IMG/VR virus record: IMGVR_UViG_3300004481_001312 | Location: 5,324 to 69,323 of that record | DNA: 64,000 bases | From: a virus | Lineage: Duplodnaviria > Caudoviricetes | Direction: 5' to 3' (one strand) | Part shown: positions 1 to 64,000 of the stretch, piece by piece | Numbering within the stretch: position 1 is the first letter of the stretch | Layout: the number at the start of each line of letters is the position of its first letter | Notes under the pieces: generated by a model | The model's input: the letters and a program-made list of their open reading frames with translations, nothing else | Told to the model about the DNA's origin: nothing | Databases searched by the model: none | Translations under genes and position numbers: made by a program

Positions 1-1
1 C

Positions 2-697
2 GACCCGTTCACCAACGACATCCCAACCATCGACGGAACCACCGTCGATGGTGAATACGTCAATGGGCGTGACGTGCTCGAACACGGTGTTTCCGCAGGT
101 CGCACCATCGACGGCTCCATAGGGCCTAACCAGCCGTCGTTAAAAGAAGTACCTCTTTTAAGAAGTACCAAGAAGAAAAACCCCCCCACCCCCCACACAA
201 CGGCACCAGCTATCGTTGCCGGCCCAACAAATATGGGGGAGGAGGAGGAAACCAACGACGAAACCACGGCGATAACGGCAGCGATCCGCCATCAACCCAC
301 ATGGCGCCCGGTTGCCGTACGTGCAGCGGTTCGACAGGCCATCGCCGAGGGGCTTCCAGACCCGGTCGCCTATCGGGTCATCGTTGACCTCGCCAAGGGC
401 GACACCTACGGACCAACAACGGCCGGCCCACAACGCATCATCGCTCGCGGCCCCTGGTGGATCTCTGGCGCGGTTTTCGTGCCAGCACCAACCAAGGACA
501 TCAAGAACGACTGCGAACGCCACACTGGGCAACCATCCCACAACTGCGCATGCTGCGCCGGAGAACGTATCGCAGCAGCAGCAGCAACAACACCCAGAGA
601 ACCAGCAGCACAGCCGACCAAGAGGTCAGAAGAGACCGCCAAGCTTCTCTCTGAGATGAGCGGATACAAGTTCGGCGCTAAGGAGATGGCGGCATGA
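2..697 (+). CDS. Phage replication-initiator-like protein, 5'-truncated by window edge
   Basis: The frame of ORF 74..697 is open from position 2. It has internal iteron-like repeats, an A-rich/C-run block (KKKNPPTP) and a C-terminal CxxH..CxCC motif, an architecture typical of phage rep genes that contain their own origin. Confidence 0.55.
   Translation, partial: DPFTNDIPTIDGTTVDGEYVNGRDVLEHGVSAGRTIDGSIGPNQPSLKEVPLLRSTKKKNPPTPHTTAPAIVAGPTNMGEEEETNDETTAITAAIRHQPTWRPVAVRAAVRQAIAEGLPDPVAYRVIVDLAKGDTYGPTTAGPQRIIARGPWWISGAVFVPAPTKDIKNDCERHTGQPSHNCACCAGERIAAAAATTPREPAAQPTKRSEETAKLLSEMSGYKFGAKEMAA
27..114. repeat. Iteron-like 10-mer CCATCGACGG inside the rep gene
   Basis: Copies at 27-36, 42-51 (inverted, 5-nt spacer) and 105-114, a degenerate copy at 57-66, then an A/T-rich tract at about 140-180. 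Confidence 0.7.
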
Positions 698-861
698 CTA
701 TCACCCACTACTCCGATGGGTACCGCACGGTGGACACGTCGAAGCGGGTGCGCGTGCGGCTCTTCGGAAACGCTGTTACCCCACCGGCAGCCGAGGTAAT
801 CACATCCGCGCTCGTCGAATGTCTGACGGGCGAAGACCTACCACGGAATGTGGCTGCATGA
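694..861 (+). pseudogene. 55-aa C-terminal fragment of a C5-cytosine DNA methyltransferase
   Basis: Hand translation gives MTITHYSDGYRTVDTSKRVRVRLFGNAVTPPAAEVITSALVECLTGEDLPRNVAA. GNAVxPP is Dcm motif X. ATGA overlaps at both ends. Confidence 0.65.
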
Positions 862-1589
862 GCGACACCTATGACCGGTGCGTCACCGGCATGTACGACG
901 ACCCCGATCTAACCGGAGACCTACTCATCATCGGCCTCTACTGGGCGCGCGCCGTCCACCTCGGCACACCATCCCTCGACGACATCGGCCGCTCAACAGC
1001 TAAAGCGATCTACGGAAGGGCAGCCCATAGCACACACCTCGCCACCAGTAGCAGTAACAACTACCAGCGCATCTCAGCCGCCGGAACGCAGCGAGTCTGG
1101 GACGTCGTCCGCTCAGATATTCGTAGATACATACCAGACACTAGCCGGGCCGCCAGATGCCAACGCCCAATCCGGAGCACACCGGAGCAGGTGAAGGAGT
1201 TCGGCGAGTCCTGCGGTCGCCTAACCAGTGGGGAGGCATTCCGGCCACGGTTCGTTGATCCGGTCAATGGAATCAGGTACAGCATCGGCTGCTGCTCGAC
1301 GCCACGCTGTGTTGCCTGGTGGAATGAACTACTCGCTAGGAATCGCGCCGAGGCGGAAGCCAATTGCCCGCCGGAGCCATTCGCGAACAGTGGCGGAATC
1401 CTGGCTAGGCATCTGCCAGACCTCGACTGGGAGCTGATCTACCAAGCGCTCGATCCGACCTGGGTGCCACCGAACGAGGCGGAGCAGTGGCGTCCTCCGA
1501 CGCTGACGGTTATCGTCGATATCGATCACGAGGATTCCGCCGATGTGCCGCGCCCGGCACTCCGTGTCGTGAAGGGCGGATTGCGATGA
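858..1589 (+). CDS. Hypothetical phage protein
   Basis: The ATG overlaps the upstream stop (ATGA); several Cys pairs. Confidence 0.65.
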   Translation: MSDTYDRCVTGMYDDPDLTGDLLIIGLYWARAVHLGTPSLDDIGRSTAKAIYGRAAHSTHLATSSSNNYQRISAAGTQRVWDVVRSDIRRYIPDTSRAARCQRPIRSTPEQVKEFGESCGRLTSGEAFRPRFVDPVNGIRYSIGCCSTPRCVAWWNELLARNRAEAEANCPPEPFANSGGILARHLPDLDWELIYQALDPTWVPPNEAEQWRPPTLTVIVDIDHEDSADVPRPALRVVKGGLR

Positions 1590-1622
1590 GCCACCTACAG
1601 ATCGTTCCCATCCGCATGTACA

Positions 1623-1880
1623 TCATCGCGCACAGATGTGCGCCGTGTCCGGTGTCGCAGGCCGAGCCGACCGGAGTACGGCCTCGTGAAACTCATCGAT
1701 CATCACGTCGAGGGACGTCGAGGATCCAGCCCCCATGGCCGCTATTACCTGGCCAACGGCTCTACCCAGGCATAGCACAGCACCACCAGACCGGTTCGAC
1801 CAGGCGCACACCAACCGGTCCTCCTGCACCACTGACAACGTGTTTTCGTCGAACTCGACCTCAACTCGCACTAACATCAA
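1623..1880 (-). CDS. Hypothetical protein, last gene of the head/glycosylation operon
   Basis: 85-aa ORF overlapping the stop of the upstream GT gene. Confidence 0.45.
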   Translation of the reverse strand: MMLVRVEVEFDENTLSVVQEDRLVCAWSNRSGGAVLCLGRAVGQVIAAMGAGSSTSLDVMIDEFHEAVLRSARPATPDTAHICAR

Positions 1881-2646
1881 CGTCTCCCATCAGTCGCGCG
1901 AACTCGCCCCGGGCCTCCGATACCAACGCGCTCATCGTGGCCGGAGTTGCCGCCTCCCGATACCGATGCCATAGCCGCAACCCGGCCTCTGACCCAACCC
2001 CCCTGGATGTCGTACCGCCACGGCGCATCTTTTCTTGCGGGGGATGCCATAGGTGCCACAACGTAGCGGAATGCATAATCGGCGCACCCGCTAGTCGGTG
2101 TAGCGCCAACGACCACGACAGGTCCTCCTGGCCATAGCCGAAGAACCTCGGGTCGATGGGAATCTCGTTGAACACGTCGCCCAGGAGGACCACTGCCCCT
2201 CCCCCGGCCGAACCAACGTAGGTCTCCTCAACCACTCCGGTCATGTCACATGGCAACGGTCGGGTGAGGTCGATACCACCGTTAATAGCTAGCCACGTTC
2301 CCGGCTCCGTCAACCGGTGCACGATCCGAAACGGCATAGCCCACCGGGCCTGCTGACGTCCCCTGTTAGCGGGTCCAACCGCGTCAACTGCTACACCAAC
2401 ACCAACGGGTAGCACGTCAGCGTCTGACACCACTACCACATCATCATCCTGCACGCGGATACCTGCGTTCCGTACCGCGCAGCCCTTCCTCCACGGCCCC
2501 CGGTCCTTCGGCCACTCCCCAATCGCAACCGGCCAAGCAGGGTAGTTCTCCGCCCACCACCGGATCACATGGTCAAACGCGCGTTGCCGGTGCCCACACC
2601 CACTCCGCCACGGAATCACAATCCATACGGTCACGTCGTCTCCCAT
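1861..2646 (-). CDS. GT-A glycosyltransferase (GT2/GT7C-like)
   Basis: IVIPWR start, DxD motif (SDADV), FFGYGQED motif resembling GWGxED of galactosyltransferases, HLWH. Confidence 0.8.
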   Translation of the reverse strand: MGDDVTVWIVIPWRSGCGHRQRAFDHVIRWWAENYPAWPVAIGEWPKDRGPWRKGCAVRNAGIRVQDDDVVVVSDADVLPVGVGVAVDAVGPANRGRQQARWAMPFRIVHRLTEPGTWLAINGGIDLTRPLPCDMTGVVEETYVGSAGGGAVVLLGDVFNEIPIDPRFFGYGQEDLSWSLALHRLAGAPIMHSATLWHLWHPPQEKMRRGGTTSRGVGSEAGLRLWHRYREAATPATMSALVSEARGEFARLMGDVDVSAS

Positions 2647-2843
2647 TTGAGTTCCAGAAACGGCTGGTCGTGGAACGTGTCGGCCGTGATTCGCGCTTCC
2701 ATAGGAATCCCGTTATTGATCATATATCGGACAAGGGCGAACACGGTGGTCGACGCGACGTCGAGATTTCCCCGGACGTATTCCAACGGAACACTCCCAA
2801 CGTCGAGCTGATGTTGTTCCGGTGGAAGCATCAAAACTGCCAT
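2631..2843 (-). CDS. Hypothetical protein
   Basis: 70-aa ORF overlapping both neighbours within the operon. Confidence 0.55.
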   Translation of the reverse strand: MAVLMLPPEQHQLDVGSVPLEYVRGNLDVASTTVFALVRYMINNGIPMEARITADTFHDQPFLELKWETT

Positions 2844-3106
2844 CCACCATGTACCTCGAACTCCGGCCCGTCCTTCCAGGCGCGTTCCCGGACGTACCGG
2901 TTGACGCGACGTCGCGCTATCCGGGCCGCACGCTTCCGACCGAACACGTCCGTCGTGTCAACCTCCACGTCGCCTAGGCCGTCACCCGAAACGGGAACGA
3001 ATATCCGAATCCGCCACGTCCACCGGCCGGCCCTGGACACCCGCGCGTACGCCCTGCCGTGCTGGAACGAACCGATATCAAGAATTTCCTGGTGAACCAT
3101 CACCAT
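2831..3106 (-). CDS. Hypothetical basic protein
   Basis: Likely start MVMVHQE overlaps the stop of 3100..3285. Confidence 0.5.
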   Translation of the reverse strand: MVMVHQEILDIGSFQHGRAYARVSRAGRWTWRIRIFVPVSGDGLGDVEVDTTDVFGRKRAARIARRRVNRYVRERAWKDGPEFEVHGGWQF

Positions 3107-3285
3107 CTGTCCCTTCCCATGAGGGTCGCGACGGTCCGCATCCACGCGACGGTTTTTCCGTTTCCCGATGGGTGATAACTTTCGGACACGTTCGCGTGTT
3201 CGATCATCATCTTCGCAGACGGTGGCCGTGGTATGACCATCAGACCAGACGGCCGGAGCAACCAGTTCATAGCACGAATGATCAT
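3100..3285 (-). CDS. Small hypothetical protein
   Basis: The ATG overlaps the GT stop (ATGA), so probably translationally coupled. Confidence 0.4.
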   Translation of the reverse strand: MIIRAMNWLLRPSGLMVIPRPPSAKMMIEHANVSESYHPSGNGKTVAWMRTVATLMGRDRW

Positions 3286-4076
3286 CGATCATCCCACCGA
3301 CGATATGGTGCCGGATCCCGGATCAAACCGGAGTCGATGGGAGACCGATACCACCAGTGCTTACGCCAAACCTCGGCCAGACCCTCGTCCCCCTCGTTTT
3401 CAAGGATCCGGCCGTATGAGCGCCAATGGGCACCCATGTCTTCTGGAAGGCCAACGGTGGCAGCGTATGCCGCAGCGCCCTGACGGGCCTTATCCACGAA
3501 CTGCTTCGCCGAACGGGCTGGGAAATGCCGTAGTTCAACGACGTCACGGATCGGGAACACGTTGCCCGCGAGGCGAACACCATGGTTGCCCTGCTCGATC
3601 ACGGCCCCCGGCTCCCACCGGAACACAATTTTTGGGAGGATCCCCGGATCGCGTTGCCGCCATATCATCGACTCAAACGGGCACCCGGCCTCATCGATTG
3701 ATGATGCGAGGTGGTTGTACAGATCTGCGTGCAACAGTCGGGTGTCCGCGTTGAACGATGCGAGCACATCCCGGATCCGACCGAGACGCGAGTACCAGAT
3801 CTCGTCGGCATCGAACGGCACGATCCACGTCGCACCACAGCCAGCGGCGCGTTCCGCCAGCGCCGTCATCTTCTCTGACTGGTAGTAGGCCACATCAGGG
3901 TCATCAACCACGGTGAGCGGAAGGTCCCGGGATAGTTCGTCAAGGACCTCCCGAGTTCCGTCCGTTGACCCGTTGTCCGCGATGATCAGTTCATCGACCT
4001 CACCACTGGTGTGTCGGACAACACCCTCGATCACGTCGATTTCGTTCCGGACCATCGACACACCAAACGTCGTCAC
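3282..4076 (-). CDS. GT2-family glycosyltransferase (Glyco_tranf_2_4-like)
   Basis: MVRNEIDVI, IADNGSTDGT, PFDADE (DxD), RHFP. The GTG start at 4076 overlaps the MTase stop (GTGA). Confidence 0.85.
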   Translation of the reverse strand: MTTFGVSMVRNEIDVIEGVVRHTSGEVDELIIADNGSTDGTREVLDELSRDLPLTVVDDPDVAYYQSEKMTALAERAAGCGATWIVPFDADEIWYSRLGRIRDVLASFNADTRLLHADLYNHLASSIDEAGCPFESMIWRQRDPGILPKIVFRWEPGAVIEQGNHGVRLAGNVFPIRDVVELRHFPARSAKQFVDKARQGAAAYAATVGLPEDMGAHWRSYGRILENEGDEGLAEVWRKHWWYRSPIDSGLIRDPAPYRRWDDR

Positions 4077-4723
4077 CGTGGCCTCCTCGCATCGAACAGG
4101 ACCGGGTGAACAACATCCCACGGTGGTGCTGTCGGAGTGTCGAACAGGGCTGGGTATGTGGTCTCCGGCAGCCGGGACGTATTGACCGCTACGAGGAGAT
4201 TCTGCCGATACCAGTTCTCGACCTTGGGGTTGTCCCAGATCATCCACCGGAGCGCACCTGACACCATGTAGTTGTTGGCGTCGAACAGGGCAGCCCAGTG
4301 GGTTGTCGGTTGTTCGTTGAGGTGCCCAGCACCACCCTGGCCAGGAATGGCGGCGGAAAACAGGACCACTTCGGATAGCCGGCAGAGATCCTCAACGAAC
4401 GACTCGGCGCGTCCCGGCGGTAGGTGCTCGGCAACCTCCAAACTCACAGCCAGGTCGAAGTGGCCAATAGTGTTCGGCACCGGTTTGGCCAGATCATGGG
4501 TGTAGTAGGGGATGTGTGTTCGGTCCCCGGATATCCACGGTCCGTCGATACCGAGGACGTCACAGCCGACGTCAGCGAACGCACGAGCCCACCAGCCCTC
4601 GCCGCAGCCGACGTCAACGACGGTTCGTGGGTTGAAATGGTCGGTGACGAGGGGAACGACGACGGCAGCGGAGGCCTGCACACCAGGTCTAATCGTGTCA
4701 TAAAACCATTGGTTGTAGGTCAC
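4073..4723 (-). CDS. Class I SAM-dependent methyltransferase, probably sugar-modifying
   Basis: VVDVGCGEG motif I, FDLAVSLEVAEH, PGQGGAGHLNEQ. Confidence 0.9.
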   Translation of the reverse strand: MTYNQWFYDTIRPGVQASAAVVVPLVTDHFNPRTVVDVGCGEGWWARAFADVGCDVLGIDGPWISGDRTHIPYYTHDLAKPVPNTIGHFDLAVSLEVAEHLPPGRAESFVEDLCRLSEVVLFSAAIPGQGGAGHLNEQPTTHWAALFDANNYMVSGALRWMIWDNPKVENWYRQNLLVAVNTSRLPETTYPALFDTPTAPPWDVVHPVLFDARRPR

Positions 4724-5739
4724 TGGATGTCACCAATCGCCCTACGGATACCCTCATTCAACCCGACCACCGGCCGATAGATTTCCCTCATCCTGGTTGG
4801 GTCACCTACCCGCACCATGACCCCAGTTGGCTGGTCCGCAAGATATGTGACCTCGTCATGGTCAACGGTTCGTCCCATGGCCTTTGCCATATGAACCGCC
4901 AACTCGCCAAACTCGACACCATTACCACTGCACAGATTGACCGGCAACCGACAGTCCTCGTTGTACACGGCGAGGGCACCGTTGACGACGTCGTCAATGT
5001 GGATCCAGTCCCGATACTGGCCACGTGAACCCCACACCGACATGTCTCCGGCCGCTACCCGTTGCAGAACGGCCCGGAACGGATAGGTGAGATCCTGGTC
5101 TCCGCCGTAGCCGGAGAACGGACGAAGGACATGGACTCGCAGGCCCTGCCTGGTTGCGGCATTGGCCAACTGCTCGCCGGTGAGTTTCGCCCATCCATAT
5201 CGGGCGTCCGGTTGCCGGACGTTCACCAGGTCGATCATGTCCTCGTGCAGGGGAATCCATCGCGCCGAACTATCGTCCATGTTGTGGTAGAACGCGGAAC
5301 TCGGTTCCTGTAGGGCGATCGGGTACGCGGCGGACGACGAGAAGTAGAGCACCGCATGCTGCTGGGTGCGAATCGCCCAGTCGAATAGCTGCGCGTCGAG
5401 TTCGAGGTTCAACGCCAGTAGCGACGGATTCCCATCGATCGCGGCGCGTCCGCCGACGTGGTAGGCGCAATGCACCACAAGATCGAACTGGGTTGGCTCA
5501 TAGTCATTGATACCGAAGACCCGTCGAAGTCGCGCACCATAGCCATGGCCATCTGCCTTGAATAAATCCCGTACATCCCCGTGAAGAAAACCATCGTCGA
5601 CTGTGGAACCGGGAACGGCGCAGCCACGTCGTTCCCTCTCACGGAGATCAATGCCGACGATATCCCAGCCGCGACGCTCTAACTCATCACACATATGCCG
5701 ACCCACGAACCCGGACGACCCGGTAACCAAAGCCCTCAC
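4720..5739 (-). CDS. NAD-dependent nucleotide-sugar epimerase/reductase (extended SDR)
   Basis: LVTGSSGFVG (GxxGxxG), FSSSAAY, YGWAK (YxxxK), RPFSGYG. Confidence 0.92.
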   Translation of the reverse strand: MRALVTGSSGFVGRHMCDELERRGWDIVGIDLRERERRGCAVPGSTVDDGFLHGDVRDLFKADGHGYGARLRRVFGINDYEPTQFDLVVHCAYHVGGRAAIDGNPSLLALNLELDAQLFDWAIRTQQHAVLYFSSSAAYPIALQEPSSAFYHNMDDSSARWIPLHEDMIDLVNVRQPDARYGWAKLTGEQLANAATRQGLRVHVLRPFSGYGGDQDLTYPFRAVLQRVAAGDMSVWGSRGQYRDWIHIDDVVNGALAVYNEDCRLPVNLCSGNGVEFGELAVHMAKAMGRTVDHDEVTYLADQPTGVMVRVGDPTRMREIYRPVVGLNEGIRRAIGDIQ

Positions 5740-6449
5740 CGACGCCCACCTCCCATACTGGCTAGCTGAAAAATGACCTCAGATACCGCCCGTACGACCC
5801 CGGTCGCGTGGAGCTGGCGGAATGCGACCTCATCAACCTCGTAGACCTTCGGATCGTTGACACGCTCATATCCGATGTCCATGGCGGCCTTGCCGTTCAG
5901 GTAGTGCATGTGCTCGACCACGATGTCTGGTAGGTACCGCAGTTTGCCGACCGGCCTGGCCATATCCCGCCACAGCGTGTCGACGTACATATGCCGTAGC
6001 GAAGGGTGGCACATCCACCCCAGCCGCCTTACGATGTCGGCCGACATCGCGCATTGCGTTGGGACAAAATCGAACTGCAACAGGTCGTTGCCATAGACGA
6101 TTCCGGCACCCATCTGTCGGAGCGCCGTCAGATACGCCGCGTCCCAACCATGGGTTCGTGGCCGGTGGTCGTCACCGAGGAACCCAACGGCGGTCACAGC
6201 CGGATTTTCAACGACCCGCAGCGCTGCCTCGTTCAACGCGGCAACCATCCACCCACCCTGGACGACCTCGACTCTACTGACGTCCGGTCGAATACCTGCG
6301 ACTTCGTGATACAGATCGATCATCGGATCGTCGATGTCAACGGCGAGGACCACCACCGTTGTGTGAATCTGCCGGGTATCGACCACCGCGTTGATGAGGT
6401 CGAGTGCCGCGTCCGGGCGGCCCCTAGTTGGAACGATGGCGGTCAGCAT
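5736..6449 (-). CDS. GT-A glycosyltransferase
   Basis: AIVPTRGRP, FLGDD, YGNDL, VEHMH; paralog of 8792..9520. Confidence 0.8.
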   Translation of the reverse strand: MLTAIVPTRGRPDAALDLINAVVDTRQIHTTVVVLAVDIDDPMIDLYHEVAGIRPDVSRVEVVQGGWMVAALNEAALRVVENPAVTAVGFLGDDHRPRTHGWDAAYLTALRQMGAGIVYGNDLLQFDFVPTQCAMSADIVRRLGWMCHPSLRHMYVDTLWRDMARPVGKLRYLPDIVVEHMHYLNGKAAMDIGYERVNDPKVYEVDEVAFRQLHATGVVRAVSEVIFQLASMGGGRR

Positions 6450-6451
6450 TG

Positions 6452-7159
6452 TCAGTACCCCGTTCCTACACGGTTTTGCCCAATGTGTTCAATCCATACC
6501 CCGGAGTCGCGGGATCCCCAATAGGCGTATGTGACCTTGTCACCTGGAACTTCTGGGGTCCCGTAGGTCATGAGGTGATGATGAAAAGTCCCTTCCGAAT
6601 AGCATCCTGGCCGTGAATCCGGCCATGGCACGCCGAGTAGGGACGTTCGGAATAGTGGACAGTTCGTCGTGAAAAACGCGCGCTGCTCCAACCATTGCCG
6701 TCCAGTGTCGTCTCGCATGTCTCGGTACCAGTCCGGGTGCAACTCAACGACGCCACCGGCCGCGATCTCAGCATCGTTCCACGACTGCCGACGTAGAGCC
6801 ACTTCAGCTATATGTGGTCGTTCGTCGAGCAGACTAGCCATTCCATATAGATCGATGGCGCGACTGAAAACGAAATCCTGCTCGATCAGAAACACGAACC
6901 GCGCCGTCGTGTCCTGACGCACCTGCCGCCAAACCTGCTGGTATGCCCCAGCGCACCCTTGACGTGGTCCGCCGTTGATGTGCCAGAACTGTGGGTATTC
7001 CCTAGCGATCCGGTCCCGATATCCCAGGTCACCGGTGTCGTCGTACATCCACTTCTCAACGATGGGGCCATCGAGGTTCCACATCGAGTCGACGCAGCGG
7101 CGAAGGTATCCGTCACGGCCGTCTCCGATGATGACCACAGCGACCGTTTGTTCTTTCAT
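6452..7159 (-). CDS. GT-A glycosyltransferase
   Basis: VVIIGDGRDGYLRRCVDS, YDD, FLIEQDF (ExD variant of DxD), HIG near the C-terminus. Confidence 0.7.
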   Translation of the reverse strand: MKEQTVAVVIIGDGRDGYLRRCVDSMWNLDGPIVEKWMYDDTGDLGYRDRIAREYPQFWHINGGPRQGCAGAYQQVWRQVRQDTTARFVFLIEQDFVFSRAIDLYGMASLLDERPHIAEVALRRQSWNDAEIAAGGVVELHPDWYRDMRDDTGRQWLEQRAFFTTNCPLFRTSLLGVPWPDSRPGCYSEGTFHHHLMTYGTPEVPGDKVTYAYWGSRDSGVWIEHIGQNRVGTGY

Positions 7160-8160
7160 GATGTCAGATTCGCGAGGACGGCACGAAGGTTTCCATGGTC
7201 GATGTCATCGAGGCTGGCTAGTTCTCCTGGCGACAGTGGAGGCACGTCGACATGACTGATCAACGGGTGCACCGGTCGGCAGTCCAGTTCTCTGTCGGAG
7301 AGCCGCTGTTCGTGAAGTTTCTCCCCGGGCCGCAGGCCGGTGTAGGTGATGTCGATGTTCACGTTTAGTTCCTTTGCCAACGCCCTGGCTAAGTCGACGA
7401 TCCGGATTGGCTCACCCATGTCGAGGACGAGCGTTTGTCCTGGACTGCCGATGGATCCGGAGTGGATGGCCAGGGCTACGGCCTCATGAACGGTCATGAT
7501 GTGCCGTGTCATGTCGGGGTGTGTGATGGTGACCGGAAGGCCAGTAAGAAGTTGGTAGGTGAACGTGTCGATAACAGATCCACGGCTACCCAACACGTTA
7601 CCGAACCGTACGGACAGGTACCGGAGTGGCGCGTACCAGGCGGTTATACGTTCGCCTATACGTTTAGTCATGCCAAGGACGCATTCGCACGTTGCCGCCT
7701 TGTCAGTGGATATGTTGATGAATGTGTCGGCACCAGCCGCAGCCGCTAGTCCGGCCACGTTGACGGTTCCCCACACGTTGGTTTTGACCGCCTCACATGG
7801 ATATCGCTCCAATAGCGTCTGGTGCTTTAGCGCCGCTGCGTGTAGGACTACGTTGGGGCGTCTAGTTTTCATGATTTCGGCTAGGCTACGCCGGTCGCGG
7901 ATGTCGGCCAGGATGATATCTGGTGTGTCGAATACTCTACCGGTCATTGATAGTTGGGTGGCGTGTAGTGCTGATTCGTCGCGGTCAATCATGATCAGTT
8001 CTGTTGGTGCCGCAGGGCCGGCCCCATGGATTTGGCGACATAGCTCTGCGCCGATCGATCCACCAGCACCGGTGACCATGACCCTTCTACCCGTTAGGTA
8101 CGATATGTTCGGGTTGGTCTTCCGTGAGGCACGACCCAGCAGAATTTCCTCGTCGATCAT
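7156..8160 (-). CDS. CapD/PglF-like UDP-sugar 4,6-dehydratase, soluble catalytic domain only
   Basis: MVTGAGGSIGAELCRQI, HAAALKH, ISTDKA, VRFGNVLGSRGSV, GLRPGEKLHE. ATG 8160 overlaps the upstream stop. Confidence 0.92.
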   Translation of the reverse strand: MIDEEILLGRASRKTNPNISYLTGRRVMVTGAGGSIGAELCRQIHGAGPAAPTELIMIDRDESALHATQLSMTGRVFDTPDIILADIRDRRSLAEIMKTRRPNVVLHAAALKHQTLLERYPCEAVKTNVWGTVNVAGLAAAAGADTFINISTDKAATCECVLGMTKRIGERITAWYAPLRYLSVRFGNVLGSRGSVIDTFTYQLLTGLPVTITHPDMTRHIMTVHEAVALAIHSGSIGSPGQTLVLDMGEPIRIVDLARALAKELNVNIDITYTGLRPGEKLHEQRLSDRELDCRPVHPLISHVDVPPLSPGELASLDDIDHGNLRAVLANLTS

Positions 8161-8819
8161 AGCAACACCCCTCCCGGGCCTATTCCGTTGGCTGCCTCGA
8201 TCGCTCGGTGGGTCGCCATCTTGACAGCGTGTGAGACGCCACGGTTGCGGGAGTGTGGTCTGACATGCGCCCGGTAGATTGCCGACCTTGTTGCGACAAT
8301 CTTCGCCCCTGCCAGGTGGCATCGTAGCCACAGGTCCCAGTCCTCCGACCAGACGAAGTCGCGCCAACCACCCACCTCGCGGACGAGGTGGGTGCGTACG
8401 GCAGCGCCAACGACGATCCAGTTCCCGGACTGTAGGCATTCCCCGGTGCACTCGTGGCTATGCCCGTAGACCCTGGGAAACGCCGGTGTAGACGTCGTGT
8501 GGCCTCGGTTGACGTACCGGACCATGGGTGCCCTGACATCCCCGAAACCACGGGAATTCATCCCGTCGAGGTATCCGGGTTCGAGTTCGTCATCCGCGTC
8601 GAGGTGCACCACCCATGGGGTTGTAACCTGCGCAACCGCGCCGTTCCGCGCTTCGTGCAGCGTATCCGCGTGCACATGAACGACCCTGCACCCCTCGGCT
8701 TGAGCTGACGGGATCGCGCGGGTTACGGCAAGGCGTCTCCAATCTTCTTCACCGAACGTGCCGATCACGATCGTCGTCGTATCAGCCGTGATCAGTTGAT
8801 TCCGCCGTTCTTCTCCCAT
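8157..8819 (-). CDS. GT2-family glycosyltransferase
   Basis: EARNGAV, VHLDADD (DxD), VGGW..SEDWDLWLR. Confidence 0.85.
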   Translation of the reverse strand: MGEERRNQLITADTTTIVIGTFGEEDWRRLAVTRAIPSAQAEGCRVVHVHADTLHEARNGAVAQVTTPWVVHLDADDELEPGYLDGMNSRGFGDVRAPMVRYVNRGHTTSTPAFPRVYGHSHECTGECLQSGNWIVVGAAVRTHLVREVGGWRDFVWSEDWDLWLRCHLAGAKIVATRSAIYRAHVRPHSRNRGVSHAVKMATHRAIEAANGIGPGGVLL

Positions 8820-9520
8820 AGGTGTCTCCTGCGCTGGTAGATACTCCTACCGATTTGCATCCTTCGTCGCTGTTGGAGATAAAGCCCGTCCATCGGCCCT
8901 TTCCCCCAGTTTGGATGCATGTGTTCAACATGCGCGTCGATAGCCATAGCCCAGGCGTTTCTGGCCTTCGCCGTGCCTACGAGTTCATCATCGATGTACT
9001 CGTGCGGATATCCCGCATGGAATATCATTCCAGGTTCTGGCTGATCAATGGTTCCCAACCGCGCATATTCGCGGGTTACCAGGAAATGCGTCGCGTGTTG
9101 CCCAGCAAGGACCCTAGGGTTACCCAGATCGTTCGTGCCGACCACGCCAATACCCGGAGTCAAAGCGGCGATGGCCTCCTCGAACCACCCTGGCCAGAAT
9201 CGCAAATCATCAGCACCAGTGAAAATTAGCGGTTCGGTTGTACTCATAACACCAGTGTTGATTTTCGTGGCGTAGTCACCAGAATTACGGGAAGGCATTT
9301 CGTGGAATTTGCTACCAGACTCGATAACAGCCCGACGAACCTCAGTATCGTTGACAGTTATCATAAACAACACATTTGCTTCCGGTGTCGCCTCACGAAT
9401 CGACTCCAACACCGGAAGCACCCGATGCGCTCTTCCGAGCATCGGAATTATAATGACTAGGCCAGATCGGGGCGAGGACAATGACCCTCGCCCCGATCTT
9501 GATTGATATGGAAACATCAC
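8792..9520 (-). CDS. GT-A glycosyltransferase
   Basis: IIIPMLGR, KINTGV, FTGADDL, GTNDL, VEHMHP. Confidence 0.8.
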   Translation of the reverse strand: MMFPYQSRSGRGSLSSPRSGLVIIIPMLGRAHRVLPVLESIREATPEANVLFMITVNDTEVRRAVIESGSKFHEMPSRNSGDYATKINTGVMSTTEPLIFTGADDLRFWPGWFEEAIAALTPGIGVVGTNDLGNPRVLAGQHATHFLVTREYARLGTIDQPEPGMIFHAGYPHEYIDDELVGTAKARNAWAMAIDAHVEHMHPNWGKGPMDGLYLQQRRRMQIGRSIYQRRRHLWEKNGGIN

Positions 9521-9693
9521 GACGTTGTTGTCTGCTTCGCCACGGTGCCACCGATTCGGGCAGCAGCCAATTTAGCCGCGATCTCCGATGTCTTCGTAGA
9601 CACAACGGACCCGGAAGCGTCGAATACCTGCCATGTCGTAGCCGACGCGGCATTGGCCTGCTGGTTCGCGACCACCTTGTTACCGCAACACAT
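9517..9693 (-). CDS. Small head-region protein (MCCG-type, 58 aa)
   Basis: Hand translation gives MCCGNKVVANQQ...QTTTS. The ATG overlaps the protease stop and the stop overlaps the GT start (GTGA). Below the ORF-track cutoff. Confidence 0.6.
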   Translation of the reverse strand: MCCGNKVVANQQANAASATTWQVFDASGSVVSTKTSEIAAKLAAARIGGTVAKQTTTS

Positions 9694-11654
9694 CAGAACA
9701 CCTCATCGAGTTCGGCCTGGATACGGACAATGACACCGGCGTTAACCGCGTCTTCGACCTGTCCGAGCAAGTTGTCAACATCATCATCGACGGTAGGGTC
9801 CATGGTGTCAGCTGCCGTCACAACGGTCTCGTCTCCACTAACAGGGGCAATCACCGGGCGGAGGTGGGTGGCGAGACGTCCGGCGAGAAGGTCCGCCAAC
9901 CGCTCGTAATCGATGGTCATCCCACCGGACGACTCGGCGATTGACGGTAGCACCACACCAGCAGCGGTGAGTACCGTAACCTGGCCAGCCGACATCCGGA
10001 ACCGTGGCAATGGGAACCCAGGCTCCTCACGAGCGAGGGCGAGGATCTCAACGAGTTCCGGCTTCCCCCCGGTCGGTCTCCAGTCCCCTGACACCTTCTT
10101 CCGCGACAACGCGGCGAGGTCCTCGACCGTCGCGGATGGGTTAGCGATCCCGGAAACCCACACGGCGTTTAGCCGGGTGTCCTCCCCTGCACGCACCCAC
10201 GCGACCGTGGACAATCGGTCGTGGTGCGCTATCGCTCCGCCAAGCGACAACTTGAGGCACGCGTGGTCGTCGTTCCTCCCCCCGCACTGCCGGCACGCGC
10301 AGCCGAACTTCCCTCCCCCGGTGGTGATCCGGCCGACCGGTATGGGGAACCCCTCCGGCTGGTATCGGTGGAACATGCCATACCCGTCATTGTCGACGGG
10401 GGCCGTGGTGCACACCCCGGGCATACCAACATGGCAGGTGTCGTGAGTGGCGACGTGCCCGAACACCCTGCCGTCCTCGGTAACCGTGATCGGTGTGACC
10501 TGGTCGAGGTTTGGATTCTCGAACAATGCCGGGTCGTATCCGGTCATCAGTCCGGCAGCGGCTGTGACAGCCGTGAGCACCGCGCTGGTTTCCAACATCA
10601 TGTCGATCATGCTGTTCGCTTCGTAAGCCGCTAGCCCAGAGACAATCGACGCGGTTTCCTCCGCCCATGGAACAGTGATCGTGTCGTCCTGGAATTCCTC
10701 CGCCATCCGTCTGTACAACCCATCGACCACAACCTTCATGGCGTCCTGGTCGGCCTGGGGGATATTAGTTCCACCACGGGCACCCTGCAGAACGCCGGCA
10801 ACGGCGAATACCGCTCGGGGAACGATCCGTTGAGTTCCATCGATCATGTCCGCGATCTGGAACCCGTATGCTCCCTTGGTCTCCGCGTTCGCCGCGTCGT
10901 CCTGGTACAAGAACGCCTGCGCGTACCGGCCCCAATCCGGGTTATCGCCCCCGATTCCGGCATTGTCCGCGACCCGCTTCTCAGCGGCCGTACCATCCCA
11001 GGCCATGTCCCGTTCGGCAAGTGGCATATCTGACCAGCCGGTCTTCCGGACGGCCGCTGTGATGGCCTCCTCGACGAACAACTGGAACGGCCGGCATTCG
11101 GCGAACGCCGGAATCGACACTAACGTCGCTGCCGCGATCTGGTATTCGGTGAACAGGAGTTCGAGTTCGGCGTCTTCCGACCCCTCTCCCCAGAACAGCT
11201 CGTCGAACTGCTCCTCCGTGAGCGCCTCGTCAGAACCCTTAAGCGCGATCACGGCCTCGCAGGATCCCGTGTCAACGGATGGCCCGATGACCTTTTTTCC
11301 GAGGAGGTGCATCGACTCGGCAACGTCCTCGTGGAGGCGTGGCATGTCGTTCGGGTTGATGTCATCGAACATCCGTCCGAATCCCCACGCAGCGCGTAGG
11401 TCATTCGCGAACTTGGATGGTTTGATGCATTTCGCGTCGATCCATCCAGCGTCGATCGCTTCCGCGACCGTCCCGTACTCGATCCGTTCGAGCGATCCGA
11501 CGATTACCGAGTTGTCGTGTCCCTCGGTGTCCGCGCGTTGCCACTTCAACGGCAACGGCAACTCACGCGAAGACACTCCGGACGACAGGAAACGCCGGCC
11601 GTCCCCGGTTGACACGTCGAGGGGGGCGAGCATGCCCCGCCATCCGGTACTCAT
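9693..11654 (-). CDS. Capsid maturation protease-like multidomain head protein
   Basis: N-terminal WRGMLAPLDVSTGDGR..LPLPLKWQ..GH, as in actinophage prohead proteases; follows MuF; second domain GRVFGHVA.. SGDWR. Confidence 0.7.
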   Translation of the reverse strand: MSTGWRGMLAPLDVSTGDGRRFLSSGVSSRELPLPLKWQRADTEGHDNSVIVGSLERIEYGTVAEAIDAGWIDAKCIKPSKFANDLRAAWGFGRMFDDINPNDMPRLHEDVAESMHLLGKKVIGPSVDTGSCEAVIALKGSDEALTEEQFDELFWGEGSEDAELELLFTEYQIAAATLVSIPAFAECRPFQLFVEEAITAAVRKTGWSDMPLAERDMAWDGTAAEKRVADNAGIGGDNPDWGRYAQAFLYQDDAANAETKGAYGFQIADMIDGTQRIVPRAVFAVAGVLQGARGGTNIPQADQDAMKVVVDGLYRRMAEEFQDDTITVPWAEETASIVSGLAAYEANSMIDMMLETSAVLTAVTAAAGLMTGYDPALFENPNLDQVTPITVTEDGRVFGHVATHDTCHVGMPGVCTTAPVDNDGYGMFHRYQPEGFPIPVGRITTGGGKFGCACRQCGGRNDDHACLKLSLGGAIAHHDRLSTVAWVRAGEDTRLNAVWVSGIANPSATVEDLAALSRKKVSGDWRPTGGKPELVEILALAREEPGFPLPRFRMSAGQVTVLTAAGVVLPSIAESSGGMTIDYERLADLLAGRLATHLRPVIAPVSGDETVVTAADTMDPTVDDDVDNLLGQVEDAVNAGVIVRIQAELDEVF

Positions 11655-11670
11655 ATCCAGCCCCTAACTG

Positions 11671-12630
11671 TCAGTAATTCTTGAATTGGCGATTAGTGAG
11701 ATCAACAGTTTCTCCCGGTTCCAACAAGATCGTCGTGCATCGGCACTGAATAACCTCCTTGCCCGGTCCCATCGGATCCCCGGGAAACCGCAACGACGCG
11801 CCACCGACGATGAACGGCTGCCCGGTCGGCACCCGCTGACCATCAGCGCGTCGGTGGGTATGGCGGACCCGTTTATCCACCGTCGCCACCCACATTTGTT
11901 CGAACGGCGTTCCCAACTCCGTCGCAACGGCCGCGAACGCGTCCTGCCGGCCTGCGTTTAACGCCCCCATCGTCTCCGTCCGCGCGACCACGGTAGCCCG
12001 GTTCGGCCAGCGCTCCGTACGCGTGGTAGATAACACCTCGTCAACCCGATTAGCGATCTCCGGCGCACCCTCACCAAGATTCGCCCCGACAGACACTTGC
12101 CGGGCGACGAGGTCAAACGTCGAATCCACGGTTCGAACCATCCGGTTGGACACCGTTGCCAGGTGCTCGACCACTGCCGGCCTCGAATCGAACCGGTATC
12201 CGTCACCAAGCAACGTTCGGTAGGCCGTACCGACAGCGTCCCGGACCGGCCCCCGGACGACACGATCAACGGCGGCTGCCCACTCAGGTGACTTCGAAAA
12301 AACAGCCAAGGGGTCTGGGAGAACCGTGTGGAGAACCGCGCGGGAAACAGTCACCAACCACGCCGACAACTCGACCCATAAGGCCTCACGGATCGCGGCT
12401 TCCACCATGGCGGCCTCGGCAGCCGCTTCCATCCTGGGGACAAGCCACGGGTCGGTACCCTCGCCATCCCACACCGGACCCGTGTCGGCTCCAGTGATCA
12501 CCCACGCGCCGTGCTCTTCCGCGAACCATGCCGCGTCGTCGGGGCCGTCCGGGTAGAACACGTCACCGAGGGCGTTGGTCATCGCCCCGGGCACCGTGCG
12601 CGCGTATCCGAGTGACCACAGGTCATCCAC
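11671..12630 (-). CDS. MuF/SPP1 gp7-like minor head protein
   Basis: RATVVARTET, WVATVDKRVRHTH, FPGDP..IQCRC. Confidence 0.88.
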   Translation of the reverse strand: MDDLWSLGYARTVPGAMTNALGDVFYPDGPDDAAWFAEEHGAWVITGADTGPVWDGEGTDPWLVPRMEAAAEAAMVEAAIREALWVELSAWLVTVSRAVLHTVLPDPLAVFSKSPEWAAAVDRVVRGPVRDAVGTAYRTLLGDGYRFDSRPAVVEHLATVSNRMVRTVDSTFDLVARQVSVGANLGEGAPEIANRVDEVLSTTRTERWPNRATVVARTETMGALNAGRQDAFAAVATELGTPFEQMWVATVDKRVRHTHRRADGQRVPTGQPFIVGGASLRFPGDPMGPGKEVIQCRCTTILLEPGETVDLTNRQFKNY

Positions 12631-14641
12631 AGGACATCACCTTTAGCCGGTTGATGGTCTCCGGGGCCGAGAACATGGTTTCGACGTCTATGGGGTCATA
12701 GGAGATTCCCCGTACCAGTAGGTCACGGCAATGCTCCTCGACCAACGCTACGAACAGCCGGTCATCGATCCCGAACTCCGACCCGACACCGGAGAATTCA
12801 TCACGCCACGCTCCTGCGAGGAACGTCGCGATCTTCTGCGACCCCGAAATCGGTCCGTGATGCACGTGCAACTGATAGGAGGGCACCCCGGCTGGCCGTT
12901 TCGAGTGCGGTACTAGGCGAGTTCCGGCGATACCGAGCGCACGACGGATAGCCAACTGCGCCGCGAATGACAATCCTGGTGGTGCCGTTGGTGGCCCTGC
13001 AGGGGGCGGTCCCTGGCCATCCTCGCCCCCCTCCTCCTCAACCTCGGGCTCTTCGGGGAGGGTTTCCTCCTCCTCGGTGGGCTGTGTCTCCTCCGTGACC
13101 GTGGTGGTCGTGGGGACCGGTGCCTCAACCGTTTGGGCCTTTGGTAGTCCGATCAACGCCCGGAGGGTTGGGTCGGACAGGACCGCGTCGGGGGACGTGA
13201 GGAGTAGTTTCTCTACGAGTCGCACGGAGCGCTCGGCTGGGGATGGGGCGTCCCCGTCGGACCACGACGACGCTGCCCTGGTTACGGCGTCTGACAACAG
13301 CATGCGGTCGTGGAGGTCCTTGGCGTCCCCGGACCGGTCGGGGTTTGTGGTCAATGGCGAGGTGTCGAACGCGTAGAAGTAGCCGTTCGGGTCCTCGCCC
13401 ATCGCTTCGAGCGCGGGTACGAGGTAGCCGGTGGTGAGGGCCGCTGCGATGCGGGTCAACACCGGTTTGATGTGGATCTGTACGGCCTCGCGGCTGATAG
13501 CCCAGGCGTTCCAGTGGTTTGTCGACGAACCTAACCCGATCAGTACCTCTGGTGGGATGTCCAGCGACTGGGCTAGTGAACGGAGTGCGCCTTCCCGCAT
13601 CGTCCCAATCTGCGCAGACAACTCCGACCACAACGTGATGTGTCGGATCTTCTCGATATCGTCGCCTGGGCCGGTGATGATGATCGGCACCATGGCCTCA
13701 GCCGATGACCGGTCCCGCAGCGATCGGGACATGACCCGGCCTAGGAGCGCGGAGAACCCAGCGGCCCCGGCCGGGTCGTCGTCGCCCCGGGGGAGTTCCA
13801 GCGATTCGGGGAGCGCGAACACGCCGGCCCCGGACAGCCGGCTGTCCAACTCAGCGAATTCGCGTTTCCGCAGGGCCTCCATCTCGCGGAGGTCAGGGAT
13901 CGCGGATCGGGTTGCCGAGTCTGGTTCTGACGTGTCGGCTGGGTGTGGTGTCCACACCCGGAGGATCAGGTCGATGCCCTCGCGGTATTCCATGATCCCG
14001 CCCCCGTGCACCGGGGAACGGATGACCGTGATCGTGTCGCCCTGCCTTTTGATCTGCCGGGATGTGACGACCCACCAGAGGTCTTCGCCGTCCTCCCCGC
14101 CCCCGGACTGGGCGACCACGTACGCCTCGCCGGGAACGAACAGGTCGATACCGAGGAGGCGCAGCGCCTCGGCCTTCGCGTCGCCGGTACCGAGCGGCCC
14201 GGCTGCGAGCTCTGCTACTGGGCCGGTATCGACGCGTTCGCCGGGGGACCCGTCCGGGTTGGCCTTGGCGACGTACAGGTTACAACGGGAGACCGAGTTA
14301 CCTACCCAGTTCGCGACGAATCGGAGTTGTCCGGTTATGTCGTACAGGCGCCACGCGTCGGCCTGCCATGCCCTGTCCCCGAATCGGTAGGAGCGCCACG
14401 ACGCGCCATCCATGGACAACCGGGACACGGCCGCTGTGACCGACGTGCCAGGTGATCCGTCTGCGAGCGCTCGACGCGCCGAGGACGTGACGATCTCCCG
14501 GAACCGGTTTGTCGTGGTGTCGGCACCCCGGAAACGCCAGAGGACCGGTGGTGAGAACAGTCCGTCGATCTCCTCGCGTAGGACCGGGTCGACCTCGCCA
14601 ACCGCGCGTAGTTGCCGCTTCCTCTGCCGCAGTTTCATCAT
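12623..14641 (-). CDS. Portal protein
   Basis: WQADAWRLYDITGQLRFVANWVGNSVSRC and NHWNAWAI motifs of actinophage portals; lies between terL and MuF; start inferred from the ATGA overlap at 14641. Confidence 0.8.
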   Translation of the reverse strand: MMKLRQRKRQLRAVGEVDPVLREEIDGLFSPPVLWRFRGADTTTNRFREIVTSSARRALADGSPGTSVTAAVSRLSMDGASWRSYRFGDRAWQADAWRLYDITGQLRFVANWVGNSVSRCNLYVAKANPDGSPGERVDTGPVAELAAGPLGTGDAKAEALRLLGIDLFVPGEAYVVAQSGGGEDGEDLWWVVTSRQIKRQGDTITVIRSPVHGGGIMEYREGIDLILRVWTPHPADTSEPDSATRSAIPDLREMEALRKREFAELDSRLSGAGVFALPESLELPRGDDDPAGAAGFSALLGRVMSRSLRDRSSAEAMVPIIITGPGDDIEKIRHITLWSELSAQIGTMREGALRSLAQSLDIPPEVLIGLGSSTNHWNAWAISREAVQIHIKPVLTRIAAALTTGYLVPALEAMGEDPNGYFYAFDTSPLTTNPDRSGDAKDLHDRMLLSDAVTRAASSWSDGDAPSPAERSVRLVEKLLLTSPDAVLSDPTLRALIGLPKAQTVEAPVPTTTTVTEETQPTEEEETLPEEPEVEEEGGEDGQGPPPAGPPTAPPGLSFAAQLAIRRALGIAGTRLVPHSKRPAGVPSYQLHVHHGPISGSQKIATFLAGAWRDEFSGVGSEFGIDDRLFVALVEEHCRDLLVRGISYDPIDVETMFSAPETINRLKVMSCG

Positions 14642-14970
14642 TTCCGCCCGTATGCGTAGATCATGCCGGTAACTTGCGAAACCGCGAACGCCAGCACGAT
14701 GACCAAGACGATTGGGGTTGTGCCCCACAGGTAGATGATCGGCGAGGTTATGTAGCCGATCCAGATAGACACGCACCACGGGCAACCAGTGGCGTCTCCA
14801 TCCGGTTCGCCAAGGAGGTAGACCAGTAGTCGGTGCGTTCGGCGATGTGGGTCGAATCGTGCGATGAGACGCTCGCGAACCTGGCGCGTGATCTCGTCAT
14901 GTGTGATCAACGTGGTTGCCCGCGTTACCGCTAGGGCGTACAACGCCAACACGACAACAGACGGCATCAT
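14638..14970 (-). CDS. DUF1360-like membrane protein
   Basis: RATTLITHD, CPWCVSIW, hydrophobic segments. Confidence 0.7.
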   Translation of the reverse strand: MMPSVVVLALYALAVTRATTLITHDEITRQVRERLIARFDPHRRTHRLLVYLLGEPDGDATGCPWCVSIWIGYITSPIIYLWGTTPIVLVIVLAFAVSQVTGMIYAYGRK

Positions 14971-15082
14971 GCCGTGATCATAGGCGCAGCCGGCCGATTA
15001 TTGTCCTACCGCACCAGAGAATCAAGGGGAACGGCTACTCCAACTCTGTCATCATCGAAGGTAGCGCTGCTATCCTCATTGG

Positions 15083-15376
15083 ATGCAAATACCAACACTA
15101 GGGCGAATCGTTCACTACAGGGGCAAGCAGGGTCTTTTTGCTCCGCGAGCAGCTATCGTCACAGCGACAATCGCCAGTCTCGACCCCCGGGGTATCGAAA
15201 CCGGCGAGGTCCCAGCGATCACTGATGATCAGCACGTTCACCTGTGGGTTTTCTCTCCATGCGAAAACTGTGGATTCGCCGAGTTCAATGTTCCACGCGG
15301 AGAACCTACTGATGGGTCAACACCGACCGCTAGCACGATCCCACCAGGAACCTGGTGCTGGCCACCTAGGGTCTAA
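15083..15376 (+). CDS. Conserved small phage protein, antisense to the head operon
   Basis: PTLGRIVHY ... GTWCWPPRV pattern; TATCCT lies 6 nt before the ATG. Confidence 0.7.
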   Translation: MQIPTLGRIVHYRGKQGLFAPRAAIVTATIASLDPRGIETGEVPAITDDQHVHLWVFSPCENCGFAEFNVPRGEPTDGSTPTASTIPPGTWCWPPRV

Positions 15377-15398
15377 TCCAAGTTGCCACTGGCGTCAA

Positions 15399-17078
15399 TT
15401 ACATGGCCAGCGGCCCGAACCCCCCACCACCGGACGGTCCCCGGTCCAGGGGCGATGAACCCGTGGTCGGAAGCGAACCACCCGGAGCGGCGGATCCACC
15501 CGAACCGCTTTTCGGGATCGGCAAAAGCGCGTACGCGAGGTACGTACTCGCGTCGATCCGCCCCGGAGAATCCGACGATCCCTCTTGCCACGTCGCCCAC
15601 TCCTCCTCGACCTCTGGTAGGTACGCGGCCGTCCGTACCCGGTCCTCCACCCACTGTTGGGCGATTGGGTCCGCACGCAACCTTTTGTTCTTCCGCGCCG
15701 TTACTGCCTTGATCCGGGGACACAGCCGCCCGTACCGCAGGGTCATCCGGTCAACGACTCGTTCAACTTCCCGAGCGGTCAGATGCGGCTGATCATCCAT
15801 TACACGGTTCCGGGCCGCCTCCCGCTCCTCGGATTGCAGTGACGACCACGCGGTTCGGATCATCCGACCCGCCATGTCGCCACCGAAATTCCTCTCAAAA
15901 ATGATCATGTCAGCGTCGATGTCCACGGCCATCTCGCACGCGGTTTTCGACCACGCGTCCGACGACATCGCCCCGGACGCGTCACGTAGTAGGTACAGGC
16001 GCTTATCAGATCCTAGGTAGCCTCCGATAATCCCTGCCACGTCCCTACCACCACCGGACGGGTCAACGGACACGGCGGTACGGACCGGCGACGTGTCGCA
16101 CGGATGGCACGAAGACCCGTTCGTGTAGCACCGACGTTCGCGGAGGAGTTCACGGGTGAGGAGCGCGCCCTCAGCCGGTTTCGGGTCGCACATGTACAGG
16201 GCGTGCCAGTCCTGGACGGTTGACGCCCGGCGCTTGTCATGCCAATGGGCGGCTGCCCGAGCTGTGTCGCCCAGCCGGATTTTTGGGTGTGGGAGTGGGT
16301 CACCGAGTTTCCGGTGTAGCGGGTCGCGTCCCGGGTCGTCGCAGAACGCTGGCATGCGCACGACCTCCCACCGGCCTCCCTCGGCCGTGGTCCCCTCGTC
16401 AGCGACGACCCGGGACGCGAGGTCATCCGGGTGCCATGGGGTCATGACCATGATCATTGGAGCGCCGGGGGATAGCCGGCTGATGATGTCGGCGCTCAAC
16501 CACCGGTACGCCCGGTCGCGGAACCGTAGCGAATCCGCTTCGGCCCGGCTCTTATGCGGGTCGTCAATGAACGCGATGTCGCCAGGCTTCCCAGTCACGC
16601 CAGCCCCGATCCCGACGGACAGGACACCTCCACCGGTAATCAGGTGCCAGTCCTGCACCGCCTCGGAACCACGGGAGAGAGCCAGACCGAACCGGTGTCC
16701 GTGTTCCTCGATAATGCGTTTCGAGTCGCGGCCCCGGTCCACGGCCAACGAATCGCCGTACGAACCGATGATTACCTTCGCTTCTGGGCGGTTCGCGAGC
16801 CACCAGACAGCGCCACCTACCACGGCGGTCAGGGTTTTACCGGTTTGTGGTGGGACTGTGATCAACAGTCGGTCGATCTCTCCAGACATGATCCGGAGCA
16901 TTTGCTTCGTGATCACGTCGAGGTGGGGGCGGAGTCGGTAGCCGGGGACTACCCGACGAAGTAACGCGGCCGGGTCAGACAACGCAGAGCGGTCCTCGGC
17001 CGCTTCTATGGCTTTAGCCTCTGCCATCAGTTCCGCGTCGCTCATGATGGAGGGATCACGGAGCGCTCGTTTCACCAC
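15399..17078 (-). CDS. terL: Terminase large subunit
   Basis: VPPQTGKT Walker A variant, IAFIDDPHK Walker B, VSVDPSGG nuclease acidic motif, SPGRIDA. Confidence 0.92.
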   Translation of the reverse strand: MVKRALRDPSIMSDAELMAEAKAIEAAEDRSALSDPAALLRRVVPGYRLRPHLDVITKQMLRIMSGEIDRLLITVPPQTGKTLTAVVGGAVWWLANRPEAKVIIGSYGDSLAVDRGRDSKRIIEEHGHRFGLALSRGSEAVQDWHLITGGGVLSVGIGAGVTGKPGDIAFIDDPHKSRAEADSLRFRDRAYRWLSADIISRLSPGAPMIMVMTPWHPDDLASRVVADEGTTAEGGRWEVVRMPAFCDDPGRDPLHRKLGDPLPHPKIRLGDTARAAAHWHDKRRASTVQDWHALYMCDPKPAEGALLTRELLRERRCYTNGSSCHPCDTSPVRTAVSVDPSGGGRDVAGIIGGYLGSDKRLYLLRDASGAMSSDAWSKTACEMAVDIDADMIIFERNFGGDMAGRMIRTAWSSLQSEEREAARNRVMDDQPHLTAREVERVVDRMTLRYGRLCPRIKAVTARKNKRLRADPIAQQWVEDRVRTAAYLPEVEEEWATWQEGSSDSPGRIDASTYLAYALLPIPKSGSGGSAAPGGSLPTTGSSPLDRGPSGGGGFGPLAM

Positions 17079-17101
17079 GGCCCCTCCCAGTTGTTGGTGG
17101 T

Positions 17102-17842
17102 CTACCCGCCCATCATGATCACTCCTAGTCTGGTTGTCATGCTGAACCCGGCACGAAGAGCCGATGGTGCCAACTTCTGGCCGGTCCGGATTATGTCCAC
17201 GTACTCCGTGCCGAGTGGATATACCCACACTCGGTAGGGGTTTAGATGGTAGTCGGTGCAGAACAGCCGAATAGCGTCTATGTCAGTCGTATCTTGGCAC
17301 GGGAACAGGAATTCGGCTCTTGGGCTACTGGTGAACCATCGCAGAGCCGATGTGTACACCCGTTTCTGTGTTGGGTCAGACGCCAAAGCGCCGAACAATT
17401 TTGGGGATACCCTCCACCGGATTTTGTCTAGCTCGTCGAGGTCTTTCAACCACGGACGCGGGTTGATCGTCCCGTTGGTTTCCACGTACACCGTCCGTCC
17501 AACATCGACGCACCCTTCGATGAGGCAGCGCAACGCTGGACCCTCCTGCTGCATCAGAGGTTCGCCACCGGTGACGACGACCCTGCCGACTGGAAATACC
17601 TTTCCGGCCTTGTCAAGGCGGTCGAGAAACACGCCAACGCGTATAGGTCTGCTCATCGTGTGCGGCCCCCATGTCGATGGTTGGTCGCACACCTCGCATG
17701 TGAGGTTGCATCCGGCGAGGCGAACGATCGCGCAACGCCTGCCGGCGTCCGGCCCTTCCGTGATTATTGTGTCGGTGCGGAACTCGTTCGCGTAGAGAAC
17801 AGCGTCCCGGCCGGGGTCCGGACCGTCCTCGGCCCCCATCAC
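17102..17842 (-). CDS. queE: QueE-like radical SAM protein (7-carboxy-7-deazaguanine synthase family)
   Basis: VRLAGCNLTCEVCD (CxxxCxxC), TGGEPL, VETNG, VSPK. Confidence 0.85.
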   Translation of the reverse strand: MMGAEDGPDPGRDAVLYANEFRTDTIITEGPDAGRRCAIVRLAGCNLTCEVCDQPSTWGPHTMSRPIRVGVFLDRLDKAGKVFPVGRVVVTGGEPLMQQEGPALRCLIEGCVDVGRTVYVETNGTINPRPWLKDLDELDKIRWRVSPKLFGALASDPTQKRVYTSALRWFTSSPRAEFLFPCQDTTDIDAIRLFCTDYHLNPYRVWVYPLGTEYVDIIRTGQKLAPSALRAGFSMTTRLGVIMMGG

Positions 17843-18294
17843 CTATCTCCGGCCGTTGGCGCGTACTCGACGGAACAACTGTCAGGCATGACCACTCGGG
17901 CCGACTCGATGACCAAGTTCCATCCACTTGACTTCCGTTCATACTCTGACCGGTCATGGGCCAGCCAGTATGCCCAGGCCACGATGCGTTCTGGCGCGTG
18001 TTTAGTCGGACCTTCGAGGTCGAGGATCGGCCCGTAGATGAACTGGCCATCGAGCTCTTCGGCTATACGCCTCGTAATGACGGATCGGGTGACCATGGAC
18101 AGTCGCGCGTCTGTCGTGTCGTCTATGGTGAATACGTCGTGTGGATCGACGTCGGGTATGTCACGACGTGATGTGATCTCTATCTGACAAGGGATGCGGA
18201 CTGGTCCGGTATCCCGTTCATGGACAAGATCGAATCGGTAGGTTTCGCGTGTACGGAACATGTCCACAGGGTAGTCGTATATCCAAGGTGACAA
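17839..18294 (-). CDS. Degenerate QueD/PTPS-like T-fold protein
   Basis: Aligns by eye to QueD (YRFDLVH vs FTFEAAH; VDPH; LDGQFIY..LEGPT vs LDHHYLN..LENPT) but lacks CxxxHGH and the C-terminal ET glutamate; adjacent to queE. Confidence 0.6.
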   Translation of the reverse strand: MSPWIYDYPVDMFRTRETYRFDLVHERDTGPVRIPCQIEITSRRDIPDVDPHDVFTIDDTTDARLSMVTRSVITRRIAEELDGQFIYGPILDLEGPTKHAPERIVAWAYWLAHDRSEYERKSSGWNLVIESARVVMPDSCSVEYAPTAGDR

Positions 18295-18629
18295 TGGGAT
18301 CGTCTAGCCGTAGATCAGGAAGCCCATTCAACAGAGTGAACGCCCTGGCTGTCCAGACTTCCCCTGGGGCCAAGGCGTTCGTGTCCACCGTTCACTTGAT
18401 CCCCAGAGACGGTGGCTGACCAGGGTCGCAAGATGGTTGTCTGACGGATCGAGCTTTTCCTAGTAGAACCATCCGACGCAGACCCCCAGGGGATATCTGG
18501 GGCAAAGCTGTCGGTCAGTCGTTCGGTACGCCAGGGTGAGCCGTCAGTCGTCCCCTGGTTCGTGCAACTAACCATCTAACGCATATCATAGCGCATCACT
18601 ATCTATGGTCGCCGGTCAGGTGCAGTGGC

Positions 18630-18803
18630 CTATGAGTCGGCGGGTTGGAACTTCTCCTCGAACACCTCCGCACCACAACGCCGGCACTCCCACTGCAACC
18701 CGTCGGGGCCGTCGTAGGTGATCACCTCGTCGTGGTCGAACGCCTCGCCACAGATCTCGTAGTCGAAAGAATCTTCACATTCATCGATGTCGTGTGTAGT
18801 CAT
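18630..18803 (-). CDS. Small acidic protein with putative Zn ribbon
   Basis: WECRRCG motif. Confidence 0.5.
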   Translation of the reverse strand: MTTHDIDECEDSFDYEICGEAFDHDEVITYDGPDGLQWECRRCGAEVFEEKFQPADS

Positions 18804-18907
18804 GTCAATATCCAACTTCGCCCTCGGCCTCGGCCATGGAGTCACACTCGAATTCCGCCCTGACCCGGTGGAAGTAGATCCTGCTCACAGGATTCCTTTC
18901 ATGGTAG

Positions 18908-18933
18908 CGGCCCGGTGGTATTCCACCGGGCCG
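18908..18933 (-). terminator. GC-rich hairpin after gene 18946..19431
   Basis: CGGCCCGGTGG-TATT-CCACCGGGCCG perfect stem. Confidence 0.65.
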
Positions 18934-18945
18934 AATAGTTGATTG

Positions 18946-19431
18946 TCAGAGATCGAGTTCAGCGTCAAGAAGGTCGTCGACTTCGTCCTGGGTATACAAC
19001 CGGTAGAACTCGAATCCTCCTGGGTTCTTTGTGGTGGCTCCAATCGCGATGTCAAATGTCATGGGGTTGTCGGTGTCGGGAGCACCCAAGTCGAACCAGT
19101 GGGTTTCGTCTGTCCCAGTATTTTCTGCGTCGCGTCGTTCGACGATCCTTGGGCCGTTGGGGTCGTCTACGAGGATCATGGCGTAGTTGGGGAGATCGGT
19201 GGTGTGTCGGTCTAGGTCCTGGATGATGACCTGCTGTTCGTTGTGGATCAATCGGAGTGCTTCCCTGGCAGCGTCGACTTCCGCACGGAATGCGTCCGCG
19301 ACGCTAGGGAGGTCTTTGATGCCGTATTCGGACATGCCGCGTTCGGCGTTGCGGAGGCGGATCTGGGCGACGTGTTCGATGGTGCGGAGTTCTGTTGCCC
19401 TGGCGGTGAGGCGGTTCGCGCGGTTTGACAT
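18946..19431 (-). CDS. Hypothetical protein
   Basis: 161-aa ORF with an RBS-like GAAGGAG and a divergent TTGACT-16-TACGAT promoter. Confidence 0.65.
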   Translation of the reverse strand: MSNRANRLTARATELRTIEHVAQIRLRNAERGMSEYGIKDLPSVADAFRAEVDAAREALRLIHNEQQVIIQDLDRHTTDLPNYAMILVDDPNGPRIVERRDAENTGTDETHWFDLGAPDTDNPMTFDIAIGATTKNPGGFEFYRLYTQDEVDDLLDAELDL

Positions 19432-19512
19432 CGTGGCTCCTTCGCGGTTGGTGTGACTGGCTAATCGTACCGCGCATCCATCGCAAGTCAATACGTATGT
19501 ACGTCGTAATAC

Positions 19513-19541
19513 TTGACGTAGCTACGTCTGTGCCCCATTCT
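19513..19541 (+). promoter_or_regulatory. SigA-type promoter overlapped by a 14-bp palindrome
   Basis: TTGACG-17-CATTCT; perfect palindrome GACGTAGCTACGTC at 19515-19528. Confidence 0.65.
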
Positions 19542-19583
19542 GAACATGTCAACGGGAACAACCCACCAACACCAGGAGGAACC

Positions 19584-19997
19584 ATGGACCTCACCGGAGC
19601 GACGCTCGCCAAGTTCGAGGACATGATCACAAACGGAGGTCGGGTCATCGATGGGATATGGAACGGGATATGGCTCGACACCAGGAACCACGTCACCTGT
19701 AACTGCCTCGCCAGAAACCACGAGATCTGTTCCGGCTGGATCCTCCCCATCGGAGGGCCGGCCGAGTGTGCGTGTCCATGCCACGACGAAGACCGTCCCA
19801 GCTACCGGGTCGCCCTCGCCAGGGCGTTGAAGGCTATGAACCACTGGCGTATCAACGACTTCGTCACAATCGATGGAACGGACGTCAACTGGAAGATCAC
19901 GTTCGTTGACTACCGCGCCAAGGAGGTGCACGCGACCGGTCCGGCCGGACAGGTTGCCATAGCTGAGTTCGACCTCGTCAACCTGCTCGTCAACTAA
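19584..19997 (+). CDS. Hypothetical Cys-rich protein
   Basis: AGGAGG RBS; CNC..C..CACPCH; own promoter and terminator. Confidence 0.7.
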   Translation: MDLTGATLAKFEDMITNGGRVIDGIWNGIWLDTRNHVTCNCLARNHEICSGWILPIGGPAECACPCHDEDRPSYRVALARALKAMNHWRINDFVTIDGTDVNWKITFVDYRAKEVHATGPAGQVAIAEFDLVNLLVN

Positions 19998-20004
19998 ACA
20001 ATGG

Positions 20005-20044
20005 ACGAAGGCCCGTCAGGATTATCCCTGGCGGGCCTTTTCGT
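20005..20044. terminator. Terminator hairpin between convergent genes
   Basis: ACGAAGGCCCGTCAGG-loop-CCTGGCGGGCCTTTTCGT. Confidence 0.7.
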
Positions 20045-20075
20045 TTCCCTGGCCTGGTTGTGGTCATGGTGCGTT

Positions 20076-20273
20076 TCAGATGGCGTACGGGCGGTTTCCG
20101 AGTACCTGTAGCATCCACTCGGCAGCCCACCGGTACATGCCATTGCAGACGATTATTTCACGCCAGCCCACGTCGCATCGGATCATGTAGCGATCGGCGC
20201 CATCCCCGGTGTCTTCTAACACCATTGTGTACACCGGGTGTTCCTGGGTCGGTTTGGTCCTGTTAACGGTCAT
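20076..20273 (-). CDS. Hypothetical protein
   Basis: 65-aa ORF in a minus-strand run. Confidence 0.5.
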   Translation of the reverse strand: MTVNRTKPTQEHPVYTMVLEDTGDGADRYMIRCDVGWREIIVCNGMYRWAAEWMLQVLGNRPYAI

Positions 20274-20333
20274 GGGCGACACCATAACCGAGTGTCGCCC
20301 ATGTCGTCGTGCGCGCTACCACAGCTACGGTTG

Positions 20334-20765
20334 CTAGAGATGCCGGTCGTACCATCCATAGTCCAGTCCAAGGGCTATGGCATGCGCGTAGACACCTACG
20401 ACACGCCCCTGGAGGGCCGCGATGTCGTCCCGGAGCGCTCGGCGGATCCGGAGCTCGAAGAACCACGTCCGGCGGAGCAGGGTAAATCGGTTGTCCAGGA
20501 GAAGATACAACTCGATCAAGTCCCTACGAAGCCCAATCGCGTGAATGGCCTGGTACGCGTCCCGTTCGTACTCGTGTGCCACGCAGCTGGCCGGTCGTTT
20601 CGGACACCGGTACTCGTGTGCCGCGCAGCGTCGGGCTTCCGTATCGGCGGTCAGGTGACCCGTTTCGTGGAAGCCGCAGTACCGGCACGTCCAGTACGCG
20701 AGTTCGTCTTTCGGCCTGCGCTCGTCGATGTCGGCCGGGATTGGGAGGTTGGGGTCATAGGGCAT
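20334..20765 (-). CDS. Hypothetical protein with putative Zn finger
   Basis: WTCRYCG..HEYRCP. Confidence 0.55.
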   Translation of the reverse strand: MPYDPNLPIPADIDERRPKDELAYWTCRYCGFHETGHLTADTEARRCAAHEYRCPKRPASCVAHEYERDAYQAIHAIGLRRDLIELYLLLDNRFTLLRRTWFFELRIRRALRDDIAALQGRVVGVYAHAIALGLDYGWYDRHL

Positions 20766-21133
20766 GTTGTCGTCCTCGGGTGTGTGCGGGTCCAGTTCCG
20801 TTTGATCGTTTTGAGTTCGTTGACGAGGTCGCCGGTCTTCCACGCGGAGGTGCGGTACACCCGCGCGTCGAGGCCGGCGTCCGTGAACGCGGTGAGCCAG
20901 GAGTGTTGTTCGGGTGTTGGTTCGTTTCGGTCGGTCTTGAGTTCGATGATGATCACGACTCCGTATCCGGCTATGACGAGGTCGGGGAATCCGGCGCGAT
21001 TGCGTCTGGGGTCGTTGTCGTGGAAGACGAGGAATCCGAGGAGCAGGCAGAATTCGATGATCGCTGCCTGAATGTCGAGTTCCTCGGTTCGTCGTGGTCT
21101 GCGGACTGCCGGTAGCGCTCGGGTGGTGGTCAT
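20651..21133 (-). CDS. VRR-NUC domain nuclease
   Basis: E..IQ, AGFPDL, IELK, TPEQ..W motifs. Confidence 0.85.
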   Translation of the reverse strand: MTTTRALPAVRRPRRTEELDIQAAIIEFCLLLGFLVFHDNDPRRNRAGFPDLVIAGYGVVIIIELKTDRNEPTPEQHSWLTAFTDAGLDARVYRTSAWKTGDLVNELKTIKRNWTRTHPRTTTCPMTPTSQSRPTSTSAGRKTNSRTGRAGTAASTKRVT

Positions 21134-21411
21134 GATTCGATTTTTATTAGTTCGAGTCGGATGTGTCGGATTGTTCCCTCTGTAACGGCGAACCGGGCAG
21201 CCAGGTCGACGTGTGTCGCGTCGGGGGTCTCGTTGATCGCGTCGATGATCGCGGCCTTGTGCTCACGCTTCTTGTCACGCCGTGCGGCTTTGAGGGATGC
21301 CAGTTTTGCGAATGTTTTGTCGTAGTCTGCCTCGATTTTGGCGAGTTCTATGGCGGTCGGGTGAAGTTCCCTCATGGTCGCAATCATCTCGCGTTCATGC
21401 CCGTAGGTCAA
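21130..21411 (-). CDS. HTH DNA-binding protein
   Basis: THVDLAARFAVTEGTIRHIR helix-turn-helix. Confidence 0.7.
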   Translation of the reverse strand: MTYGHEREMIATMRELHPTAIELAKIEADYDKTFAKLASLKAARRDKKREHKAAIIDAINETPDATHVDLAARFAVTEGTIRHIRLELIKIES

Positions 21412-21455
21412 GGCGTAGGTACGTCGTGATTATCTCAGAAATTCAGGCGTAAAAG

Positions 21456-21485
21456 TTGACTCCGCTACGCCATGTACCCCATACT
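21456..21485 (+). promoter_or_regulatory. SigA-type promoter
   Basis: TTGACT-18-CATACT followed by GAACATGTCA, as at 19536. Confidence 0.6.
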
Positions 21486-21536
21486 GAACATGTCACCGGG
21501 AACGGAGACAAACCACCACTCACCAGGAGGTATCCA

Positions 21537-21818
21537 ATGAACACCTACACCCACACCTACGCGATCAGCGCCGCAGCCGACTTCACCACCGACAAGGTGA
21601 TCGTCGACCTCCGCGTCAACGAGGCGCTCGTCGGAAACCGCAACGTCGAGTGCTGCGCGTTCCGCGAGCTGGTCGTCGGGGACACCCTGTGCGCCCTTGG
21701 CTTCAAATCCGGCGGACAGCGGAAGGTCCGGGCTACCCGGATCGTCAACGGTGTCGGCTACGTGCTCGTCAAGGAGGGCTGGTACCGATGGACAAAGATC
21801 TACGCGCACGTCATCTGA
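21537..21818 (+). CDS. Hypothetical protein
   Basis: AGGAGG RBS downstream of a promoter. Confidence 0.7.
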   Translation: MNTYTHTYAISAAADFTTDKVIVDLRVNEALVGNRNVECCAFRELVVGDTLCALGFKSGGQRKVRATRIVNGVGYVLVKEGWYRWTKIYAHVI

Positions 21819-21911
21819 CGTGCCATGGGGTGTGCCGGGTCGGCCGGCACACCGGGTTCGACTCCCGGCACACCCACTAAAACCCCTACCGCGAATCCGG
21901 GGAGATCAATA

Positions 21912-22430
21912 ATGGAGAAGACGCCGGCAGGAACGGTCACCGTGTTCGAGTGCGTGAAGAACGGTCTCACTGTCGTCGCCGTCCGCGACATGATCAACGT
22001 GGATTGGTATCACAAGCCGATCGCGGACCAGTATCGGATCACCACCAATACCGGGTACCGGTCCGAATTTCGGGCCTGCTACGACGACCGGTGCCTAGCG
22101 GAAACCATCACCTCGTGTCGCTGTGACGGTCAGGGATCGAGGTCGGTTGTCGCGTGGCTCGCCCACTCCAGTACCACGTGTCACGGATGGCACGACGTGA
22201 AGGCCATCGCTTTCGCCAAGAAGGTATTGGGATCGACGAATCCGGATCGGGAATTGTCGGTTGGGGCGAAGTCCGGGTACTACCAGTCGAAGAATTTCGT
22301 TCCGTGCGCGTGGCCGGTGGAGGGTCTGGGGCGGACTGTCACGTTCGTTGATGGACGGCCCCGGCCGGACGACTACGGGTACGACGTCAATATCCCGATC
22401 ATCGTATCCGATACCGAAATTACGTCGTAA
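21912..22430 (+). CDS. Hypothetical protein
   Basis: GGGGAG RBS before MEKTPAG. Confidence 0.6.
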   Translation: MEKTPAGTVTVFECVKNGLTVVAVRDMINVDWYHKPIADQYRITTNTGYRSEFRACYDDRCLAETITSCRCDGQGSRSVVAWLAHSSTTCHGWHDVKAIAFAKKVLGSTNPDRELSVGAKSGYYQSKNFVPCAWPVEGLGRTVTFVDGRPRPDDYGYDVNIPIIVSDTEITS

Positions 22431-22433
22431 TAG

Positions 22434-22462
22434 TTGACAGTGTTACGTGTGTTGTTCATACT
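22434..22462 (+). promoter_or_regulatory. SigA-type promoter
   Basis: TTGACA-17-CATACT preceded by TACGTCGTAATA. Confidence 0.65.
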
Positions 22463-22498
22463 GTGACCACACACTGACCAGCCAAGAGATGGAGCGCA

Positions 22499-22669
22499 AT
22501 GAAGATCTACGCAGTCATCGACATACGTAGCAGGTGGTTCGAGCTATACAGCACGGAACAGGACGCCAACACACGCGCTAACCAAATGAACGCGAACCTA
22601 GGACCTCGGTACAAGACTGCTCGATACCACGTATCCGAAGTGCTCGTGCACGAGAAGATCAATCAGTAA
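22499..22669 (+). CDS. Small hypothetical protein (56 aa)
   Basis: Hand translation MKIYAVIDIRSRWFELYSTEQDA...; GGAG RBS; below the track cutoff. Confidence 0.5.
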   Translation: MKIYAVIDIRSRWFELYSTEQDANTRANQMNANLGPRYKTARYHVSEVLVHEKINQ

Positions 22670-22788
22670 ATTCACTCCTAGGCGGATTGGCGGATTGTCA
22701 AACACCAACGCTGCCGCAGCGGCCCCCGATAAGGTCTTACGCAGACCCCATCGGGGGCCGCATCATTGTGCCAACGAAAGGGGACACC

Positions 22789-23697
22789 ATGGGAACACGA
22801 TCAAAGATCACAGCCGTTGGCGCGGCCATGGTCGTTACTATCGGCCTTGCTGGTCCGGCACCCACGTACGCGGCTACGGCGGAAACGAACGCGAACGCGC
22901 TCACCGCGATGCACGACGAGGCGTTCGCGTTCGCGTCGTACACGGCGTGGTCGAACCACGCGGTTGGTACCGGGAACACGGCGCTCGCCGGACTGTTGAT
23001 GGCAACCGCGTCACAGGAACGGGGCGAACATTTCGGCGAACTAGCCGACATGTTCCACGTCGTATTGGGAAGTTCAACGAACACGCTCACCGCGATGCGT
23101 GACGAGGCTGTGGAGGCAACCACCCTGTACCCAGGTTTCGCGGCGCAGGCGACAACGGCCGGGGACACAGCGGCTGCCGAGATGTTCGCCGAGCTAGCCG
23201 GGGACGAGAGAATTCACAAGACGCTACTCGCGCAGGCGTACCGGGCGTTGACCGTCGGCGGTCGGCACCCGTCGCCACCGGCCGTCACCCCAGTGCCGAT
23301 CGTGGAGGGTCCCGCTTTGTCCTCCGGGGCGACCCTGGCGAACATCGGTACGGCGCTGCGTGGGGAGGCATTCGCGTCGGCCCGGTACCGACTGTTCGGT
23401 CAGATGTCGGACGCGAACGGCAAGGAGTGGTTGGCGAACCTGTTCTACGCCCTATCCGACTACGAACTGCTCGACCACTTCGCGGTCCTGGCGAACCAGT
23501 ACGGCCTGGTTGGTACAGACGTTGTGAACCTCGCCGCTGCGATCGCGGCGGAGAACAGCGCGATCACGTCGTACACGACGTTCGCGGCGGAGGCGACCAC
23601 TGCCGGGGACACGGATGCTGCAGCGTTGTTCACGGACATCGGGGGTGACGAGGTGTTGCACCAGGCCGCGTTCACGGCCGTGCAGTCCGGTGGGTGA
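22789..23697 (+). CDS. Secreted tandem ferritin-like (rubrerythrin-type) protein
   Basis: N-terminal signal-peptide-like segment; two repeats each with E..., E..EH/E..DH, E..., DExxH di-iron ligands. Confidence 0.8.
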   Translation: MGTRSKITAVGAAMVVTIGLAGPAPTYAATAETNANALTAMHDEAFAFASYTAWSNHAVGTGNTALAGLLMATASQERGEHFGELADMFHVVLGSSTNTLTAMRDEAVEATTLYPGFAAQATTAGDTAAAEMFAELAGDERIHKTLLAQAYRALTVGGRHPSPPAVTPVPIVEGPALSSGATLANIGTALRGEAFASARYRLFGQMSDANGKEWLANLFYALSDYELLDHFAVLANQYGLVGTDVVNLAAAIAAENSAITSYTTFAAEATTAGDTDAAALFTDIGGDEVLHQAAFTAVQSGG

Positions 23698-23710
23698 CCG
23701 GTAGCGCTCC

Positions 23711-23741
23711 AACGGCCCGGGGCGAACAACCCCGGGCCGTT
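23711..23741. terminator. Hairpin between convergent genes
   Basis: AACGGCCCGGG-loop-CCCGGGCCGTT. Confidence 0.6.
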
Positions 23742-23747
23742 GTGGTG

Positions 23748-25058
23748 TTATTGATTGGTATTTGGGTCTTCGGTGAAATCGTATTGCTCGGCAATTCCAT
23801 CGCATATGCGTTCTGGAATTGTCCCAGTAATTTTTTGGAATCTTCGGCAGATAACATCCACATATTGTGGATCTATTTCAACTAATGCTGATCTCATTCT
23901 AAGTGTATGCGCAGCAATTAGCGTTGTTCCTGATCCTCCAAATGGATCGTATACCAATCCTTTCTGTGGACATGAGTTCGCAAGCATTTTTGCGACAAGG
24001 GCAACTGGTTTCATATTTGGATGGTCCTTGCTTTGTGTTGGTCTGTCTATCTCGAATACGGAATCTTGAGCGTTTCCTCCATGCCATTTGTCACCTCCGT
24101 GTCCTAGTTGTCCTTCTCCGCCTTGTGTGAAGCCATACATTATTGGCTCATGTCTATAATGATAGTCACTGTGCCCAAGCACGAATGAATTCTTCACCCA
24201 AATAAGGTTTTGACGCAGTTTCCATCCAGACGCGTTAAAGGCGTTGATGAATTCTATCTGCAACGCGCCGGGTGGATGCGCTATGTATATTGGAGATCCT
24301 GGAATAAGGACTATTGTCGCAACAGAGAATGCTCCAAATAGAAGTTCCGGAAGGAATTTCGCATTGTCATTTTCTATTGTCAACGCTTCTCCGGTCTTTC
24401 CAACGTAGTCTATTCCATATGGTGGATCCGTCCACATGCAGTTTGCATGATCTCCGTTTAGGAGACGTTCGACTTCTGTAACATTTGTCGAATCACCACA
24501 TAATAGTCGGTGTTGACCAAGTTGCCATATATCACCCATCTTGGTTATCGAACACCTGTTCACATTTGGTATGTCGTCTGGATCTCCAGAATTGGGATCG
24601 TCATCGTCGTCGGTGTTGGCGAGGAGGTCCTCGAGGTCGGCCGGATCCCAGCCTGTGAGTTCGATGAGGTCTGGGTCTCCGATCTCTTCCAACAGATTGG
24701 CGAGGGCCTGGTAGTCCCAGCCACCGAGTTCGGTTTGGCGGTTGTCGAGGACGAGATAGGCGGCTGCGTCCGCGTCGGAGCGGGAGGCCCAGCCGTGGAT
24801 GACGGGGGCGAACCAGCGGCCGGTGTCATCGGTTTGGATGCCCTCCGGTGGGGTCTCGCCAGCGTCGCGTCTGGCCTTGAGTGATTCGAGGCGTCCGTGG
24901 CCTACGACGAGTCGGCCGGTTCGGTCGTCGATGATCATTGGTGCGACGTAGCCGAATCGGTCGATGCTGGCCCGGAGCGGGTTGATCTGGTGTTCCTTGG
25001 GGTTGTTTGGGGCCGGTTCGATGCTGTCGAGGTCCTGGTAGTCCAGCCTACGTTCCAT
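23748..25058 (-). CDS. ParB-like N-terminal domain fused to an N6/N4 (beta-class) DNA methyltransferase
   Basis: NNPKEH..SIDRFGY..GHGR (ParB); TDPPY, HPNMKP, DPFGGSGTT (MTase). Confidence 0.9.
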   Translation of the reverse strand: MERRLDYQDLDSIEPAPNNPKEHQINPLRASIDRFGYVAPMIIDDRTGRLVVGHGRLESLKARRDAGETPPEGIQTDDTGRWFAPVIHGWASRSDADAAAYLVLDNRQTELGGWDYQALANLLEEIGDPDLIELTGWDPADLEDLLANTDDDDDPNSGDPDDIPNVNRCSITKMGDIWQLGQHRLLCGDSTNVTEVERLLNGDHANCMWTDPPYGIDYVGKTGEALTIENDNAKFLPELLFGAFSVATIVLIPGSPIYIAHPPGALQIEFINAFNASGWKLRQNLIWVKNSFVLGHSDYHYRHEPIMYGFTQGGEGQLGHGGDKWHGGNAQDSVFEIDRPTQSKDHPNMKPVALVAKMLANSCPQKGLVYDPFGGSGTTLIAAHTLRMRSALVEIDPQYVDVICRRFQKITGTIPERICDGIAEQYDFTEDPNTNQ

Positions 25059-25316
25059 GGTCCCTTCCCGTTGTGCCGTGGTGGTGGTCATGATGGGGGT
25101 ATGCGTGATCGTAGGGGTACCTATCCGTTCATGGTCGCCGGTGGCATCGCGGACCGGGTCGTGTCGGCGTTGCGGGAGTGTGGTTCCGGTGGCACGGATG
25201 TGGTCGCGGAGCGGATTGGAGAGGATCCAGGGCGGGTTGATGGTGTGCTAAGACACCTTTCCATGCTTGGGTTGGTCAGTGTCACAGTTGTCGATGCCCG
25301 TGGTTCTAGTGATTTG

Positions 25317-25634
25317 TCATTTGGCGTTGGGCGTACCAGTCGTGATGTTGGTGTCACGTGGGACGCGGTTCGGGGCCGTTCGCGTGGTCGTCGGGATTTG
25401 CGCCCGGTCGTTCGGGTCGTTCCGCGTCCGTCGGGGGATGCGGTTTCGAATTCCGTAGATGGTGGCGAACATAGCCCAGGCAACAGCGATCATGGATAGG
25501 ATGGATGACTGTTGCCCCGGTGTTAGTGGTATGCCGAATTGAACAGCCGCTACTACGAGTACGCTGGCGAGAGATCCTACTTGGTGACCTATTGCCTGAA
25601 TGTCGTTGTCGTCGTCTTTCGGCTTTCTGGGCAT
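25317..25634 (-). CDS. Holin-like two-TM membrane protein
   Basis: Two hydrophobic helices and a basic tail; directly after terS, about 1 kb from the lysin. Confidence 0.45.
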   Translation of the reverse strand: MPRKPKDDDNDIQAIGHQVGSLASVLVVAAVQFGIPLTPGQQSSILSMIAVAWAMFATIYGIRNRIPRRTRNDPNDRAQIPTTTRTAPNRVPRDTNITTGTPNAK

Positions 25635-25636
25635 AT

Positions 25637-26236
25637 TTATTCCTCATTGTCAGTTTCGGTTGTCCGCAGTCCGGCACGGCGCGCTAGTTCGGTCGCTACC
25701 TCCTTGAGGCGTATTCGGCGTTCCTCATCGGTGAGGTGCGTGATGTCCTCGGTGACGATTGGTCCCCCGGCCGGGCCTGTAACGGCTATCGTCTGGTTTG
25801 GCTCTCCGAGCGCCCGTACCTCGAGGTCGGTGGCGAGTTTGAGGAATCGGACGACGTCAGACGGGCCGAGATCAGCGTCCTGGAGGGCACGGAGCGCGGT
25901 GAGGGCTTTTTTGGTGAGCGCTCCGGCGATTTTTTGATGACGGTCGATCATGTCGCGTCGTGCCTGGATTGTTCGGTCACGGTCGAGTTCGTCTTGGTGC
26001 CGGTCCCACGCCTGCGCGCGTTCGGTCCACCTATATATGTGGGATTGAATTCTTATGTACCCATAGGATAGTTTGTCACCTATTCCCGTTAGCGCTTTGT
26101 TAGTCGTTGTTAGTGATCGCACTCGCCCGAGATCACGGAAGCAGAGGAACCGTTCGTACTGCTTCGATACCTCTCTGGGCTGCTGGTTCCACGGCTCGCG
26201 GTCAGGGTCGAGGTCGATGGGACTACGTTTCGCCAT
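25637..26236 (-). CDS. terS: Terminase small subunit
   Basis: PWNQQPRE..YERF..FRDLG..RSL..WTERAQAWD pattern; C-terminal VTGPAGGPI. Confidence 0.7.
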   Translation of the reverse strand: MAKRSPIDLDPDREPWNQQPREVSKQYERFLCFRDLGRVRSLTTTNKALTGIGDKLSYGYIRIQSHIYRWTERAQAWDRHQDELDRDRTIQARRDMIDRHQKIAGALTKKALTALRALQDADLGPSDVVRFLKLATDLEVRALGEPNQTIAVTGPAGGPIVTEDITHLTDEERRIRLKEVATELARRAGLRTTETDNEE

Positions 26237-26567
26237 GGTCGCCTCGCTACGTTCGGTAGTCCATGGCCCGAAACTGGCCATGGCACTGTTCCGTCGCCCA
26301 CCATAATGATCACGCCTTATCCGAGTTGTGTCACGTGGGTCGACGATTGCCCATTGCTAGGCGCATGATGGGTAGGTGGGTGCCATGCCCTGGGGAGGGC
26401 AGGTGGCACTCGGTTTCCCCGGTTCCCAAAGCCCCCGTGGTTCCGGTGAGAAGGTCCCGACCTCCCTCAGGAAGGTCGGGGCCTTTGCCTTTCCGGTTCA
26501 TGTAACTGCGCGTGAGGGTGATCTCCGATAGACGTTTGGGTGTCTACGGTGTCGAGGAGGAGGTGAC

Positions 26568-27632
26568 ATGACTACTTGGTTGATCGACATTTCGAATCAT
26601 CAGGGCGCGTTCGACGTTGGTCGGGCTGTGTCCGAGGGCTACTCCGTGGTGTGGATGAAGGCCACGGAGGGAACGTCGTTCCGCGATGGAAGGTTTGACA
26701 CGTTCGCTGCGCAGACGATCGCTGCCGGTGCCTTGCCGGGTGCGTACCACTACCTACGGTCGGGGTCCGGTCGGTCGCAGTGCGAGGCGTTCTACGGACG
26801 CCTCGTGGATCATGGAGGCCCTGGTGGGTGGCTCGCAGCATGTGACAACGAGGCGGACGCCGGTTGGCAGACGACGGTGGACTTCTTCGCCAGGTGGCGT
26901 GAACTTGCCGGAGATCACCCGTTGTTCATGTACTCGGGTAATTGGTGGTGGGGTTCTCGTGGGTGGAATGGCGCCTCGTTGACGCCGTACCTGTGGGATT
27001 CTCGGTATGTGTCGGGGTCTGGGCTGGGGCCATCGTTGTATGGGAAGGTCCCTGGTTCGTGGTGGTCACCCCGGTATGGAGGCTGGGGAAATGTGACGAT
27101 TCTTCAATTTTCATCGTCCGGTGTTGTTGCCGGGCGTCCGATCGACGTGAACGTGTTTCGTGGGTCGGTGGACGAGTTACGTGCCCTCGCCAGGATCGGT
27201 CCGAAAACGCCAACGACGTCGGGAATAGATGAAATGCAGAGTCTTGTCAGATGGATCGGTTCGAACGCTGTGATGCTTACCAACGGCATTAATGCCCGGT
27301 GGGTAACTACTGAGGACGAGATGAATGGGCTTCGCGCGCTGCTCGGAGACGTCAGGGTTGTTGACACCAAGGAGCCATGCGGTCAGATTGTTGGGCCGCG
27401 TCCGATCGAGTGGGGACATGACCCAGCTGAAGAGTCGAGGGTTGCCGCCATGGCGGCCCGGGACCTAGCCCAGCAGACCCTCGATCGGGTGTTGGCCATG
27501 GAGATCGGAAATGTCGACGTCGGGGCACTAGCCATCGCTCTGGCGTCGGTGCTTCCGGTTCCGGTGGTTCCAAGCGCGGCGGAGGTCGCTGACGCTGTCG
27601 CGGACGAGGAAGCGTCCCGGCTCGCTGAGTAG
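26568..27632 (+). CDS. Endolysin, GH25 muramidase
   Basis: IDISNHQG, MKATEG, GAYHY, DNE (DxE), LQFSS, IDVNVFRG; GAGGAGG RBS. Confidence 0.92.
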   Translation: MTTWLIDISNHQGAFDVGRAVSEGYSVVWMKATEGTSFRDGRFDTFAAQTIAAGALPGAYHYLRSGSGRSQCEAFYGRLVDHGGPGGWLAACDNEADAGWQTTVDFFARWRELAGDHPLFMYSGNWWWGSRGWNGASLTPYLWDSRYVSGSGLGPSLYGKVPGSWWSPRYGGWGNVTILQFSSSGVVAGRPIDVNVFRGSVDELRALARIGPKTPTTSGIDEMQSLVRWIGSNAVMLTNGINARWVTTEDEMNGLRALLGDVRVVDTKEPCGQIVGPRPIEWGHDPAEESRVAAMAARDLAQQTLDRVLAMEIGNVDVGALAIALASVLPVPVVPSAAEVADAVADEEASRLAE

Positions 27633-27643
27633 CCGGACACGAT

Positions 27644-27690
27644 GAAGGCCCCGACCGCACTGGGAGGTGTGGTCGGGGCCTTCGTTTTTG
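27644..27690 (+). terminator. Intrinsic terminator after the lysin
   Basis: GAAGGCCCCGACC-loop-GGTCGGGGCCTTC followed by GTTTTTG. Confidence 0.8.
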
Positions 27691-27761
27691 TGGCCGTCCG
27701 GTGTCTCCCCCGAATAGCCGAGCGCCAGTTGGGATACTACGCGGGTGTCGTCATGGGCGGT

Positions 27762-27941
27762 TCACTGGCCAGTTGCCTCGAGGTAGAGACGATCTAGTTC
27801 CTCGATAGTAAGGTGACGAATCTCTTCCAGGCGGACACGCTCTGCGTTGAGTGTCTGGCCGATATGGCGGAGATCTTCAGGTGTGTAGATCTTGGTGGGT
27901 TCCGTGGTGTGGTTAAACGCGGTTCGGATTTTTTCGAACAT
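27762..27941 (-). CDS. Small hypothetical protein
   Basis: Likely start MFEKIRTAF. Confidence 0.45.
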   Translation of the reverse strand: MFEKIRTAFNHTTEPTKIYTPEDLRHIGQTLNAERVRLEEIRHLTIEELDRLYLEATGQ

Positions 27942-28246
27942 GGCTGGTCCCTTGGCTGGTCCATTGTGATGTGGTGTGTAGCTGTTCGGATTGCGGTTAC
28001 CCGAACAGATTGGTTGATCATGGAGTTGATCGAGTATGTGCCCGTGGCGAATGCTGCTGATGTTGCGATTCGTGCCGCGTTGGCGAGTTCCGCCCTGGTG
28101 AGTTGGTAGGTCTCGGATGCGCGGTCTTGTGCGTGGAAGAACGCGGTTGTCGTGTCGCATCCGGTTTGCTCGATGCGACTGGCGGCAGTTGTCAGTATCA
28201 ATTTCGCCACGTCGACTACACGTTGTGTTATTTGAGTGTCATCCAT
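27794..28246 (-). CDS. Hypothetical helical protein
   Basis: Likely start MDDTQITQ; the 3' end overlaps the next gene. Confidence 0.45.
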   Translation of the reverse strand: MDDTQITQRVVDVAKLILTTAASRIEQTGCDTTTAFFHAQDRASETYQLTRAELANAARIATSAAFATGTYSINSMINQSVRVTAIRTATHHITMDQPRDQPCSKKSEPRLTTPRNPPRSTHLKISAISARHSTQSVSAWKRFVTLLSRN

Positions 28247-28419
28247 GTTCGGACGGTACCGGTTGATGGTGTCCGGATGATGTCGTTCGTTTGGTCGACC
28301 ATTCATGGCGTACCACTATGATACCCATATGCAATAGACATAGCGACACACTAGCGAATATTTGTGTGGATGTCGGATGCCCGACCCGCTGTTTTCGGAT
28401 CGGGCATCGGTTGTTTGGA

Positions 28420-28949
28420 CTATTTTGACAGCCGCCATTCATGCCGACTGGCGTCCCGGATCGCGTTGCGTACAATCTCGGCATCGTTGACGGTTGGAGG
28501 ATCGATGACCTCCACGGAGGTTTCGTCAAGGTAGCGGAGACGGACTTCCCCGTTGACTTTGATTCCGATTCGGTAGCCGTAGGAATAGGTACCATACTGG
28601 GATCGTTTCTCGCCCCTCCACATCACGGTTCCCTCTGCGCCGACATTTTTCCACGTTTCGTTGTGGAGCGGACACGGCGGCCCTTTACCGGTGTGTTCGC
28701 GTCCTTGTTGGCCTGGGCTATGTCGATCTCGGCGATGCGTGCCGCTAGTACGCCCTCGGCCTGGGCGATGATTTCTGGGTTCGCGTCGATGGTGGCGCTT
28801 CCATGTCCGCCGTAGCGGGTCGAGTCGTACTCGATATGGTCGATGGTGTTTGTGTCTGAGTTCCACACGGCCGCGATGAAGTCGCTGTCGTCGTGGCCGT
28901 TGCGCTCGTAGGTGCCTAGGACGAGGCCTGTGTGGGTGATGGTTCCCAT
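28420..28949 (-). pseudogene. Frameshifted hypothetical gene (two frames joined at an A5 tract)
   Basis: MGTITHTG...RSTTKRGK continues as NVGAEGTVMWRGEKRSQYG in the -1 frame at 28646-28650. Confidence 0.6.
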
Positions 28950-29190
28950 GTCGTTGATTGCCACTGGGTGCCTCCGTTTGCGTCTTGTTGGCACTGATTT
29001 GTGCTGACATGGGATACATTACCCTGCACGCTAGTGGTTGTCTACCCCTAACGCTCATCCCTTCGGCCCTTCCTCCGCAACCAACCCAGACGGCCCCTGA
29101 CGTCACGAAGTGCCTTGGGGTCCGGACATATGCGCACCACCACGAACGGGCCGTGTTGGGCCGCACGTGGCGCGCAACGGGCCGACACGA

Positions 29191-29223
29191 CGACGGCCCC
29201 CGGTAGTGAACCGGGAGCCGTCG
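29191..29223 (-). terminator. Hairpin after gene 29245..29427
   Basis: CGACGGCCCCCGG-TAGTGAA-CCGGGAGCCGTCG. Confidence 0.55.
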
Positions 29224-29244
29224 TTGGGGAGAAGAGCAGTGCGG

Positions 29245-29427
29245 TCAGGTACGGCCAGCGTCACGGACCGTCGTGAGCGCCTCGCACGCGTTGTGGATCG
29301 CAGTCTTGACGTCCGAATCGAGGGCCGCCCAGTCGCTGGTATGGACCAGCGCCATCAGGGCATCGATCGCGCGTTGCGCCTTCGCTGTGGTGATCCGACG
29401 GTTTCCCCACAGTCGCCCGGTCGCCAT
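29245..29427 (-). CDS. Small hypothetical protein
   Basis: 60-aa ORF followed by a hairpin. Confidence 0.5.
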   Translation of the reverse strand: MATGRLWGNRRITTAKAQRAIDALMALVHTSDWAALDSDVKTAIHNACEALTTVRDAGRT

Positions 29428-29428
29428 G

Positions 29429-29689
29429 TCAGGTCCCTACGAGGTCACGGCGTGCCCGAAGGGCGAAGTCCGTGATCTTCTTCATCGCTGGGGACACCAT
29501 ATTGTCGCCGAGATCCGGGTGTGTGCCGTTGTCGAGGACGTGATCCTCGATCCGGTCAGCGACGTCGACCATGTTCATGCAACCGGTGCTGGGTTGGTAG
29601 TGGCACCGGACCACCGACCGGACGATATCCAGGAGTCCCTCGGTGACGTCCGCCTTGGTGCGGAATGACGTGAACCCCAGCTCGGTCAT
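29429..29689 (-). CDS. Hypothetical protein
   Basis: ATGA overlap with the upstream gene. Confidence 0.55.
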   Translation of the reverse strand: MTELGFTSFRTKADVTEGLLDIVRSVVRCHYQPSTGCMNMVDVADRIEDHVLDNGTHPDLGDNMVSPAMKKITDFALRARRDLVGT

Positions 29690-30324
29690 GCCGACAACCA
29701 CCCGTCCGGATCGTCCGCGCGGAGTTCGGCGAGGGCCTGGGCGTGACCGTTCGGGTCGTCCGCGTCGTACGGCCACGGGCGGACGATCGCTGGTGTCTCT
29801 GGGAGGTCGGCGTCTTCCTGCTCCTTGCGCCGTGCCCGGTAGTCCTGCCACCAGTGGTTGAACCGTGTCGCGGCCCGGTTCGCAGTGGCGTAGTCCGGCA
29901 TAGGGATGAGATCGTCAGGGCCGAGGACGTGCACGCACCAGTCATGGGCGAACATGATCTCCGGGTCAGACCACGCCGGTTCGAAACCAGAGCGTACGGC
30001 GGTAATCGTCAGGGTGTGGAACGTGATTGTTCCGCTGGGTCCGTCGCTGTCCACCAGTTCGAACGTGCACCGGTCGTTGTGTCCCGCGTCGAACGTGGGT
30101 AGGGCGTTTGGGATGGTTCGGTCGGAGTCGAGGATTCCAGTGACGACGATATGTCCGTCGATGACCGATGCTCCGGTGACCCGTCCAATCGGTGATCCGT
30201 CGGGGGCGAAGATCGGAGCGCCTTCACGGACGGTAATCACACAGTCGGGGTCGATGATACGGCCGGTTGGGTCGGATTTCCCGATGGGGGCGAGATTCGC
30301 GGCCCAGATGGTGTTCTGCGTCAT
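29686..30324 (-). CDS. Hypothetical protein; N-terminus resembles the prohead protease N-terminus
   Basis: WAANLAPIGKSDPTGRII vs WRGMLAPLDVSTGDGRRF; own promoter TTGCAC-17-TATCGT. Confidence 0.6.
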   Translation of the reverse strand: MTQNTIWAANLAPIGKSDPTGRIIDPDCVITVREGAPIFAPDGSPIGRVTGASVIDGHIVVTGILDSDRTIPNALPTFDAGHNDRCTFELVDSDGPSGTITFHTLTITAVRSGFEPAWSDPEIMFAHDWCVHVLGPDDLIPMPDYATANRAATRFNHWWQDYRARRKEQEDADLPETPAIVRPWPYDADDPNGHAQALAELRADDPDGWLSA

Positions 30325-30376
30325 AATGGCCACGATACCCGAAGCGTTACAGGTGTGCAATATGTAGCACATGTAG

Positions 30377-30403
30377 CGGCCCCCGGTGGTATGCCGGGGG
30401 CCG
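30377..30403 (-). repeat. Dispersed hairpin family copy (probable terminator)
   Basis: CGGCCCCCGG-TGGTATG-CCGGGGGCCG. Confidence 0.8.
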
Positions 30404-30420
30404 TCGTAGCTAGTGGCTTA

Positions 30421-30825
30421 TCAGTCGCTTCCGGCCGTTCCCGGAAGGGTTCCCATCTCTAACCAAGCATTGACGCCATTGCATCGCTCGGTGTGAAGGC
30501 CGAGCGTACAGAACCCCGTTGCGACGTCCGGAAATGTATGGGTGCTAACGCGTCCGGTGTTCCTGTTCTGGATCCTGATAGTCGCGTCGCCCTTGCCATC
30601 GGGGCTGGTGAAGATGGTTCCATTGTCGACGTTGGCGAACATGCTCCCCGTGGTGTTGACGAACCAGGCGAGGACACCGACGCAGCGGCCGTAGTAGTCG
30701 ATGACTGCCCCTAGGATCGGCTCCTGCTCGACGATCGACGCGGTCAGCGCTGTCTGGAGCTGTGCCTCGGTGGTCTGGGTTAGTTCCGGTATGTCCAGGA
30801 CGGTGGTGTTCGTGTTCTGCGTCAT
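30421..30825 (-). CDS. Hypothetical protein (MTQNTNTT start)
   Basis: Driven by TTGGAT-17-TAGACT, 6 nt before the ATG. Confidence 0.65.
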   Translation of the reverse strand: MTQNTNTTVLDIPELTQTTEAQLQTALTASIVEQEPILGAVIDYYGRCVGVLAWFVNTTGSMFANVDNGTIFTSPDGKGDATIRIQNRNTGRVSTHTFPDVATGFCTLGLHTERCNGVNAWLEMGTLPGTAGSD

Positions 30826-30940
30826 ACCAATAGTCTACATGACGCGTTAGGGCTATCCAAGCCATACCGGTCATCCTTCTGGACGATCCTCCAGACCAGA
30901 CATACAACACGACCCCCGGCGGTATGCCGGGGGCCGTGGT
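30801..30940 (-). repeat. 140-bp terminator-promoter-gene-start module, copy 1
   Basis: 135/140 identical to the reverse complement of 44929-45068. Confidence 0.92.
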
Positions 30941-30956
30941 CGTGATTGGTAGTGGT

Positions 30957-31346
30957 CTACGCGGCGTAGTCCAATCGGCGGGACGTGGCGAGCAGGTGGG
31001 CGAGGTCCTCGACGCCAATCGACACGGTTTCGGTAACTCCGGCCGATGAGAAGGCGTTGACACCGGCCTCGCGTGCGCGGTCGATGACTATTGCCTGCCG
31101 ACGCGCTTTGGGGTCGGTGTCGAGTAGGTCCTCGCGTCGGTACTGGTCGGCTAGGGTGAACTGGCCAAGGATCTGTGCCGCGTCCGGGGTGACGCGGTAG
31201 GTGCAGCTATCGGACTGCGTGATCCAGCCGTTGCGTCGCATTGACGCCAATGTCCGGTCGGCGTACTGGGTGGCGTCGCCAACACGATCATTGTTCATTG
31301 CGTTGCGGAGTGCGGTCTCCTGGACGGTGGTTGGGCGAGCGGCCAT
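30957..31346 (-). CDS. Hypothetical protein, possible winged helix
   Basis: TLASMRRNGWI..YRVTP; AGGAG RBS. Confidence 0.55.
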   Translation of the reverse strand: MAARPTTVQETALRNAMNNDRVGDATQYADRTLASMRRNGWITQSDSCTYRVTPDAAQILGQFTLADQYRREDLLDTDPKARRQAIVIDRAREAGVNAFSSAGVTETVSIGVEDLAHLLATSRRLDYAA

Positions 31347-31466
31347 GTCTGGTCTCCTTCGTCATGGGGATCACCCCCCATTGCGTAATGCCATCGTACC
31401 CCATAACGTTAGTGGGTCACAAGTTATGGCCTTGTCATTTTGATCTGATTTACGCCAGACATGACA

Positions 31467-31495
31467 ACGGCCCCCGGTGGTGTGCCGGGGGCCGT
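31467..31495 (-). repeat. Dispersed hairpin family copy
   Basis: ACGGCCCCCGG-TGGTGTG-CCGGGGGCCGT. Confidence 0.8.
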
Positions 31496-31576
31496 CGTGG
31501 TTACTGGGGGTCAGGATCGGTGCCAGCTGGACCGATGGGGATATCCACCATGGAATGTCCCCTCGATGTCGGGTCG

Positions 31577-31996
31577 CTAGGCGATATACCGCCCGTACAA
31601 CCCAATAATGGTCTCCGAACCGACTAGCGCTCCACGGGACGCGTCTCGTTCGATACACACGTCTGGCAACACGTCCCGCATGTCCCACACCTCGACCTCG
31701 GTCCCTATGTCGAGGGCGAGTTTCCGAATCTTCTGAAACGATTCCTCGTCCAGCCAGGTGTCGTCGGAGACGACGTCGAACCCGGCCTTGAGGAGAACGC
31801 GGATCGTTGGGTATTGGGCCTTCGTCACGGCGCGTTCGCATTCCCGCATACCGGAGAAGCGCATACCGTGGAACATGACCCGGAAATCATCCCGGTTGAC
31901 CCGGCACCGGGTACGGGGATCTTCAGCTACCCACAGTCGGGCACGGGTGGTCTTACCAGATCCGGGTAGGCCACGGGTTACGACGAGGAGGCTCAC
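31577..31996 (-). CDS. Polynucleotide-kinase-like P-loop domain (AAA_33), no phosphatase domain
   Basis: RGLPGSGKTT, RVNRDDFR, VSDDT, CIERD. Confidence 0.85.
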   Translation of the reverse strand: MSLLVVTRGLPGSGKTTRARLWVAEDPRTRCRVNRDDFRVMFHGMRFSGMRECERAVTKAQYPTIRVLLKAGFDVVSDDTWLDEESFQKIRKLALDIGTEVEVWDMRDVLPDVCIERDASRGALVGSETIIGLYGRYIA

Positions 31997-32340
31997 GCTG
32001 CCGCCACCGTCGTTGTAGCCGCTTTCCGCGTAGCCGCTATACGGATCTGGGAGCACCGGGCACGGCCAATCCCGGCGAGACGGCCGACCTGGGCCGGCGT
32101 GCGCCGGTCCGTCGCGATCATCTGGTCACGAGGGGCCTGGACGGATTCACGTTGCGCCATCGCGGCCTCATAGGCAGCGTCGGCCTGGCGTTTAATCGTC
32201 CTAGCCTTGATCACTTCTACCTCTGCCGCGTCGATCGTCGCAGCCACATCGTGCCACAGGTGGTCTGGGTACTCGGCTTCGTCAACTATGTCGATCTCGA
32301 CTGGTGTGACCGTTTTCGGTTGGGGAATCGCGGTTTCCAT
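31993..32340 (-). CDS. Coiled-coil protein with C-terminal HTH
   Basis: TPAQVGRLAGIGRARCSQIR. Confidence 0.6.
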   Translation of the reverse strand: METAIPQPKTVTPVEIDIVDEAEYPDHLWHDVAATIDAAEVEVIKARTIKRQADAAYEAAMAQRESVQAPRDQMIATDRRTPAQVGRLAGIGRARCSQIRIAATRKAATTTVAAA

Positions 32341-32405
32341 AGCGTTGATAGTGCCACACCATGGGCGTTATAGCAATCGAACCTACAACGCCGATGGTTG
32401 TTGGG

Positions 32406-33479
32406 CTACATAGCGAGCCTGGCCACGACCGACGCCGTGTTCGGTGACCACGTTGCCCGGTCGATGACGGACAGGACTGGTTCGCCACGGTCGACCCGGC
32501 TACGTGCTCCACCGAGGCGCAACGCCCTGGGTGTGCACGGTGTGATGCCGGAATCGACTACCAATCTCGCCCAAACCCTGTGGACGGACCGGACTGTGAG
32601 TCGATGATCCGGCGCTGTGCTCCCGGACCGGCGTATCCCGGACCCACCGATCACGCCGAGACGGTCTACGGGACGTAACAGGGCTCCACGGCGGATACCC
32701 GCGAGGTGGAGTTCCCGAATCCATGCCCGTATCGCGCACGCTGGGCACGCCGACGTGTCGCCTGCGGCCCGTTCACGGCCGGCGTGGCTGATATCCACGT
32801 CAACGATCCCGGTGGACCATGCGCACGGCTCGCCTGGTTGGGCGTGGCAGTGGGGGCAGGTGTGGTCGATGGTCGTTGTGTGATCGTGTGCGACGTCGCT
32901 GATCTGGTTCGCGTCGATGGTCATGGGGCTGTCGTCCCACGGATCGGTTATGTCCGTGATGTCCAGGGCGACGATGTTCGGTACGGGAAGTAGGACGTCC
33001 CAGGCGAGTAGGGCGATTGCCCTGTTACGGATACCAAGAGTGGTATTCGGGCATGCCCGAATCGCCGTCAGGAGATCCGTTCGTGTCAGGCCATTGACCA
33101 CGGGCCGGACGCGACTAGACTCCGCCCCACAGAGCACGTTCCAGGCCGGGACGTTGTCCGGCACGGAGTGCCCCATGATTCGGTGCCGTGCCCTGATTGC
33201 CGTGATCCTGCACTTAATCGTGTCGGGTACATACCCGGCTTCGATGAGGGCTACGGCGTACGTGGCTATCGTCTCGGGGGTCGCTGGCATGGCGGTTCTA
33301 CCGGCACTTTTGCACCAGTCAGCGAACGCGCTCCATGCCGCTGCGTACAAGTTGGCGGTTGACTTCTTGTACTTTCCGTCTGGTGAGCTGAGGTATCCGC
33401 CGACTGTGAGCGCGCGGTCTAGCCGGTCAGAAAGTCTTGTGACTGTCTGTCCTGTTTTTTCATTGCCCGTGGCTTTCAT
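32406..33479 (-). CDS. Cre-like tyrosine recombinase homolog lacking catalytic residues
   Basis: SAM-like N-domain (WSAFADWC..PATPETIATY), GIRNRAI, CPACAIRAW, ALRLGGA. Box-I Arg, the His of HxxR and the Tyr nucleophile are absent. Confidence 0.8.
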   Translation of the reverse strand: MKATGNEKTGQTVTRLSDRLDRALTVGGYLSSPDGKYKKSTANLYAAAWSAFADWCKSAGRTAMPATPETIATYAVALIEAGYVPDTIKCRITAIRARHRIMGHSVPDNVPAWNVLCGAESSRVRPVVNGLTRTDLLTAIRACPNTTLGIRNRAIALLAWDVLLPVPNIVALDITDITDPWDDSPMTIDANQISDVAHDHTTTIDHTCPHCHAQPGEPCAWSTGIVDVDISHAGRERAAGDTSACPACAIRAWIRELHLAGIRRGALLRPVDRLGVIGGSGIRRSGSTAPDHRLTVRSVHRVWARLVVDSGITPCTPRALRLGGARSRVDRGEPVLSVIDRATWSPNTASVVARLAM

Positions 33480-33641
33480 GTCGTTTTCCCCAGAAGTGTG
33501 ATGGAACGTCGTTAGCTACATCGATGATGACCTTCATACGGTAGCTCACAGGCACCGGCTCCAGCCCCCCGGTTATGTCAACGTCCGTCGATCTTGCGGT
33601 TGGTGTGGCATCGATGGGGGGAGGGCAATTCGGACATGACG

Positions 33642-33668
33642 CGGCCCCCGGTGGTATGCCGGGGGCCG
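33642..33668 (-). repeat. Dispersed hairpin family copy
   Basis: CGGCCCCCGG-TGGTATG-CCGGGGGCCG. Confidence 0.8.
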
Positions 33669-33683
33669 TGGTCGTCGGGATGG

Positions 33684-34184
33684 TCAGGCGTTCGTGACCT
33701 TGACTCGGCGGATCGTGTAGTTCACGGTCGCGATCGCGCGCACCGGGATGTAGGTCATGGTTCCGGGGATTTCCTGGCGGGGTACCACGATGATGTCGTC
33801 GGGGTCGTTGAGTTGACGGAGGATTCCGGGCACCCGCAGGCCGTCAACCGCGTAGGACGCTCGGACACCGGCCACGGTCCAGAACTCAAGGCCGTGGTTT
33901 TCCTGTTCGAGGGCCGGAACGGGTCCGTTCCAGCCTACGACGCGGTAGTTCGTGGTCCGGGCGATCATCTGGGTCGCCCAGGTCTTGACGGGTTCGGGTA
34001 CGACACTGGACGAGAGTTCGAGTTCCCGGTTGCCGTCGTCGTAGAACGGCAGGAACGCGTCATCGTCGTACTGGTGGTCGTCGTACCAGGTGGGGCAGAG
34101 GGTCCATCGGGTGCCGATCTCGCCGTCGTGGAGGTCGACGAGGGCGACTTCGGCGAGGCCGAGGCGGATCGGGAGGTTGGTCAC
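33684..34184 (-). CDS. Hypothetical protein
   Basis: GAAGGA RBS before the GTG; followed by a hairpin. Confidence 0.6.
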   Translation of the reverse strand: MTNLPIRLGLAEVALVDLHDGEIGTRWTLCPTWYDDHQYDDDAFLPFYDDGNRELELSSSVVPEPVKTWATQMIARTTNYRVVGWNGPVPALEQENHGLEFWTVAGVRASYAVDGLRVPGILRQLNDPDDIIVVPRQEIPGTMTYIPVRAIATVNYTIRRVKVTNA

Positions 34185-34274
34185 GTTCGAGTCCTTCCGT
34201 GTGTGTTGACTGCCCATACCGTCCCACGTGCGCCACAGGTTGTCAACCCGTACGATAGGGGGATACGACGTGTG

Positions 34275-34676
34275 TCAAACGATGATGAGGGCCACGACCC
34301 CCAACCACCCCAGATGCCACGCCTGATCCACCAGGGCGAGACCGCCACCGTCCAGCCACGCCCCGGAATGCCTACACGCCACGGCGAGGCGACGAAGCGG
34401 GATACGCCGATCCGCGATGTAGTGCGTGATCGCGGACACGGCCAGCGCCACGATGACTTTGACTGGCGATAGGTCCATATCGAGACGGTAGGAGACCACG
34501 ACGACGACGATCGCGAGGGTAGCCGTGTATGTGGCTACATGAATGGAGCAGGCTATGCGGCCAGCCGCCCCGACAATGGCCTTCCGCTTGGCCTGCCAGT
34601 CTGTCTGAACCCAGTAGTCAGCGATCATATGAGCTATGTAGAGCATCACGAATATGGCCGAGAAACGGGATTCCAT
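34275..34676 (-). CDS. DUF3307-like membrane protein
   Basis: AHMIADYWVQ, IH, THYIAD, DQAWH. Confidence 0.85.
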   Translation of the reverse strand: MESRFSAIFVMLYIAHMIADYWVQTDWQAKRKAIVGAAGRIACSIHVATYTATLAIVVVVVSYRLDMDLSPVKVIVALAVSAITHYIADRRIPLRRLAVACRHSGAWLDGGGLALVDQAWHLGWLGVVALIIV

Positions 34677-34776
34677 GACTTCCTCCGGTGGTGTTATCGC
34701 TTGTGACACCACTATCTATCAAGATCACAGATGGCAATACGCAAAAATACACAGATGGCGTGTCGTGTAGAAGACA

Positions 34777-34805
34777 ACGGCCACCGGTGGTGTGCCGGGG
34801 GCCGT
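34777..34805 (-). repeat. Dispersed hairpin family copy (one mismatch)
   Basis: ACGGCCACCGG-TGGTGTG-CCGGGGGCCGT. Confidence 0.75.
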
Positions 34806-34819
34806 CGTCTTGGTTGTCG

Positions 34820-35164
34820 CTACTCGCCGACCCGCTTAGAATGGGACAGCGTGACCGGACCGATGTACCGATACATGATCCGGTACCACGCGAAATCGGC
34901 GGTACCCGGTAGCGGTGTCGCGGCGTAGGTAGCGAAGCATCGTCGGCACACAACCGCCTGGTCCACTTCGATCGTCATCTTTGGACTAAACCTGACACTA
35001 GCCATCTGGTCGGCGTGGCACGGGAGCTCTGAGACGAGTCGAAAAGTGTGCGTTGTCGCCCACCGTAATATCACGGCACCGGGGACCAGGTCACTAATCC
35101 GTGGAGTCCGAGTTTCCGGAATTACCACCCCGGTCGCGTCTTCATGATTCGTCGTGGCGGTCAT
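34820..35164 (-). CDS. Hypothetical protein
   Basis: ATGA overlap with the exonuclease stop; VCRRC motif. Confidence 0.55.
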   Translation of the reverse strand: MTATTNHEDATGVVIPETRTPRISDLVPGAVILRWATTHTFRLVSELPCHADQMASVRFSPKMTIEVDQAVVCRRCFATYAATPLPGTADFAWYRIMYRYIGPVTLSHSKRVGE

Positions 35165-36246
35165 TGCTGGTCTTCCTTCTTCCGTGGTTTGCGTTTCCGG
35201 GCCGTGGTAGTCGTGGTCGTGTTGAGGCGTATCGACAACGTCCCCCGTTTTGGGCGCTGCGGAACCTCGTACCCAAGGGTTTTGAGGATCTTCAGAGCGG
35301 CGAACGGATCGTCAACGATAGTGTCTGGCGACCGGTTGTACCTGGTCATGCCATAGGTGCCGTATCTGGCGGTTTCGAGCATCTCGGCTATCTCGGCCTT
35401 CCGGCGTTTCGCCGGACCCTCGATCGCGTTGACCTCGATGTATTCGAGGAGAAGTGTCTCGATCTCCGCGTTGTCGTGCTGATGCCGGTAGCGTTCTCCC
35501 GGCTGCGCGTCCGGCCCCCAGCACCGACGAAGCCATGGACAGTCGTTGCATTGGAACGAATATCCTGGGCCGCACATCGCGACACCGGCCGCGTCCCTAC
35601 GTGGTGTGGTGTCCGGGTCGTCCTCCGCCCACCGGCGGATCTCCGCAACTCGGTCGATGACCATCATGACGTGCTCGTTGGTGAACGGGATCGCGAACGC
35701 CTGTTCGTCTCCGTTCGCCCGGTCGAGGTACAGGATGACGAGCCAGTGTGGGGACTGGCCGGCCTGTAGTTTCGCCACGGCGTAGGACGCTACTTGCATC
35801 ACGTGGTCGTAGAACGCGCCGGATTGGCGTACGGCCTGCAACCGCCACTCCCCAACGGTCTTGAGGTCGAGGACCATGAGCGGAACGTCGAGGTCGATGT
35901 GACCTGGGATACTGAGGCCGGATGCCCGGAGTGTCACGTTTACCTCGGTTGTCCCAGCAGTGAACTGGTCCGTCATCCGTGGGAGCAGGCCGTTGTGTTC
36001 CCAGGTGCCGAGGTTCGCGGCCCGTCCCTCCCCAGGTGCCGGTTGATCGCTTGGTGGTGTTCTCGCGATCGCGTACGCGGCGAACCGAGTACAGCCGGAG
36101 AGGGCGGATATTCCCAGGTGGTGTGGGTCGCGTCGCCTGCTTTCTGATTCGGCCTCGAAGGCCCGGATGACGGCGGTCTTGACGATTCCAACGACCTCGG
36201 CGGGGTCGATGACCCCGTCGAGGTTGAGTCGGACGTAGTCGGTCAC
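35161..36246 (-). CDS. Cas4-like PD-(D/E)xK exonuclease of a phage recombination pair
   Basis: SALSGC, GHID, DLKT, QVASY, C..C..CPW...C; adjacent to recT. Confidence 0.85.
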   Translation of the reverse strand: MTDYVRLNLDGVIDPAEVVGIVKTAVIRAFEAESESRRRDPHHLGISALSGCTRFAAYAIARTPPSDQPAPGEGRAANLGTWEHNGLLPRMTDQFTAGTTEVNVTLRASGLSIPGHIDLDVPLMVLDLKTVGEWRLQAVRQSGAFYDHVMQVASYAVAKLQAGQSPHWLVILYLDRANGDEQAFAIPFTNEHVMMVIDRVAEIRRWAEDDPDTTPRRDAAGVAMCGPGYSFQCNDCPWLRRCWGPDAQPGERYRHQHDNAEIETLLLEYIEVNAIEGPAKRRKAEIAEMLETARYGTYGMTRYNRSPDTIVDDPFAALKILKTLGYEVPQRPKRGTLSIRLNTTTTTTARKRKPRKKEDQQ

Positions 36247-37268
36247 TGGGCGCATTCGCTGGTGTGGTCGCCGGTTGTCGCTACGGTGGTCGCGTCGCAG
36301 CCGCAGGGGAGGGTGCCAGTCCCGGCCGGGGCCGTCAGTGTTTCCGCTCCTTGGTTCTTCGCTGCCTCCTCCGCTGCGGACTCGGCCTCGGCTGTGGCCT
36401 TGGCCTTGTCCCGTGCCGTGACCTGCTCGACCAAATCACCGATGACCTGCTCAAGGGTGAACATGTCGTCGCCGTTGGACCATGCGAAGCGCTTGAGTGG
36501 GCGGGTCGTTCCGTTGTCGGGTTTCCGGTTCGCTTTCTTCCATGAGTTTTGGAGATCCTTAATAGTGACCTTCGGTCGTGCGATAGGCCGTCCAGTTCCT
36601 GGTTCTGGTTTGGCGATTTCGTTGAGAATGTCAACGACGGAACCATCGGGTACTGGTCGGCCCTCCATGTCTGTGACGATGACCTCATCGGGGATCGCGG
36701 CCGGCCGCTGTTCTGTGTCGTCGTCGTTGGGGTCGTCGTCATCAAGTGCCTCGACGATCGCGATCCCTAAGGTCGCCTCTGGGCATCCCAGGGCCACGGC
36801 CTTCGCCATGGCACGCCAGTAGAGCATGTTCGCGGCGTAGTTGACCCACGGGGATTTTTCCTTGACGAGGCCGGCCCCCAACGCCGTGGCGATTGTCCAT
36901 TCGGCGATGAACGGTTCCCGCCCATCGCAGTATTCGAGGCGGACGACGGCGCGTTTGTCGGTGTTCTCGACGGGGACCAACTTGTGCCCTGCACGTACGG
37001 TGACGAGTGCTTTCATGAGTCGCGCTCGCATGGCGCAGTTTCCACGGTTGTCGAAGACGAGGTTGTCCGCAGCGACCATCAGGGGGATGTCGAGTGCCAT
37101 TGCCCGGTACATCAGCGCCAGCACTCCGCCGGAGTCGTTGCGGAACGCCGGAGGAATACCGACCTCGGCCTTGGACAGGAGCGCGGCGAGTTGCATCTGT
37201 TCCGTGATGTTTCGGGGGCCGTCGTAGGGGAGGAGTAGACGGTTCGGGTGAATGATCGGTGTGGTCAT
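36243..37268 (-). CDS. recT: RecT-like ssDNA annealing protein
   Basis: IPPAFR..VLALM..AMALDI, A.LMKALV, WT...A..AGL....W..Y...ML..RA, CPE..LG. Confidence 0.75.
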   Translation of the reverse strand: MTTPIIHPNRLLLPYDGPRNITEQMQLAALLSKAEVGIPPAFRNDSGGVLALMYRAMALDIPLMVAADNLVFDNRGNCAMRARLMKALVTVRAGHKLVPVENTDKRAVVRLEYCDGREPFIAEWTIATALGAGLVKEKSPWVNYAANMLYWRAMAKAVALGCPEATLGIAIVEALDDDDPNDDDTEQRPAAIPDEVIVTDMEGRPVPDGSVVDILNEIAKPEPGTGRPIARPKVTIKDLQNSWKKANRKPDNGTTRPLKRFAWSNGDDMFTLEQVIGDLVEQVTARDKAKATAEAESAAEEAAKNQGAETLTAPAGTGTLPCGCDATTVATTGDHTSECAQ

Positions 37269-37382
37269 GGCGCTCCAAACAATGATTGGGTGATCCGCCC
37301 CGCGTCAGGCGAACCACCCAATCATACACTTTAAGTTTCTGATTTCCTAGTTGGATACTCCACTCGTCGGACTACTTAGAGG

Positions 37383-37655
37383 TCATGGCGTACCGGTCTT
37401 AGACACGAGCCACGCGATCGACCACGCGGCCGGATATCCGACCAATACCACGGAGGCAAGCCACATATCCCCGGTCATACCGACGAGGAACGAGGCCATC
37501 CAGATGGTCCCAACAGTTTTGACCATAATGGATAGGAGCGAAGGTGCTTGTCGATCGTGTCGGACGAGGTCCACATGGGTGTCGAGCTTGGTGAGGGTCT
37601 TCACGGAACTCCTCCTATCGGTGTCGACGTCGGCGGGCAAGAACGATCCCGTCAA
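37383..37655 (-). CDS. Small membrane protein
   Basis: Two hydrophobic segments. Confidence 0.45.
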   Translation of the reverse strand: MTGSFLPADVDTDRRSSVKTLTKLDTHVDLVRHDRQAPSLLSIMVKTVGTIWMASFLVGMTGDMWLASVVLVGYPAAWSIAWLVSKTGTP

Positions 37656-37872
37656 CTATTCCGGCCAACAATGTCAACATCAGTACAGCAAGGCCGTAGT
37701 CCGCCCCCGCCCGCGCTCCGCCGATCGAGATAACCAGCAGGATCGACGAGATCGCGAAGACGAGCACGCATCCAATACCGAGCCAGAACCTGCTCCACGC
37801 TAGGTCGTCGTCGTGCTTTGGCTCATCCATGTTCGCAATCGCCTCTTGTCGGTGCACAGCAATCTGGCTCAT
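37615..37872 (-). CDS. Small membrane protein
   Basis: Two TM segments, basic tail; ATGA overlap. Confidence 0.55.
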   Translation of the reverse strand: MSQIAVHRQEAIANMDEPKHDDDLAWSRFWLGIGCVLVFAISSILLVISIGGARAGADYGLAVLMLTLLAGIVDGIVLARRRRHR

Positions 37873-38252
37873 GGTGTCTCCTTTTTGTGCGTGAAACCGA
37901 TGTAGGCGAACAAACCGAACTGGTGCCCGACCATGAGCGCCTGGACGCGCTGCGCGCGCTCGGCCGCGCTCGGGTCGCACACTGCAAGGCCAGCGATCCC
38001 GTGGCGGATCGCTAGACCGCGCATCCACGGAAGGACCCAGGACTCGGCTAGTTCGTACCGGACACAGTCGATTTCGATGATGTACGTGATTCCAGGCCGG
38101 TCGGTCGCGGCCGGGTCGACATCAACGGTTATCGGTCGGTGCAGGCCGATGTCGATGCTGTCGAGGACGCCATGGATGCCGCAGATCCATGGGATCACCT
38201 GGTCACTTGGAACCTCGTAATCCTGTCCGTCTACCCACATGGTGATCATCAT
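37869..38252 (-). CDS. Hypothetical protein with internal duplication
   Basis: WVDGQDYEVPSDQVIPWICGI vs EIDCVRYELAESWVLPWMRGL. Confidence 0.55.
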   Translation of the reverse strand: MMITMWVDGQDYEVPSDQVIPWICGIHGVLDSIDIGLHRPITVDVDPAATDRPGITYIIEIDCVRYELAESWVLPWMRGLAIRHGIAGLAVCDPSAAERAQRVQALMVGHQFGLFAYIGFTHKKETP

Positions 38253-38596
38253 TGTGTCGTCCCAACGTGCGCGTGAACCATGATCGACCACATATTTGGA
38301 TACACGGTGACGGCACTGACGGTAGTGCCAAGAGCGTCATGTCTAGTCGGCTGTGTCACGGCACCAACAATCGTCTGCCACCTGACAAAAAGTGTCTGGT
38401 TTGGGCATGCCACGTAGATTTGTCGTGTTGTTGTTAGGACCTCTACAACATCAGGTTGCCCCGCTTCGGCCACTACGGCGGCTAGCCAGTGGAGGACCTC
38501 GTCCATTGGAGTCGTCGTGGAAGGTGGCTGAATTGGGATTTGTCTCGTGACCTTGGACACTCCAACGGCCGGCACTGCGTTTTCCTGGTCGACCAT
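38249..38596 (-). CDS. Hypothetical protein
   Basis: AGAAAGGAG RBS. Confidence 0.55.
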   Translation of the reverse strand: MVDQENAVPAVGVSKVTRQIPIQPPSTTTPMDEVLHWLAAVVAEAGQPDVVEVLTTTRQIYVACPNQTLFVRWQTIVGAVTQPTRHDALGTTVSAVTVYPNMWSIMVHAHVGTTQ

Positions 38597-38683
38597 ACCA
38601 CTCCTTTCTACACACGTAGTGTAGCATTTCTCAAAGAAATACGGCACGCTGGGTCGACTATCTATGTTCCGTCCAGTCCGTGG

Positions 38684-38887
38684 CTACCTCACCTCACCAG
38701 TGGCGTCATCGTGCCTGCGGTTACGTTTCGGTAATCCACATATCCGACACGCGAGTGGATCGTAATAGTCACGATCGAACTGGTGGGCATCCACCAGTGC
38801 CGGCCCGACTGCTCGTCGTTCCAGTGGTTGTGGCTCCCCTGGTACTGGATTGTCGTCCATGTCGTCGTCACAGAAGTCATGTAGCAC
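38684..38887 (-). CDS. Small hypothetical protein
   Basis: HQF..CRICGLPKRNRRH motif. Confidence 0.45.
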   Translation of the reverse strand: MLHDFCDDDMDDNPVPGEPQPLERRAVGPALVDAHQFDRDYYDPLACRICGLPKRNRRHDDATGEVR

Positions 38888-39028
38888 ACAGTTATGGTCA
38901 ACTTTGGTTGTTGAGTGGTCAACCCCACACTAAACGGCCCGGGAAAAGTCACCGGGCCATTCGGATGTGTGGTCGTGGCCGACCGAAGTCGAACGGCCGG
39001 AGTTCCACCCAGACGTTGACGTTGTGGC

Positions 39029-39709
39029 CTAGTGACGATCAGACCGCGTGTCACGGACCGGTTCGGAGGTAAGGCCAGGAAGGTTGGCCTGGGCGAACTG
39101 GGATCGTGGAACAGGGATTAAACGCTTGGATCCGTTGCTCCAGGCGGGGACGTAAGTTCCCGCCAAACCGCATCGCGCGAGGATATCGGCATCGCGCTGC
39201 CCGTAGGCGGCCAAGACGCTCGGGGCGCCGGCGTTGTCGTGGTACGGGGTTCCGTCGGCGGTGAGGAACCGGACGCGGCCGTGCAGGAAGAGCAGGGATG
39301 ACGCCCGCTGCCACACCTGGTTGACGAACCACGATGTCTCGGTGCGAGCGAACACGAGCGCGGTGCCTTCGCCGTGGTCGGCGAGTTTGGTGATCCACCG
39401 CACGGCTTCCCTGCTGTACGGGGGATTGAGCCATATCCGGCCGTGCCAGGTGGCGGACAGGCCATTGTCGGGACGAGTGATGTGCCGGGCCGCCGTGGGA
39501 CGTAGGCGGGGCAACGGCGCGGCGCACGGGTCCAGGTCGAAGTCGCCGAGCGCGTCGAGGATCCACGGTGGCGTGAGCCAGGTGTCCGACAGCATGCACG
39601 ATGACTGATGGCCACCTATCGCTTTCTTCTTAGTCATCCCAAGGCCCCGGTCGAATTCGGGAAACATTCGTGGTTGTCGTGGTTGGCTGAATGGCGTTAT
39701 GTCGTCCAC
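39029..39709 (-). CDS. Phage DNA N6-adenine methyltransferase (Dam-like)
   Basis: WLTPP, FDLDPCAA, DNGL..W.G.IWLNPPY, ARTET.WF. Confidence 0.9.
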   Translation of the reverse strand: MDDITPFSQPRQPRMFPEFDRGLGMTKKKAIGGHQSSCMLSDTWLTPPWILDALGDFDLDPCAAPLPRLRPTAARHITRPDNGLSATWHGRIWLNPPYSREAVRWITKLADHGEGTALVFARTETSWFVNQVWQRASSLLFLHGRVRFLTADGTPYHDNAGAPSVLAAYGQRDADILARCGLAGTYVPAWSNGSKRLIPVPRSQFAQANLPGLTSEPVRDTRSDRH

Positions 39710-39778
39710 AATGATTCACATCCTGGAATGCCAAACGGCCGGAGTTCCCCCCGGCCGTTGACGTTGGCCTAGTGATGA

Positions 39779-40477
39779 TCAGACCGCGTGGTACCACGGG
39801 CCGTAGACCACGGTGCGCCGAACAACCGACGCTGACGCTGGAACATCCGTGCCATTGTTCCGGCTGTCCACCATGACGTCGTAGTTGTAGCGCCGGGCGT
39901 TCTGTTCGGCCTCGTATCGGTTCGTGCCGTCCAAGGTCTTCGGGTGGATCTCATCGTGCCCGTTGGCCCAGGAGATACACGCCGCGTACTGGACACTGGT
40001 ACTGGAGGACCATGGATCGGTGGTTTTAGGCGTTGCCGAGGACATATGACGCGTCTGGTTTCGGTAGTGGCCCCAGGCGTGACCAATCACATGCGACGCG
40101 TCTGGATACTTACCGACGACATAGTCACGATATTCGCCATACAATTTCGCATTCCGTGGCCAGTCGTCGTTCTCGTCCATGATCTTTGCTATCACGTGTG
40201 AGTGGGAGATACGACGTGCCGGTTCGGTGGAGAGCCACTCAGTGAACGTCATAGTCGTTGTTTGCCGAAGGATGATGATTTCCATAATGGTTTTTAAGAT
40301 TTCCATTTTGTTATCGTCGAGTTCGTCAACGATTTGATCGACTAGTGTCGAGTGTCCACCGATGTCCGACTCGGTGTCGACAACGACGATCGCGTCGAGG
40401 ACGTCAGCGAAGGCGGGAGGGATTAGGGACGGATCTCCGAGGGCGAGGGTTACCAGAGATTCGGTTCTGTCGTTCAC
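39779..40477 (-). CDS. Multidomain protein with a YozE/SAM-like domain
   Basis: MTFTEWL..D.DWP..Y....AW..Y pattern. Confidence 0.6.
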   Translation of the reverse strand: MNDRTESLVTLALGDPSLIPPAFADVLDAIVVVDTESDIGGHSTLVDQIVDELDDNKMEILKTIMEIIILRQTTTMTFTEWLSTEPARRISHSHVIAKIMDENDDWPRNAKLYGEYRDYVVGKYPDASHVIGHAWGHYRNQTRHMSSATPKTTDPWSSSTSVQYAACISWANGHDEIHPKTLDGTNRYEAEQNARRYNYDVMVDSRNNGTDVPASASVVRRTVVYGPWYHAV

Positions 40478-40527
40478 GGTGTCTCCTTAATGTGTCGCGC
40501 GTTGCTTAGATATACGATACCACAGGG

Positions 40528-40947
40528 TTAGTCATACTCGCCCATCATGGGCATGCCGGAATCGGAGCGACATCGGTCACACACTGGCGACGCGATCGGG
40601 CCGCCATAGCGCCATGGGTGCCTTCTCCGACACCGGGCGCACGGGCCGGCCCTCGTATGGTCATGCTTCGGTCCGCGACCAACGACCCCAGCAGCGCTCA
40701 TCGCCTCCCTCCACCGGGCTACGTGAGGGCAGGTGCCCCAGTGCGCCCTGCGACGGGACCGGCCCTCCGGCTCCTCGGATTCGGTGACCGGACGGATCGT
40801 GTACCCAGCCCTGCCACCGACAACGACGAGATCACCGTTCGGATCCATGTCTACGTCCACCGGAATCATCACGGTGTGGTCTCCGGTGAACGGGACGAGG
40901 GTCACCATCGACCCACATGGGCACGTGATCTGACTCGGACTCGGCAC
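40528..40947 (-). CDS. Hypothetical Zn-binding protein
   Basis: CPCG..IPVD.D.DP.G..HW.TCP; CARC..CDRC. Confidence 0.6.
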   Translation of the reverse strand: MPSPSQITCPCGSMVTLVPFTGDHTVMIPVDVDMDPNGDLVVVGGRAGYTIRPVTESEEPEGRSRRRAHWGTCPHVARWREAMSAAGVVGRGPKHDHTRAGPCARCRRRHPWRYGGPIASPVCDRCRSDSGMPMMGEYD

Positions 40948-40954
40948 GGCGGTA

Positions 40955-41362
40955 TCACGCGACACGGCGCGCCTCCTCGGCATCGAGCACGGCGCGGAGC
41001 GCGGTCGTGGTGATCTGGTTCTCGGCAGCGATCGTCCCGATCGGAGTACCAGCCGCGAGTCGGGTCCGGGTGCGGAGCAGACCGCGCTGAACATATTTGT
41101 TGATCGTCTGCGGAGTCACGGCGTACCGGTCCGCGAGCGCGGCCGTATTCGTTCCGGACAACCAGAGACGGAAGATGCCGCGCGCGCCGGACTCGGTGAT
41201 CCGTCCCCTACCCAGTTGGGCGACAACGGGTGCCATGAACGGGGCTGCCGCGATGAGAAGCGTCTCCGCGACACGCGCTGGGTCGTGTCGGTGTTCGCGT
41301 GGCATGCAGGCGTACGCCCGTTCCGCAGCGAGGCGCGCTCCGAGCGGAAGTGTGATCGTCAT
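40955..41362 (-). CDS. HTH DNA-binding protein
   Basis: NTAALADRYAVTPQTINKYV plus a second HTH-like segment. Confidence 0.7.
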   Translation of the reverse strand: MTITLPLGARLAAERAYACMPREHRHDPARVAETLLIAAAPFMAPVVAQLGRGRITESGARGIFRLWLSGTNTAALADRYAVTPQTINKYVQRGLLRTRTRLAAGTPIGTIAAENQITTTALRAVLDAEEARRVA

Positions 41363-41498
41363 ATCGGTGCCTCCATTGGCTGGTCGTACCTCATAGCGTA
41401 GTTACTGACATTGAAATACACAACTATGAGTTGCGCTTTCGGTAGATCCATCCCCCCGAGTCACGGCCCGGACCACGGCGCTACGGAACCGTGCCTTC

Positions 41499-41705
41499 GT
41501 GTGGGGGGTGGGGGGGTTTTTCTTCTTGGTACTTCTTAAAAGAGGTACTTCTTCTTTTAACGACGGCTGGTTAGGCCCTATGGAGCCGTCGATGGTGCGA
41601 CCTGCGGAAACACCGTGTTCGAGCACGTCACGCCCATTGACGGATTCACCATGCACTGAAAATCCGTCGATGGTGCGACCTGCGGAATTGCTGAAATGTG
41701 GATAA
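41499..41705 (-). promoter_or_regulatory. Origin-like element: near-identical copy of the rep-internal iteron/AT-rich segment plus a DnaA box
   Basis: 41499-41652 is the reverse complement of 48-198 (1 substitution, one 3-nt insertion). 24-bp direct repeats at 41586-41609 and 41664-41687; TGTGGATAA at 41697-41705. Confidence 0.6.
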
Positions 41706-41820
41706 CCCATCACAACATGCTGGACAATCCTCGTGGTTCACGCATACCCCATCGAATCAACTGGATAGATATCGTCTATGCTTGACACGACGCGGGAACT
41801 TTGGCTGGTCCTTCGCGCGC

Positions 41821-41854
41821 CAACGGCCCCCGACTGGTGAACCGGGGGCCGTTG
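41821..41854 (-). terminator. Hairpin after the HTH gene
   Basis: CAACGGCCCCCG-loop-CGGGGGCCGTTG. Confidence 0.65.
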
Positions 41855-41867
41855 GCATTCACTCGTG

Positions 41868-42245
41868 TTACGCGGTAGTCGTCGCTCGTTTCCGCCTCGG
41901 CCGGCCGGTTGGCCTGGCGCGCTGTGTGTTTCCAGCGTGGTCGAGTCGGCCTGTCTGTCGCCCCCAGGTCTCGATCTCCCTCGGGTGCCATACCGGGTCG
42001 CCCGGCAATGGCAGTGATGGCGGCAACGCGTCGGAACGAGGCATGGTCTCATCCCCAGCACCCTCGATTTCGAGTCGGACGCGCTTTCCTCGTAGCACCT
42101 TGACCCGGTAGTAGGAGATTCCAATCCGCTCACCAACACCTTCCATGGTCAACAGTTGGGCGGCGGAGAGGATACGCCGGACTGTTCCCGGGTCATTGGC
42201 AATCGCCGTGATATCGGCTTCGTCGAGGGTGCGAACGTCAAACAT
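41868..42245 (-). CDS. HTH regulator (AlpA/excisionase-like)
   Basis: LLTMEGVGERIGISYYRVK..LPP..PVWHPREIETW. Confidence 0.65.
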   Translation of the reverse strand: MFDVRTLDEADITAIANDPGTVRRILSAAQLLTMEGVGERIGISYYRVKVLRGKRVRLEIEGAGDETMPRSDALPPSLPLPGDPVWHPREIETWGRQTGRLDHAGNTQRARPTGRPRRKRATTTA

Positions 42246-42360
42246 GGGGATACCTTTCTGGGGTGTGCGTGCTTCGGAAATGCACTCTACATGGTTTCGT
42301 TTAGCCATCCGGTTGCCCGTTCTACCCAGACGTACCGGAACGGATGGTTGACCAACCTCG

Positions 42361-42801
42361 TTAAAAGAGAGTTAGCTTGTCGTCACTCTCCGGGGAGGTT
42401 TCCATGGCTGGCTTCGGCGAGACTTCGCGCGAAGTGCTCATGTTCTGTCGGATGACCGACAACATCTCGTCACGTTCTACACGTTCGGCCTGGGTCATCA
42501 TGCTTTCTGCCAGGTCCTCACAACTGGTGATGATCGATATGTTTCCGGCAACACCATCGAGGTCGTGTCCGGGTGCGGCCCGGCGCGACCGGACGTTGAT
42601 GACGTTGACGAGCCGGGCGCGTACGGCGTCGTGGCACTTCTTGCAAATGTTCGGGGCGTCGTCCATACGGGCTTTGCGAGAAGTGATGATCACGCCAGAC
42701 CCGGAGTTGCAGTAGGCCAGGCCATCGGCGATGACGAGGTGGAGGCGTGCCCCGCGTCGGGTGGTGACGTATCCCATCTCGACGTCCCAGATCTCGCTCA
42801 C
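42361..42801 (-). CDS. Hypothetical protein
   Basis: H..C...CKKC motif. Confidence 0.55.
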   Translation of the reverse strand: MSEIWDVEMGYVTTRRGARLHLVIADGLAYCNSGSGVIITSRKARMDDAPNICKKCHDAVRARLVNVINVRSRRAAPGHDLDGVAGNISIITSCEDLAESMMTQAERVERDEMLSVIRQNMSTSREVSPKPAMETSPESDDKLTLF

Positions 42802-42910
42802 TTTTACTCCCCGGCCGTTGTTGTGTAGCTCCAAGTTTAGTTGATAGCATAGAAACGCGCAACCCAAGGGTTCGCATTTATGACCAGCCAAAGTCACCAT
42901 GGAGGTACCT

Positions 42911-43510
42911 ATGACCACCAACGAAACCAGGCAACTCTACTGTGTGATCGACTCGCTACAGAACGACGTCGCGAACCGTGATGCCCTCATCGAGTCACTA
43001 GAAAAGACCATCAACGCACTACACGAGGAGTTGCGCTGCCGTGACGTAGATGAACTGACCGGCATGCACAACCTCCGGTGGCTTAGGGAATTCTGGTCCG
43101 GCCTTCGCCAGCCATCCCAGACGATCGGAGCCGTGGCGTTCATCGACGTAGACCTGTTAAAGCGGGTCAACGACACCTATGGCCACAAGATTGGCAACCG
43201 GGTGATCACCCATGTCGCGGCCGTGCTCATCTCGTCCGGGTGCTATGGCGTCCGGTACGGGGGTGACGAGTTCCTTCTCCTCATTCCGGCCGGCTGGGAC
43301 GCAGCCGCCACCATCAACAAGATCATCGACGAGATCTCGGCGTGTCCTATCCCGACCAGGGACGGTGAGATCACTGTCGTCGTGTCGTGTGGAGCGCGGG
43401 TGGTCAAGGACGACATCGATCTTTACAAGATGATCCATGACGCTGACGTGGCCATGTACGAGGTGAAGCGCGCCCGATCCGGTGCGGCCGGGTGCCGACT
43501 CGTCGAGTAG
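42911..43510 (+). CDS. GGDEF-domain dinucleotide cyclase with N-terminal coiled coil
   Basis: DELTGMHN, FIDVDLLKRVNDTYGH, RYGGDEF, VSCG, ADVAMYEVK; GGAGG RBS. Confidence 0.95.
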   Translation: MTTNETRQLYCVIDSLQNDVANRDALIESLEKTINALHEELRCRDVDELTGMHNLRWLREFWSGLRQPSQTIGAVAFIDVDLLKRVNDTYGHKIGNRVITHVAAVLISSGCYGVRYGGDEFLLLIPAGWDAAATINKIIDEISACPIPTRDGEITVVVSCGARVVKDDIDLYKMIHDADVAMYEVKRARSGAAGCRLVE

Positions 43511-43524
43511 CCGGTCACGGCGGA

Positions 43525-43570
43525 ACGGAACGGCCCGGCCTGGTCACGACGACTGGCCGGGCCGTTCCGT
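43525..43570 (+). terminator. Hairpin after the GGDEF gene
   Basis: ACGGAACGGCCCGGCC-loop-GGCCGGGCCGTTCCGT. Confidence 0.7.
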
Positions 43571-43675
43571 GTAACCCAACAGATAAGTACTCACCATAAA
43601 GTTGCGGATTTATTTGTGGCACGGTAGACTCACGGGGACGCACGAAAACGCCGCGATACACACCGAGGAGAAGCC

Positions 43676-44920
43676 GTGAACCTAGACATCACCACCATCA
43701 GCAACATGTGGGGGGAGTATGGGCACTACGCGATCGTCGCGGCCCTCGGAATCTCCCTCGCCCTCCTCATCGCCACAATCCGACGCGTCACAGGACGCAA
43801 GACCACCACCAAAGACCGTGACGTACTCAGCAACGCCGTTACCCTCATGGTCCTAGCCCTCACGGCCGAGGGAATGTTCTGGGTCCTCACAACCAAGTTG
43901 TCCATGCCCCTTCCCTGGTGGCTCGCAATATTCGTGTGCGCCGTGGCCGAAGGATTGATGGTCAACTTCTTTAGGCTCGCCAAGGACTTCCAAGACCGCC
44001 ACGGCCGGCCCGGACCGTTCGGTACCGCGTTCTGGATCGTCGCCATCGCCGAAGGCGCGATAGTCGCCCTCGCCTCCAACAACATCGTCGAAATCGCCCT
44101 GCGCATACTCCTCCCCCTCGGCGTGGCACTCCTCCACTGGATAAAACTCACAGCCGAGAACAGCGAGGAGAACCGGGGTCAGTTCCTGTGGACCCCCCTC
44201 AACCTCATGATCCGACTCGGCGCGTGGAAGCCCGGGAAAACCACCATCACCGAGGCCGAGGCCAAGAGGTTCGAGGAAAAACTGACGAACGCCGCGTACA
44301 TGCTCGCATCAGCGCGGTGCTTCAAGAATCGCAAACGTCGCAGGGTCCGGAAGATGATGCTCAAGGCCGACCCAACAACCGCAGCATCCGTGATCGCGCA
44401 CCTCGAACTCGCCTACGGCATTGAGGCACGCATCGCGGCCGTCACGAAAACCGGTACAGAGGCAGTCAAGGCCGCCAGCGGAACCCAGACCCCGGCTATA
44501 GATACCACCGCAGGCGTGGATGCACTCCCAGTGGCCACCAACGGCCACCGGGACAACGGCAATCCCGTCCTCGACATCCAGGCAACCCCGGTCAACGGCC
44601 ACCGGCACAATGGCAACCAGCCCGCACTCGCCAGCACACCAGCGCGCAGGACTATGACAGCCCTCGCCATGACCACGGCCGAACGCGACGCTGATATCGT
44701 TATCCGCCACTGGGACGCACTGACCGGCCTTATACAGGCCGGCACCCTGTGCCGATCCGCGATCGAACGCGCGTGCACCGTCGGAGACGACAAGGTGCTC
44801 GCCCGGCAGGCGAAGCGTGTCCTGGACATTATGACCTGCGCGAATACCCTCGACTCTGGCATGTCGATCGAGGAACGGGTTGCCATGGCAATCAAGATGA
44901 TTGCCAACGGACAGAGGTGA
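43676..44920 (+). CDS. Spd/DUF2637-like multi-pass membrane protein (plasmid-spreading type)
   Basis: About five N-terminal TM segments, a WTP..L..RLGA motif and a low-complexity C-terminal region. Confidence 0.55.
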   Translation: MNLDITTISNMWGEYGHYAIVAALGISLALLIATIRRVTGRKTTTKDRDVLSNAVTLMVLALTAEGMFWVLTTKLSMPLPWWLAIFVCAVAEGLMVNFFRLAKDFQDRHGRPGPFGTAFWIVAIAEGAIVALASNNIVEIALRILLPLGVALLHWIKLTAENSEENRGQFLWTPLNLMIRLGAWKPGKTTITEAEAKRFEEKLTNAAYMLASARCFKNRKRRRVRKMMLKADPTTAASVIAHLELAYGIEARIAAVTKTGTEAVKAASGTQTPAIDTTAGVDALPVATNGHRDNGNPVLDIQATPVNGHRHNGNQPALASTPARRTMTALAMTTAERDADIVIRHWDALTGLIQAGTLCRSAIERACTVGDDKVLARQAKRVLDIMTCANTLDSGMSIEERVAMAIKMIANGQR

Positions 44921-44928
44921 CCACCACC

Positions 44929-45068
44929 ACCACGGCCCCCGGTATACCGCCGGGGGTCGTGTTGTATGTCTGGTCTGGAGGATCACCCAGAAGGATGACC
45001 GGTATGGCTTGGATAGCCCTAACGCGTCATGTAGACTATGGGCATGACGCAGAACACGAACACCACCG
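44929..45068 (+). repeat. 140-bp terminator-promoter-gene-start module, copy 2
   Basis: See 30801-30940. Confidence 0.92.
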
Positions 45069-45571
45069 CACGGACCGTCGCCAACCTCACCGCATCGATC
45101 CGACGGACAACCGGAGTCGTCCGCGACAACCACGCACGCGAACTCATCAACCACGTTGGAATCGACCTGGTGTCAATGCTCGTCGGGGCGTCCGACCGAT
45201 ACCACTCCGCCGAGCGCGCCCTGGACGAGGCCGAGGCGACAATGATCAACGCCATGGACGCGATCCACCGGATGATCGACCCCGACCCGGTCCGTAACAC
45301 CAGGTACCTCGTCGAAGCTATCGCGACGACGGCGCGCTGCTACGTGTCGGCCCTAGACGATGGCACCGAGGACGACCGGGCGCGTGCCCGGGAGTTGTTC
45401 ATCGAGGCGACCGGTGACGTCGCCGGAATGATGACGACGACGGAGGGGCGTGCCGAGGTTCCGATCCTGGCCTTCGCCGCTATGTCATCCGCCATGGCGG
45501 AGAGGACCGAACAGGCGACCAAGGACGCGTACCGCGCGATCCAAACCGTGATCAATAACAAGTTCAACTGA
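45044..45571 (+). CDS. Hypothetical helical protein (MTQNTNTT start)
   Basis: TTGGAT-17-TAGACT lies 6 nt before the ATG; hairpin follows the stop. Confidence 0.7.
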   Translation: MTQNTNTTARTVANLTASIRRTTGVVRDNHARELINHVGIDLVSMLVGASDRYHSAERALDEAEATMINAMDAIHRMIDPDPVRNTRYLVEAIATTARCYVSALDDGTEDDRARARELFIEATGDVAGMMTTTEGRAEVPILAFAAMSSAMAERTEQATKDAYRAIQTVINNKFN

Positions 45572-45586
45572 CAACAACCACGACGA

Positions 45587-45613
45587 CGGCCCCCGGCATA
45601 CCGCCGGGGGCCG
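45587..45613 (+). repeat. Dispersed hairpin family copy (inverted)
   Basis: CGGCCCCCGG-CATACCG-CCGGGGGCCG. Confidence 0.8.
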
Positions 45614-45646
45614 ATCCATTGGGTTGTGAGGTACGCCATACCAACC

Positions 45647-46422
45647 CGTACGGCCCGTACGCCCCCCGTACAACCGGTGGGCATACGCGTGTCTGTATCC
45701 CGTACGCCTCCGTACGGCACGCCCCGTACGCCTAAATCCGATCATGGTTATGGGCAGTTTCCCGTACGGCGCGATCCCGACCGTACGGCCAGTACTGGGA
45801 CCGGCGTGCTGACGTACGGGGACCGGCGTACGGCCGTACGGGCCACAAGGGGGCGTACGTGGTGGTTGGTGTACGGAGTCGTACGGGTATTGGTGTACGT
45901 GGTCGTACGGGATCGTGGCGTACGGTCAGACCGCCGTACGGCCTCCCCGTCCGTACGGACGTACGGCCCGTACGCTGGCCGGTTTCCATACGCTGGTTCC
46001 GTACGGCCTCCCCGTACGCCGATCCCTATATGCCGTGACGCTGGGCCGTACTCCGTACGGTGCCTTGTTGGCGTACGGGTTGTACGGGGACGCAGGGTTG
46101 TACGGCTCGTACGGCGTACCCACCGGTCGGCCCCGTACGGACTGGGCATCGACCGGAGGAGTTCTGGCGTGGTCGTACGGTGTGCGGGCGTGCGTGCCGT
46201 ACGCGGGTCTGTGTACCGGATCCGTACGGCCGGATTCGTACGGGGCGTCAGTCGTACGCGTACGGGCGTACGGGGCGTCAGTCGTACGCGTACGGGCGTA
46301 CGGGGCGTCAGTCGTACGCGTACGGGGTGGTTTGCGTACAGGAGCCGCACGAAGTCGTACGGGTCGAGTCCGTGCGGTCGGGGACGTAGGGGCGTACGTA
46401 CGGCGTGCCCGTACGGCGTACG
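45647..46422. repeat. Dense array of the palindrome CGTACG, including a 3x30-bp tandem repeat
   Basis: About 41 perfect CGTACG by hand count in 776 bp; tandem unit CGTACGGGGCGTCAGTCGTACGCGTACGGG at 46237-46326. Confidence 0.95.
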
Positions 46423-46449
46423 GACAACCAGCAAGCATGACCCCATAGG

Positions 46450-46478
46450 TTGGCTATTTCCTGGCATGCCGGTATACT
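46450..46478 (+). promoter_or_regulatory. SigA-type promoter of the tra-like operon
   Basis: TTGGCT-17-TATACT. Confidence 0.65.
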
Positions 46479-46504
46479 GATTGGAGACCATTTAGGGGGA
46501 GCGC

Positions 46505-46804
46505 ATGACAGAACACCCGAACAACAAGACCCCACTCGACATCAACGAGTTGATCACCGTTCGGACCCCAATGGGCGCACAAATCACCCTATACCGAAAT
46601 TCTCAGTCGTACCGGGTCACTGCTACCGACTGCTATACCCGACGACTCCGCGAACCAGCGACGTTCGTCACCGAGCAGCCCGCCCGTGACCAGGCCCGAG
46701 TCTGGACCCTCGAACTGCTCCGCGACCACACGACGTTCGAGGTCGAAACCATACGCAACGGAACCACCAACCGATACACCGTCGACATGGAGGCAAGAAA
46801 GTGA
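46505..46804 (+). CDS. Hypothetical protein
   Basis: GGGGGAG RBS; GTGA overlap with the next gene. Confidence 0.65.
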   Translation: MTEHPNNKTPLDINELITVRTPMGAQITLYRNSQSYRVTATDCYTRRLREPATFVTEQPARDQARVWTLELLRDHTTFEVETIRNGTTNRYTVDMEARK

Positions 46805-47013
46805 CCTCGTCCGTACTCGCCGCGCTACTCGCCATCGCAGCCGGCCTCTACATTTTTTTCTCGTCTAACCGCCTTTCAACCGCCGCGATGGTCATCGCAT
46901 TCATCACACTCGGTTATCTCTCCGGGAACACCGGAACCACGTTCGGCGGTTGGGTCGCCGGAATCGTTTCCGGCGTGACCATGCTCATTGACTGGGTGGC
47001 ATCACTATTCTAA
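46801..47013 (+). CDS. Small membrane protein (Spd-like)
   Basis: 70 aa, almost entirely hydrophobic, in the tra-like operon. Confidence 0.6.
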   Translation: MTSSVLAALLAIAAGLYIFFSSNRLSTAAMVIAFITLGYLSGNTGTTFGGWVAGIVSGVTMLIDWVASLF

Positions 47014-47039
47014 GAGCGCCATCATCTACGCAGTGTTAT

Positions 47040-47162
47040 TGTCAGGGTGTCAGGGTGTCAGGGTTTACAGTCACCCAGACACCCTCCGGACAGCCGCGAA
47101 ATCCCTGGTAAACGGTCTTTCTCAAACGGCCAGTGCACCCTGACACCACTCACCCCAGACAC
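47040..47162. repeat. Cluster of TGTCAGGG / CACCC(T/A)GACAC repeats
   Basis: TGTCAGGG x3 in tandem at 47040-47063; opposite-orientation variants near 47072, 47136 and 47152. Confidence 0.8.
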
Positions 47163-47182
47163 GTCACACACAGTGAGGAACG

Positions 47183-48586
47183 ATGACTACGTCAACACCA
47201 CCACCGACCCCTACCGCGCCAACATCAACCCAACCGGCCCCACCACCGGCCCAACAAGCACCGACAACCCAAACCGAAACCCTCAAACCAACTACACAAC
47301 GTCGCCGTCCAAAGATCAACCGCGAGACAGCGATCGTGATAGCCCTGGTCGTAGCCACGGCCGAGCTCGCCCTAGTCGCGGCCATCGGATCCTGGGCACG
47401 GTGGCTCATCATCCATGCCGCAATCGCCGTGATCGCCCTGATCGTGTTCCTCGCCAAGTTCGGACGGAACCGCAGACGCGCCACCGGCAATGGCACTGGC
47501 GGAGGCCGGGGACGTGGACTCGCAGGACTCCTCGGCGGACACGGCCGGGGCAACGTCCGGGGCAACGGCAACGGCACTGGCGGAGGCCGGGGACGTGGAC
47601 TCGCAGGACTCCTCGGCGGACACGGCACCGGAGCTGGCGGAGGCCGGGGACGTGGACTCGCAGGACTCCTCGGCGGACACGGCCGGGGCAACGTCCGGGG
47701 CAACGGCAACGGAAATGGCAATGGCACTGGCGGAGGCCGGGGACGTGGACTCGCAGGACTCCTCGGCGGACACGGCCGGGGCAACGTCCGGGGCAACGGC
47801 AACGGCACCGGGACCAACTGGGGAAGTCGTGGCAACGGACTCGGAGGACTCTTCGGAGGCACCGGAGGCGGACACGGAACCGGAGCTGGCGGACACGGAA
47901 CTGGACGTGGCACCGGAGCTGGCGGACACGGAACTGGACGTGGCACCGGAAGACACGGAGGAGGCCTCGACCTGTTAGGCCACGGTGGCGACAAGGACAG
48001 TCACGGCCTCCTCGCCAGCACCTTAGGCGAAATCAAGAAGGGCTGGAACGCAGCCGCCACTAAAGACAAGGAGGATCCCGACACCGAATCCGAACCCGAC
48101 GACATCGAACCCGAACCCGACAACACCGAAGAAGAACCGGCCGGCCAGGAAACGCCAGACACACCGGCCACATCACAAGGGGAATCAACCAAGATGGTCA
48201 AGACACAAGGAACTCCGAGCCTCCAAGCGTGGGGACGATGCCTCCCATCCGTCGAACAAGCCCTGCTGGAAAAGCAGCGCGAACTCCGGCGCGTCGAGGC
48301 AGACCTGGAAAACATCGCCGAGGCAGTATCACGCCTCCATAACCAGGGCGAGCAAGAACTGCCGGCCTCGCCGAAACTAGTCGCCCTCCTAGCCGACGTC
48401 CAGGCGTCCCTGAACAGACTTCCACTGGTGTCCGAAGTCATCGGAAAAATCGCTAGCAACGCGAACGCGCTCGCACCGCTTTACCGCACCGAACACACCG
48501 GAGACGAGGACCGACTTGCCGGTATGCGTGGTGGTGTCGAGCGGGAAAAGCGCTCCGACGTCGGAGAAGCACAAAAAGACACCTGA
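47183..48586 (+). CDS. TraA-like protein: two TM segments, Gly/Arg-rich repeats, helical C-terminal domain
   Basis: GGGRGRGLAGLLGGHG x4; C-terminal H..DE.RL...RGG..EKRSDV; directly upstream of traB. Confidence 0.55.
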   Translation: MTTSTPPPTPTAPTSTQPAPPPAQQAPTTQTETLKPTTQRRRPKINRETAIVIALVVATAELALVAAIGSWARWLIIHAAIAVIALIVFLAKFGRNRRRATGNGTGGGRGRGLAGLLGGHGRGNVRGNGNGTGGGRGRGLAGLLGGHGTGAGGGRGRGLAGLLGGHGRGNVRGNGNGNGNGTGGGRGRGLAGLLGGHGRGNVRGNGNGTGTNWGSRGNGLGGLFGGTGGGHGTGAGGHGTGRGTGAGGHGTGRGTGRHGGGLDLLGHGGDKDSHGLLASTLGEIKKGWNAAATKDKEDPDTESEPDDIEPEPDNTEEEPAGQETPDTPATSQGESTKMVKTQGTPSLQAWGRCLPSVEQALLEKQRELRRVEADLENIAEAVSRLHNQGEQELPASPKLVALLADVQASLNRLPLVSEVIGKIASNANALAPLYRTEHTGDEDRLAGMRGGVEREKRSDVGEAQKDT

Positions 48587-48613
48587 CCGACCCAATCCAG
48601 AGAGGAGGACGCC

Positions 48614-50857
48614 GTGAAACACCCCACCACAAAAACAACCAGCCACGTCCCGTCCTACGCGTTGATCGGCCTCCTCGGGCCGGTCGTAACGGCACTCGCC
48701 TGCCAGACCATCCCGGGTATTCCGGCCGCAGTACCAACAGCGGCCGGCGTGCTCCTCGCCATCGTCACCTACGCGGCCCGGAACACCCGGTCGACAACGG
48801 CGACCAGGGCCGCCCTCACGGCCCTGTTCGTCGCGGCCGGCTCGATCTGGGCTAGCGTCGCGGCTACGGCCGGGATCACTCCCCTCGGGTGCGTGGTCCT
48901 CGCCGTTGGCGTAACCATCGGAACAATGGTCATGCTCGCCATACCAATTCCACTCACCAAGGAGGAACTCGAAGCGATCGCTGCGGCCGAGGCAGCGGCA
49001 CTCGCGGAGGCCGAGGCTGCGGCTGCGGCTGCCGACCCCAACTATGGGCTTCCAGCTGGCCGGACCAGGCAGGAAGAGACCATGCAGGCCCTACTCCGCC
49101 GTTTGTCCAATACCAACATCTCAGTCGTAAAAATCGAATCGTGGGAGACCCCGGACGACGGCATGGACATCCGGGTGTCCCTAGTTGAGGGAATGGAACC
49201 AAAGGACCTCGTAAACCTATGCGGAAAGATCCAATCAACTCCGCAACTCCGACTTCCGCAGGGATGTGTAGTAACTGTCCTCGACGGGGACTACCAATGC
49301 GAGGCCGTTATACGGGTCATGCTCCGTGACTGCCTCAAGGACCACATCATTTTGGATGAGTACGAGTCGGCAACCCCAGCCTCGATCAATGACCCGTTCC
49401 CACTGATGCGCTCCCCACAGGGCAACTGGTTCACGGTCTGCCTCCGCATCTTCTGCATGATCGTCGGTGGAACCACGGGTAGCGGTAAAACCACCCTCCT
49501 CAACCGGATCATCGCCTATTTGGCGAGATGCACCGACGCGCTAATCTGGGTAGTCGATTTCAACGGCGGCGGACTCGGCGCGCCGTGGAACCGACCTTTC
49601 GAGGAGGGAAAAACCACCAAGCCGATCATCGACTGGTTGGGCGACACCGAAGAGGAATCAGCCGTGATCATGGCATGCGCGAAGGGTATCGCGAAGGGCC
49701 GCAAAACCGACCGCGAATCAGTTCAAATGCGCCGTGACGCAGGCACTAACGTCCTTCCCCTAAGCCCCAAAAAGCCTGCCATCGTCGTCCTCACAGACGA
49801 GGGCGGGGAGGTACGCCAGGCCGCCAACGTCCTCGGCCAGATCGTCTGCTCGCAAATCTCTAGCCTCGCCCAGATTGGTAGGGAAACCGGAGTTCGCGTA
49901 ATAATGTCCGTACTACGCGGTACCGCAGACCTATTGGACAAGGCACTTCGCACCGTGTGTTCCATCCGGGTGTGCCTCCGCATGGACGAGGAAGGCGAGT
50001 ACGACCACGTCCTAGGCCGCAACCCGGGACGTGTACGCCTCATGCACACCGGTTCCGCATGGATCTACCGGACAACACAGGACTACCGGCCAGTCGTCGG
50101 CCGGTCGGTCGATGTTCCCCCCGCGTTCGTCGAACAGCACGCTATCGACTGCGCGAACCTACGACCAGACCTCGACAAGGCCGGTCAGGCCATATGCGCC
50201 AACATCAAACTTACAGACGTGTTCGCCGGACGCGACCCGGGGAACTACGAGGAGTTGTTGGACCACCCGGCGCTCGTCGATGTCACCACCGGAACCGCCT
50301 ACACCAGGCGGCACCAGCGGCGCGCCGAACGCCTCTCCGCGATAGAACGTGGCGAGGACCCCGACAGTCAGGCCGGCCGTCGTACGGCGACCACGGACGT
50401 CCCAACCGCACCACGCGCCAGTTCCGCCACAGCGAGTCTTCTTAACCAGGTCGACAAATTGGGAACTGGTAGGAAATCGGCCCCTGCGGCACGCGCCACA
50501 GCGCCAACAACGACACCGTCCGAAACCGATGTGTTCAATGCGCTGACCAGCGGAAAGCACCTAATGCTCGAAGGGCACTGCCCGATAGACACTACCAACA
50601 CCACTTTCCCGGCATCGGCCCCGACGACCGGGGAGACCATCCCCGACGCGCCAACCACGACGCTCCGCGAGCGCCTCAACCTGATGCTGACCGACATCTA
50701 CCCAAATGGCCTCAAGGCCGGGGAGATCGAGGCGACCCTGAAGGCCGAGGTGTTCCGGTACTCCAGGGGAAATCTGTTCGAGGTGCTGAAGGCCATGGTC
50801 GGGAAGCACGGCGAGTTGGACAAGGTAGACGACCGGTACTACCGGACGCTCGTCTGA
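48614..50857 (+). CDS. traB: TraB-like FtsK/SpoIIIE conjugative DNA translocase
   Basis: N-terminal TM segments, Walker A GGTTGSGKT, Walker B IVVLTDE, LAQIGRETGV, C-terminal winged-helix-like domain. Confidence 0.85.
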   Translation: MKHPTTKTTSHVPSYALIGLLGPVVTALACQTIPGIPAAVPTAAGVLLAIVTYAARNTRSTTATRAALTALFVAAGSIWASVAATAGITPLGCVVLAVGVTIGTMVMLAIPIPLTKEELEAIAAAEAAALAEAEAAAAAADPNYGLPAGRTRQEETMQALLRRLSNTNISVVKIESWETPDDGMDIRVSLVEGMEPKDLVNLCGKIQSTPQLRLPQGCVVTVLDGDYQCEAVIRVMLRDCLKDHIILDEYESATPASINDPFPLMRSPQGNWFTVCLRIFCMIVGGTTGSGKTTLLNRIIAYLARCTDALIWVVDFNGGGLGAPWNRPFEEGKTTKPIIDWLGDTEEESAVIMACAKGIAKGRKTDRESVQMRRDAGTNVLPLSPKKPAIVVLTDEGGEVRQAANVLGQIVCSQISSLAQIGRETGVRVIMSVLRGTADLLDKALRTVCSIRVCLRMDEEGEYDHVLGRNPGRVRLMHTGSAWIYRTTQDYRPVVGRSVDVPPAFVEQHAIDCANLRPDLDKAGQAICANIKLTDVFAGRDPGNYEELLDHPALVDVTTGTAYTRRHQRRAERLSAIERGEDPDSQAGRRTATTDVPTAPRASSATASLLNQVDKLGTGRKSAPAARATAPTTTPSETDVFNALTSGKHLMLEGHCPIDTTNTTFPASAPTTGETIPDAPTTTLRERLNLMLTDIYPNGLKAGEIEATLKAEVFRYSRGNLFEVLKAMVGKHGELDKVDDRYYRTLV

Positions 50858-50868
50858 CCGGTGAACGA

Positions 50869-50899
50869 CGAAGGCCCCGGGATCATCCCGGGGCCTTCG
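50869..50899. terminator. Hairpin after traB
   Basis: CGAAGGCCCCGGG-ATCAT-CCCGGGGCCTTCG. Confidence 0.75.
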
Positions 50900-51215
50900 C
50901 TATGTCGTGTCGCTAGGCTAACGATCCAATCGTTGGGAGATTATCCCAGTCGATCGGTGCTCGGGCCGCTTCTATCCGGCCGGCCGCGTCCAGTCCGGCA
51001 CGAACGAGTACGAGTATCTCCGCCTCGCCGATTCCTGCCAGATGCGCCATGGTCACGGAATCGATGACGCGCTGGCGCTCGCGATCGGTTGTCATACAGC
51101 CAGGGTACGCCTGGGGTATAACATTCGCCATTTGCCTATGATGACAGCCCCGCCACTGACAACACGCCATTATGGCGTATTATGAAACATGGTCAAACCA
51201 ACAGAAAGGACAATA

Positions 51216-52007
51216 ATGATCGACCACACTTACGGAATCGCAGAGGAATCAGGCACCTGGTACATCACCGTAGATGGAGAAATATCCAGGAATATCACCT
51301 ATGTAACATCGAAGTCCGCCCAACGCATCGCAGACAAACTCACCACGGCAAGCAATCTGTGGACCGGCGTCTTCGCCATCGAAACCAAGATCGCGCAAGC
51401 TCTCAAAAACGAGCCATGGCCCTACGGCGCGACGTGCGTCAACCACGGAACAGACACAGACCAGGAATGGATACTCACCGAGCCATACCGCTCAGATGAA
51501 GTCGTTAGACTCGTCAACCCAGATCCAACCGGATACGTCCAAATTAGCGTCTACACCAGGCCGCTATACGAAATAGCATGTCTGGTGGCCGATATCGACC
51601 CGGACACCGACGAATCGATTAGCGCAGAATTCTGCGATTACGGACACGGCCAACTCGTTCCAGAGGACGCTAATCCACCAGAGGTTGTCAAAAGCCGACT
51701 CAACCACCGACGGTCTATCGGAATTCACATCGAGAAGACCATCGAATATGATGCGAGACTCGACCTTCTCGAATCCGCGAAACTCATGATCAATTGTTAC
51801 ACGAGACTTCAATACGCGTCCGCGTGCTCGATCATGGGAACCGCGCTGCTCGAAGACGAACAAGTAATGCTCATCGTCCTACTTGACGTTATCAAGGGAA
51901 TGGGGATGGAACTCGACATTCCCAACGTTCCAAACGATCTGGTAACAACCAATCTCGCCTATAGCCGCGCGGCGGGAATCATTACCGAGAAACACGACGA
52001 CAAATGA
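51216..52007 (+). CDS. Hypothetical protein
   Basis: AGAAAGGA RBS; upstream CTGACA-16-TATTAT with the palindrome ACGCCATTATGGCGT in the spacer. Confidence 0.65.
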   Translation: MIDHTYGIAEESGTWYITVDGEISRNITYVTSKSAQRIADKLTTASNLWTGVFAIETKIAQALKNEPWPYGATCVNHGTDTDQEWILTEPYRSDEVVRLVNPDPTGYVQISVYTRPLYEIACLVADIDPDTDESISAEFCDYGHGQLVPEDANPPEVVKSRLNHRRSIGIHIEKTIEYDARLDLLESAKLMINCYTRLQYASACSIMGTALLEDEQVMLIVLLDVIKGMGMELDIPNVPNDLVTTNLAYSRAAGIITEKHDDK

Positions 52008-52255
52008 CCAACCCAAAAGGATGGAACCTAGCAACGGAAACGAACATCAACCCGATCGTCACGATCGTTGAACTCGTTTCCATCACAGGGCTTAGCCGTT
52101 GGACCGTCCGGGAAATGCTAGTCCGCTACCAGGTACCACCACTCCCAAGAAACGGAACCCGTGACACCATCCGATACCAACGCCAACACGTCCTCTCCGC
52201 TATCGAGTCAATGACCGGAAGAGGAAACAGAAACCGAAGGAGCAAGCAGCCATGA
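52004..52255 (+). CDS. Small HTH protein (excisionase-like)
   Basis: VTIVELVSITGLSRWTVREML..IRYQRQHV. Confidence 0.6.
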   Translation: MTNPKGWNLATETNINPIVTIVELVSITGLSRWTVREMLVRYQVPPLPRNGTRDTIRYQRQHVLSAIESMTGRGNRNRRSKQP

Positions 52256-52800
52256 TGACGCAGACCCATGGCGTGACCGGTCTAGCAATGTGGATGTCCG
52301 GCGACGCACTTGCCCGCGCACTCGGCGCAAACCATCCTTACTACGTGACAATCGCCGGTGCCCTCATAGCGTGGGGTGCCGCGAAGGCACCCGACATCGA
52401 CAACCCCAACAGCCGACCCGGCCGGCAGGTCAACAAACTGATCCCCGGACTTAGCGACATGATCGAATCTGTGGTTGGCCACCGTGGCCTCACCCACTGG
52501 GCCAGCACCGGCATAGCCAACGGAGTAACCCTGGGTGCCATCGCCTCACTCATCAACCCGTCGATGTGGTGGATCGGCCTCGCCGTGACAATCGGCTGGC
52601 TCACCCACATAGCCGGGGACTGCTGCACCTACCGTGGGGTGCCGGCGTACGGTCCGTTCAACCTAGATCCGATCCGCCTGCCATACGGATACCGAATCGA
52701 GTGCGGAGGTCAGATCGAGACCAGAATCGTCTACCCACTGACCGTCGTCTGGGCACTATCGGTGTTCACGACGTCGGTTGCGCTCACAGTGTTCTCTTGA
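52252..52800 (+). CDS. YdjM-like membrane metal-dependent hydrolase
   Basis: TH, PDID, HRGLTH, H..GDCCT..GVP motifs. Confidence 0.88.
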   Translation: MMTQTHGVTGLAMWMSGDALARALGANHPYYVTIAGALIAWGAAKAPDIDNPNSRPGRQVNKLIPGLSDMIESVVGHRGLTHWASTGIANGVTLGAIASLINPSMWWIGLAVTIGWLTHIAGDCCTYRGVPAYGPFNLDPIRLPYGYRIECGGQIETRIVYPLTVVWALSVFTTSVALTVFS

Positions 52801-52814
52801 TAGGTGACCCACCA

Positions 52815-53111
52815 ATGAAAATGATCATTCTTTCGCTTGTAGTGGTCGTCCCACTGATGTTCACCGTTGGTGCCACCATCGGATACCGCGCCGGGCTACG
52901 CCGGAACCAGGCCCTCAGCCTCCGCACCCTCGGCCTGTCCACCACAACCGTCAACCGCTACCGAGACGCTATGCGTCTTCTCAACGGCATGGTCGAGGCG
53001 ACCATCCTCGACGGGCCGTTCGCTGGAAACATACTGACCAGCATCACCGAAACCGAGGCCCGGAGACTCGTCACCGGGTACCGCAACGAGATGGGAATCG
53101 CCAACCGATGA
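52815..53111 (+). CDS. Small membrane-anchored protein
   Basis: N-terminal TM segment; ATGA overlap with the next gene. Confidence 0.55.
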   Translation: MKMIILSLVVVVPLMFTVGATIGYRAGLRRNQALSLRTLGLSTTTVNRYRDAMRLLNGMVEATILDGPFAGNILTSITETEARRLVTGYRNEMGIANR

Positions 53112-54124
53112 ACCGCCACGTACGAACACTCATCGCCCTCGGCCTGGTCGCCGTAGCAGCGTCGACAACGGCCGGGTGTTCCACCCGCGCGAATTCCGAC
53201 GAGATCATCCTGTACTACGCGTCGGGTGCCGGGGAGAACAAGCAGTTCAAGGAGTGCATCAAACCCGGCGAATCCGGGTCGTACCCCATCGACGATGAGA
53301 TCTACGCCCTACCAACTAGCCAGCGCACGTGGAACATCCGGCCGGCCGGTGGCGACTCGAAAGATCCGATCACGTCTGGTTCAAAACCGTCTGCCGACGG
53401 TCAACCAGGACCGTCCGTTTCGGTCTTCGCCACGGCCGACTTCTACCTCAACGTCGACTGCGCCGGGGGTGAGTCGTCCCCAATCGTGCAGTTCTGGGAG
53501 CGAACCGGACGCCGGTACGGAATCGCGTCGGACGGCGAGGACGGATTCGACCAGAAAAAGTGGATCACGATGTTGATGAACACCTTAGTCCCGGCCGAGG
53601 AGAAGGCGCTGCGCGAGCAGACCATGCGGTATCTCGCGGACGATCTGGATGCAAACCTCGGGTCCGTGTGGTCGAAAATCGAGGCCCAGTTGGGGGACAC
53701 GTTCATGGCAGAGTTGAAGGCGAAGCTGGGTGGCGAGTTCTTCTGTGGCACCGGGTACGCCGGTGGCCGGAAGACCACCTGGGATGAGCTGGTCATGAAT
53801 ACGGACGGCACCACGGGGACGCGGAAGGCCGAGGGGACCTGCCCACCGATCCGAGTCTCGATCTCAGACATCAACTTCACTGACGCTGGCATCGCCGAGG
53901 CGCGGAACAAGGTGTATAAGGCCAAGACCGAGGCGGAGGCAGCATTGATCGCGGCACGGGCCGATGTGGACAAGGCCGCCCTGTTGTCGAAGGCCGCGAA
54001 CGACCCTGCGTACCTTCGGCTCAAGGAGATCGAGGCGCAGTTGGAAGCCGCGAAGGCTTGCGCCGCGAACCCGAACTGCACCCTAGTCATTGGCGCTGAC
54101 GGAGTCGAGGTAGGAAAGAAGTAA
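53108..54124 (+). CDS. SPFH/band-7-like lipoprotein
   Basis: Lipobox-like TAGC, C-terminal Ala/Glu coiled coil (AEAALIAA..DPAYLRLKEIEA). Confidence 0.7.
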   Translation: MNRHVRTLIALGLVAVAASTTAGCSTRANSDEIILYYASGAGENKQFKECIKPGESGSYPIDDEIYALPTSQRTWNIRPAGGDSKDPITSGSKPSADGQPGPSVSVFATADFYLNVDCAGGESSPIVQFWERTGRRYGIASDGEDGFDQKKWITMLMNTLVPAEEKALREQTMRYLADDLDANLGSVWSKIEAQLGDTFMAELKAKLGGEFFCGTGYAGGRKTTWDELVMNTDGTTGTRKAEGTCPPIRVSISDINFTDAGIAEARNKVYKAKTEAEAALIAARADVDKAALLSKAANDPAYLRLKEIEAQLEAAKACAANPNCTLVIGADGVEVGKK

Positions 54125-54182
54125 CCTGGATGATCGGCAAATACGGGGCGGACATCACTATCTGGTGATCCAATCCGATACG

Positions 54183-54218
54183 ACGAAGGCCCCCGCCATG
54201 TCCGTAGCGGGGGCCTTC
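54183..54218. terminator. Hairpin between convergent operons
   Basis: ACGAAGGCCCCGC-loop-GCGGGGCCTTCGT. Confidence 0.75.
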
Positions 54219-54271
54219 GTGCTGGTCCCGACTGTCGCCCAGTCGCAGAAAACGACAGCCGTCCCGTGATC

Positions 54272-54607
54272 CTAACCGCCGGACCCACAACCGCAACTGT
54301 CGACGCAACACATCGGCTCCTCCCCGGACACCTCCGCCACGTCATGCATCCCAGCTGCCGTGCCCTCGTCATAGAACCTCGTCGCTGCGGACACGATCGC
54401 CCCTGCCGCAGCGATCCACGCGCCACGGATTGCCTCCGGCAACTCCAACCACTCCGGCATTGGCCGGCCGAGGTAGTTCTTCCACCCCACCGAATCGCCG
54501 TACGCCCTGTAGCCGACCTCGCCCAGCACGATCCCTCCAAATAGAATATCGATCAACTCAACCGGTACGTCCAGGAACTTGATCGTCACAGACTCGCCCT
54601 GGCTCAC
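54272..54607 (-). CDS. Hypothetical protein
   Basis: GTGA overlap; YRAYG..VGWKNY.G.PMP.W..LP pattern. Confidence 0.6.
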   Translation of the reverse strand: MSQGESVTIKFLDVPVELIDILFGGIVLGEVGYRAYGDSVGWKNYLGRPMPEWLELPEAIRGAWIAAAGAIVSAATRFYDEGTAAGMHDVAEVSGEEPMCCVDSCGCGSGG

Positions 54608-54861
54608 GACTCGTCACCTCCGCCGTCGTCCTGCAGACCCCGGGCCTTCCGGTAGTAGCGCAAACCGAAGTGCACCGGCAACCACACGATCAGGCCACCC
54701 AGGATCGCCGCTGTGACCTCCCCCGGGATATAGGTCACTATCAGGTCAGTCCACGGCGATGTGCCCGTGTCGCCATCCCAGGACGCGAACAATTCCCATC
54801 CAAGTACGGCTGCCGTGGCACCGAGGAACCAGGCGCTTTTCCATCCACCTTTGATCATCAT
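54604..54861 (-). CDS. Small membrane protein at the end of the tail operon
   Basis: Two hydrophobic segments. Confidence 0.55.
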   Translation of the reverse strand: MMIKGGWKSAWFLGATAAVLGWELFASWDGDTGTSPWTDLIVTYIPGEVTAAILGGLIVWLPVHFGLRYYRKARGLQDDGGGDES

Positions 54862-54865
54862 GTGA

Positions 54866-55561
54866 TCATAGATCTAGTGGATAGAAGCCGTTCACGCCGA
54901 TGTACCCAGCGGTAGTGAAATCCCAGGCTCGCACAACCCCACCTGTGTCTATTTCAATCTTCGGTGTCAACGTCGCCGTTTGCCCACCGTAACAGGACAA
55001 GCAGGTGATAGATAATGGGCGATATCCGATTGGCATTAGACCAATTTGAATGCCATTTGTTGTAGTTCCAACTCCAATATTTCCAATCAGTTGAACAGAA
55101 TTTGGGGGAGAGGACGGAACACGATATGAGAATGGCTGGTAGCCAGCCCGATTCGTCCACAAATTTAATAAGGTAATTCGATTCCACCCAGTCAATCCGG
55201 CTAGGCCAATAACATGGCATCCAGATGGAGGACTCAACACAGCTATAACCCTAGTCCCAACCATCATCGGACCGAGTAGGCTCATGCACCGAATTGGCTG
55301 AGTCGTTCCATCGAGAATAATCCGTGGTGTCCCGTTAGAGGACGACGTCGTGATGGTCCCTGGACGCAGTTTCCACACCAGACCGAGGCGCTCGGCATTA
55401 TCAACGATCGACCGTACCAACTGCAAAGTAGCAGCATCCGCCGGTGAGTCATTTGTGATATTTCGTATGTCGTCAACTATCCTGGCGCGTCCTGCGGTTT
55501 CCTCCATCCGTTTCCGTTCAAGGATTGCCTGGTGCGCAGACATCATAGTCTCATTCATCAT
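54866..55561 (-). CDS. Minor tail protein (spike/fibre-like)
   Basis: Follows the hub-like gene; C-terminal LMPIGYRP..IEIDTGG beta-sandwich motif; low GC. Confidence 0.6.
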   Translation of the reverse strand: MMNETMMSAHQAILERKRMEETAGRARIVDDIRNITNDSPADAATLQLVRSIVDNAERLGLVWKLRPGTITTSSSNGTPRIILDGTTQPIRCMSLLGPMMVGTRVIAVLSPPSGCHVIGLAGLTGWNRITLLNLWTNRAGYQPFSYRVPSSPPNSVQLIGNIGVGTTTNGIQIGLMPIGYRPLSITCLSCYGGQTATLTPKIEIDTGGVVRAWDFTTAGYIGVNGFYPLDL

Positions 55562-56646
55562 TCGTCCTCACTGGCCGCGTAGGTGCGACTCAGTACATGT
55601 CGCATGGTTCCATTGCCAGACAACGTGATTGTCCACCCGATTTCCAACCAATTCTCTCCGAGAAACCGGACGACGTCGTACGCGTCGTGTCGGGGGTCTG
55701 GTGTCGTATCGCACTCGAGTTTTTCAACGATCGTCTCTTGTATTCCGATCGTGCGCGCGTACACCTGAGCCTGCGTGACCGACGTGACTTGGATATCCCG
55801 TACGTCGGGCAACACGAACCCACGGTTCATGACCGAGTGGGGGGCAGTCGCCGGAACGTCATAGGTTCCGACGATTGGGGCATTGGACAGTCCGGTGTCG
55901 TTGGACACGACCACGAACCGGTTCGGTGCCGACACTGATTCGTCGGTCAACGTGATCGATCCGCGTATGACCCGTGGGATCGTGTCGAAGTTGATCGTCG
56001 GAACGGACGCGGCCGGGTCGAACGCCTGAATGCAGCGGAGCGTTCCGGTGTGGTCGAACCATGGAGAGAAGTAGCCACCGGCGGTACACAGGTCCTTGAG
56101 GGCCGTTGCGCGGGATGTGCCAGCCGACCATCCGGCGTCGCTGATCTCCGAACACCCTGCGACCCGTGGCTCAATGATCGGTAGTCCGTCAAGGAGAGTT
56201 TTGATCACCTCGGAGATCAGGACGCCACCCGACGCGAACGAGTCAGGTAGTTTCTGGTCAATAATGAACATCTCGTCATAAAGGGATAGGGGCCGGATGA
56301 CGCCCACCAACGCACCCGTCACCCCATCGGTCTGCACCGTCTGCACATCATCCGACGCGACATACCGCCCCATCGGATATTCAACACCCCCGACCACCAT
56401 CGTCAACGCGATCCGGTCAACCAGCGGCCGGAAAATGGCAGCCTCCTCAGGAAACAACGTCAATCCCTGCAACCGGCGAGAAATCGTGGATGTCGTGTCG
56501 TGAGACAACGAAGGAGTTGCGCTCCGCGATGGGTGCAACTCGCCCCGGTACGCGCCGGTCGCACCATCTATTAAGTCGAACCGGTACGTCGTTGACCGTT
56601 GCCCAACTCCAGCGTCTAGATTCAACGCGCTCGCCTCAGTGATCAT
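55558..56646 (-). CDS. Minor tail protein (tail hub-like)
   Basis: Position after the large tail gene; YPMGRY, GGYFSPWFD, PNRFVVV, PDPRHDAYDVV. Confidence 0.7.
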   Translation of the reverse strand: MITEASALNLDAGVGQRSTTYRFDLIDGATGAYRGELHPSRSATPSLSHDTTSTISRRLQGLTLFPEEAAIFRPLVDRIALTMVVGGVEYPMGRYVASDDVQTVQTDGVTGALVGVIRPLSLYDEMFIIDQKLPDSFASGGVLISEVIKTLLDGLPIIEPRVAGCSEISDAGWSAGTSRATALKDLCTAGGYFSPWFDHTGTLRCIQAFDPAASVPTINFDTIPRVIRGSITLTDESVSAPNRFVVVSNDTGLSNAPIVGTYDVPATAPHSVMNRGFVLPDVRDIQVTSVTQAQVYARTIGIQETIVEKLECDTTPDPRHDAYDVVRFLGENWLEIGWTITLSGNGTMRHVLSRTYAASEDE

Positions 56647-56654
56647 TATCTACC

Positions 56655-59600
56655 TCACCAGACGTTGATATTCCATGTATTTCCCTGCGCGTCAACGAAC
56701 GATGTTGTCGTAGCTGTCTGTGCCGCGAAGTCCGGGCTCATAAGCGTAGTCGACGTCGCCGTGTCAATCACAATCATTTCCTGCACCACCGTTGACTCCA
56801 ATGCAGAAACGTAAAATACCCCACCAGTGGAAGGGACTAATCCAGCCGGACCAGCAACAATGGTCCCATGAGTGGTCCACGTGACACCGTCGATAGATGA
56901 GTAGAAAGTGGCTTCTGAGAAACCGTAGCCAGTATCATGATCATACACACACCTAGCCCAGATAGGCTGACCAAATATAGGAGCTGGAATTGATAGTTCC
57001 TCTGAAAAGAATCCATCATCGCCCAACGATTGAAAATATGCCTCCGACCCATCATTGTTAGACATTCCAAATGCCCACCACGATTCTGGTGGCCCAACAT
57101 AATAACGAAACACATAGAAACCCCAACCGACTCCACCTTGCAGCGCAATGAATTTCACCCGAATGTCGATGTCTTCGAGCGTTGCCAATGGGTCACACGA
57201 ACTGATACTCCCATAGCGCTGAAGGTTCTGAGTAGACGCTAGACCTAGGAATGGGATTTCTATGTCATGCGCGTATGGAACTCCAGCTACCTCGGTGATT
57301 GTCACAGCAGACACCTGGTAATGCGTCGAACGACCATCCTGCCTACGTATCGATCCGGATGGCACGGATACATTAGCCAACCACCGGTTCGACAATTCGT
57401 CACGCACGCACACGTACGGGATAGCATCCCAGGCAAGATCACGCAATGACGTGAATCCACGGTCAAGGGTTCCGGTTGGAATACCAGCCTTATTCACCAG
57501 CAGGGTTCGGGTGAACGTCACCCCTCCCCGTTCGGTCGGACGAAGCGAAACTTGGTAGTCACGGCCGTACACCGGCTCTAACGATCCCTGCCCAGATTCA
57601 ATGAAGTCGAACGACTCCTCCGCGTCCCCATGGATATGGACGTATGCCAGGTTCGCGGCAGGGTCCTCATTCGACGTGAACACCAACAGGCCAATCCCGA
57701 CCCCGACCCCAGTGACACCGGGTGCCGGGATAGTCGACGTGACCTCCGCCGACCACGGTCCCTCGATCCCAGTTGTGTGAACCGTCCGAATCCGGTACGA
57801 CGACATGACTCCGATCCGGGCCTCGTAGTCGTCCATCTCTCCAACATACGGATTCGTTATCTTCGCGATCGTCTCCCACACACCGATATCCATGGTCGTG
57901 TCGCGGCGCTGGATCTCGTAGTATGCCCATCCGGACACCATCGCCGTCAACACCGGATCCCAGGCCAGATGGTTGTAAACAATCCCGCTCGGAATTGTTG
58001 ACACAGTGACTCCGCAATACTCGTCGATTACCGTCAACTCCTGTGTCGCCGTGGTAACCGCAAAGTTAGACACCACGGACATTTCCTGCGCCAGCGTAAT
58101 CGATATGTCGAGTGGATAGTTCTCTGTGCCAATGAAGTTCGCCACCGCGCTCTCTCCGTGGTAGCCACCAACCGCACCAGACGAAGAGCCCGTAGTCGTG
58201 ACCGTGTGGTTCGCCGTGGCTCCTAGAACCTCCCATATCAGCAGTTCTCCCGACCCCGTCCACAGTTGCCAGTAGGTGACACCACCGGCTCCTGTGAGGA
58301 CAGCCACTGGTGATATCGCCACTGTGACCTTCTTCCACCCATCAACGATCTCGGGTAGGGCAAGCCATGTAGCGTAGTCGATCATCCCATCTGGGCCGAG
58401 AAATGTACCAGCACCATCAGTCTGGGATATATGCAATCCGCTGTTAACAGACGCGGACGCACGGGCGTAGAACGTTGCCCAAACGAATGTTCCAGCTGTA
58501 TCGTTTGGAATTTGCTGCTCAGAGTAGAAATAACCACCGTCGTGCAATGCCTGCGGCATTTGTTGTTCGTACGTGTGGCATGCCGGATTGACATTTGCCG
58601 GTATCATCTCTGTCGCCCATAGGGTTGGGGACGCGTCGTACATAACGATAGCCGGATAGTCCGTTGTCTCCGAATACACCGGCATAGCGCCCTCGGCCGT
58701 TGGTTTCGTTATACGAACCCCGACTAGCCCAGGTATGTGCGGATCAACCGTGTTAATCAATGACAGTGGTATTGGAACCGGAGAAGAAACAGACATTGAT
58801 CCAGAATACGCGCGAGATACCGTGATGGTATAACTATCACCTTTTGCCATGGATATGATGCTGATACCACCACCACCGGTATACGCCCATGGAGAATCTG
58901 CTGGCATTAATGGGCACCGATATGTGTACAGTCCCTCCTTGATATCCGCCCCACCGGAAAGATCCATACCACCTACCCCTACGAGGTGATAATTCTCCCG
59001 ATACATGATTTGTAGACCAACATAATGGATATCGAAGTCACCAGACGCACCAACGCCAGTTTCGAAGAACACGGCCACATCGTCTGTCCCAGCACCAGAC
59101 ATCGCGTAAAGACCCGTGTCGTCATCCCCCTTGTACGACCACGGACCACGTAGATAGTCCGTGTTCGGATTGGTTCCTGAGTCCCAGAACTGTGATAGTT
59201 CCCCAAATCTAGATCGTTTCATAGTGGTAATCGATGACGATCCGGCCGGGCCGGTCACTAGATAATCCATGTACCTCTTGATCGGGCCTGCCTGCCGTTC
59301 CATTCCACACGACATTGTGTTCGTGGTCGCCGTTGCGAACGGGCCGGAGATCGAGTAGATCACGGACACGTCAACGATCTCAACGTGCCACAGATTTAGT
59401 ACATCCGCGACGGTAGCGGAATCTGTGCCAAACCAGAACCGGGCTGTCTGCGACGCCCCGGTAAGCCTGACATACATCGGGTCGGACGGGTTCGCCACTG
59501 CGGCAGCTCGGTTCGCGGCACCACCACCAATCGACCCGCCGCTTCCGGCGGTACACGGAATGATCAATTTTTGGAGGGGTGTGCAGGTGTCCAACGGATC

Positions 59601-59828
59601 ATGCCGATACAGCCGGCACACGACCTCGCTTCTTGACGCCAACCCCGGTGGCGGTTCGGTCGTGACGACGCTTAACCAGGTAACACCGTTGACGGCCGAG
59701 TAGAAGTCCTCGGTCGCGACGAATCGATACCCAACCTCCGACCCGGTGTCAATAACAGTCGACTCCTCGACCAGGGGAACGAACTGGTTCCCGATCACGA
59801 ACGGCTTATAGGTGTCGTATATCGCCAT
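56655..59828 (-). CDS. Large minor tail protein (multidomain)
   Basis: Start MAIYDTY overlaps the tape-measure stop; beta-rich domains, Dit-like region (RDLAWDAIPYVCVRDE). Confidence 0.7.
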   Translation of the reverse strand: MAIYDTYKPFVIGNQFVPLVEESTVIDTGSEVGYRFVATEDFYSAVNGVTWLSVVTTEPPPGLASRSEVVCRLYRHDPLDTCTPLQKLIIPCTAGSGGSIGGGAANRAAAVANPSDPMYVRLTGASQTARFWFGTDSATVADVLNLWHVEIVDVSVIYSISGPFATATTNTMSCGMERQAGPIKRYMDYLVTGPAGSSSITTMKRSRFGELSQFWDSGTNPNTDYLRGPWSYKGDDDTGLYAMSGAGTDDVAVFFETGVGASGDFDIHYVGLQIMYRENYHLVGVGGMDLSGGADIKEGLYTYRCPLMPADSPWAYTGGGGISIISMAKGDSYTITVSRAYSGSMSVSSPVPIPLSLINTVDPHIPGLVGVRITKPTAEGAMPVYSETTDYPAIVMYDASPTLWATEMIPANVNPACHTYEQQMPQALHDGGYFYSEQQIPNDTAGTFVWATFYARASASVNSGLHISQTDGAGTFLGPDGMIDYATWLALPEIVDGWKKVTVAISPVAVLTGAGGVTYWQLWTGSGELLIWEVLGATANHTVTTTGSSSGAVGGYHGESAVANFIGTENYPLDISITLAQEMSVVSNFAVTTATQELTVIDEYCGVTVSTIPSGIVYNHLAWDPVLTAMVSGWAYYEIQRRDTTMDIGVWETIAKITNPYVGEMDDYEARIGVMSSYRIRTVHTTGIEGPWSAEVTSTIPAPGVTGVGVGIGLLVFTSNEDPAANLAYVHIHGDAEESFDFIESGQGSLEPVYGRDYQVSLRPTERGGVTFTRTLLVNKAGIPTGTLDRGFTSLRDLAWDAIPYVCVRDELSNRWLANVSVPSGSIRRQDGRSTHYQVSAVTITEVAGVPYAHDIEIPFLGLASTQNLQRYGSISSCDPLATLEDIDIRVKFIALQGGVGWGFYVFRYYVGPPESWWAFGMSNNDGSEAYFQSLGDDGFFSEELSIPAPIFGQPIWARCVYDHDTGYGFSEATFYSSIDGVTWTTHGTIVAGPAGLVPSTGGVFYVSALESTVVQEMIVIDTATSTTLMSPDFAAQTATTTSFVDAQGNTWNINVW

Positions 59829-62800
59829 CAGATGCTCCTTACCAACGTGGCCGTCTTCGACCGGTTCAGCTCGGCAGCGATTCCCTGCCCAACGGCTGCC
59901 CCAGTCGACGTTGCCTGCGCCGTGGTCGGCACGACCCCCTGGAATGAGACGTTGATCGACCCTGGCTGGAACACGATCGATGACCCACCGGATAGGTTCC
60001 CGGCTATCGGGGCGAGGCCTCCGGCGAGACCACCAGCTGGAGCTGTAAGTGCCGCGTCCGCAAGTCCCCACGCAGCTGCCCGAAGTTTCGGGACTCGTCC
60101 CTCCATCCCGGCAGCAACCATGGTAACGATCTTTCCACCGGCGATAGTCGGATCACCATTCCCAGACAGGGGGCCTTCCTTCGCTGGGCTGAACGGAAGG
60201 GCGTTTCGTATGGTTTGTGCTGCGTCAGATATTTTTGCCCTTAGTGCGCCAATACGTGACGAGATTCCATTAATTAGTCCATTTATTACATTTTGACCGG
60301 CACCATAGAGAAGTGAAGCCAGATTTCCAACAGCCCCAATAATCTGTCCAGGAAGCGCGCGCACAAAGCTGATCGCGGTGTTCAGCTTGTCTCTAATGGC
60401 GTTGACGACCATTTGGAAATAGCTAGAAATGCTATTGACAAACGATGTCAATAAACTCGCTGCTTGTACAATGTATCCGATTTGTGTCCGCACTGCTGTG
60501 ACAATCGAATTGAAGATTGCCACAACAACGCCCCACAACCAGGTTAGAATGGCCGCGAATCCAGTTGCGAACGGACTAATTGCGTTAGTCCACAACCAAG
60601 TGAACATTTCTCCAATTGCAGATAGCACGGGTTGTATGACACCCCATAGCCATCCGAACAAGGCTCCCAGCGCCGTCAGGATCGGAGACGCTATAGAGTT
60701 CCAGATCCACATAAATATTCCAGCCACCAACATAAAGTTGAGTTTTAGGTTCGCCCACCAAAGTTGAACAACGGCCCACACGGCAGCGAAAGCCAGTTTC
60801 AAAAGATCAAAAACTACTGAGATTGTACCCGACCATACCGTCCACATTAGGTTTCCTATAGCCATGAATATGGGGCTGAATGTATTCCAGAACCACATGG
60901 CAATAGACACAACGACGCCAATAGCGGCACCTATAAACTTGAACACTGGCTGGATAATAGACGACCAAATCCAGGAAACTACCGCACCGATACCCTGGAA
61001 CGCGGGAACAAACACCGACGACCACAGCCAAATAATCGCCGTACCAACCGCACCAAGAACTGTGCCAATCACATTGAACACGGGCTGAATAATCGACGAC
61101 CAGAGCCATTGAATGACACCAGCGACTACCTGAATAGCCGAACCGATACCTGTAAACACTGGAACAATAATTGTCGACCACACCCATTTAATGATCGCAC
61201 CAATTGCCGTGAACACAGTAGTAATCACAGCCCATAGCACCTTCACAATTGCAATAACGACAACCACTGCGGCAACAATGATTGCGCCAAGGACAACCCA
61301 TACTGGTTTCATAGCGACAATAACATCCACAACAGTTTTGATAACCGCCACGATAGCCTTAAACGCCGGAATCAGTACGTTCACGACCACCCATGTCACG
61401 ACGGCCGCAACGGCCTTCAATACCGCCATGAACGCCGACCACACCTGGAACGCCACGCTCCCGAACCACGTCACGACGGCCGCTGCCGCCCTCATCACCG
61501 TGTCTCCGTTCCCAGACCACCACGACCGAACCGCCACGGCCACCCGCGCGAACAGACCCATCAGAGATGTCAACGCAGGCTGCGCCGTACCCGTCCAGAA
61601 ACCGGAGATCGCGGATCCCGCAGACTTGAACGAATTACCGATGGCCACGAGCGCGGGTTTGATAGCAGAGTTCCAAATGCGCATCACGGCAGCGCCCCAA
61701 GCGACGAATACCGGCTGCGCCTGCTGCCACAACCTGGAGATAGCGGCCCCGACGACCTTCGCGTTCGCGACAATCCAGTTGAACGCCGGAACGATCGCGT
61801 TCTGCCACATCCACATAGCAGCCGTGGCAACGGCCCGGAACGCCCGGTCGACAACGGCCCGGAACGCCTCGCACTTCTGATATGCGACCACGGCCGCGAT
61901 GCCGAGGGCGACGATCGCGGCAATCACCCATCCGACAGGTCCGCTCAGTGCCGACAACCACGGAGCGACCTTCAGCGCCCATGTACCAAACTTCTTGAAC
62001 GCCAGAATTCCTTCACCGATCGCTGTAGCCATGCGGCCAAACACGGCGAGGAACGGGCCAATAGCCGCAGCGACGATCGCGACAACAGTCATGATCTTCA
62101 GGAACGTTGGAGACAACTTCGACGCGTTCATGGTCAACTCGGTTAGTTTGTCAGTCAATGCTGTCATCCACCCGAGCAGACCAGCGTCCCCAACAGCGAT
62201 CATCAGTCCCTCGGCCGCAGACGTCAGTTCGTCCATCGACCCGTTGAAACCAGCCATCTGGGTCGTCGCCACCTTTTGCGCAGTTCCCCCAGCATTCTGC
62301 AACTCCAACGTCAATTGGCCTAACGCAGTCGACCCCTGGGAGACGAGGGCCTGCATGGCCGGCCCAGCCTCCAACCCAAAGATCGTCATCATATCTGCGG
62401 TGTCAGCACCGCTCTTCTCCAACTGACGCACAATATCGATCAATGGAAGAAGTTTCCCCGATGAGTCGACAACGGCCACACCAAGAGCTTTGAGTGTAGT
62501 TCCAATTTCACCCGTTGGTTTCAACAACCGGCTTATCGCCCCACGTAGCGCGGTACCAGCCTCACTACCCTTGATACCCGCGTTTCCCATCAACCCAATT
62601 GCGGCGGACAATTCCGTGAACGACACACCGGCTGACGATGCTACCGGACCAACGTATTTGAACGTCTCACCCAGGTCTTTCAGTGACGTCGCTGTAGATA
62701 GGAACGCGCGTGCGAGTATGTCATTGACCCAACCAATCTTCGACGTCTTAAGCCCATACCCGTTGAGTATGTTTCCGGCTATCTCCGCAGCCTCTGCCAA

Positions 62801-63391
62801 ACTAACCGATCCTGCGGCAGCCATATCAAGCACACCGGGAAGCGCGGACATAATCTCGGTGGTGTCGAATCCGGCCGTAGCCAACTCGTTCATCGCGTAC
62901 GCTGCCTCGGACGCGCTAAACGCAGTCGTAGAACCAAGGTCAATCGCCAGGTTGCGGAGATTCGTGAACTCTTTCCCGCTAGACTCCGTCGCGGCCTTGA
63001 CTTTATTCATCGCTTTTTCGAAATTTCCGGCAGCGTTCATGGTCGCTACCCCGGCGATGGCGACGGGTAGGCTAATCGCCGTCGACATCTGATCACCAAC
63101 GTTCGACATCTCGCGACCAGCGGTCGCGAACGATGCGGCCATGGACTTCCCAGCCGTAGACGAACGTTTGGAGATCGTTTCAAACGTCTCCCCGGCCTGG
63201 TTCCCCAGCCGTTTTAGCTCCTGGTTCGCCGCGTTGACCCCATCACGGACGCCGTTCGAGATTTGGTCTGAAACCCCGGTCATGTCGATACGGACCCCAC
63301 GGAGCGCAGCGTTCAAGTCCCGCTGGAACGTCGCGGCGAATTTCGAGAAGTCCGCTAGGACCTCAACTGACGCCTGACCAGATCTCGCCAT
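59828..63391 (-). CDS. Tape measure protein (TP901-type core)
   Basis: 1187 aa; FEKAMNKV, DLGSTTAFSASEAA, LGETFKYVGPVA, GIKGSEAGTAL; long amphipathic Trp-periodic region; FSPAKEGPLSG end. Confidence 0.95.
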   Translation of the reverse strand: MARSGQASVEVLADFSKFAATFQRDLNAALRGVRIDMTGVSDQISNGVRDGVNAANQELKRLGNQAGETFETISKRSSTAGKSMAASFATAGREMSNVGDQMSTAISLPVAIAGVATMNAAGNFEKAMNKVKAATESSGKEFTNLRNLAIDLGSTTAFSASEAAYAMNELATAGFDTTEIMSALPGVLDMAAAGSVSLAEAAEIAGNILNGYGLKTSKIGWVNDILARAFLSTATSLKDLGETFKYVGPVASSAGVSFTELSAAIGLMGNAGIKGSEAGTALRGAISRLLKPTGEIGTTLKALGVAVVDSSGKLLPLIDIVRQLEKSGADTADMMTIFGLEAGPAMQALVSQGSTALGQLTLELQNAGGTAQKVATTQMAGFNGSMDELTSAAEGLMIAVGDAGLLGWMTALTDKLTELTMNASKLSPTFLKIMTVVAIVAAAIGPFLAVFGRMATAIGEGILAFKKFGTWALKVAPWLSALSGPVGWVIAAIVALGIAAVVAYQKCEAFRAVVDRAFRAVATAAMWMWQNAIVPAFNWIVANAKVVGAAISRLWQQAQPVFVAWGAAVMRIWNSAIKPALVAIGNSFKSAGSAISGFWTGTAQPALTSLMGLFARVAVAVRSWWSGNGDTVMRAAAAVVTWFGSVAFQVWSAFMAVLKAVAAVVTWVVVNVLIPAFKAIVAVIKTVVDVIVAMKPVWVVLGAIIVAAVVVVIAIVKVLWAVITTVFTAIGAIIKWVWSTIIVPVFTGIGSAIQVVAGVIQWLWSSIIQPVFNVIGTVLGAVGTAIIWLWSSVFVPAFQGIGAVVSWIWSSIIQPVFKFIGAAIGVVVSIAMWFWNTFSPIFMAIGNLMWTVWSGTISVVFDLLKLAFAAVWAVVQLWWANLKLNFMLVAGIFMWIWNSIASPILTALGALFGWLWGVIQPVLSAIGEMFTWLWTNAISPFATGFAAILTWLWGVVVAIFNSIVTAVRTQIGYIVQAASLLTSFVNSISSYFQMVVNAIRDKLNTAISFVRALPGQIIGAVGNLASLLYGAGQNVINGLINGISSRIGALRAKISDAAQTIRNALPFSPAKEGPLSGNGDPTIAGGKIVTMVAAGMEGRVPKLRAAAWGLADAALTAPAGGLAGGLAPIAGNLSGGSSIVFQPGSINVSFQGVVPTTAQATSTGAAVGQGIAAELNRSKTATLVRSI

Positions 63392-63447
63392 GATCGAATC
63401 ATGCTCCGACTCGGCACCAATAGGGAAGATCCGGGTATCGTCATTCC

Positions 63448-63936
63448 GTGGTCATGACAACGCTAGTCGACCTAAGCGCGGCGCAGATCATCCGCGACCG
63501 ATCCGGGACGGTCACAATCAACGACCCCGGTTCGCCATTCCTCGTTCGAGCCCGGGTCGACACAACAACCGAGCCGGCCCGGATCGTAGAACTGACAGTT
63601 GTCGCCCGTCACCCATCTGGGCGTATCAGTTCCGCTTGCCTGGCCCGTCTTCCACTTGTCCAGATCAGACACGTGGTAGCCACCGGCGCGCATCCGAACG
63701 ACGTGCTATGGCACGCAGGGGCGACCCCGAAACCGGTCGGTGTCCGGTCATGGGACAGGAATCACTGGGACGAGGTCCTCGACGTTCATGACTGGGCGGT
63801 AGCCACCGGACGACCAGGGGGCGGCCCCCAGGCGGTAGCCGACATGTGGCACGTCGCCCGTAACCCAACCGTCTATCGCTGGTTGAAACGGGCCGTGGCC
63901 GTAACCGGCCGGCCGGGGGCGGCTCCCAGGCGGTAG
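63448..63936 (+). CDS. Hypothetical protein with a C-terminal HTH-like segment, antisense to the tail genes
   Basis: PQAVADMWHVARNPTVYRWLKRA. Confidence 0.55.
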   Translation: MVMTTLVDLSAAQIIRDRSGTVTINDPGSPFLVRARVDTTTEPARIVELTVVARHPSGRISSACLARLPLVQIRHVVATGAHPNDVLWHAGATPKPVGVRSWDRNHWDEVLDVHDWAVATGRPGGGPQAVADMWHVARNPTVYRWLKRAVAVTGRPGAAPRR

Positions 63937-64000
63937 TCGGCCGGCCGGGGGCGGCTCCCAGGCGGTAGTCGGCCGGCCGGGGGCGGCTCCCAGGCGGTAG
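63906..64000. repeat. 32-bp perfect tandem repeat running to the window end
   Basis: CGGCCGGCCGGGGGCGGCTCCCAGGCGGTAGT x2.97; degenerate copy near 63806-63838. Confidence 0.95.

Follow-up and report, generated by a model that had tools for sequence, protein, structure and literature searches.

The late head operon of an uncultured actinomycete phage carries a cassette of genes that probably constitutes a phage-encoded, cytoplasmic system for glycosylating virion proteins. It lies in a 64,000-nucleotide stretch (the window; positions 5,324 to 69,323 of IMG/VR record IMGVR_UViG_3300004481_001312) in which every gene of the head and cassette run is on the minus strand. In the order of that strand, 12 tightly coupled genes come after those for the large terminase, portal, MuF, a protease-like protein and a 58-aa protein. 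They encode six soluble glycosyltransferases (GT1 to GT6), two SDRs, a SAM methyltransferase and three small proteins (h153, h66 and h84).

15399-17228, minus: large terminase (TerL), context, upstream part of the same-strand late run (phrog_38, E 1e-76; PF03237)
12623-14785, minus: portal protein (phrog_776, E 1e-146; 46% identical to the phiAsp2 portal)
11671-12630, minus: MuF-like head morphogenesis protein (PF04233, E 1e-11; phrog_2468, E 3.5e-40)
9693-11654, minus: capsid maturation protease-like protein, 653 aa (phrog_21470, E 4e-108; phrog_18402, head maturation protease, to residues 362-568, E 4e-30)
9517-9693, minus: g58, conserved 58-aa protein (homologues after the protease in 10 relatives)
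8792-9517, minus: GT1, GT2-like GT-A glycosyltransferase (PF00535, 19 bits, E 1.2e-3, below cut-off; phrog_14945, E 2.7e-4)
8157-8819, minus: GT2, GT-A glycosyltransferase, distant Che8 gp108 N-domain / phiAsp2 Pas33 type (PF13632, 39 bits)
7156-8160, minus: SDR1, PglF/WbpM/CapD-type UDP-HexNAc 4,6-dehydratase, 334 aa from the ATG at 8160 (PF02719, E 9e-83)
6452-7159, minus: GT3, GT2-family glycosyltransferase (PF00535, 25.5 bits; phrog_3047, E 1e-9)
5736-6449, minus: GT4, phage-typical glycosyltransferase, Pas34 N-domain family (phrog_14945, E 1.6e-40)
4720-5739, minus: SDR2, extended SDR nucleotide-sugar epimerase/reductase (PF01370, E 2e-30)
4073-4723, minus: SAM-dependent methyltransferase (PF13489, E 2e-10)
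3282-4076, minus: GT5, GT-A glycosyltransferase (PF13704, 47 bits; GT-A fold model)
2831-3292, minus: h153, Arg-rich ORF, weakly conserved (partial homologues in relatives L024 and L015)
2631-2831, minus: h66, small conserved protein (65-78% identical homologues in L010, L014 and L015)
1861-2634, minus: GT6, core glycosyltransferase, Che8 gp109 / Corndog gp37 homologue (phrog_1721, E 2.9e-12, full length)
1623-1877, minus: h84, small conserved protein that follows GT6 and closes the run (homologues 55-74% identical in L010, L014, L015 and L024)
819-1589, plus: 256-aa gene outside the system, between cassette and capsid gene
record 2435-4321, outside the window: major capsid gene (phrog_777, E 8e-124)
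record 1593-2399, outside the window: phrog_779 gene
record 623-1321, outside the window: tail tube gene

The head run and its cassette

A preliminary description of this DNA had placed head and glycosylation genes on one strand, with two SDRs and a methyltransferase among them, and so they are (the latter three at 7156-8160, 4720-5739 and 4073-4723); its 13 genes after the 58-aa ORF become 12 on recounting. Its six GT-A glycosyltransferases hold as six glycosyltransferases, with a DxD-type acidic motif conserved across homologues in all six, the GT-A fold having been checked for four only. The short overlaps it reported between genes are seen again with RBS-supported starts, as ATGA, GTGA or TGATG overlaps, overlaps of 11-28 nt or a 2-nt gap. 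Over window positions 1-18500 there is no excess of promoter-like sites (5 versus 5.8 in shuffles) or of terminator-like sites (6 versus 10.5), and this, together with the translational coupling of the cassette to the portal, MuF and protease genes ahead of it, argues for a role in virion glycosylation. So does the solubility of all the enzymes, which, as first described, have neither signal peptide nor TM segment, since the Kyte-Doolittle maximum in any 19-residue stretch is 1.66.

The block had also been thought to sit where scaffold and major capsid genes normally do; the capsid gene is not displaced but is just outside the window, ~3 kb beyond its start. Counting against virion glycosylation, two plus-strand genes, of 256 aa (no match in family searches) and 423 aa (kept in L014, L015 and L024), separate cassette from capsid gene. 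At the other end of the cassette, g58, for which family searches also gave no match, has an invariant N-terminal MCCG and, in five of eight aligned homologues, a Thr/Ser-rich C-terminus; it is possibly a small virion protein.

The enzymes and their known counterparts

GT6, the last transferase and the sole constant gene, is present in every cassette-bearing relative, and in five of them (L030-L034) it immediately precedes the capsid gene, both lying on one strand. Che8 gp109 and Corndog gp37 match its family, phrog_1721, at E 1e-110 to 1e-114, and GT6 aligns with their profile over 222 columns (hhalign probability 97.5%, E 6e-12), a remote homology. It has invariant SDAD, GxGxED and HLWH motifs and a GT-A model (pLDDT 87.6) whose nearest structures are beta4GalT7, chondroitin synthase and ppGalNAc-T. 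Che8, Corndog and Myrna are reported to use transferases of their own to glycosylate capsid and tail tube proteins (PMC12363180, PMC11600133), and full-length homology of GT6 to two enzymes of the experimentally established Che8 and Corndog systems points to the same role here. Among its small neighbours, h66 always precedes GT6 in close relatives, while h153, split over two frames in L010, is a doubtful or decaying gene; family searches with either gave no match.

The GT1, GT4 and GT6 families have overwhelmingly viral members, which also favours a function in the particle. The Atlas structure of GT1, in which a GADD motif is conserved, has TM 0.85-0.87 to viral GT2 clusters; translation probably begins instead at 9481 or 9442, judging from homologues that align from residue 21 only. 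GT2 has an invariant DADDE and matches phrog_9549 (E 2.5e-5) and, weakly, phrog_14775 (E 3e-6), whose members include the Che8 gp108 N-domain and Pas33. GT4 is 37% identical to the N-terminus of phiAsp2 Pas34, with an Atlas TM of 0.93 to the Pas34 family in clusters that are 83-100% viral. Among solved structures, GT5 is nearest to enzymes with peptide or protein substrates, a further argument for polypeptide acceptors: GmaR, the Listeria flagellin O-GlcNAc transferase, by sequence (22ao, E 6.5e-5), and SunS and ThuS, the glycocin S-/O-glycosyltransferases, by fold (best Foldseek matches, E 1e-8; VIA Z 15.0 and 16.0 over 204-209 aligned residues). All three are cytoplasmic enzymes acting directly on polypeptides. 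However, GT5 is only 13-17% identical to them, is without a TPR or peptide-binding C-domain, and its Z values tie with that for the polysaccharide fucosyltransferase WrtF (15.2). FDADE is invariant in GT5 homologues, and some relatives have a variant of the cassette that lacks GT5. Also to be set against the case is that, for GT1 to GT5, no specific relationship to the Che8/Corndog enzymes was detectable.

SDR1, whose RBS-supported start gives an ATGA overlap, has the GxxGxxG and TDK motifs but not YxxxK, resembling in this and in PF02719 membership the PglF/WbpM/CapD UDP-GlcNAc 4,6-dehydratases that serve protein and O-antigen glycosylation in bacteria (best PDB match the soluble domain of PglF/WlaL, 5bju, E 3e-56; no NCBIfam equivalog cut-off reached). 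Unlike them it has no N-terminal membrane domain, and since no aminotransferase or acetyltransferase follows it, its pathway would not lead to bacillosamine. SDR2, which some relatives carry without SDR1, has both GxxGxxG and YxxxK, with generic PDB and NCBIfam matches only. The methyltransferase, with VVDVGCGEG as SAM motif I, is by its sequence a candidate sugar O-methyltransferase.

Che8 gp108-110 (Freeman et al. 2023, Cell Host Microbe, as cited in PMC12363180 and PMC11600133) are likewise soluble phage-encoded GT-A enzymes with a methyltransferase, and the likeness extends through GT6 to gp109 and faintly through GT2 to the gp108 N-domain family. Their genes, though, are at the far right genome end and comprise three transferases with no sugar-nucleotide enzymes, versus six and SDRs in the head operon here. 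Corndog (Cluster O) has gp35-38, an O-methyltransferase and three transferases, between portal and protease (PMC4351075). That cassette too is inside the head-assembly operon, with gp37 homologous to GT6, but the slot differs (protease to capsid here), the methyltransferases are of different families, and there are four genes without dehydratase or SDR in place of twelve. Corndog gp36 (phrog_4447) has no counterpart in the window phage. Neither has the gp110/gp38-type transferase (phrog_854), absent from the record and from five cassette-bearing relatives, which counts against virion glycosylation, that type being essential in Che8 and Corndog according to PMC12363180.

By portal, MuF, capsid and tail tube the nearest cultured relative is the Actinoplanes phage phiAsp2. 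Its three-gene cassette Pas33-Pas35, which shares the GT4 and, weakly, GT2 families noted above, is at the tail module end and includes a gp110-type transferase; its protease-capsid slot holds unrelated opposite-strand genes. Pas34 is called a DNA methyltransferase in PHROG and RefSeq and an O-methyltransferase in the original phiAsp2 record.

Recurrence, protein tails and other possible targets

In related IMG/VR phages the same slot is occupied by transferase, methyltransferase and SDR genes in varying combinations. Further afield, L008, with a 330-aa HK97-type capsid protein, has GT1-GT2-SDR1-GT3-GT5-GT6 directly after the capsid gene, and a Streptomyces sp. DSM 44915 contig has methyltransferase, transferase and GT6-like genes between tape measure and minor tail gene. 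This makes three separate lineages with such a cassette in a structural operon, and recurrence in unrelated phages argues for action on the virion.

The carriers' own capsid and tail proteins point the same way. In the window phage the capsid protein ends in SHS, the phrog_779 protein in IPT and the tail tube protein in LPT, and all three end in Ser or Thr in nine of nine GT6-carrying relatives versus 13 of 58 others. The carriers' capsid tail consists of the family's GCC(P) end, as in phiAsp2 (GCCP), prolonged by a short stretch whose last residue is Ser. In Che8 (capsid and tail tube) and Corndog (capsid) the C-terminus is Gly-Ser. Two unrelated lineages with homologous cassettes, L105 and L008, end their capsid proteins in TGS and AGS and their tail tube proteins (putative in L008) in AGS and AAS. 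Against this, the tails of the window phage (HS and PT) are not Gly-Ser as in the proven cases, Ser-terminal tail tubes are also common in relatives without the cassette, and the Ser/Thr pattern spans one or two clades and so represents few independent events.

Might the enzymes act elsewhere? It is unlikely that they modify a host envelope polymer or lipid (a teichoic-acid-like polymer, lipoglycan or glycolipid) during infection or carriage instead of virion proteins, the purpose then being, for instance, to block superinfection or progeny re-adsorption to debris. The soluble cytoplasmic GT-A enzymes TarS, TarP and RmlT, which act on wall teichoic acid, are among GT5's structural neighbours (Z 13.8-13.9), PglF/WbpM-type dehydratases usually supply surface glycan pathways, and variable genes in a fixed slot are reminiscent of host serotype loci. 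Yet the cassette encodes neither a lipid-carrier transferase nor a flippase nor any membrane protein, its genes adjoin capsid or tail genes in late structural operons of three lineages, its transferase families are almost exclusively viral, and GT6, at its core, has homologues that act in virion glycosylation.

Rather improbable too is that the target is non-structural, either a small molecule or a cytoplasmic protein of phage or host, or that the cassette is a mobile moron island without any function in the particle. Gene content does turn over fast, GT5 does resemble bacteriocin-pathway peptide glycosyltransferases, and the filling of the protease-capsid slot in phiAsp2 marks it as an insertion hotspot; however, the adjacency of GT6 and capsid gene is conserved, virion proteins bear Ser/Thr or Gly-Ser tails, and the run has no bacteriocin-like precursor or exporter. 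Glycosylation of phage DNA, as a hypermodified base bearing an oligosaccharide that evades restriction, is very improbable. The classic role of phage glycosyltransferases is in DNA modification, a QueE-like radical SAM gene adjoining the terminase gene suggests that this phage may invest in DNA modification, and there is the database label of Pas34, countered by its original annotation. But neither a thymidylate-synthase-like hydroxymethylase nor TGT/DpdA was found in the record (87% complete), known DNA glucosyltransferases attach a single sugar or a few, versus six transferases here, and the genes are late, alongside head genes, with GT6 homologous to protein-glycosylation enzymes. The preference for virion protein over DNA in the preliminary description is therefore supported, by GT6, recurrence and the Ser/Thr tails as well.

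For acceptors, identity of sugars, order of reactions and timing of expression we infer a scheme for virion glycosylation as follows. SDR1, and possibly SDR2, would convert host UDP-HexNAc to a 6-deoxy or 4-keto derivative, and the soluble GT-A transferases would then assemble a glycan stepwise, directly on the major capsid, phrog_779 and tail tube proteins at C-terminal tails that end in Ser/Thr. The methyltransferase would O-methylate a sugar. No polyprenyl-phosphate transferase, flippase or polymerase was found among the genes of the run. Six transferases plausibly predict a more elaborate glycan than in the three-transferase Che8 case, as was first proposed; it is equally possible that each of several acceptors receives a glycan of its own. 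GT6 would be the invariant core and the remaining enzymes an exchangeable set, and since that set differs between close relatives, related phages probably display different glycans.

Gene order and organization of the cassette

The source record (linear, 69,323 bases, estimated to be 87% complete) has no DNA-level match among cultured phages when bases 1-20000 of the window are compared by megablast. By protein, its nearest cultured relative is Actinoplanes phage phiAsp2 (portal 46% and capsid 51% identical), with Cluster B mycobacteriophages and Gordonia phages coming next. The minus strand carries, in this order, genes for TerL, portal, MuF, a protease-like protein of 653 aa and a protein of 58 aa, and then the ORFs of what is here termed the cassette. 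The preliminary description had these on a single strand, which they are, but counted 13 where we find 12:

8792-9517, minus strand, glycosyltransferase GT1
8157-8819, minus strand, glycosyltransferase GT2
7156-8160, minus strand, short-chain dehydrogenase/reductase-type enzyme SDR1
6452-7159, minus strand, glycosyltransferase GT3
5736-6449, minus strand, glycosyltransferase GT4
4720-5739, minus strand, SDR2
4073-4723, minus strand, methyltransferase
3282-4076, minus strand, glycosyltransferase GT5
2831-3292, minus strand, small ORF h153
2631-2831, minus strand, small ORF h66
1861-2634, minus strand, glycosyltransferase GT6
1623-1877, minus strand, small ORF h84

That the genes are joined by overlaps holds, given RBS-supported starts: the junctions are ATGA, GTGA or TGATG overlaps, overlaps of 11-28 nt or a 2-nt gap. 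Shuffled sequence contains promoter-like and terminator-like sites at least as often, and the hairpin 3' of the last gene (z -1.2) is no better than those of shuffles. As had been proposed, membrane segments are lacking, with a TM-like stretch in none of 13 products (maximum KD19 1.66), and no Pfam, NCBIfam or PHROG family of a polyprenyl-phosphate initiating transferase, flippase or transporter is represented within the run.

The block was at first described as sitting where scaffold and major capsid genes are usual, but the capsid gene is not missing. It sits on the minus strand in the first 5.3 kb of the record, where the major capsid protein (628 aa, phrog_777) is encoded along with the tail tube (phrog_792) and a protein of phrog_779, and two opposite-strand genes of no assigned function lie between this group and the cassette. 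The stretch between protease and capsid genes is referred to below as the slot. In phiAsp2 as well as in Stinger no glycosyltransferase gene comes between those for portal, MuF/protease and capsid, the slot of phiAsp2 being occupied by unrelated opposite-strand genes.

Enzymes of the cassette and their known counterparts

The assignment of six glycosyltransferases is borne out by Pfam and PHROG matches, by GT-A models for four of them and by a DxD-type acidic motif that is invariant among homologues in all six families. GT2, GT3 and GT5 have Pfam GT2-clan matches above cut-off, structure models of our own for GT5 and GT6 match GT-A enzymes, and Atlas models of GT1 (by sequence the weakest of the six) and GT4 reach TM 0.85-0.93 to viral GT2 clusters. 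PF00535 as a generic detector misses known glycosyltransferases (in G002, for example) and was left out of the counting. Searches of PDB sequences with GT1, GT3, GT4 and GT6 gave nothing meaningful; the families of GT1, GT4 and GT6 are almost wholly viral, and O-methyltransferase fusions are frequent among the relatives of GT1 and GT4. GT5 has a sequence match to GmaR, a flagellin O-GlcNAc transferase, and its best fold matches are the peptide S-/O-glycosyltransferases ThuS and SunS, in a Z-score tie with the fucosyltransferase WrtF.

Family matches and motifs likewise confirm the two SDRs and the SAM methyltransferase (Methyltransf_23 family). PglF-type dehydratases have a catalytic Thr-Asp-Lys motif in place of YxxxK, and SDR1, taken from the ATG at 8160, has its NAD(P)-binding GxxGxxG as GAGGSIG at residue 31 and TDK at 152 with YxxxK absent; it matches PF02719 (E 9e-83, 278 bits) and PglF (5bju, E 3e-56), and is predicted to be a soluble PglF/WbpM/CapD-type UDP-HexNAc 4,6-dehydratase. 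SDR2 is a canonical extended SDR whose specificity the matches do not narrow and, since the two do not always co-occur in relatives, a pathway of two steps cannot be taken as fixed. Three of the 12 are small ORFs of no assigned function, among them h153 (2831-3292, minus strand), very Arg-rich and weakly conserved. It looks doubtful, since a frameshift divides it between two reading frames in the relative L010, and may be a decaying gene or no gene at all.

[quoted passage not shown] By BLASTP no window protein has a significant match to Che8 gp108-110 or Corndog gp35-38, and the link of GT6 to these enzymes is seen by profile methods only. The match of GT6 to phrog_1721 (E 2.9e-12) spans positions 3-231 of a 232-position profile; this is the family that Che8 gp109 and Corndog gp37 match with E 1e-110 to 1e-114, and hhalign of 16 GT6 homologues against gp37 and gp109 gives a probability of 97.5% (E 6e-12, 222 columns). 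GT2 is a weak match (E 3e-6) to phrog_14775, whose members include the N-domain of Che8 gp108 and phiAsp2 Pas33, with an hhalign probability against gp108 of 21.6%; the cassette methyltransferase is by hhalign unrelated to Corndog gp35.

No match to phrog_854 at E <= 1 is present in the phage's own record at its 87% completeness. The family is absent from five relatives with the cassette, of which two are 93-96% complete, and was not found in L008, L105, L010 or L007, three of these four loci being fragments; for L105 this applies to the assembly. Among relatives lacking the GT6 cassette it was found in 8 of 10 records tested, both misses being 14-20% fragments, and such phrog_854-bearing relatives share with phiAsp2 a Che8-like set of three genes that closes the tail module. 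The idea that phrog_854 tracks Gly-Ser-like capsid tails was rejected, as it is also in 5/5 complete relatives whose capsid ends ..GCCP. The phiAsp2 set occupies L104 1788-4967 (28287-31466 of the phiAsp2 record) and comprises Pas33 (phrog_14775), Pas34 (a GT4-like N-domain plus an O-methyltransferase) and the gp110-like Pas35 (phrog_854); the RefSeq label of Pas34 as a DNA methyltransferase looks like a misannotation. Set beside the Che8 and Corndog systems, the one here has a larger enzyme set and its own sugar-nucleotide enzymes, and it lacks the gp110-type enzyme.

Turnover of the slot and the ends of virion proteins

Querying IMG/VR with the protease, SDR1 and capsid proteins yielded ~95 related loci. 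Slot content varies even among relatives whose proteases are 81-85% identical: one of them lacks the methyltransferase but has all the other cassette genes, in others a Methyltransf_24 enzyme occurs together with a different GT2 and a protein of 732 aa without assigned function, and yet another has a 368-aa protein, also without assigned function, with GT4, methyltransferase and SDR2. All variants retain GT6 and the 58-aa gene, and h66 and h84 are present in the four closest full-cassette relatives. Five relatives further removed (capsid identity 55-62%) have GT6 as the next gene upstream of the capsid gene, with both on one strand. Two lineages unrelated to the window phage also have cassettes. 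That of L008 directly follows a 330-aa capsid gene; the other is in L105, a phage-like 54-kb contig of Streptomyces sp. DSM 44915 with an S78 protease and an HK97 capsid. Taken together, what the cassettes have in common is the GT6 family. Large slot-filling proteins gave no usable PHROG or Pfam match, and may be unrecognised glycan-building enzymes. The features concerned are:

L105 8785-10672, flanked by tape measure and a minor tail protein of 1148 aa: cassette of methyltransferase, glycosyltransferase (phrog_9549) and GT6-like enzyme (phrog_1721)
L028 2895-5093, slot-filling protein of 732 aa
L027 1214-3169, slot-filling protein of 651 aa
L025 2988-4094, slot-filling protein of 368 aa

As a separate matter, insertions of ~900-960 nt, in frame and free of stops, are present in the TerL and MuF genes of close relatives but not in those of the window (L009 3362-4264, 7678-8634 and 8992-9900; L014 8954-9901). 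These are probably inteins, since the TerL insertion ends ..VHN and is followed by Cys.

Che8 capsid ends in ..KTGS, Che8 tail tube in ..SDGS and Corndog capsid in ..LVGS. Freeman et al. reportedly place the glycans at C-termini, and these Gly-Ser ends fit that position. The tags of the window phage differ, being Ser/Thr-terminal rather than Gly-Ser: ..SHS for the capsid, ..IPT for the phrog_779 protein and ..LPT for the tail tube. Ser/Thr is the last residue of all three proteins in 9/9 relatives carrying GT6, a count that overstates independence because the carriers form one or two clades, versus 13/58 others; among relatives without GT6, 17/64 have a capsid ending in Ser/Thr and 26 have one ending in Pro. 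The capsid tail of carriers resembles the ..GCC(P) end of the family with an extension of one to four residues ending in Ser. The two unrelated lineages lend independent support to the tag pattern, with capsid ..AGS and putative tail tube ..AAS in L008, and capsid ..TGS and tail tube ..AGS in L105.

Conserved cysteines were also seen in three of the proteins, the first two encoded outside the window, and could serve for disulfides, metal binding or modification:

L005 2435-4321, minus strand, major capsid protein: Cys pair ..GCC.. near the C-terminus, conserved across ~80 relatives
L005 623-1321, minus strand, tail tube: ..CGCQ.. motif, conserved across ~80 relatives
window 9517-9693, minus strand, 58-aa protein: invariant N-terminal MCCG

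S-glycosylation of these cysteines was considered and set aside: the motifs occur whether or not GT5 or the cassette is there, and the fold match is the one specific point in its favour.

What may be glycosylated, and what it would mean

The earlier preference for glycosylation of virion proteins over modification of DNA is supported, though unproven, by the homology of GT6, the linkage to the structural operon, the tails, and the lack from the record of a hydroxymethylase or TGT/DpdA. Glycosylation of the phage DNA, which the last of these points disfavours directly, is unlikely also in view of a cassette with six glycosyltransferases placed among late genes. (A radical SAM, QueE-like, gene at window 17102-17842, minus strand, adjoins the terminase.) Modification of the host envelope by the cassette we consider less likely than virion glycosylation, as no membrane or lipid-carrier component is present and both the structural-operon linkage and the Ser/Thr tails would be left unexplained. 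The cassette is best read as a supported but unproven virion glycosylation system with serotype-like turnover of its genes. A more elaborate version, to which we would give a small though not negligible chance, sees the slot as a rapidly exchanging, serotype-like glycan locus giving differing virion glycans in close relatives, with glycosylation started without a gp110-type enzyme on new tags (..PT, ..HS) beside Cys motifs that are kept throughout the family (GCC in the capsid, CGCQ in the tail tube). Initiation may then fall to a peptide glycosyltransferase resembling SunS, ThuS or GmaR, and if it does, S-linkage could occur as well as O-linkage.

To our knowledge experimental proof of virion glycosylation is limited to a few mycobacteriophages. 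If virion glycosylation is indeed what the cassette does, the phenomenon extends to phiAsp2-like phages of filamentous actinomycetes, with an enzyme set much larger than in known cases and making its own modified sugar nucleotide. That close relatives differ in its composition but have conserved head genes on its flanks implies selection on the glycan itself, for which, the habitat being soil, antibodies cannot be the agent. Ser/Thr or Gly-Ser C-terminal tags would then offer a handle for predicting from sequence which virion proteins are glycosylated.

Follow-up and report, generated by a model that had tools for sequence, protein, structure and literature searches.

In the GGDEF-family cyclase PleD, guanine is read by the residue pair Asn335 and Asp344, and the Asp at the second of these positions is conserved in strict c-di-GMP producers (PMC9140294). 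The Hypr class, which accounts for 0.17% of GGDEF domains, has Ser or Thr at the D344 position and works with cGAMP riboswitches (PMC9140294, PMC6456294). Manipulation of c-di-GMP by phages is known, since the Yip peptide activates YfiN (PMC11461919). Phage-borne GGDEF genes have also been annotated, such as those for the short GGDEF-only protein of Pseudomonas phage YuA (PMC10333796) and the 'diguanylate cyclase' of Bacillus phage SP-15, but in the literature that we searched none was found to have been characterised. Here we describe a GGDEF gene from an uncultured phage lineage which, like those of YuA and SP-15, is stand-alone and short, resides in a tailed phage and has a predicted function. 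It differs from the annotated phage GGDEF proteins, including these two, in sharing at most about 36% identity with them and in belonging, as judged from synteny, to the fixed core genes of its lineage, with a place at a regulatory junction. The gene represents a new family within a known kind of short phage GGDEF genes, and what is new is its core status at the junction of an actinophage-like lineage together with a recurrent Asp/Asn dimorphism.

A helical stalk that is directly followed by a GGDEF domain is known from Pseudomonas aeruginosa SiaD (PDB 7e6g), the coiled-coil protein DgcB of Caulobacter (6ttr) and the engineered GCN4-WspR fusion (3i5c). The phage protein has the same layout and, like SiaD and DgcB, an intact active site; these two were also its best fold matches in the PDB, with TMq values of 0.73-0.82. 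In contrast to the three stalk cyclases, to which it is 25-26% identical, the phage protein is smaller (199 aa), phage-encoded and has Asn in place of Asp. [quoted passage not shown] With PleD (PDB 1w25, 2v0n) it shares the fold and the equivalents of D327, K332, N335, R366, the GG(D/E)EF motif and K442, while it has Asn for D344, no RxxD loop and no Rec domains. Hypr GGDEF proteins, such as Geobacter GacA (GSU1658) and Bdellovibrio Bd0367, are similar in that the PleD D344 position is varied and the motif reads GGDEF rather than GGEEF. However, these enzymes have Ser or Thr at that position, Rec inputs, an I-site and cGAMP riboswitches (PMC6456294, PMC9140294), none of which was found for the phage protein. 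Its identity as a Hypr GGDEF was ruled out by Asn100, which stands in place of the defining Ser or Thr.

Results

The cyclase gene and the phage that carries it

The window, i.e. the whole stretch of DNA that was analysed, comprises 64,000 nt and corresponds to bases 5324-69323 of a 69,323-bp IMG/VR virus record with a CheckV completeness estimate of 87%. An earlier note on this DNA had described the cyclase gene as phage-borne, and this was borne out by the following tailed-phage genes in the window:

15399-17228, minus strand: large terminase
12623-14785, minus strand: portal
59828-63391, minus strand: tape-measure protein
26568-27632, plus strand: GH25 lysin

Dam-type and N6/N4 methylases are also encoded by the phage, and the lineage from which it comes is one of uncultured siphophages. 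No tyrosine integrase (PF00589) and no PilZ or EAL domains were detected in the 69-kb record. The 64-kb window was devoid of tRNA genes and of Rfam families at gathering score, and c-di-GMP and cGAMP riboswitches were found neither near the cyclase gene nor anywhere else in the window.

A separate observation concerns a gene for an SDR-type nucleoside-diphosphate-sugar epimerase/dehydratase (4720-5739, minus strand). More than 100 homologues with 47-90% identity were found on metagenome contigs, several of which measure 50-85 kb, and this suggests that uncultured contigs, probably those of phages, commonly carry the epimerase gene.

The gene under study is located as follows:

42911..43510, plus strand: GGDEF cyclase gene, 199 aa

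Translation could also begin at an in-frame ATG at 42899, with a product of 203 aa. Nonetheless, the ATG at 42911 is the likely start, because it is preceded at 5 nt by GGAGG (42901-42905) and agrees with the database gene call P0002. Residues are numbered throughout according to the 203-aa reading from 42899.

Domain architecture and active site

The protein was divided into the following features:

43046..43477, plus strand: GGDEF catalytic domain, residues 50-193, placed by Pfam PF00990, alignment to solved cyclases and Foldseek
43259..43273, plus strand: GGDEF motif G121-F125, with R119-Y120 ahead of it (RYGGDEF, 119-125)
42917..43042, plus strand: N-terminal amphipathic heptad helix, residues 7-48, a predicted dimerising stalk (AF2, heptad count)

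The earlier note had read an intact GGDEF motif and a metal-binding DxD from the sequence, and the profile searches agreed with this. Residues 50-193 matched PF00990 with an E-value of 3.3e-23 (82.7 bits against a cut-off of 23.8), TIGR00254 was matched with 85 bits against a cut-off of 37.4, and Foldseek searches against solved cyclases returned E-values from 1e-13 to 1e-16. The metal-binding segment reads IDVD (D83, D85). Within the family D83, K88, N91, R119, all five residues of the GGDEF motif (G121-G122-D123-E124-F125) and K190 are invariant. Of the guanine-reading pair the first residue is present as N91, while the second position is occupied by Asn100 instead of Asp. The pair that binds phosphate in PleD (K442, R446) is represented by the invariant K190 and by an Arg at +3 (R193) rather than +4, which HMMER aligns with a one-residue gap.

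The four residues five positions before GGDEF, where an RxxD inhibitory site would be expected, read SSGC. All 47 family members show [S/A/T]SG[C/V/G/A] at this place and none has an RxxD site, which upholds the earlier claim that the inhibitory site is lacking. The loop that leads from the position of PleD 344 to the first Gly of the motif has 21 residues, which makes it three residues shorter than the loop of 24 residues in PleD.

The AlphaFold2 model, which was built from the family alignment, had a pLDDT of 92 and consisted of a single long helix (residues 7-48) followed by the GGDEF fold. The helix itself had a mean pLDDT of 92 and carried Leu, Ile or Val at 9 of 13 a/d heptad positions, as would be expected of the dimerising coiled coil that had been proposed earlier; pairing of two chains through the helix is what the heptad pattern suggests. 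No domains other than the helix and the GGDEF domain were recognised in the protein, and this includes the sensor domain that the earlier note had reported missing. Taken at face value, the model depicts a minimal GGDEF-family cyclase with a coiled-coil stalk, which would dimerise. The conserved active site points to catalytic activity, and the nature of the product is considered below.

A phage-specific family at a conserved divergent junction

Database searches delivered a family of about 47-48 clusters of related proteins, all of them metagenomic, with lengths of 183-242 aa and 42-89% identity. When one genome each of 185,579 prokaryote species was inspected by a pattern scan, the best match was 39% identical and the matches were ordinary cellular GGDEF proteins; no prophage copy of the family was present in these genomes. 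In a collection of cultured phages the nearest protein was about 36% identical, none of the matching records was that of an actinophage, and there was no near-identity match at the DNA level. Because these values of 39% and about 36% represent the closest cellular and cultured-phage matches, the family is known only from uncultured phage contigs.

The position of the gene was strictly conserved. In all nine contigs that span the region, down to members with 42-57% identity, the cyclase was the first gene to the right of a divergent junction. Leftward of the junction lie genes for proteins of 142-150 and 121-143 aa, and rightward the cyclase is followed by a membrane protein of 387-429 aa and, further on, by an FtsK-like protein of 706-798 aa and a YdjM-family protein. 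This conserved order argues that the cyclase is a core gene of this phage lineage rather than sporadic cargo. The partner gene on the other side of the junction is:

42364..42807, minus strand: divergent neighbour, about 148 aa from a GTG start, the conserved junction partner

Syntenic counterparts of 142-150 aa were present in all relatives, with truncated or split versions in L098 and a second P0006 contig. The divergent neighbour had no match in Pfam, NCBIfam or PADLOC.

One distant relative, on an 83-kb contig, contains two extra genes between the cyclase and the membrane protein (L100:6703-7818), so the latter two are not obligatorily adjacent. The extra genes encode proteins of 218 and 149 aa, the first of which has a faint match to RHH_5.

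Probable transcription signals around the cyclase gene

The non-coding sequences on both sides of the gene contain the following elements:

42808..42910, between the divergent genes: intergenic region of 103 bp with probable promoters
42857-42875, within this region: partly palindromic element GCGCAACCCAAGGGTTCGC, a candidate operator
43525..43570, plus strand: GC-rich hairpin directly 3' of the stop codon, probably a terminator that is factor-independent but lacks a U tract

The intergenic region was conserved over eight loci, down to those with 42-57% protein identity. The partly palindromic element is unique in the window and conserved across eight related loci, and its version in L101 is a near-perfect palindrome, TGCACAACC-CGA-GGTTGTGCA. 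This suggests that the element may serve as an operator and that the cyclase is under transcriptional control. The earlier description of the cyclase as 'constitutive' would therefore apply at most to the protein, since a conserved, partly palindromic promoter element suggests control at the level of transcription. If the element at 42857-42875 is indeed an operator, the enzyme would be unregulated as a protein but regulated in its synthesis.

At the other end of the gene, a 96-nt stretch with the hairpin was calculated to fold at -53 kcal/mol (z -6.3), and a hairpin of differing sequence was present at the same place in 8 of 8 relatives examined. Judged by these signals, the cyclase gene is a self-contained cassette and a transcription unit apart from the membrane protein gene. 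The latter has its own promoter-like sequence (TTGCGG-17-TAGACT at 43602-43630) and a terminator at 44931-44961.

Downstream neighbours

The rightward block beyond the cyclase contains the following genes:

43676..44920, plus strand: membrane protein, 414 aa, conserved
48614-50857, plus strand: FtsK/SpoIIIE-like ATPase, 747 aa (PHROG 31069, E 3e-45)
52252-52800, plus strand: YdjM-family membrane protein (Pfam E 1.7e-19), syntenic in relatives
53108-54124, plus strand: weakly SPFH/Band-7-like protein (E 0.002), which together with the YdjM-family protein ends the rightward block

The 414-aa membrane protein belongs to a family of 37 that is confined to this phage lineage, and it is 86% identical to its counterpart in a 77-kb relative, compared to 75% for the cyclase. 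The prediction for this protein comprises five helices that cross the membrane, disorder at 270-330 and a small helical domain at the C-terminus, although its AF2 model was weak (pLDDT 65). Searches of Pfam, NCBIfam, PADLOC and PDB folds gave no match, and no nucleotide-binding domain was recognisable. The label 'DUF2637/Spd-like' was rejected for this protein, as Pfam lent it no support even at an E-value of 5. For the 747-aa FtsK-like protein there was no significant Pfam family, just a sub-threshold T2SSE match, and among the PADLOC models it gave a modest match to mad8 (E 2.3e-9) and a weak one to HerA. The PADLOC defence models matched neither the cyclase nor its immediate neighbours.

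Conceivably, the cyclase could have a role in conflict between phage and host or between phages, or could act as a non-catalytic binding scaffold, instead of serving primarily in signalling that reprograms the host. A role in conflict might consist, for instance, in superinfection exclusion, in disturbing nucleotide-based defence or in a signal to the downstream membrane protein. The same lineage-specific membrane protein is almost always the next gene after the cyclase, the cyclase itself is positioned at the regulatory junction of the genome, and non-enzymatic GGDEF proteins such as GdpS do exist (PMC11962490). However, neither protein has a PADLOC match, and the two genes appear to form separate transcription units that in L100 are parted by two other genes. 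In addition, the catalytic residues, for which a scaffold would have no need, are all invariant, and the membrane protein is without a recognisable nucleotide-binding domain. We regard this as the least probable of the explanations that were weighed, and we favour an enzyme that acts primarily in signalling.

Asp and Asn alternate at the guanine-edge position

The residue at the second guanine-reading position is encoded as follows:

43196..43198, plus strand: codon AAC for Asn100, at the guanine-edge position of PleD Asp344

In line with the earlier assignment, alignment to solved cyclases placed Asn100, which lies within NDTYGHKIGN, opposite the Asp of the GH..GD helix. Across the family this residue was Asp in 39 of 47 clusters and Asn in the other 8, with no third residue, and the codon was either GAC or AAC in an unchanged sequence context. 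A sequencing error is ruled out as the source of the Asn, because alleles with this residue were recovered repeatedly, from different samples and on independent contigs (P0007 on three contigs, P0008 on two). On a quick protein tree, column 100 required 4 parsimony changes, all between D and N, which equals the median rate of the domain, while the neighbours of this column were frozen. All remaining substrate and metal columns showed 0 changes, except for that of R193 with 3.

A single origin of Asn was rejected on DNA trees of seven loci, both for the gene alone (AU p 0.008) and for a 2.6-kb region with both neighbours (AU p 7.6e-72), whereas the protein-only test on quick trees did not reject it (p 0.11). 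A caveat on the DNA trees is that the trait group was put to the test once a first tree was known. P0008, an Asn allele, is most closely related to the Asp allele P0006 (dS 0.27), from which it differs at about 6% of nonsynonymous sites. Values for dN/dS were 0.20-0.31 in all pairs, including pairs of two Asn alleles such as the window protein and L002 (dS 0.63, dN/dS 0.25). No residues that co-vary with Asp or Asn at position 100 were found in the family alignment.

Outside the family, Asn was rare at this position. It was present in 2 of 216 intact GGDEF domains from the 148 nearest 50%-identity representatives, a set that includes two members of the phage family, in none of about 85 domains from cellular genome loci, and in 2 of 72 other database matches. 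The literature searched contained no paper on Asn-variant GGDEF proteins or relevant D344 mutants, and no enzymatic data on Asn-bearing GGDEF domains.

Among the roughly 85 cellular loci, six (L033, L045, L061, L074, L075 and L082) had Ser at the specificity position, as in the Hypr type. All six are from Deltaproteobacteria, Myxococcales or Thermodesulfobacteriota MAGs, which agrees with the published distribution.

Taken together, these data suggest that position 100 is held to two states of near-equivalent fitness in the phage family, unlike in cellular cyclases where Asp is nearly fixed. The Asn looks like a tolerated allele rather than a committed new specificity, because 39 of 47 clusters keep Asp, GAC and AAC flip repeatedly, and no second site co-varies. 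An Asn enzyme would probably keep purine binding, perhaps at a lower affinity for GTP. The caveat in the earlier note, which allowed for variants with Asn to be diguanylate cyclases of an ordinary or weak kind, is the best-supported reading.

An alternative is that Asp and Asn form a functional switch, in which the Asn enzyme is promiscuous and makes 3',3'-cGAMP and/or c-di-AMP besides or instead of c-di-GMP. The enzyme would then work like a Hypr GGDEF without being one. Position 100 corresponds to a proven specificity residue, where Ser or Thr leads to cGAMP and reversion to Asp leads to c-di-GMP (PMC9140294, PMC6456294), and all family members have the central Asp of GGDEF, never GGEEF, which is the sole form compatible with Hypr activity (PMC6456294). 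Seven amino acids are one base change away from Asp, of which just Asn was seen, and repeatedly; its share in the family (8 of 47 clusters) also stands against 2 of 216 among the nearest representative domains, and the Asn alleles are under purifying selection. On chemical reasoning, the amide of Asn could form pairs at the Watson-Crick edge of guanine (O6/N1-H) as well as of adenine (N1/N6-H), so that a wider specificity is plausible, although the sequence data do not call for it. However, no other site changes along with position 100, and the window contains no cGAMP riboswitch or other receptor. Moreover, exchange of D for S in canonical enzymes mostly inactivates them or leaves a diguanylate cyclase (PMC6456294), so that one residue is often insufficient, and the frequent flips among close relatives such as P0006 and P0008 would suit near-neutrality equally well. 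We therefore consider this switch unlikely. A related proposal is that both alleles are maintained as a system, with the Asn enzyme yielding another cyclic dinucleotide or a mixture (cGAMP or c-di-AMP in addition to c-di-GMP); this we consider slightly more unlikely still.

Asn could also be a hypomorphic tuning allele, by which some phage lineages would bind guanine more weakly and so reduce the output of an enzyme that has no feedback site, or the site could be mutationally hot. In the latter case, a G-to-A change at the CpG-containing codon GGCGACCGG would recur and be only mildly deleterious. Consistent with this, every switch is explained by one GAC-to-AAC transition in an identical context, and the rate of change at site 100 equals the domain median amid frozen neighbours. 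The absence of the I-site from the family and the rarity of Asn in cellular GGDEF domains (none of about 85 at genome loci, 2 of 216 among nearest representatives) would fit as well. On the other hand, Asn persists over long branches, as the window protein and L002 show, and this speaks against a clearly deleterious state. We give this explanation less credence than either form of the product switch, though more than a role in conflict or as a scaffold. Two nearly interchangeable alleles remain the reading that we prefer for position 100.

Host affinities

The terminase and the lysin were nearest to those of Saccharomonospora phage PIS 136 (44% and 40.5% identity), followed by phages of Gordonia, Mycobacterium and Rhodococcus; overall, the nearest cultured relatives, with hosts in these four genera, were 34-44% identical. 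The FtsK-like protein was nearest to those of the Streptomyces phages Hiyaa, Spocter, Keanu and Galactica and of Thermobifida phage P1312, at about 30% identity. Because the terminase, the lysin and the FtsK-like protein all show affinities to actinophages, the host is likely to be actinobacterial (Actinomycetota). The earlier note went further and looked to Streptomyces or Micromonospora, where sporulation might be delayed through BldD and RsiG so as to keep mycelium available for transfer. These proposals found no direct support. The nearest phages infect Saccharomonospora, Gordonia, Mycobacterium and Rhodococcus, and we regard the BldD/RsiG targets and the mycelium argument as speculation.

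Discussion

We consider it probable, with moderate confidence, that the gene encodes a minimal, feedback-free cyclic-dinucleotide cyclase, of which the dose is set by transcription, Asp and Asn at position 100 are nearly interchangeable alleles, and the likeliest product is c-di-GMP. This reading starts from the sequence features, the predicted fold, the synteny, the allele distribution and the purifying selection described above, and from these we infer dimerisation, catalysis, product, regulation and an effect on the host along the following lines. The N-terminal heptad helix of about 40 residues would pair two chains and thereby hold two complete GGDEF domains together. Each domain would bind one purine NTP-Mg via D83, D123, K190/R193, N91 and residue 100, and E124 would act as the base. 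As the RxxD loop is absent, the product should be unable to feed back on the enzyme, and in the absence of a sensor domain the output would be set by transcription from the conserved, operator-like promoter region. The c-di-GMP made in an infected or phage-carrying cell could then reprogram c-di-GMP-controlled behaviour of the host. Asn at the guanine edge would represent one of two alleles that the family tolerates and switches between. What speaks against this reading is that Asn may cost GTP binding or change specificity, because Asp is conserved in strict c-di-GMP producers and Asn was present in just 2 of 216 representative domains. The lack of PilZ, EAL and c-di-GMP riboswitches in the record, the failure of the protein-only AU test to reject one origin of Asn, and the shift of R193 by one position relative to PleD R446 count against it as well.

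The cyclase gene belongs to the fixed core of an uncultured, actinophage-like lineage that is abundant, and it would offer a clear example of a bacterial second messenger being made by a virus. The close pairs of Asp and Asn alleles, as in P0006 and P0008, are a natural experiment on Asn at the nucleotide-specificity position. Should Asn turn out to be equivalent to Asp, the equation of Asp344 with c-di-GMP needs widening, whereas a changed product would define a new class of promiscuous GGDEF enzymes. Should the two-allele product switch be true, related phages would address different host signalling or defence pathways by the flip of one base, and Asn would constitute, besides Ser and Thr, a second natural route to altered GGDEF specificity.

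Follow-up and report, generated by a model that had tools for sequence, protein, structure and literature searches.

Why should a tailed phage carry, beside its tail genes, a membrane-anchored FtsK/TraB-type DNA translocase together with repeat arrays and further membrane proteins? The question is raised by a block located at 42.9-50.9 kb of the window, that is, of the whole 64,000-nucleotide stretch analyzed. A first-pass annotation had taken this block for a domesticated TraB-type conjugation module, by which the phage could also spread as a plasmid-like prophage. Our main finding, drawn from sequence comparison, is that the block is most probably a native, conserved accessory arm of an uncultured siphophage lineage, in which the annotation's conjugating prophage finds little place.

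The contig is a metagenome assembly, 87% complete, and a close relative, G002 (96% complete), served for comparison. The block, which runs from a GGDEF gene to the translocase gene, sits inside a near-complete tailed-phage genome encoding TerL, TerS, portal, MuF, TMP, a tail protein, major head, major tail and endolysin, so that the head, tail and lysis genes claimed at first reading are indeed there. Its gene order beside the tail genes recurs in independent contigs (L006/L056, L007, L032 and L033), and at least five independent contigs, obtained from different samples, show both junctions, one joining the minus-strand early genes to GGDEF and the other joining the translocase arm to the end of the tail genes. 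Because of this shared synteny, the block is not a mis-join. The contig is an assembly without end repeats, and related assemblies do break at repeats, but the common junctions, and a block built with the phage's own cassette, hairpins and terminators, make a separate conjugative element mis-joined to the phage, the refutation that the annotation had itself suggested, practically negligible.

These phage-own elements, which the annotation had also recognized, were all present by repeat and hairpin comparison. The two copies of the 144-nt portable cassette form inverted repeat I2 and are 96% complementary; the copy in the block contains a terminator-like hairpin (44931-44961) and, together with a hairpin-family copy at 45568-45613, flanks the gene of a 177-aa protein. 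The latter had no homologue in L007, L032 or L033 (tblastn of related loci) and no family match in Pfam, PHROG or NCBIfam. The GAAGGCCCC hairpin has 7 matches against 0.6 expected, and hairpins of this type also lie 3' of the endolysin gene and of a 338-aa gene. The phage is one of soil and of filamentous actinomycetes; chromosomal relatives point to Micromonosporaceae as the probable hosts. The GGDEF gene, array, promoter, small membrane protein, 8-bp repeats and 747-aa TM-FtsK-wHTH protein listed at first reading were all recovered (Table 1).

Table 1. Features of the block, with positions in the window
Feature	Position	Strand	Remark
Stand-alone GGDEF diguanylate cyclase, 203 aa	42899..43510	+	First gene of + strand arm
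414-aa multi-pass membrane protein, C-terminal helical HTH-like domain	43676..44920	+	Candidate array binder
144-nt portable cassette with a hairpin, a promoter-like site and the first codons	44925..45068	+	Second copy 30801-30944
177-aa protein, lineage-specific insert	45038..45571	+	
CGTACG palindrome array, ~800 bp	45620..46430	.	41 perfect copies plus variants, 3x30-bp tandem unit
Promoter-like TTGGCT-17-TATACT	46450..46478	+	Consensus scan; 5' of 99-aa gene
99-aa soluble protein, lineage-conserved	46505..46804	+	
70-aa hydrophobic two-helix membrane protein	46801..47013	+	Start overlaps 99-aa stop
GTGTCAGGG-type 9-mer cluster	47039..47162	.	3 tandem forward then 3 reverse, around conserved spacer
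467-aa partner protein	47183..48586	+	Directly 5' of translocase
747-aa membrane-anchored FtsK/TraB-type dsDNA translocase, C-terminal winged helix	48614..50857	+	
GAAGGCCCC-type hairpin terminator	about 50869..50899	+	Operon end after translocase

The cyclase matches Pfam PF00990 at 3e-23, as well as TIGR00254, and its RYGGDEFLL motif is unbroken; a GGDEF gene occupies the equivalent position in L007, L032, L033, L056 and L057, and another lies near the translocase cassette of an S. longwoodensis plasmid. For the 414-aa protein, AF2 predicted five long N-terminal helices (5-164), disorder at 270-330 and a confident C-terminal bundle (334-410). All 37 of its relatives are metagenomic. The Spd/DUF2637-like membrane protein of the first-pass annotation is thus present as a multi-pass membrane protein, but the DUF2637 label did not hold: the DUF2637 HMM gave no match to it (1 of 16 family members at E=0.1), hhalign against pIJ101 SpdB and DUF2637 proteins was not significant, and neither Pfam, PHROG and NCBIfam nor a fold search returned a match. 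ESM Atlas neighbors, which include DUF2637, SpdB_N and HTH_SpdB_C clusters at 0.84-0.91, provide a weak lead to such an identity. One helix of the protein reads DKVLARQA in all CGTACG-array loci and YRVTARPA in the sole CGTCCG-array locus, a covariation with the array motif that represents one switch event.

The array itself stands out clearly, with 41 CGTACG copies in 45600-46440 against 0.27 expected and 29 in the other 68 kb; the tandem unit was detected by TRF. Relative to the overlapping ORF, the CGTACG copies are spread over the three phases (17/7/17), and we consider the array to be probably non-coding and a candidate protein-binding array. At the equivalent position, CGTACG arrays are found in L007, L032, L033 and L057, and a CGTCCG array in L006/L056; the window array can be aligned at 75% to that of L032 and has nothing but the motif in common with that of L007. 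Arrays of other motifs adjoin translocase relatives in P1312 (~800 bp of CCGGTCC), L035, L041-L043 and pSQ10 (9 CGTTAC directly 3' of the translocase gene), those of L035 and L043 lying within the membrane-protein gene itself. The promoter noted at first reading is kept too, as a near-identical sequence in the equivalent place in L006 and L007.

Homologues of the 99-aa protein, with 55-90% identity, occupy the equivalent place in L006, L007, L032 and L033, which also encode homologues of the 70-aa protein; the former had no family match in Pfam, PHROG or NCBIfam. Two small genes likewise lie 5' of the partner gene in an M. costi prophage and in pSQ10. The repeats that follow consist of three tandem TGTCAGGG at 47040-47063 and three inverted copies extending to 47162, so that 6 of the 26 GTGTCAGGG matches of the 69-kb contig (1 mismatch allowed) fall in about 124-125 bp. 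A matching layout exists just 5' of the partner gene in L032, L033, L006, L007, L035 and L037, the cis sites being kept across translocases of just 37-86% identity. Analogous direct-plus-inverted repeats with a different motif are present in the M. costi prophage, and the S. longwoodensis plasmid has CGAGGCGA, 4 forward and 2 reverse, 5' of its partner gene. The reverse-strand core of the cluster, TGACACC, is the DC1 repeat of the pWTY27 clt, which is footprinted by TraA (PMC3583192). The cluster is a candidate clt or loading site, or else an operator: L037 retains it although its predicted wHTH has another recognition helix than the window's, and this would suit an operator, or a site for another protein, as well as a clt.

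The partner protein combines a Pro/Thr-rich N-terminus, hydrophobic helices, Gly-rich tandem repeats and a conserved C-terminal domain. Its family profile also picks out, directly 5' of the translocase, a gene of the M. costi prophage (4e-20) and one of P1312 (2e-6), and the C-terminal motif (A/G)P-hydrophobic-(Y/F/I)-R-x-x-H-x-x-D is common to the upstream genes of plasmid, Hiyaa and Galactica translocases. The annotation had called it TraA-like; the gene is where it was placed, but the label is positional and, like Spd/DUF2637, stands on position and architecture rather than on demonstrated homology to named proteins. The translocase matches phrog_31069 at 3e-45 and gave no match to Pfam FtsK_SpoIIIE. 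Its predicted structure (AF2, pLDDT 81) comprises four helices (12-109), a motor domain, disorder at 587-680 and a wHTH (684-744), as the first reading had it. Foldseek retrieved the FtsK motor (2IUS/6T8O) at E~1e-16, then TcpA, and the family profile found FtsK in the PDB at 2e-11; Walker A GSGKT and D395-E396 are invariant. The protein is as distant from the characterized pIJ101 Tra (36-39 bits) as it is from EccC and chromosomal FtsK, and the term 'TraB-type' therefore rests on plasmid context.

This context is broad. Cultured phages (P1312, Hiyaa and Galactica), a Micromonospora prophage and 24 IMG/VR contigs also carry the partner-translocase cassette, which is homologous to a two-gene cassette of small actinomycete plasmids carrying GntR and NUDIX genes; such plasmids hold the nearest non-phage relatives of the translocase. 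On A. graeca pAGRA3207_2 (16 kb; GntR, NUDIX) the cassette gene is the sole FtsK-annotated or translocase-matching one among 15 annotated features. The cassette is accompanied by GntR on pSQ10, by GntR, NUDIX and ParA on pTH1, and adjoins DUF2637 genes on the S. longwoodensis and S. mobaraensis plasmids. For this subfamily, plasmid or phage, we found no transfer test in the searchable literature, nor experimental transfer data for the cassette plasmids. In the tree, pIJ101 Tra and chromosomal FtsK fall outside the in-group, within which plasmid and phage rows are intermingled: P1312 joins pAGRA/pTH1 at 99 and L043 joins pSQ10 at 98. The window's clade consists exclusively of phage, prophage and chromosomal (probably prophage) copies; as it has no plasmid member, the function of the translocase may have diverged. 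The phylogeny that the first-pass annotation had proposed supports kinship with plasmid cassettes, not chromosomal FtsK. The cassette has passed between plasmids and phages several times and is long established in phages, which makes 'domesticated' a doubtful description.

We propose a role for the cassette in phages, and give roughly even odds to the block being a TraB/Spd-like apparatus by which phage DNA passes from one hyphal compartment to another. This apparatus would comprise a hexameric-type FtsK/TraB pump, its constant partner, the two small proteins, the 414-aa protein, the GGDEF cyclase and two cis sites. The 414-aa protein would bind the ~800-bp array and tether replicating phage DNA to the membrane or a cross-wall; the translocase would load at the GTGTCAGGG cluster and pump double-stranded phage DNA to adjacent hyphal compartments, perhaps to touching hyphae. 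One infection could then spread mycelium-wide, virions not being needed, while the cyclase would raise c-di-GMP and the host would stay vegetative. Architecture, fold, homology to the plasmid cassette, conservation of the block with both cis sites and the single array-helix covariation were observed; we infer which protein acts at each site, in which direction DNA is moved and what biological role this has. The novelty lies in testable cis-site predictions, the general idea having precedents in pZL12 and in the speculation on Spd homologues in actinophages (Thoma 2015).

Closest to the first-pass annotation would be a non-integrating plasmid-like prophage that also transfers between mycelia by TraB-type conjugation, like pZL12. 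No integrase was found in the contig, as the annotation had noted, so any lysogeny would need to be extrachromosomal; an ORF of 348 aa shows weak similarity to a replication initiator (phrog_270, 2e-4) and has an internal ~170-bp segment that recurs at 41491-41674, and the CGTACG array could act as a centromere. However, initiators with an origin inside the gene are commonplace too in the lytic replication of lambdoid phages. The contig contains no tyrosine or serine recombinase; a ParA-type ATPase, an integrase, GntR or a recognizable repressor was found neither there nor in G002, and the 47 other ORFs scanned include no GntR, again as annotated, and no NUDIX. A ParB-like match came only from a DNA methyltransferase, in its N-terminal domain. 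pZL12 is missing from the translocase's phage matches (tblastn, phage collection), and more distant relatives belong to an integrated prophage, or to a contig that has an integrase of its own. With no integrase, ParA, GntR or NUDIX found, the conjugating plasmid-prophage is not supported, and we hold it to be unlikely.

Vertical carriage could be served instead by a segregation device, in which array, membrane DNA-binding protein and FtsK-like pump deliver phage DNA to spores or daughter compartments and not to new cells. Pumps of the FtsK family move DNA through septa as these close, and a large palindrome array adjoining a promoter resembles a plasmid centromere. DNA segregation was proposed by the authors of P1312 (PMC4569894), and SpdA2/sps of pIJ101 acts on segregational stability, not transfer (PMC4170104). 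Yet the nearest non-phage relatives lie in GntR/NUDIX plasmid transfer operons, lysogeny functions were not found, and the cyclase would be expected, from BldD biology, to delay sporulation; such a device thus seems improbable. We rate as very unlikely that the translocase targets other DNA or the host, by superinfection or plasmid exclusion or by disturbing host chromosome segregation and development, with the repeats as operator only. PHROGs does place the family under 'moron, auxiliary metabolic gene and host takeover', Streptomyces phage papers tie FtsK-like phage genes to host development (PMC13587820), and the GTGTCAGGG cluster has an operator-like position and is retained though the wHTH helix varies; unexplained, however, would be the constant partner gene common to plasmid transfer operons, the motif arrays accompanying the gene in many lineages, and a wHTH typical of site-specific loading.

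Transport between hyphal compartments, the reading that we prefer, invites comparison with known systems. In TraB-Spd systems (pSVH1, pIJ101, pWTY27; PMC4447253, PMC3583192), the motor is likewise FtsK-like, anchored in the membrane and equipped with a C-terminal wHTH; small and multi-pass membrane proteins are encoded in an operon whose starts and stops overlap, and short direct and inverted repeats adjoin the genes, the footprinted pWTY27 repeat being the reverse-strand core of the window cluster; SpdB2 (409 aa, four TM helices) resembles the 414-aa protein in size and membrane topology. In contrast, the window translocase belongs to a distinct subfamily outside Pfam FtsK_SpoIIIE, always with a large upstream partner; GntR TraR/KorA, NUDIX Pif and any HMM-level link to named Spd proteins are absent, the carrier is a tailed phage, and the array has ~40 copies, not 2-9. 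The plasmid cassettes (pAGRA3207_2, Nocardiopsis pSQ10, Thermobifida pTH1, S. longwoodensis, S. mobaraensis) share the translocase subfamily over its full length, the C-terminal domain in the gene directly 5' and adjoining short repeats, with two small genes before the partner in pSQ10 and, in S. longwoodensis, genes for a DUF2637 membrane protein and for GGDEF close by; identity is only 25-31%, however, and these plasmids have GntR, NUDIX, ParA or relaxase, absent in the window.

Isolated actinophages (Thermobifida P1312 ORF63/64; Streptomyces Hiyaa, Spocter, Keanu, Galactica; phrog_31069), all tailed phages of mycelial actinomycetes, have the same subfamily and partner gene, and P1312 a short-motif array of similar length beside it; 'DNA segregation' or host development have been suggested as roles of their FtsK/SpoIIIE-like genes (PMC4569894, PMC13587820). 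Identity is ~30% and flanking genes differ, P1312 has a serine integrase whereas none was found in the window's contig, and the window lineage adds GGDEF, the 414-aa protein, the CGTACG array and the GTGTCAGGG cluster in fixed order. The plasmid-phage pZL12 (Zhong et al. [quoted passage not shown] SpdA2, a spread-region protein of the plasmid pIJ101, binds short palindromes situated within its gene or next to it (PMC4170104), and the motif arrays of L035 and L043 are placed within the membrane-protein gene. In detail, sps is a 12-bp palindrome in 1-3 copies and SpdA is small and soluble, whereas the window has a 6-bp palindrome in about 40 copies and, as candidate binder, a 414-aa membrane protein.

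The window covers bases 5324 to 69323 of a linear IMG/VR viral contig of 69,323 bp, which has a G+C content of about 60% and a CheckV completeness of 87%. The large terminase and portal genes (see table) share the minus strand with genes for a MuF-like protein and a large head protein. Major head and major tail protein genes lie in the 5.3 kb left of the window, and the tape measure and tail protein genes are found at its right end. The contig also encodes a small terminase, an endolysin, a ParB-domain methyltransferase, a Cas4-type exonuclease and a RecT-like protein. Together these genes mark it as a tailed phage, as the first-pass annotation had it. Because head and tail genes occupy the left end and tape measure and tail genes the right, the virion module wraps around the contig ends; the phage genome is circularly permuted and close to complete. 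A close relative, G002, measures 77.5 kb (96% complete), and the block of interest, at 42.9-50.9 kb, is embedded in a virion-encoding genome of roughly 70 to 77 kb. Plus-strand genes, including one for a rubrerythrin-like protein, separate the small- and large-terminase genes. At the contig end, within the tail-gene region (window 63799-64000), three to four copies of a 32-nt tandem repeat probably explain why the assembly stops there.

Coordinates of features discussed in the text (positions are those of the window unless another record is named)
Feature	Position	Strand	Remark
Portal	12623-14785	-	
Large terminase	15399-17228	-	
ParB-domain DNA methyltransferase fusion	23748-25091	-	phrog_498, 1e-118
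Small-terminase homologue	25637-26281	-	8 kb from the large terminase gene
Partner, 467 aa	47183-48586	+	directly upstream of the translocase gene
Translocase, 747 aa	48614-50857	+	
Five genes downstream of the translocase	51189-54124	+	reach the convergent end of the tail genes
Tape measure	59828-63391		right end of the window
348-aa ORF	-349 to 697 (L031 4974-6020)		weak replication-initiator match, phrog_270, 2e-4
651-codon ORF of phage Hiyaa (L002)	6633-8588	+	spans gp100 and gp101; ends in the partner-protein domain

Every element that the first-pass annotation had listed in the block was located in the sequence. The GGDEF gene is confirmed (Pfam, 3e-23), with its GGDEF motif intact; a promoter-like TTGGCT-17-TATACT is near-identical in relatives; a 99-aa protein and a hydrophobic 70-aa protein are encoded; and the 144-nt cassette, the hairpin family and the GAAGGCCCC terminators are common to other parts of the phage. 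The possibility that the block is a separate element mis-assembled onto the phage can be excluded for practical purposes, because its gene order recurs in independent contigs. The succession of GGDEF, 414-aa protein, array, 99-aa protein, 70-aa protein, partner, translocase, 272-aa protein, 83-aa protein, YdjM, 104-aa protein, 338-aa protein and tail end is repeated in the IMG/VR contigs L032 and L033, and the same block order is found in a 73-kb ENA contig (L007) and in an 83-kb JGI contig (ends L056 and L006). A shorter Logan contig, L057, holds the first part only, namely GGDEF, the 414-aa homologue and the start of a CGTACG array. At the DNA level, a search with the block against the phage collection gave no match. 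Both ends of the 83,152-bp JGI contig (L056 4540-4780 and L006 1-210) stop within a CGTCCG array, and related short contigs such as L057 likewise end inside theirs; the JGI genome is probably circular or permuted and was broken by the assembler at the repeats. The five genes that follow the translocase encode proteins of 272 and 83 aa, a YdjM-family membrane hydrolase (Pfam, 2e-19) and proteins of 104 and 338 aa, the last weakly matching SPFH/Band-7. Synteny of these genes holds in L006, L007, L032 and L033, and they may be part of the same membrane-directed module.

In the AlphaFold (AF2) model of the 747-aa protein (pLDDT 81), four helices at the N-terminus lead into an FtsK motor, after which come a disordered linker and a winged helix. 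The helices, long and hydrophobic (residues 12-109), form a predicted membrane anchor that aligns across phage and plasmid members; the linker spans residues 587-680, and the C-terminal domain (three helices and a beta hairpin at 684-744, pLDDT 85-93) is preceded and partly overlapped by a weak Fur-like profile match at 655-708. Top Foldseek hits were FtsK motor domains (E~1e-16, TMt 0.64-0.68), followed by the conjugation coupling protein TcpA. A single-sequence search against PDB sequences found nothing, and a family profile, which matched FtsK at 2e-11, was needed beside the fold search. The Walker A residues G291-K292-T293 and the pair D395-E396 are invariant in the family. The protein belongs to the phage family phrog_31069 ('FtsK/SpoIIIE-like'; 3e-45, residues 21-524). 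It is not matched by Pfam FtsK_SpoIIIE (PF01580) at E 0.01 and does not group by sequence with characterised TraB/Tra proteins as represented by that domain and pIJ101 Tra: pIJ101 Tra scores 36-39 bits, no different from chromosomal FtsK and EccC. PF01580 also misses the member in the Micromonospora costi prophage, some relatives having a precomputed hit, so that surveys of AICEs and plasmids built on this domain can overlook such proteins.

A profile built from members of both phages and plasmids covers them over their full length, transmembrane helices and winged helix included; pIJ101 Tra, the chromosomal FtsK of M. costi and EccC reach only 38-48 bits. By tblastn, the phage collection yielded the Streptomyces phages Hiyaa, Spocter, Keanu and Galactica and the Thermobifida phage P1312 (about 30% identity). 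The plasmid collection yielded 32 actinomycete plasmids (25-31%); with pIJ101 Tra as the query, plasmid matches were mostly FtsK genes of unrelated bacteria. A large protein collection held 112 relatives, with metagenomic ones down to about 50% identity and the next, at about 40%, chromosomal in Micromonospora, Verrucosispora, Polymorphospora, Plantactinospora and Actinoplanes; a relative was also present on 24 IMG/VR viral contigs. In M. costi the gene adjoins homologues of the window's terminase, tape measure and one tail protein, which places it in a prophage; as the window's portal has no match in that genome, this is a different prophage with the same module. In a quick maximum-likelihood tree (IQ-TREE, SH-aLRT support; rows L036, identical to the M. 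costi copy, L045, a duplicate of L044, and L048, which is cut, were left out), the in-group stands apart from pIJ101 Tra and FtsK (support 91). The window lineage and the Micromonosporaceae copies form one clade with no plasmid member (100), and another mixes plasmids and phages, joining P1312 to the plasmid pAGRA3207_2 of A. graeca and to Thermobifida pTH1 (99), and the distant locus L043 to Nocardiopsis pSQ10 (98). This branching indicates that the cassette has been exchanged repeatedly between plasmids and phages. The 29-kb linear S. mobaraensis plasmid pDSM40587 (L012) carries two different FtsK-like genes, one annotated as an FtsK/SpoIIIE-domain protein and the other, annotated as hypothetical, of the partner-associated subfamily; both kinds of translocase can thus coexist on one replicon.

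The second constant part of the module is the partner gene, immediately before that of the translocase. Its 467-aa product in the window has hydrophobic helices, Gly-rich tandem repeats and a conserved C-terminus. BLASTP against the upstream protein of the M. costi prophage returned low-complexity matches only; a family HMM subsequently found that protein (4e-20) and, one iteration later, the upstream gene of P1312 (2e-6). The C-terminal motif, (A/G)P-hydrophobic-(Y/F/I)-R-x-x-H-x-x-D, was read directly in the upstream genes of the A. graeca and S. mobaraensis plasmids, recovered by tblastn in T. halotolerans pTH1 and several Streptomyces plasmids, and is also present in Galactica gp98 and a plus-strand ORF of Hiyaa. 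The plasmid contexts are actinomycete transfer operons, with the GntR (TraR/KorA) and Spd genes and, often, the NUDIX (Pif) gene of such operons found among the plasmid relatives. On the 16-kb A. graeca plasmid the cassette occurs together with a GntR regulator and a NUDIX gene, and its translocase is the sole FtsK-annotated or translocase-matching gene among 15 annotated features; pSQ10 runs from GntR through small genes to partner and translocase; pTH1 has GntR, the cassette, NUDIX and ParA; and on a S. longwoodensis plasmid a DUF2637 gene accompanies partner and translocase, and a GGDEF gene lies downstream of them. It is because plasmid cassettes sit in these contexts that the phage module may be called plasmid-type. 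Neither GntR nor NUDIX was found in the window, and a search of the accessible literature found no experimental work on any member of the translocase subfamily.

Two cis elements accompany these genes. The first is a conserved cluster of six GTGTCAGGG-type motifs 1.5 kb upstream of the translocase, made up of three tandem TGTCAGGG and three inverted copies inside 124 bp. Forward copies are followed by a short spacer, one reverse copy, a conserved core of about 55 bp and, shortly ahead of the ribosome site of the partner gene, further reverse copies. This layout is common to the window, L032, L033, L006, L007, L035 and L037, across translocase identities of 37-86%. In the M. costi prophage a different motif, GTCAAYCCCTTGAC, is arranged in the same way, and the S. 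longwoodensis plasmid carries four forward copies of CGAGGCGA and two reverse ones at the same place. In L043, CCACACCC repeats lie immediately downstream of the translocase gene, about 14 copies of CCACACCC/GGGTGTGG being counted right behind it. A BldD-box reading was set aside, since the motifs, judged by eye, do not fit the BldD consensus TNAC-N5-GTNA. The opposite strand of the GTGTCAGGG motif contains TGACACC, which in the pWTY27 clt is a 7-bp repeat shielded from DNase by TraA; the clt repeat of pJV1 is CCGCACA(C/G)(C/G) (PMC3583192). Taken together, these features fit a candidate clt. The predicted recognition helix of the winged-helix domain differs between the window and L037 with the GTGTCAGGG motif unchanged, so an operator, or a site for another protein, is equally possible.

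The second element is an array of 41 CGTACG in 840 bp, against 0.27 expected and just 29 in the other 68 kb. CGTACG arrays stand at the same place in L007, L032, L033 and L057, and a CGTCCG array replaces them in the 83-kb JGI contig. The window's array shows 75% aligned identity to that of L032 and has the motif alone in common with that of L007, and CGTACG falls in all three phases of the overlapping ORF; from this pattern, selection appears to act on the DNA. Other motifs occur beside other translocases: CCGGTCC in P1312, L041 and L042, CGCAGC in L035, CGTACG in L043 and, directly after the pSQ10 translocase gene, nine CGTTAC in 150 bp. The arrays of L035 and L043 each fall within the gene of a multi-pass membrane protein, in several phases, and occupy its C-terminal half (L043 8531-8756 and 9140-9670, CGTACG; L035 4950-5640, CGCAGC/GCTGCG); the multiple phases, and both orientations in L035, point to a DNA motif array overlaid on coding sequence. 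An apparent array in L034 was discarded as probably coding, as it lies within the Gly-rich repeat region of the partner gene.

The winged-helix domain is probably not the reader of the array, since its helix begins with SRGNLF at CGTACG and CGTCCG loci alike; we assign that role tentatively to the 414-aa protein. In the AlphaFold model of this protein, five long helices lie in the N-terminal part, and the C-terminus is a confidently predicted helical bundle, within which the stretch DKVLARQA starts a helix. DKVLARQA is invariant in 15 of the 16 family members, including proteins at 40-86% identity whose readable arrays are CGTACG; the sole exception, YRVTARPA, is the protein of the CGTCCG contig. 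This covariation, which amounts to one switch event, makes the 414-aa protein a candidate array binder. There is a known parallel in pIJ101, whose SpdA2 protein binds palindromes located within its gene or next to it and has an effect on plasmid stability (PMC4170104). The modelled architecture would also fit the SpdB2 type, of about 400 aa, with several N-terminal transmembrane helices and a C-terminal DNA-binding part, encoded beside the translocase. Homology to DUF2637/SpdB, as proposed at first pass, did not reach significance: Pfam assigned no family to the window protein and DUF2637 to one of 16 relatives (E=0.1), hhalign against three single sequences (M. costi DUF2637, S. longwoodensis DUF2637 and pIJ101 SpdB) gave probabilities below 1%, and Foldseek with the AF2 model found no match. 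Among its neighbours in the ESM Atlas are DUF2637, SpdB_N and HTH_SpdB_C clusters (0.84-0.91), which we take as a lead only.

The mechanism that we consider likeliest, and to which we give about an even chance, is that a TraB/Spd-like complex moves replicating phage DNA between compartments. Such a complex would sit at the membrane or cross-wall and pass the DNA into adjoining compartments; the 414-aa protein would tether the phage genome through the array, the translocase and its partner would load at the GTGTCAGGG cluster, and the GGDEF cyclase would keep the host vegetative. In its general form the idea is more tentative, and we judge it somewhat likelier to fail than to hold: phages of mycelial actinomycetes would pass replicating DNA through hyphal cross-walls, and perhaps touching hyphae, by a plasmid-derived dsDNA pump loaded at dedicated phage sites, spreading from cell to cell without virions, and a cognate SpdB-like protein would read the large arrays of short palindromes as sites that tether the DNA to the membrane. 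A segregation or spore-carriage device is an improbable alternative, and a role in exclusion or host takeover, with the GTGTCAGGG cluster as a mere operator, seems to us more improbable still.

The first-pass annotation had favoured a conjugative phage-plasmid, spreading both as virions and as a conjugating plasmid-like prophage. For tra genes on a phage replicon there is a precedent in pZL12, which is reported to have maintenance functions (PMC4487206). In the contig studied here, no tyrosine or serine recombinase, ParA-type ATPase, GntR or NUDIX gene was found, which leaves the plasmid-like prophage without maintenance functions of the pZL12 type and makes this reading unlikely, on a par with segregation. 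Tyrosine and serine recombinases (PF00589, PF00239) were likewise not found in the relatives G002 and G003, G004 having an integrase, and PF13614 ATPases were absent from the whole contig and from all three relatives. Among 47 further ORFs, Pfam recognised only a rubrerythrin/ferritin, an AAA_33/zeta-like kinase, a phage zinc-binding domain and a resolvase-type HTH. The 348-aa ORF has only its weak initiator match; a segment of about 170 bp within it recurs as an inverted copy 41 kb away (41491-41674; 83-97% complementary) and is a candidate origin present twice. Lambdoid phages also have their origin inside the initiator gene, so this ORF does not indicate a plasmid state. Nor does the block resemble an AICE, which unites Int, Rep (RepSA, RepAM or Prim-Pol) and Tra in one small element: it lies inside a large virion genome that has no PF00589 or PF00239 match.

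FtsK-like genes of cultured phages have been annotated and commented on before (PMC4569894; PMC13587820). New here are a translocase subfamily with a constant partner gene and common to plasmids and phages, the recurrent swapping of this cassette between the two, two conserved cis elements with named candidate binders, and the absence of lysogeny and partition genes in the window's phage lineage. Little is understood of how phages exploit hosts that are multicellular and compartmented. Should the module work as proposed, DNA spreading through the mycelium without virions would be a second infection route, and the module a clear case of a transfer machine swapped repeatedly between plasmids and viruses. 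Since the same cassette is present in the cultured phages P1312, Hiyaa and Galactica, the proposal can be tested there by deletion.

Two records of these cultured phages merit a remark. In P1312 (L003), the FtsK-like gene is followed closely by an array of CCGGTCC/CCGGACC of some 800 bp (about 9860-10700). Two overlapping ORFs, 061 and 062, are annotated across this array; one or both are probably not real, or else bear a DNA-level array within the gene. In the Hiyaa annotation gp100 (6831-8159) is a minus-strand gene and the short gp101 a plus-strand one; as the plus-strand ORF carries the conserved partner domain, gp100 was probably called on the wrong strand.
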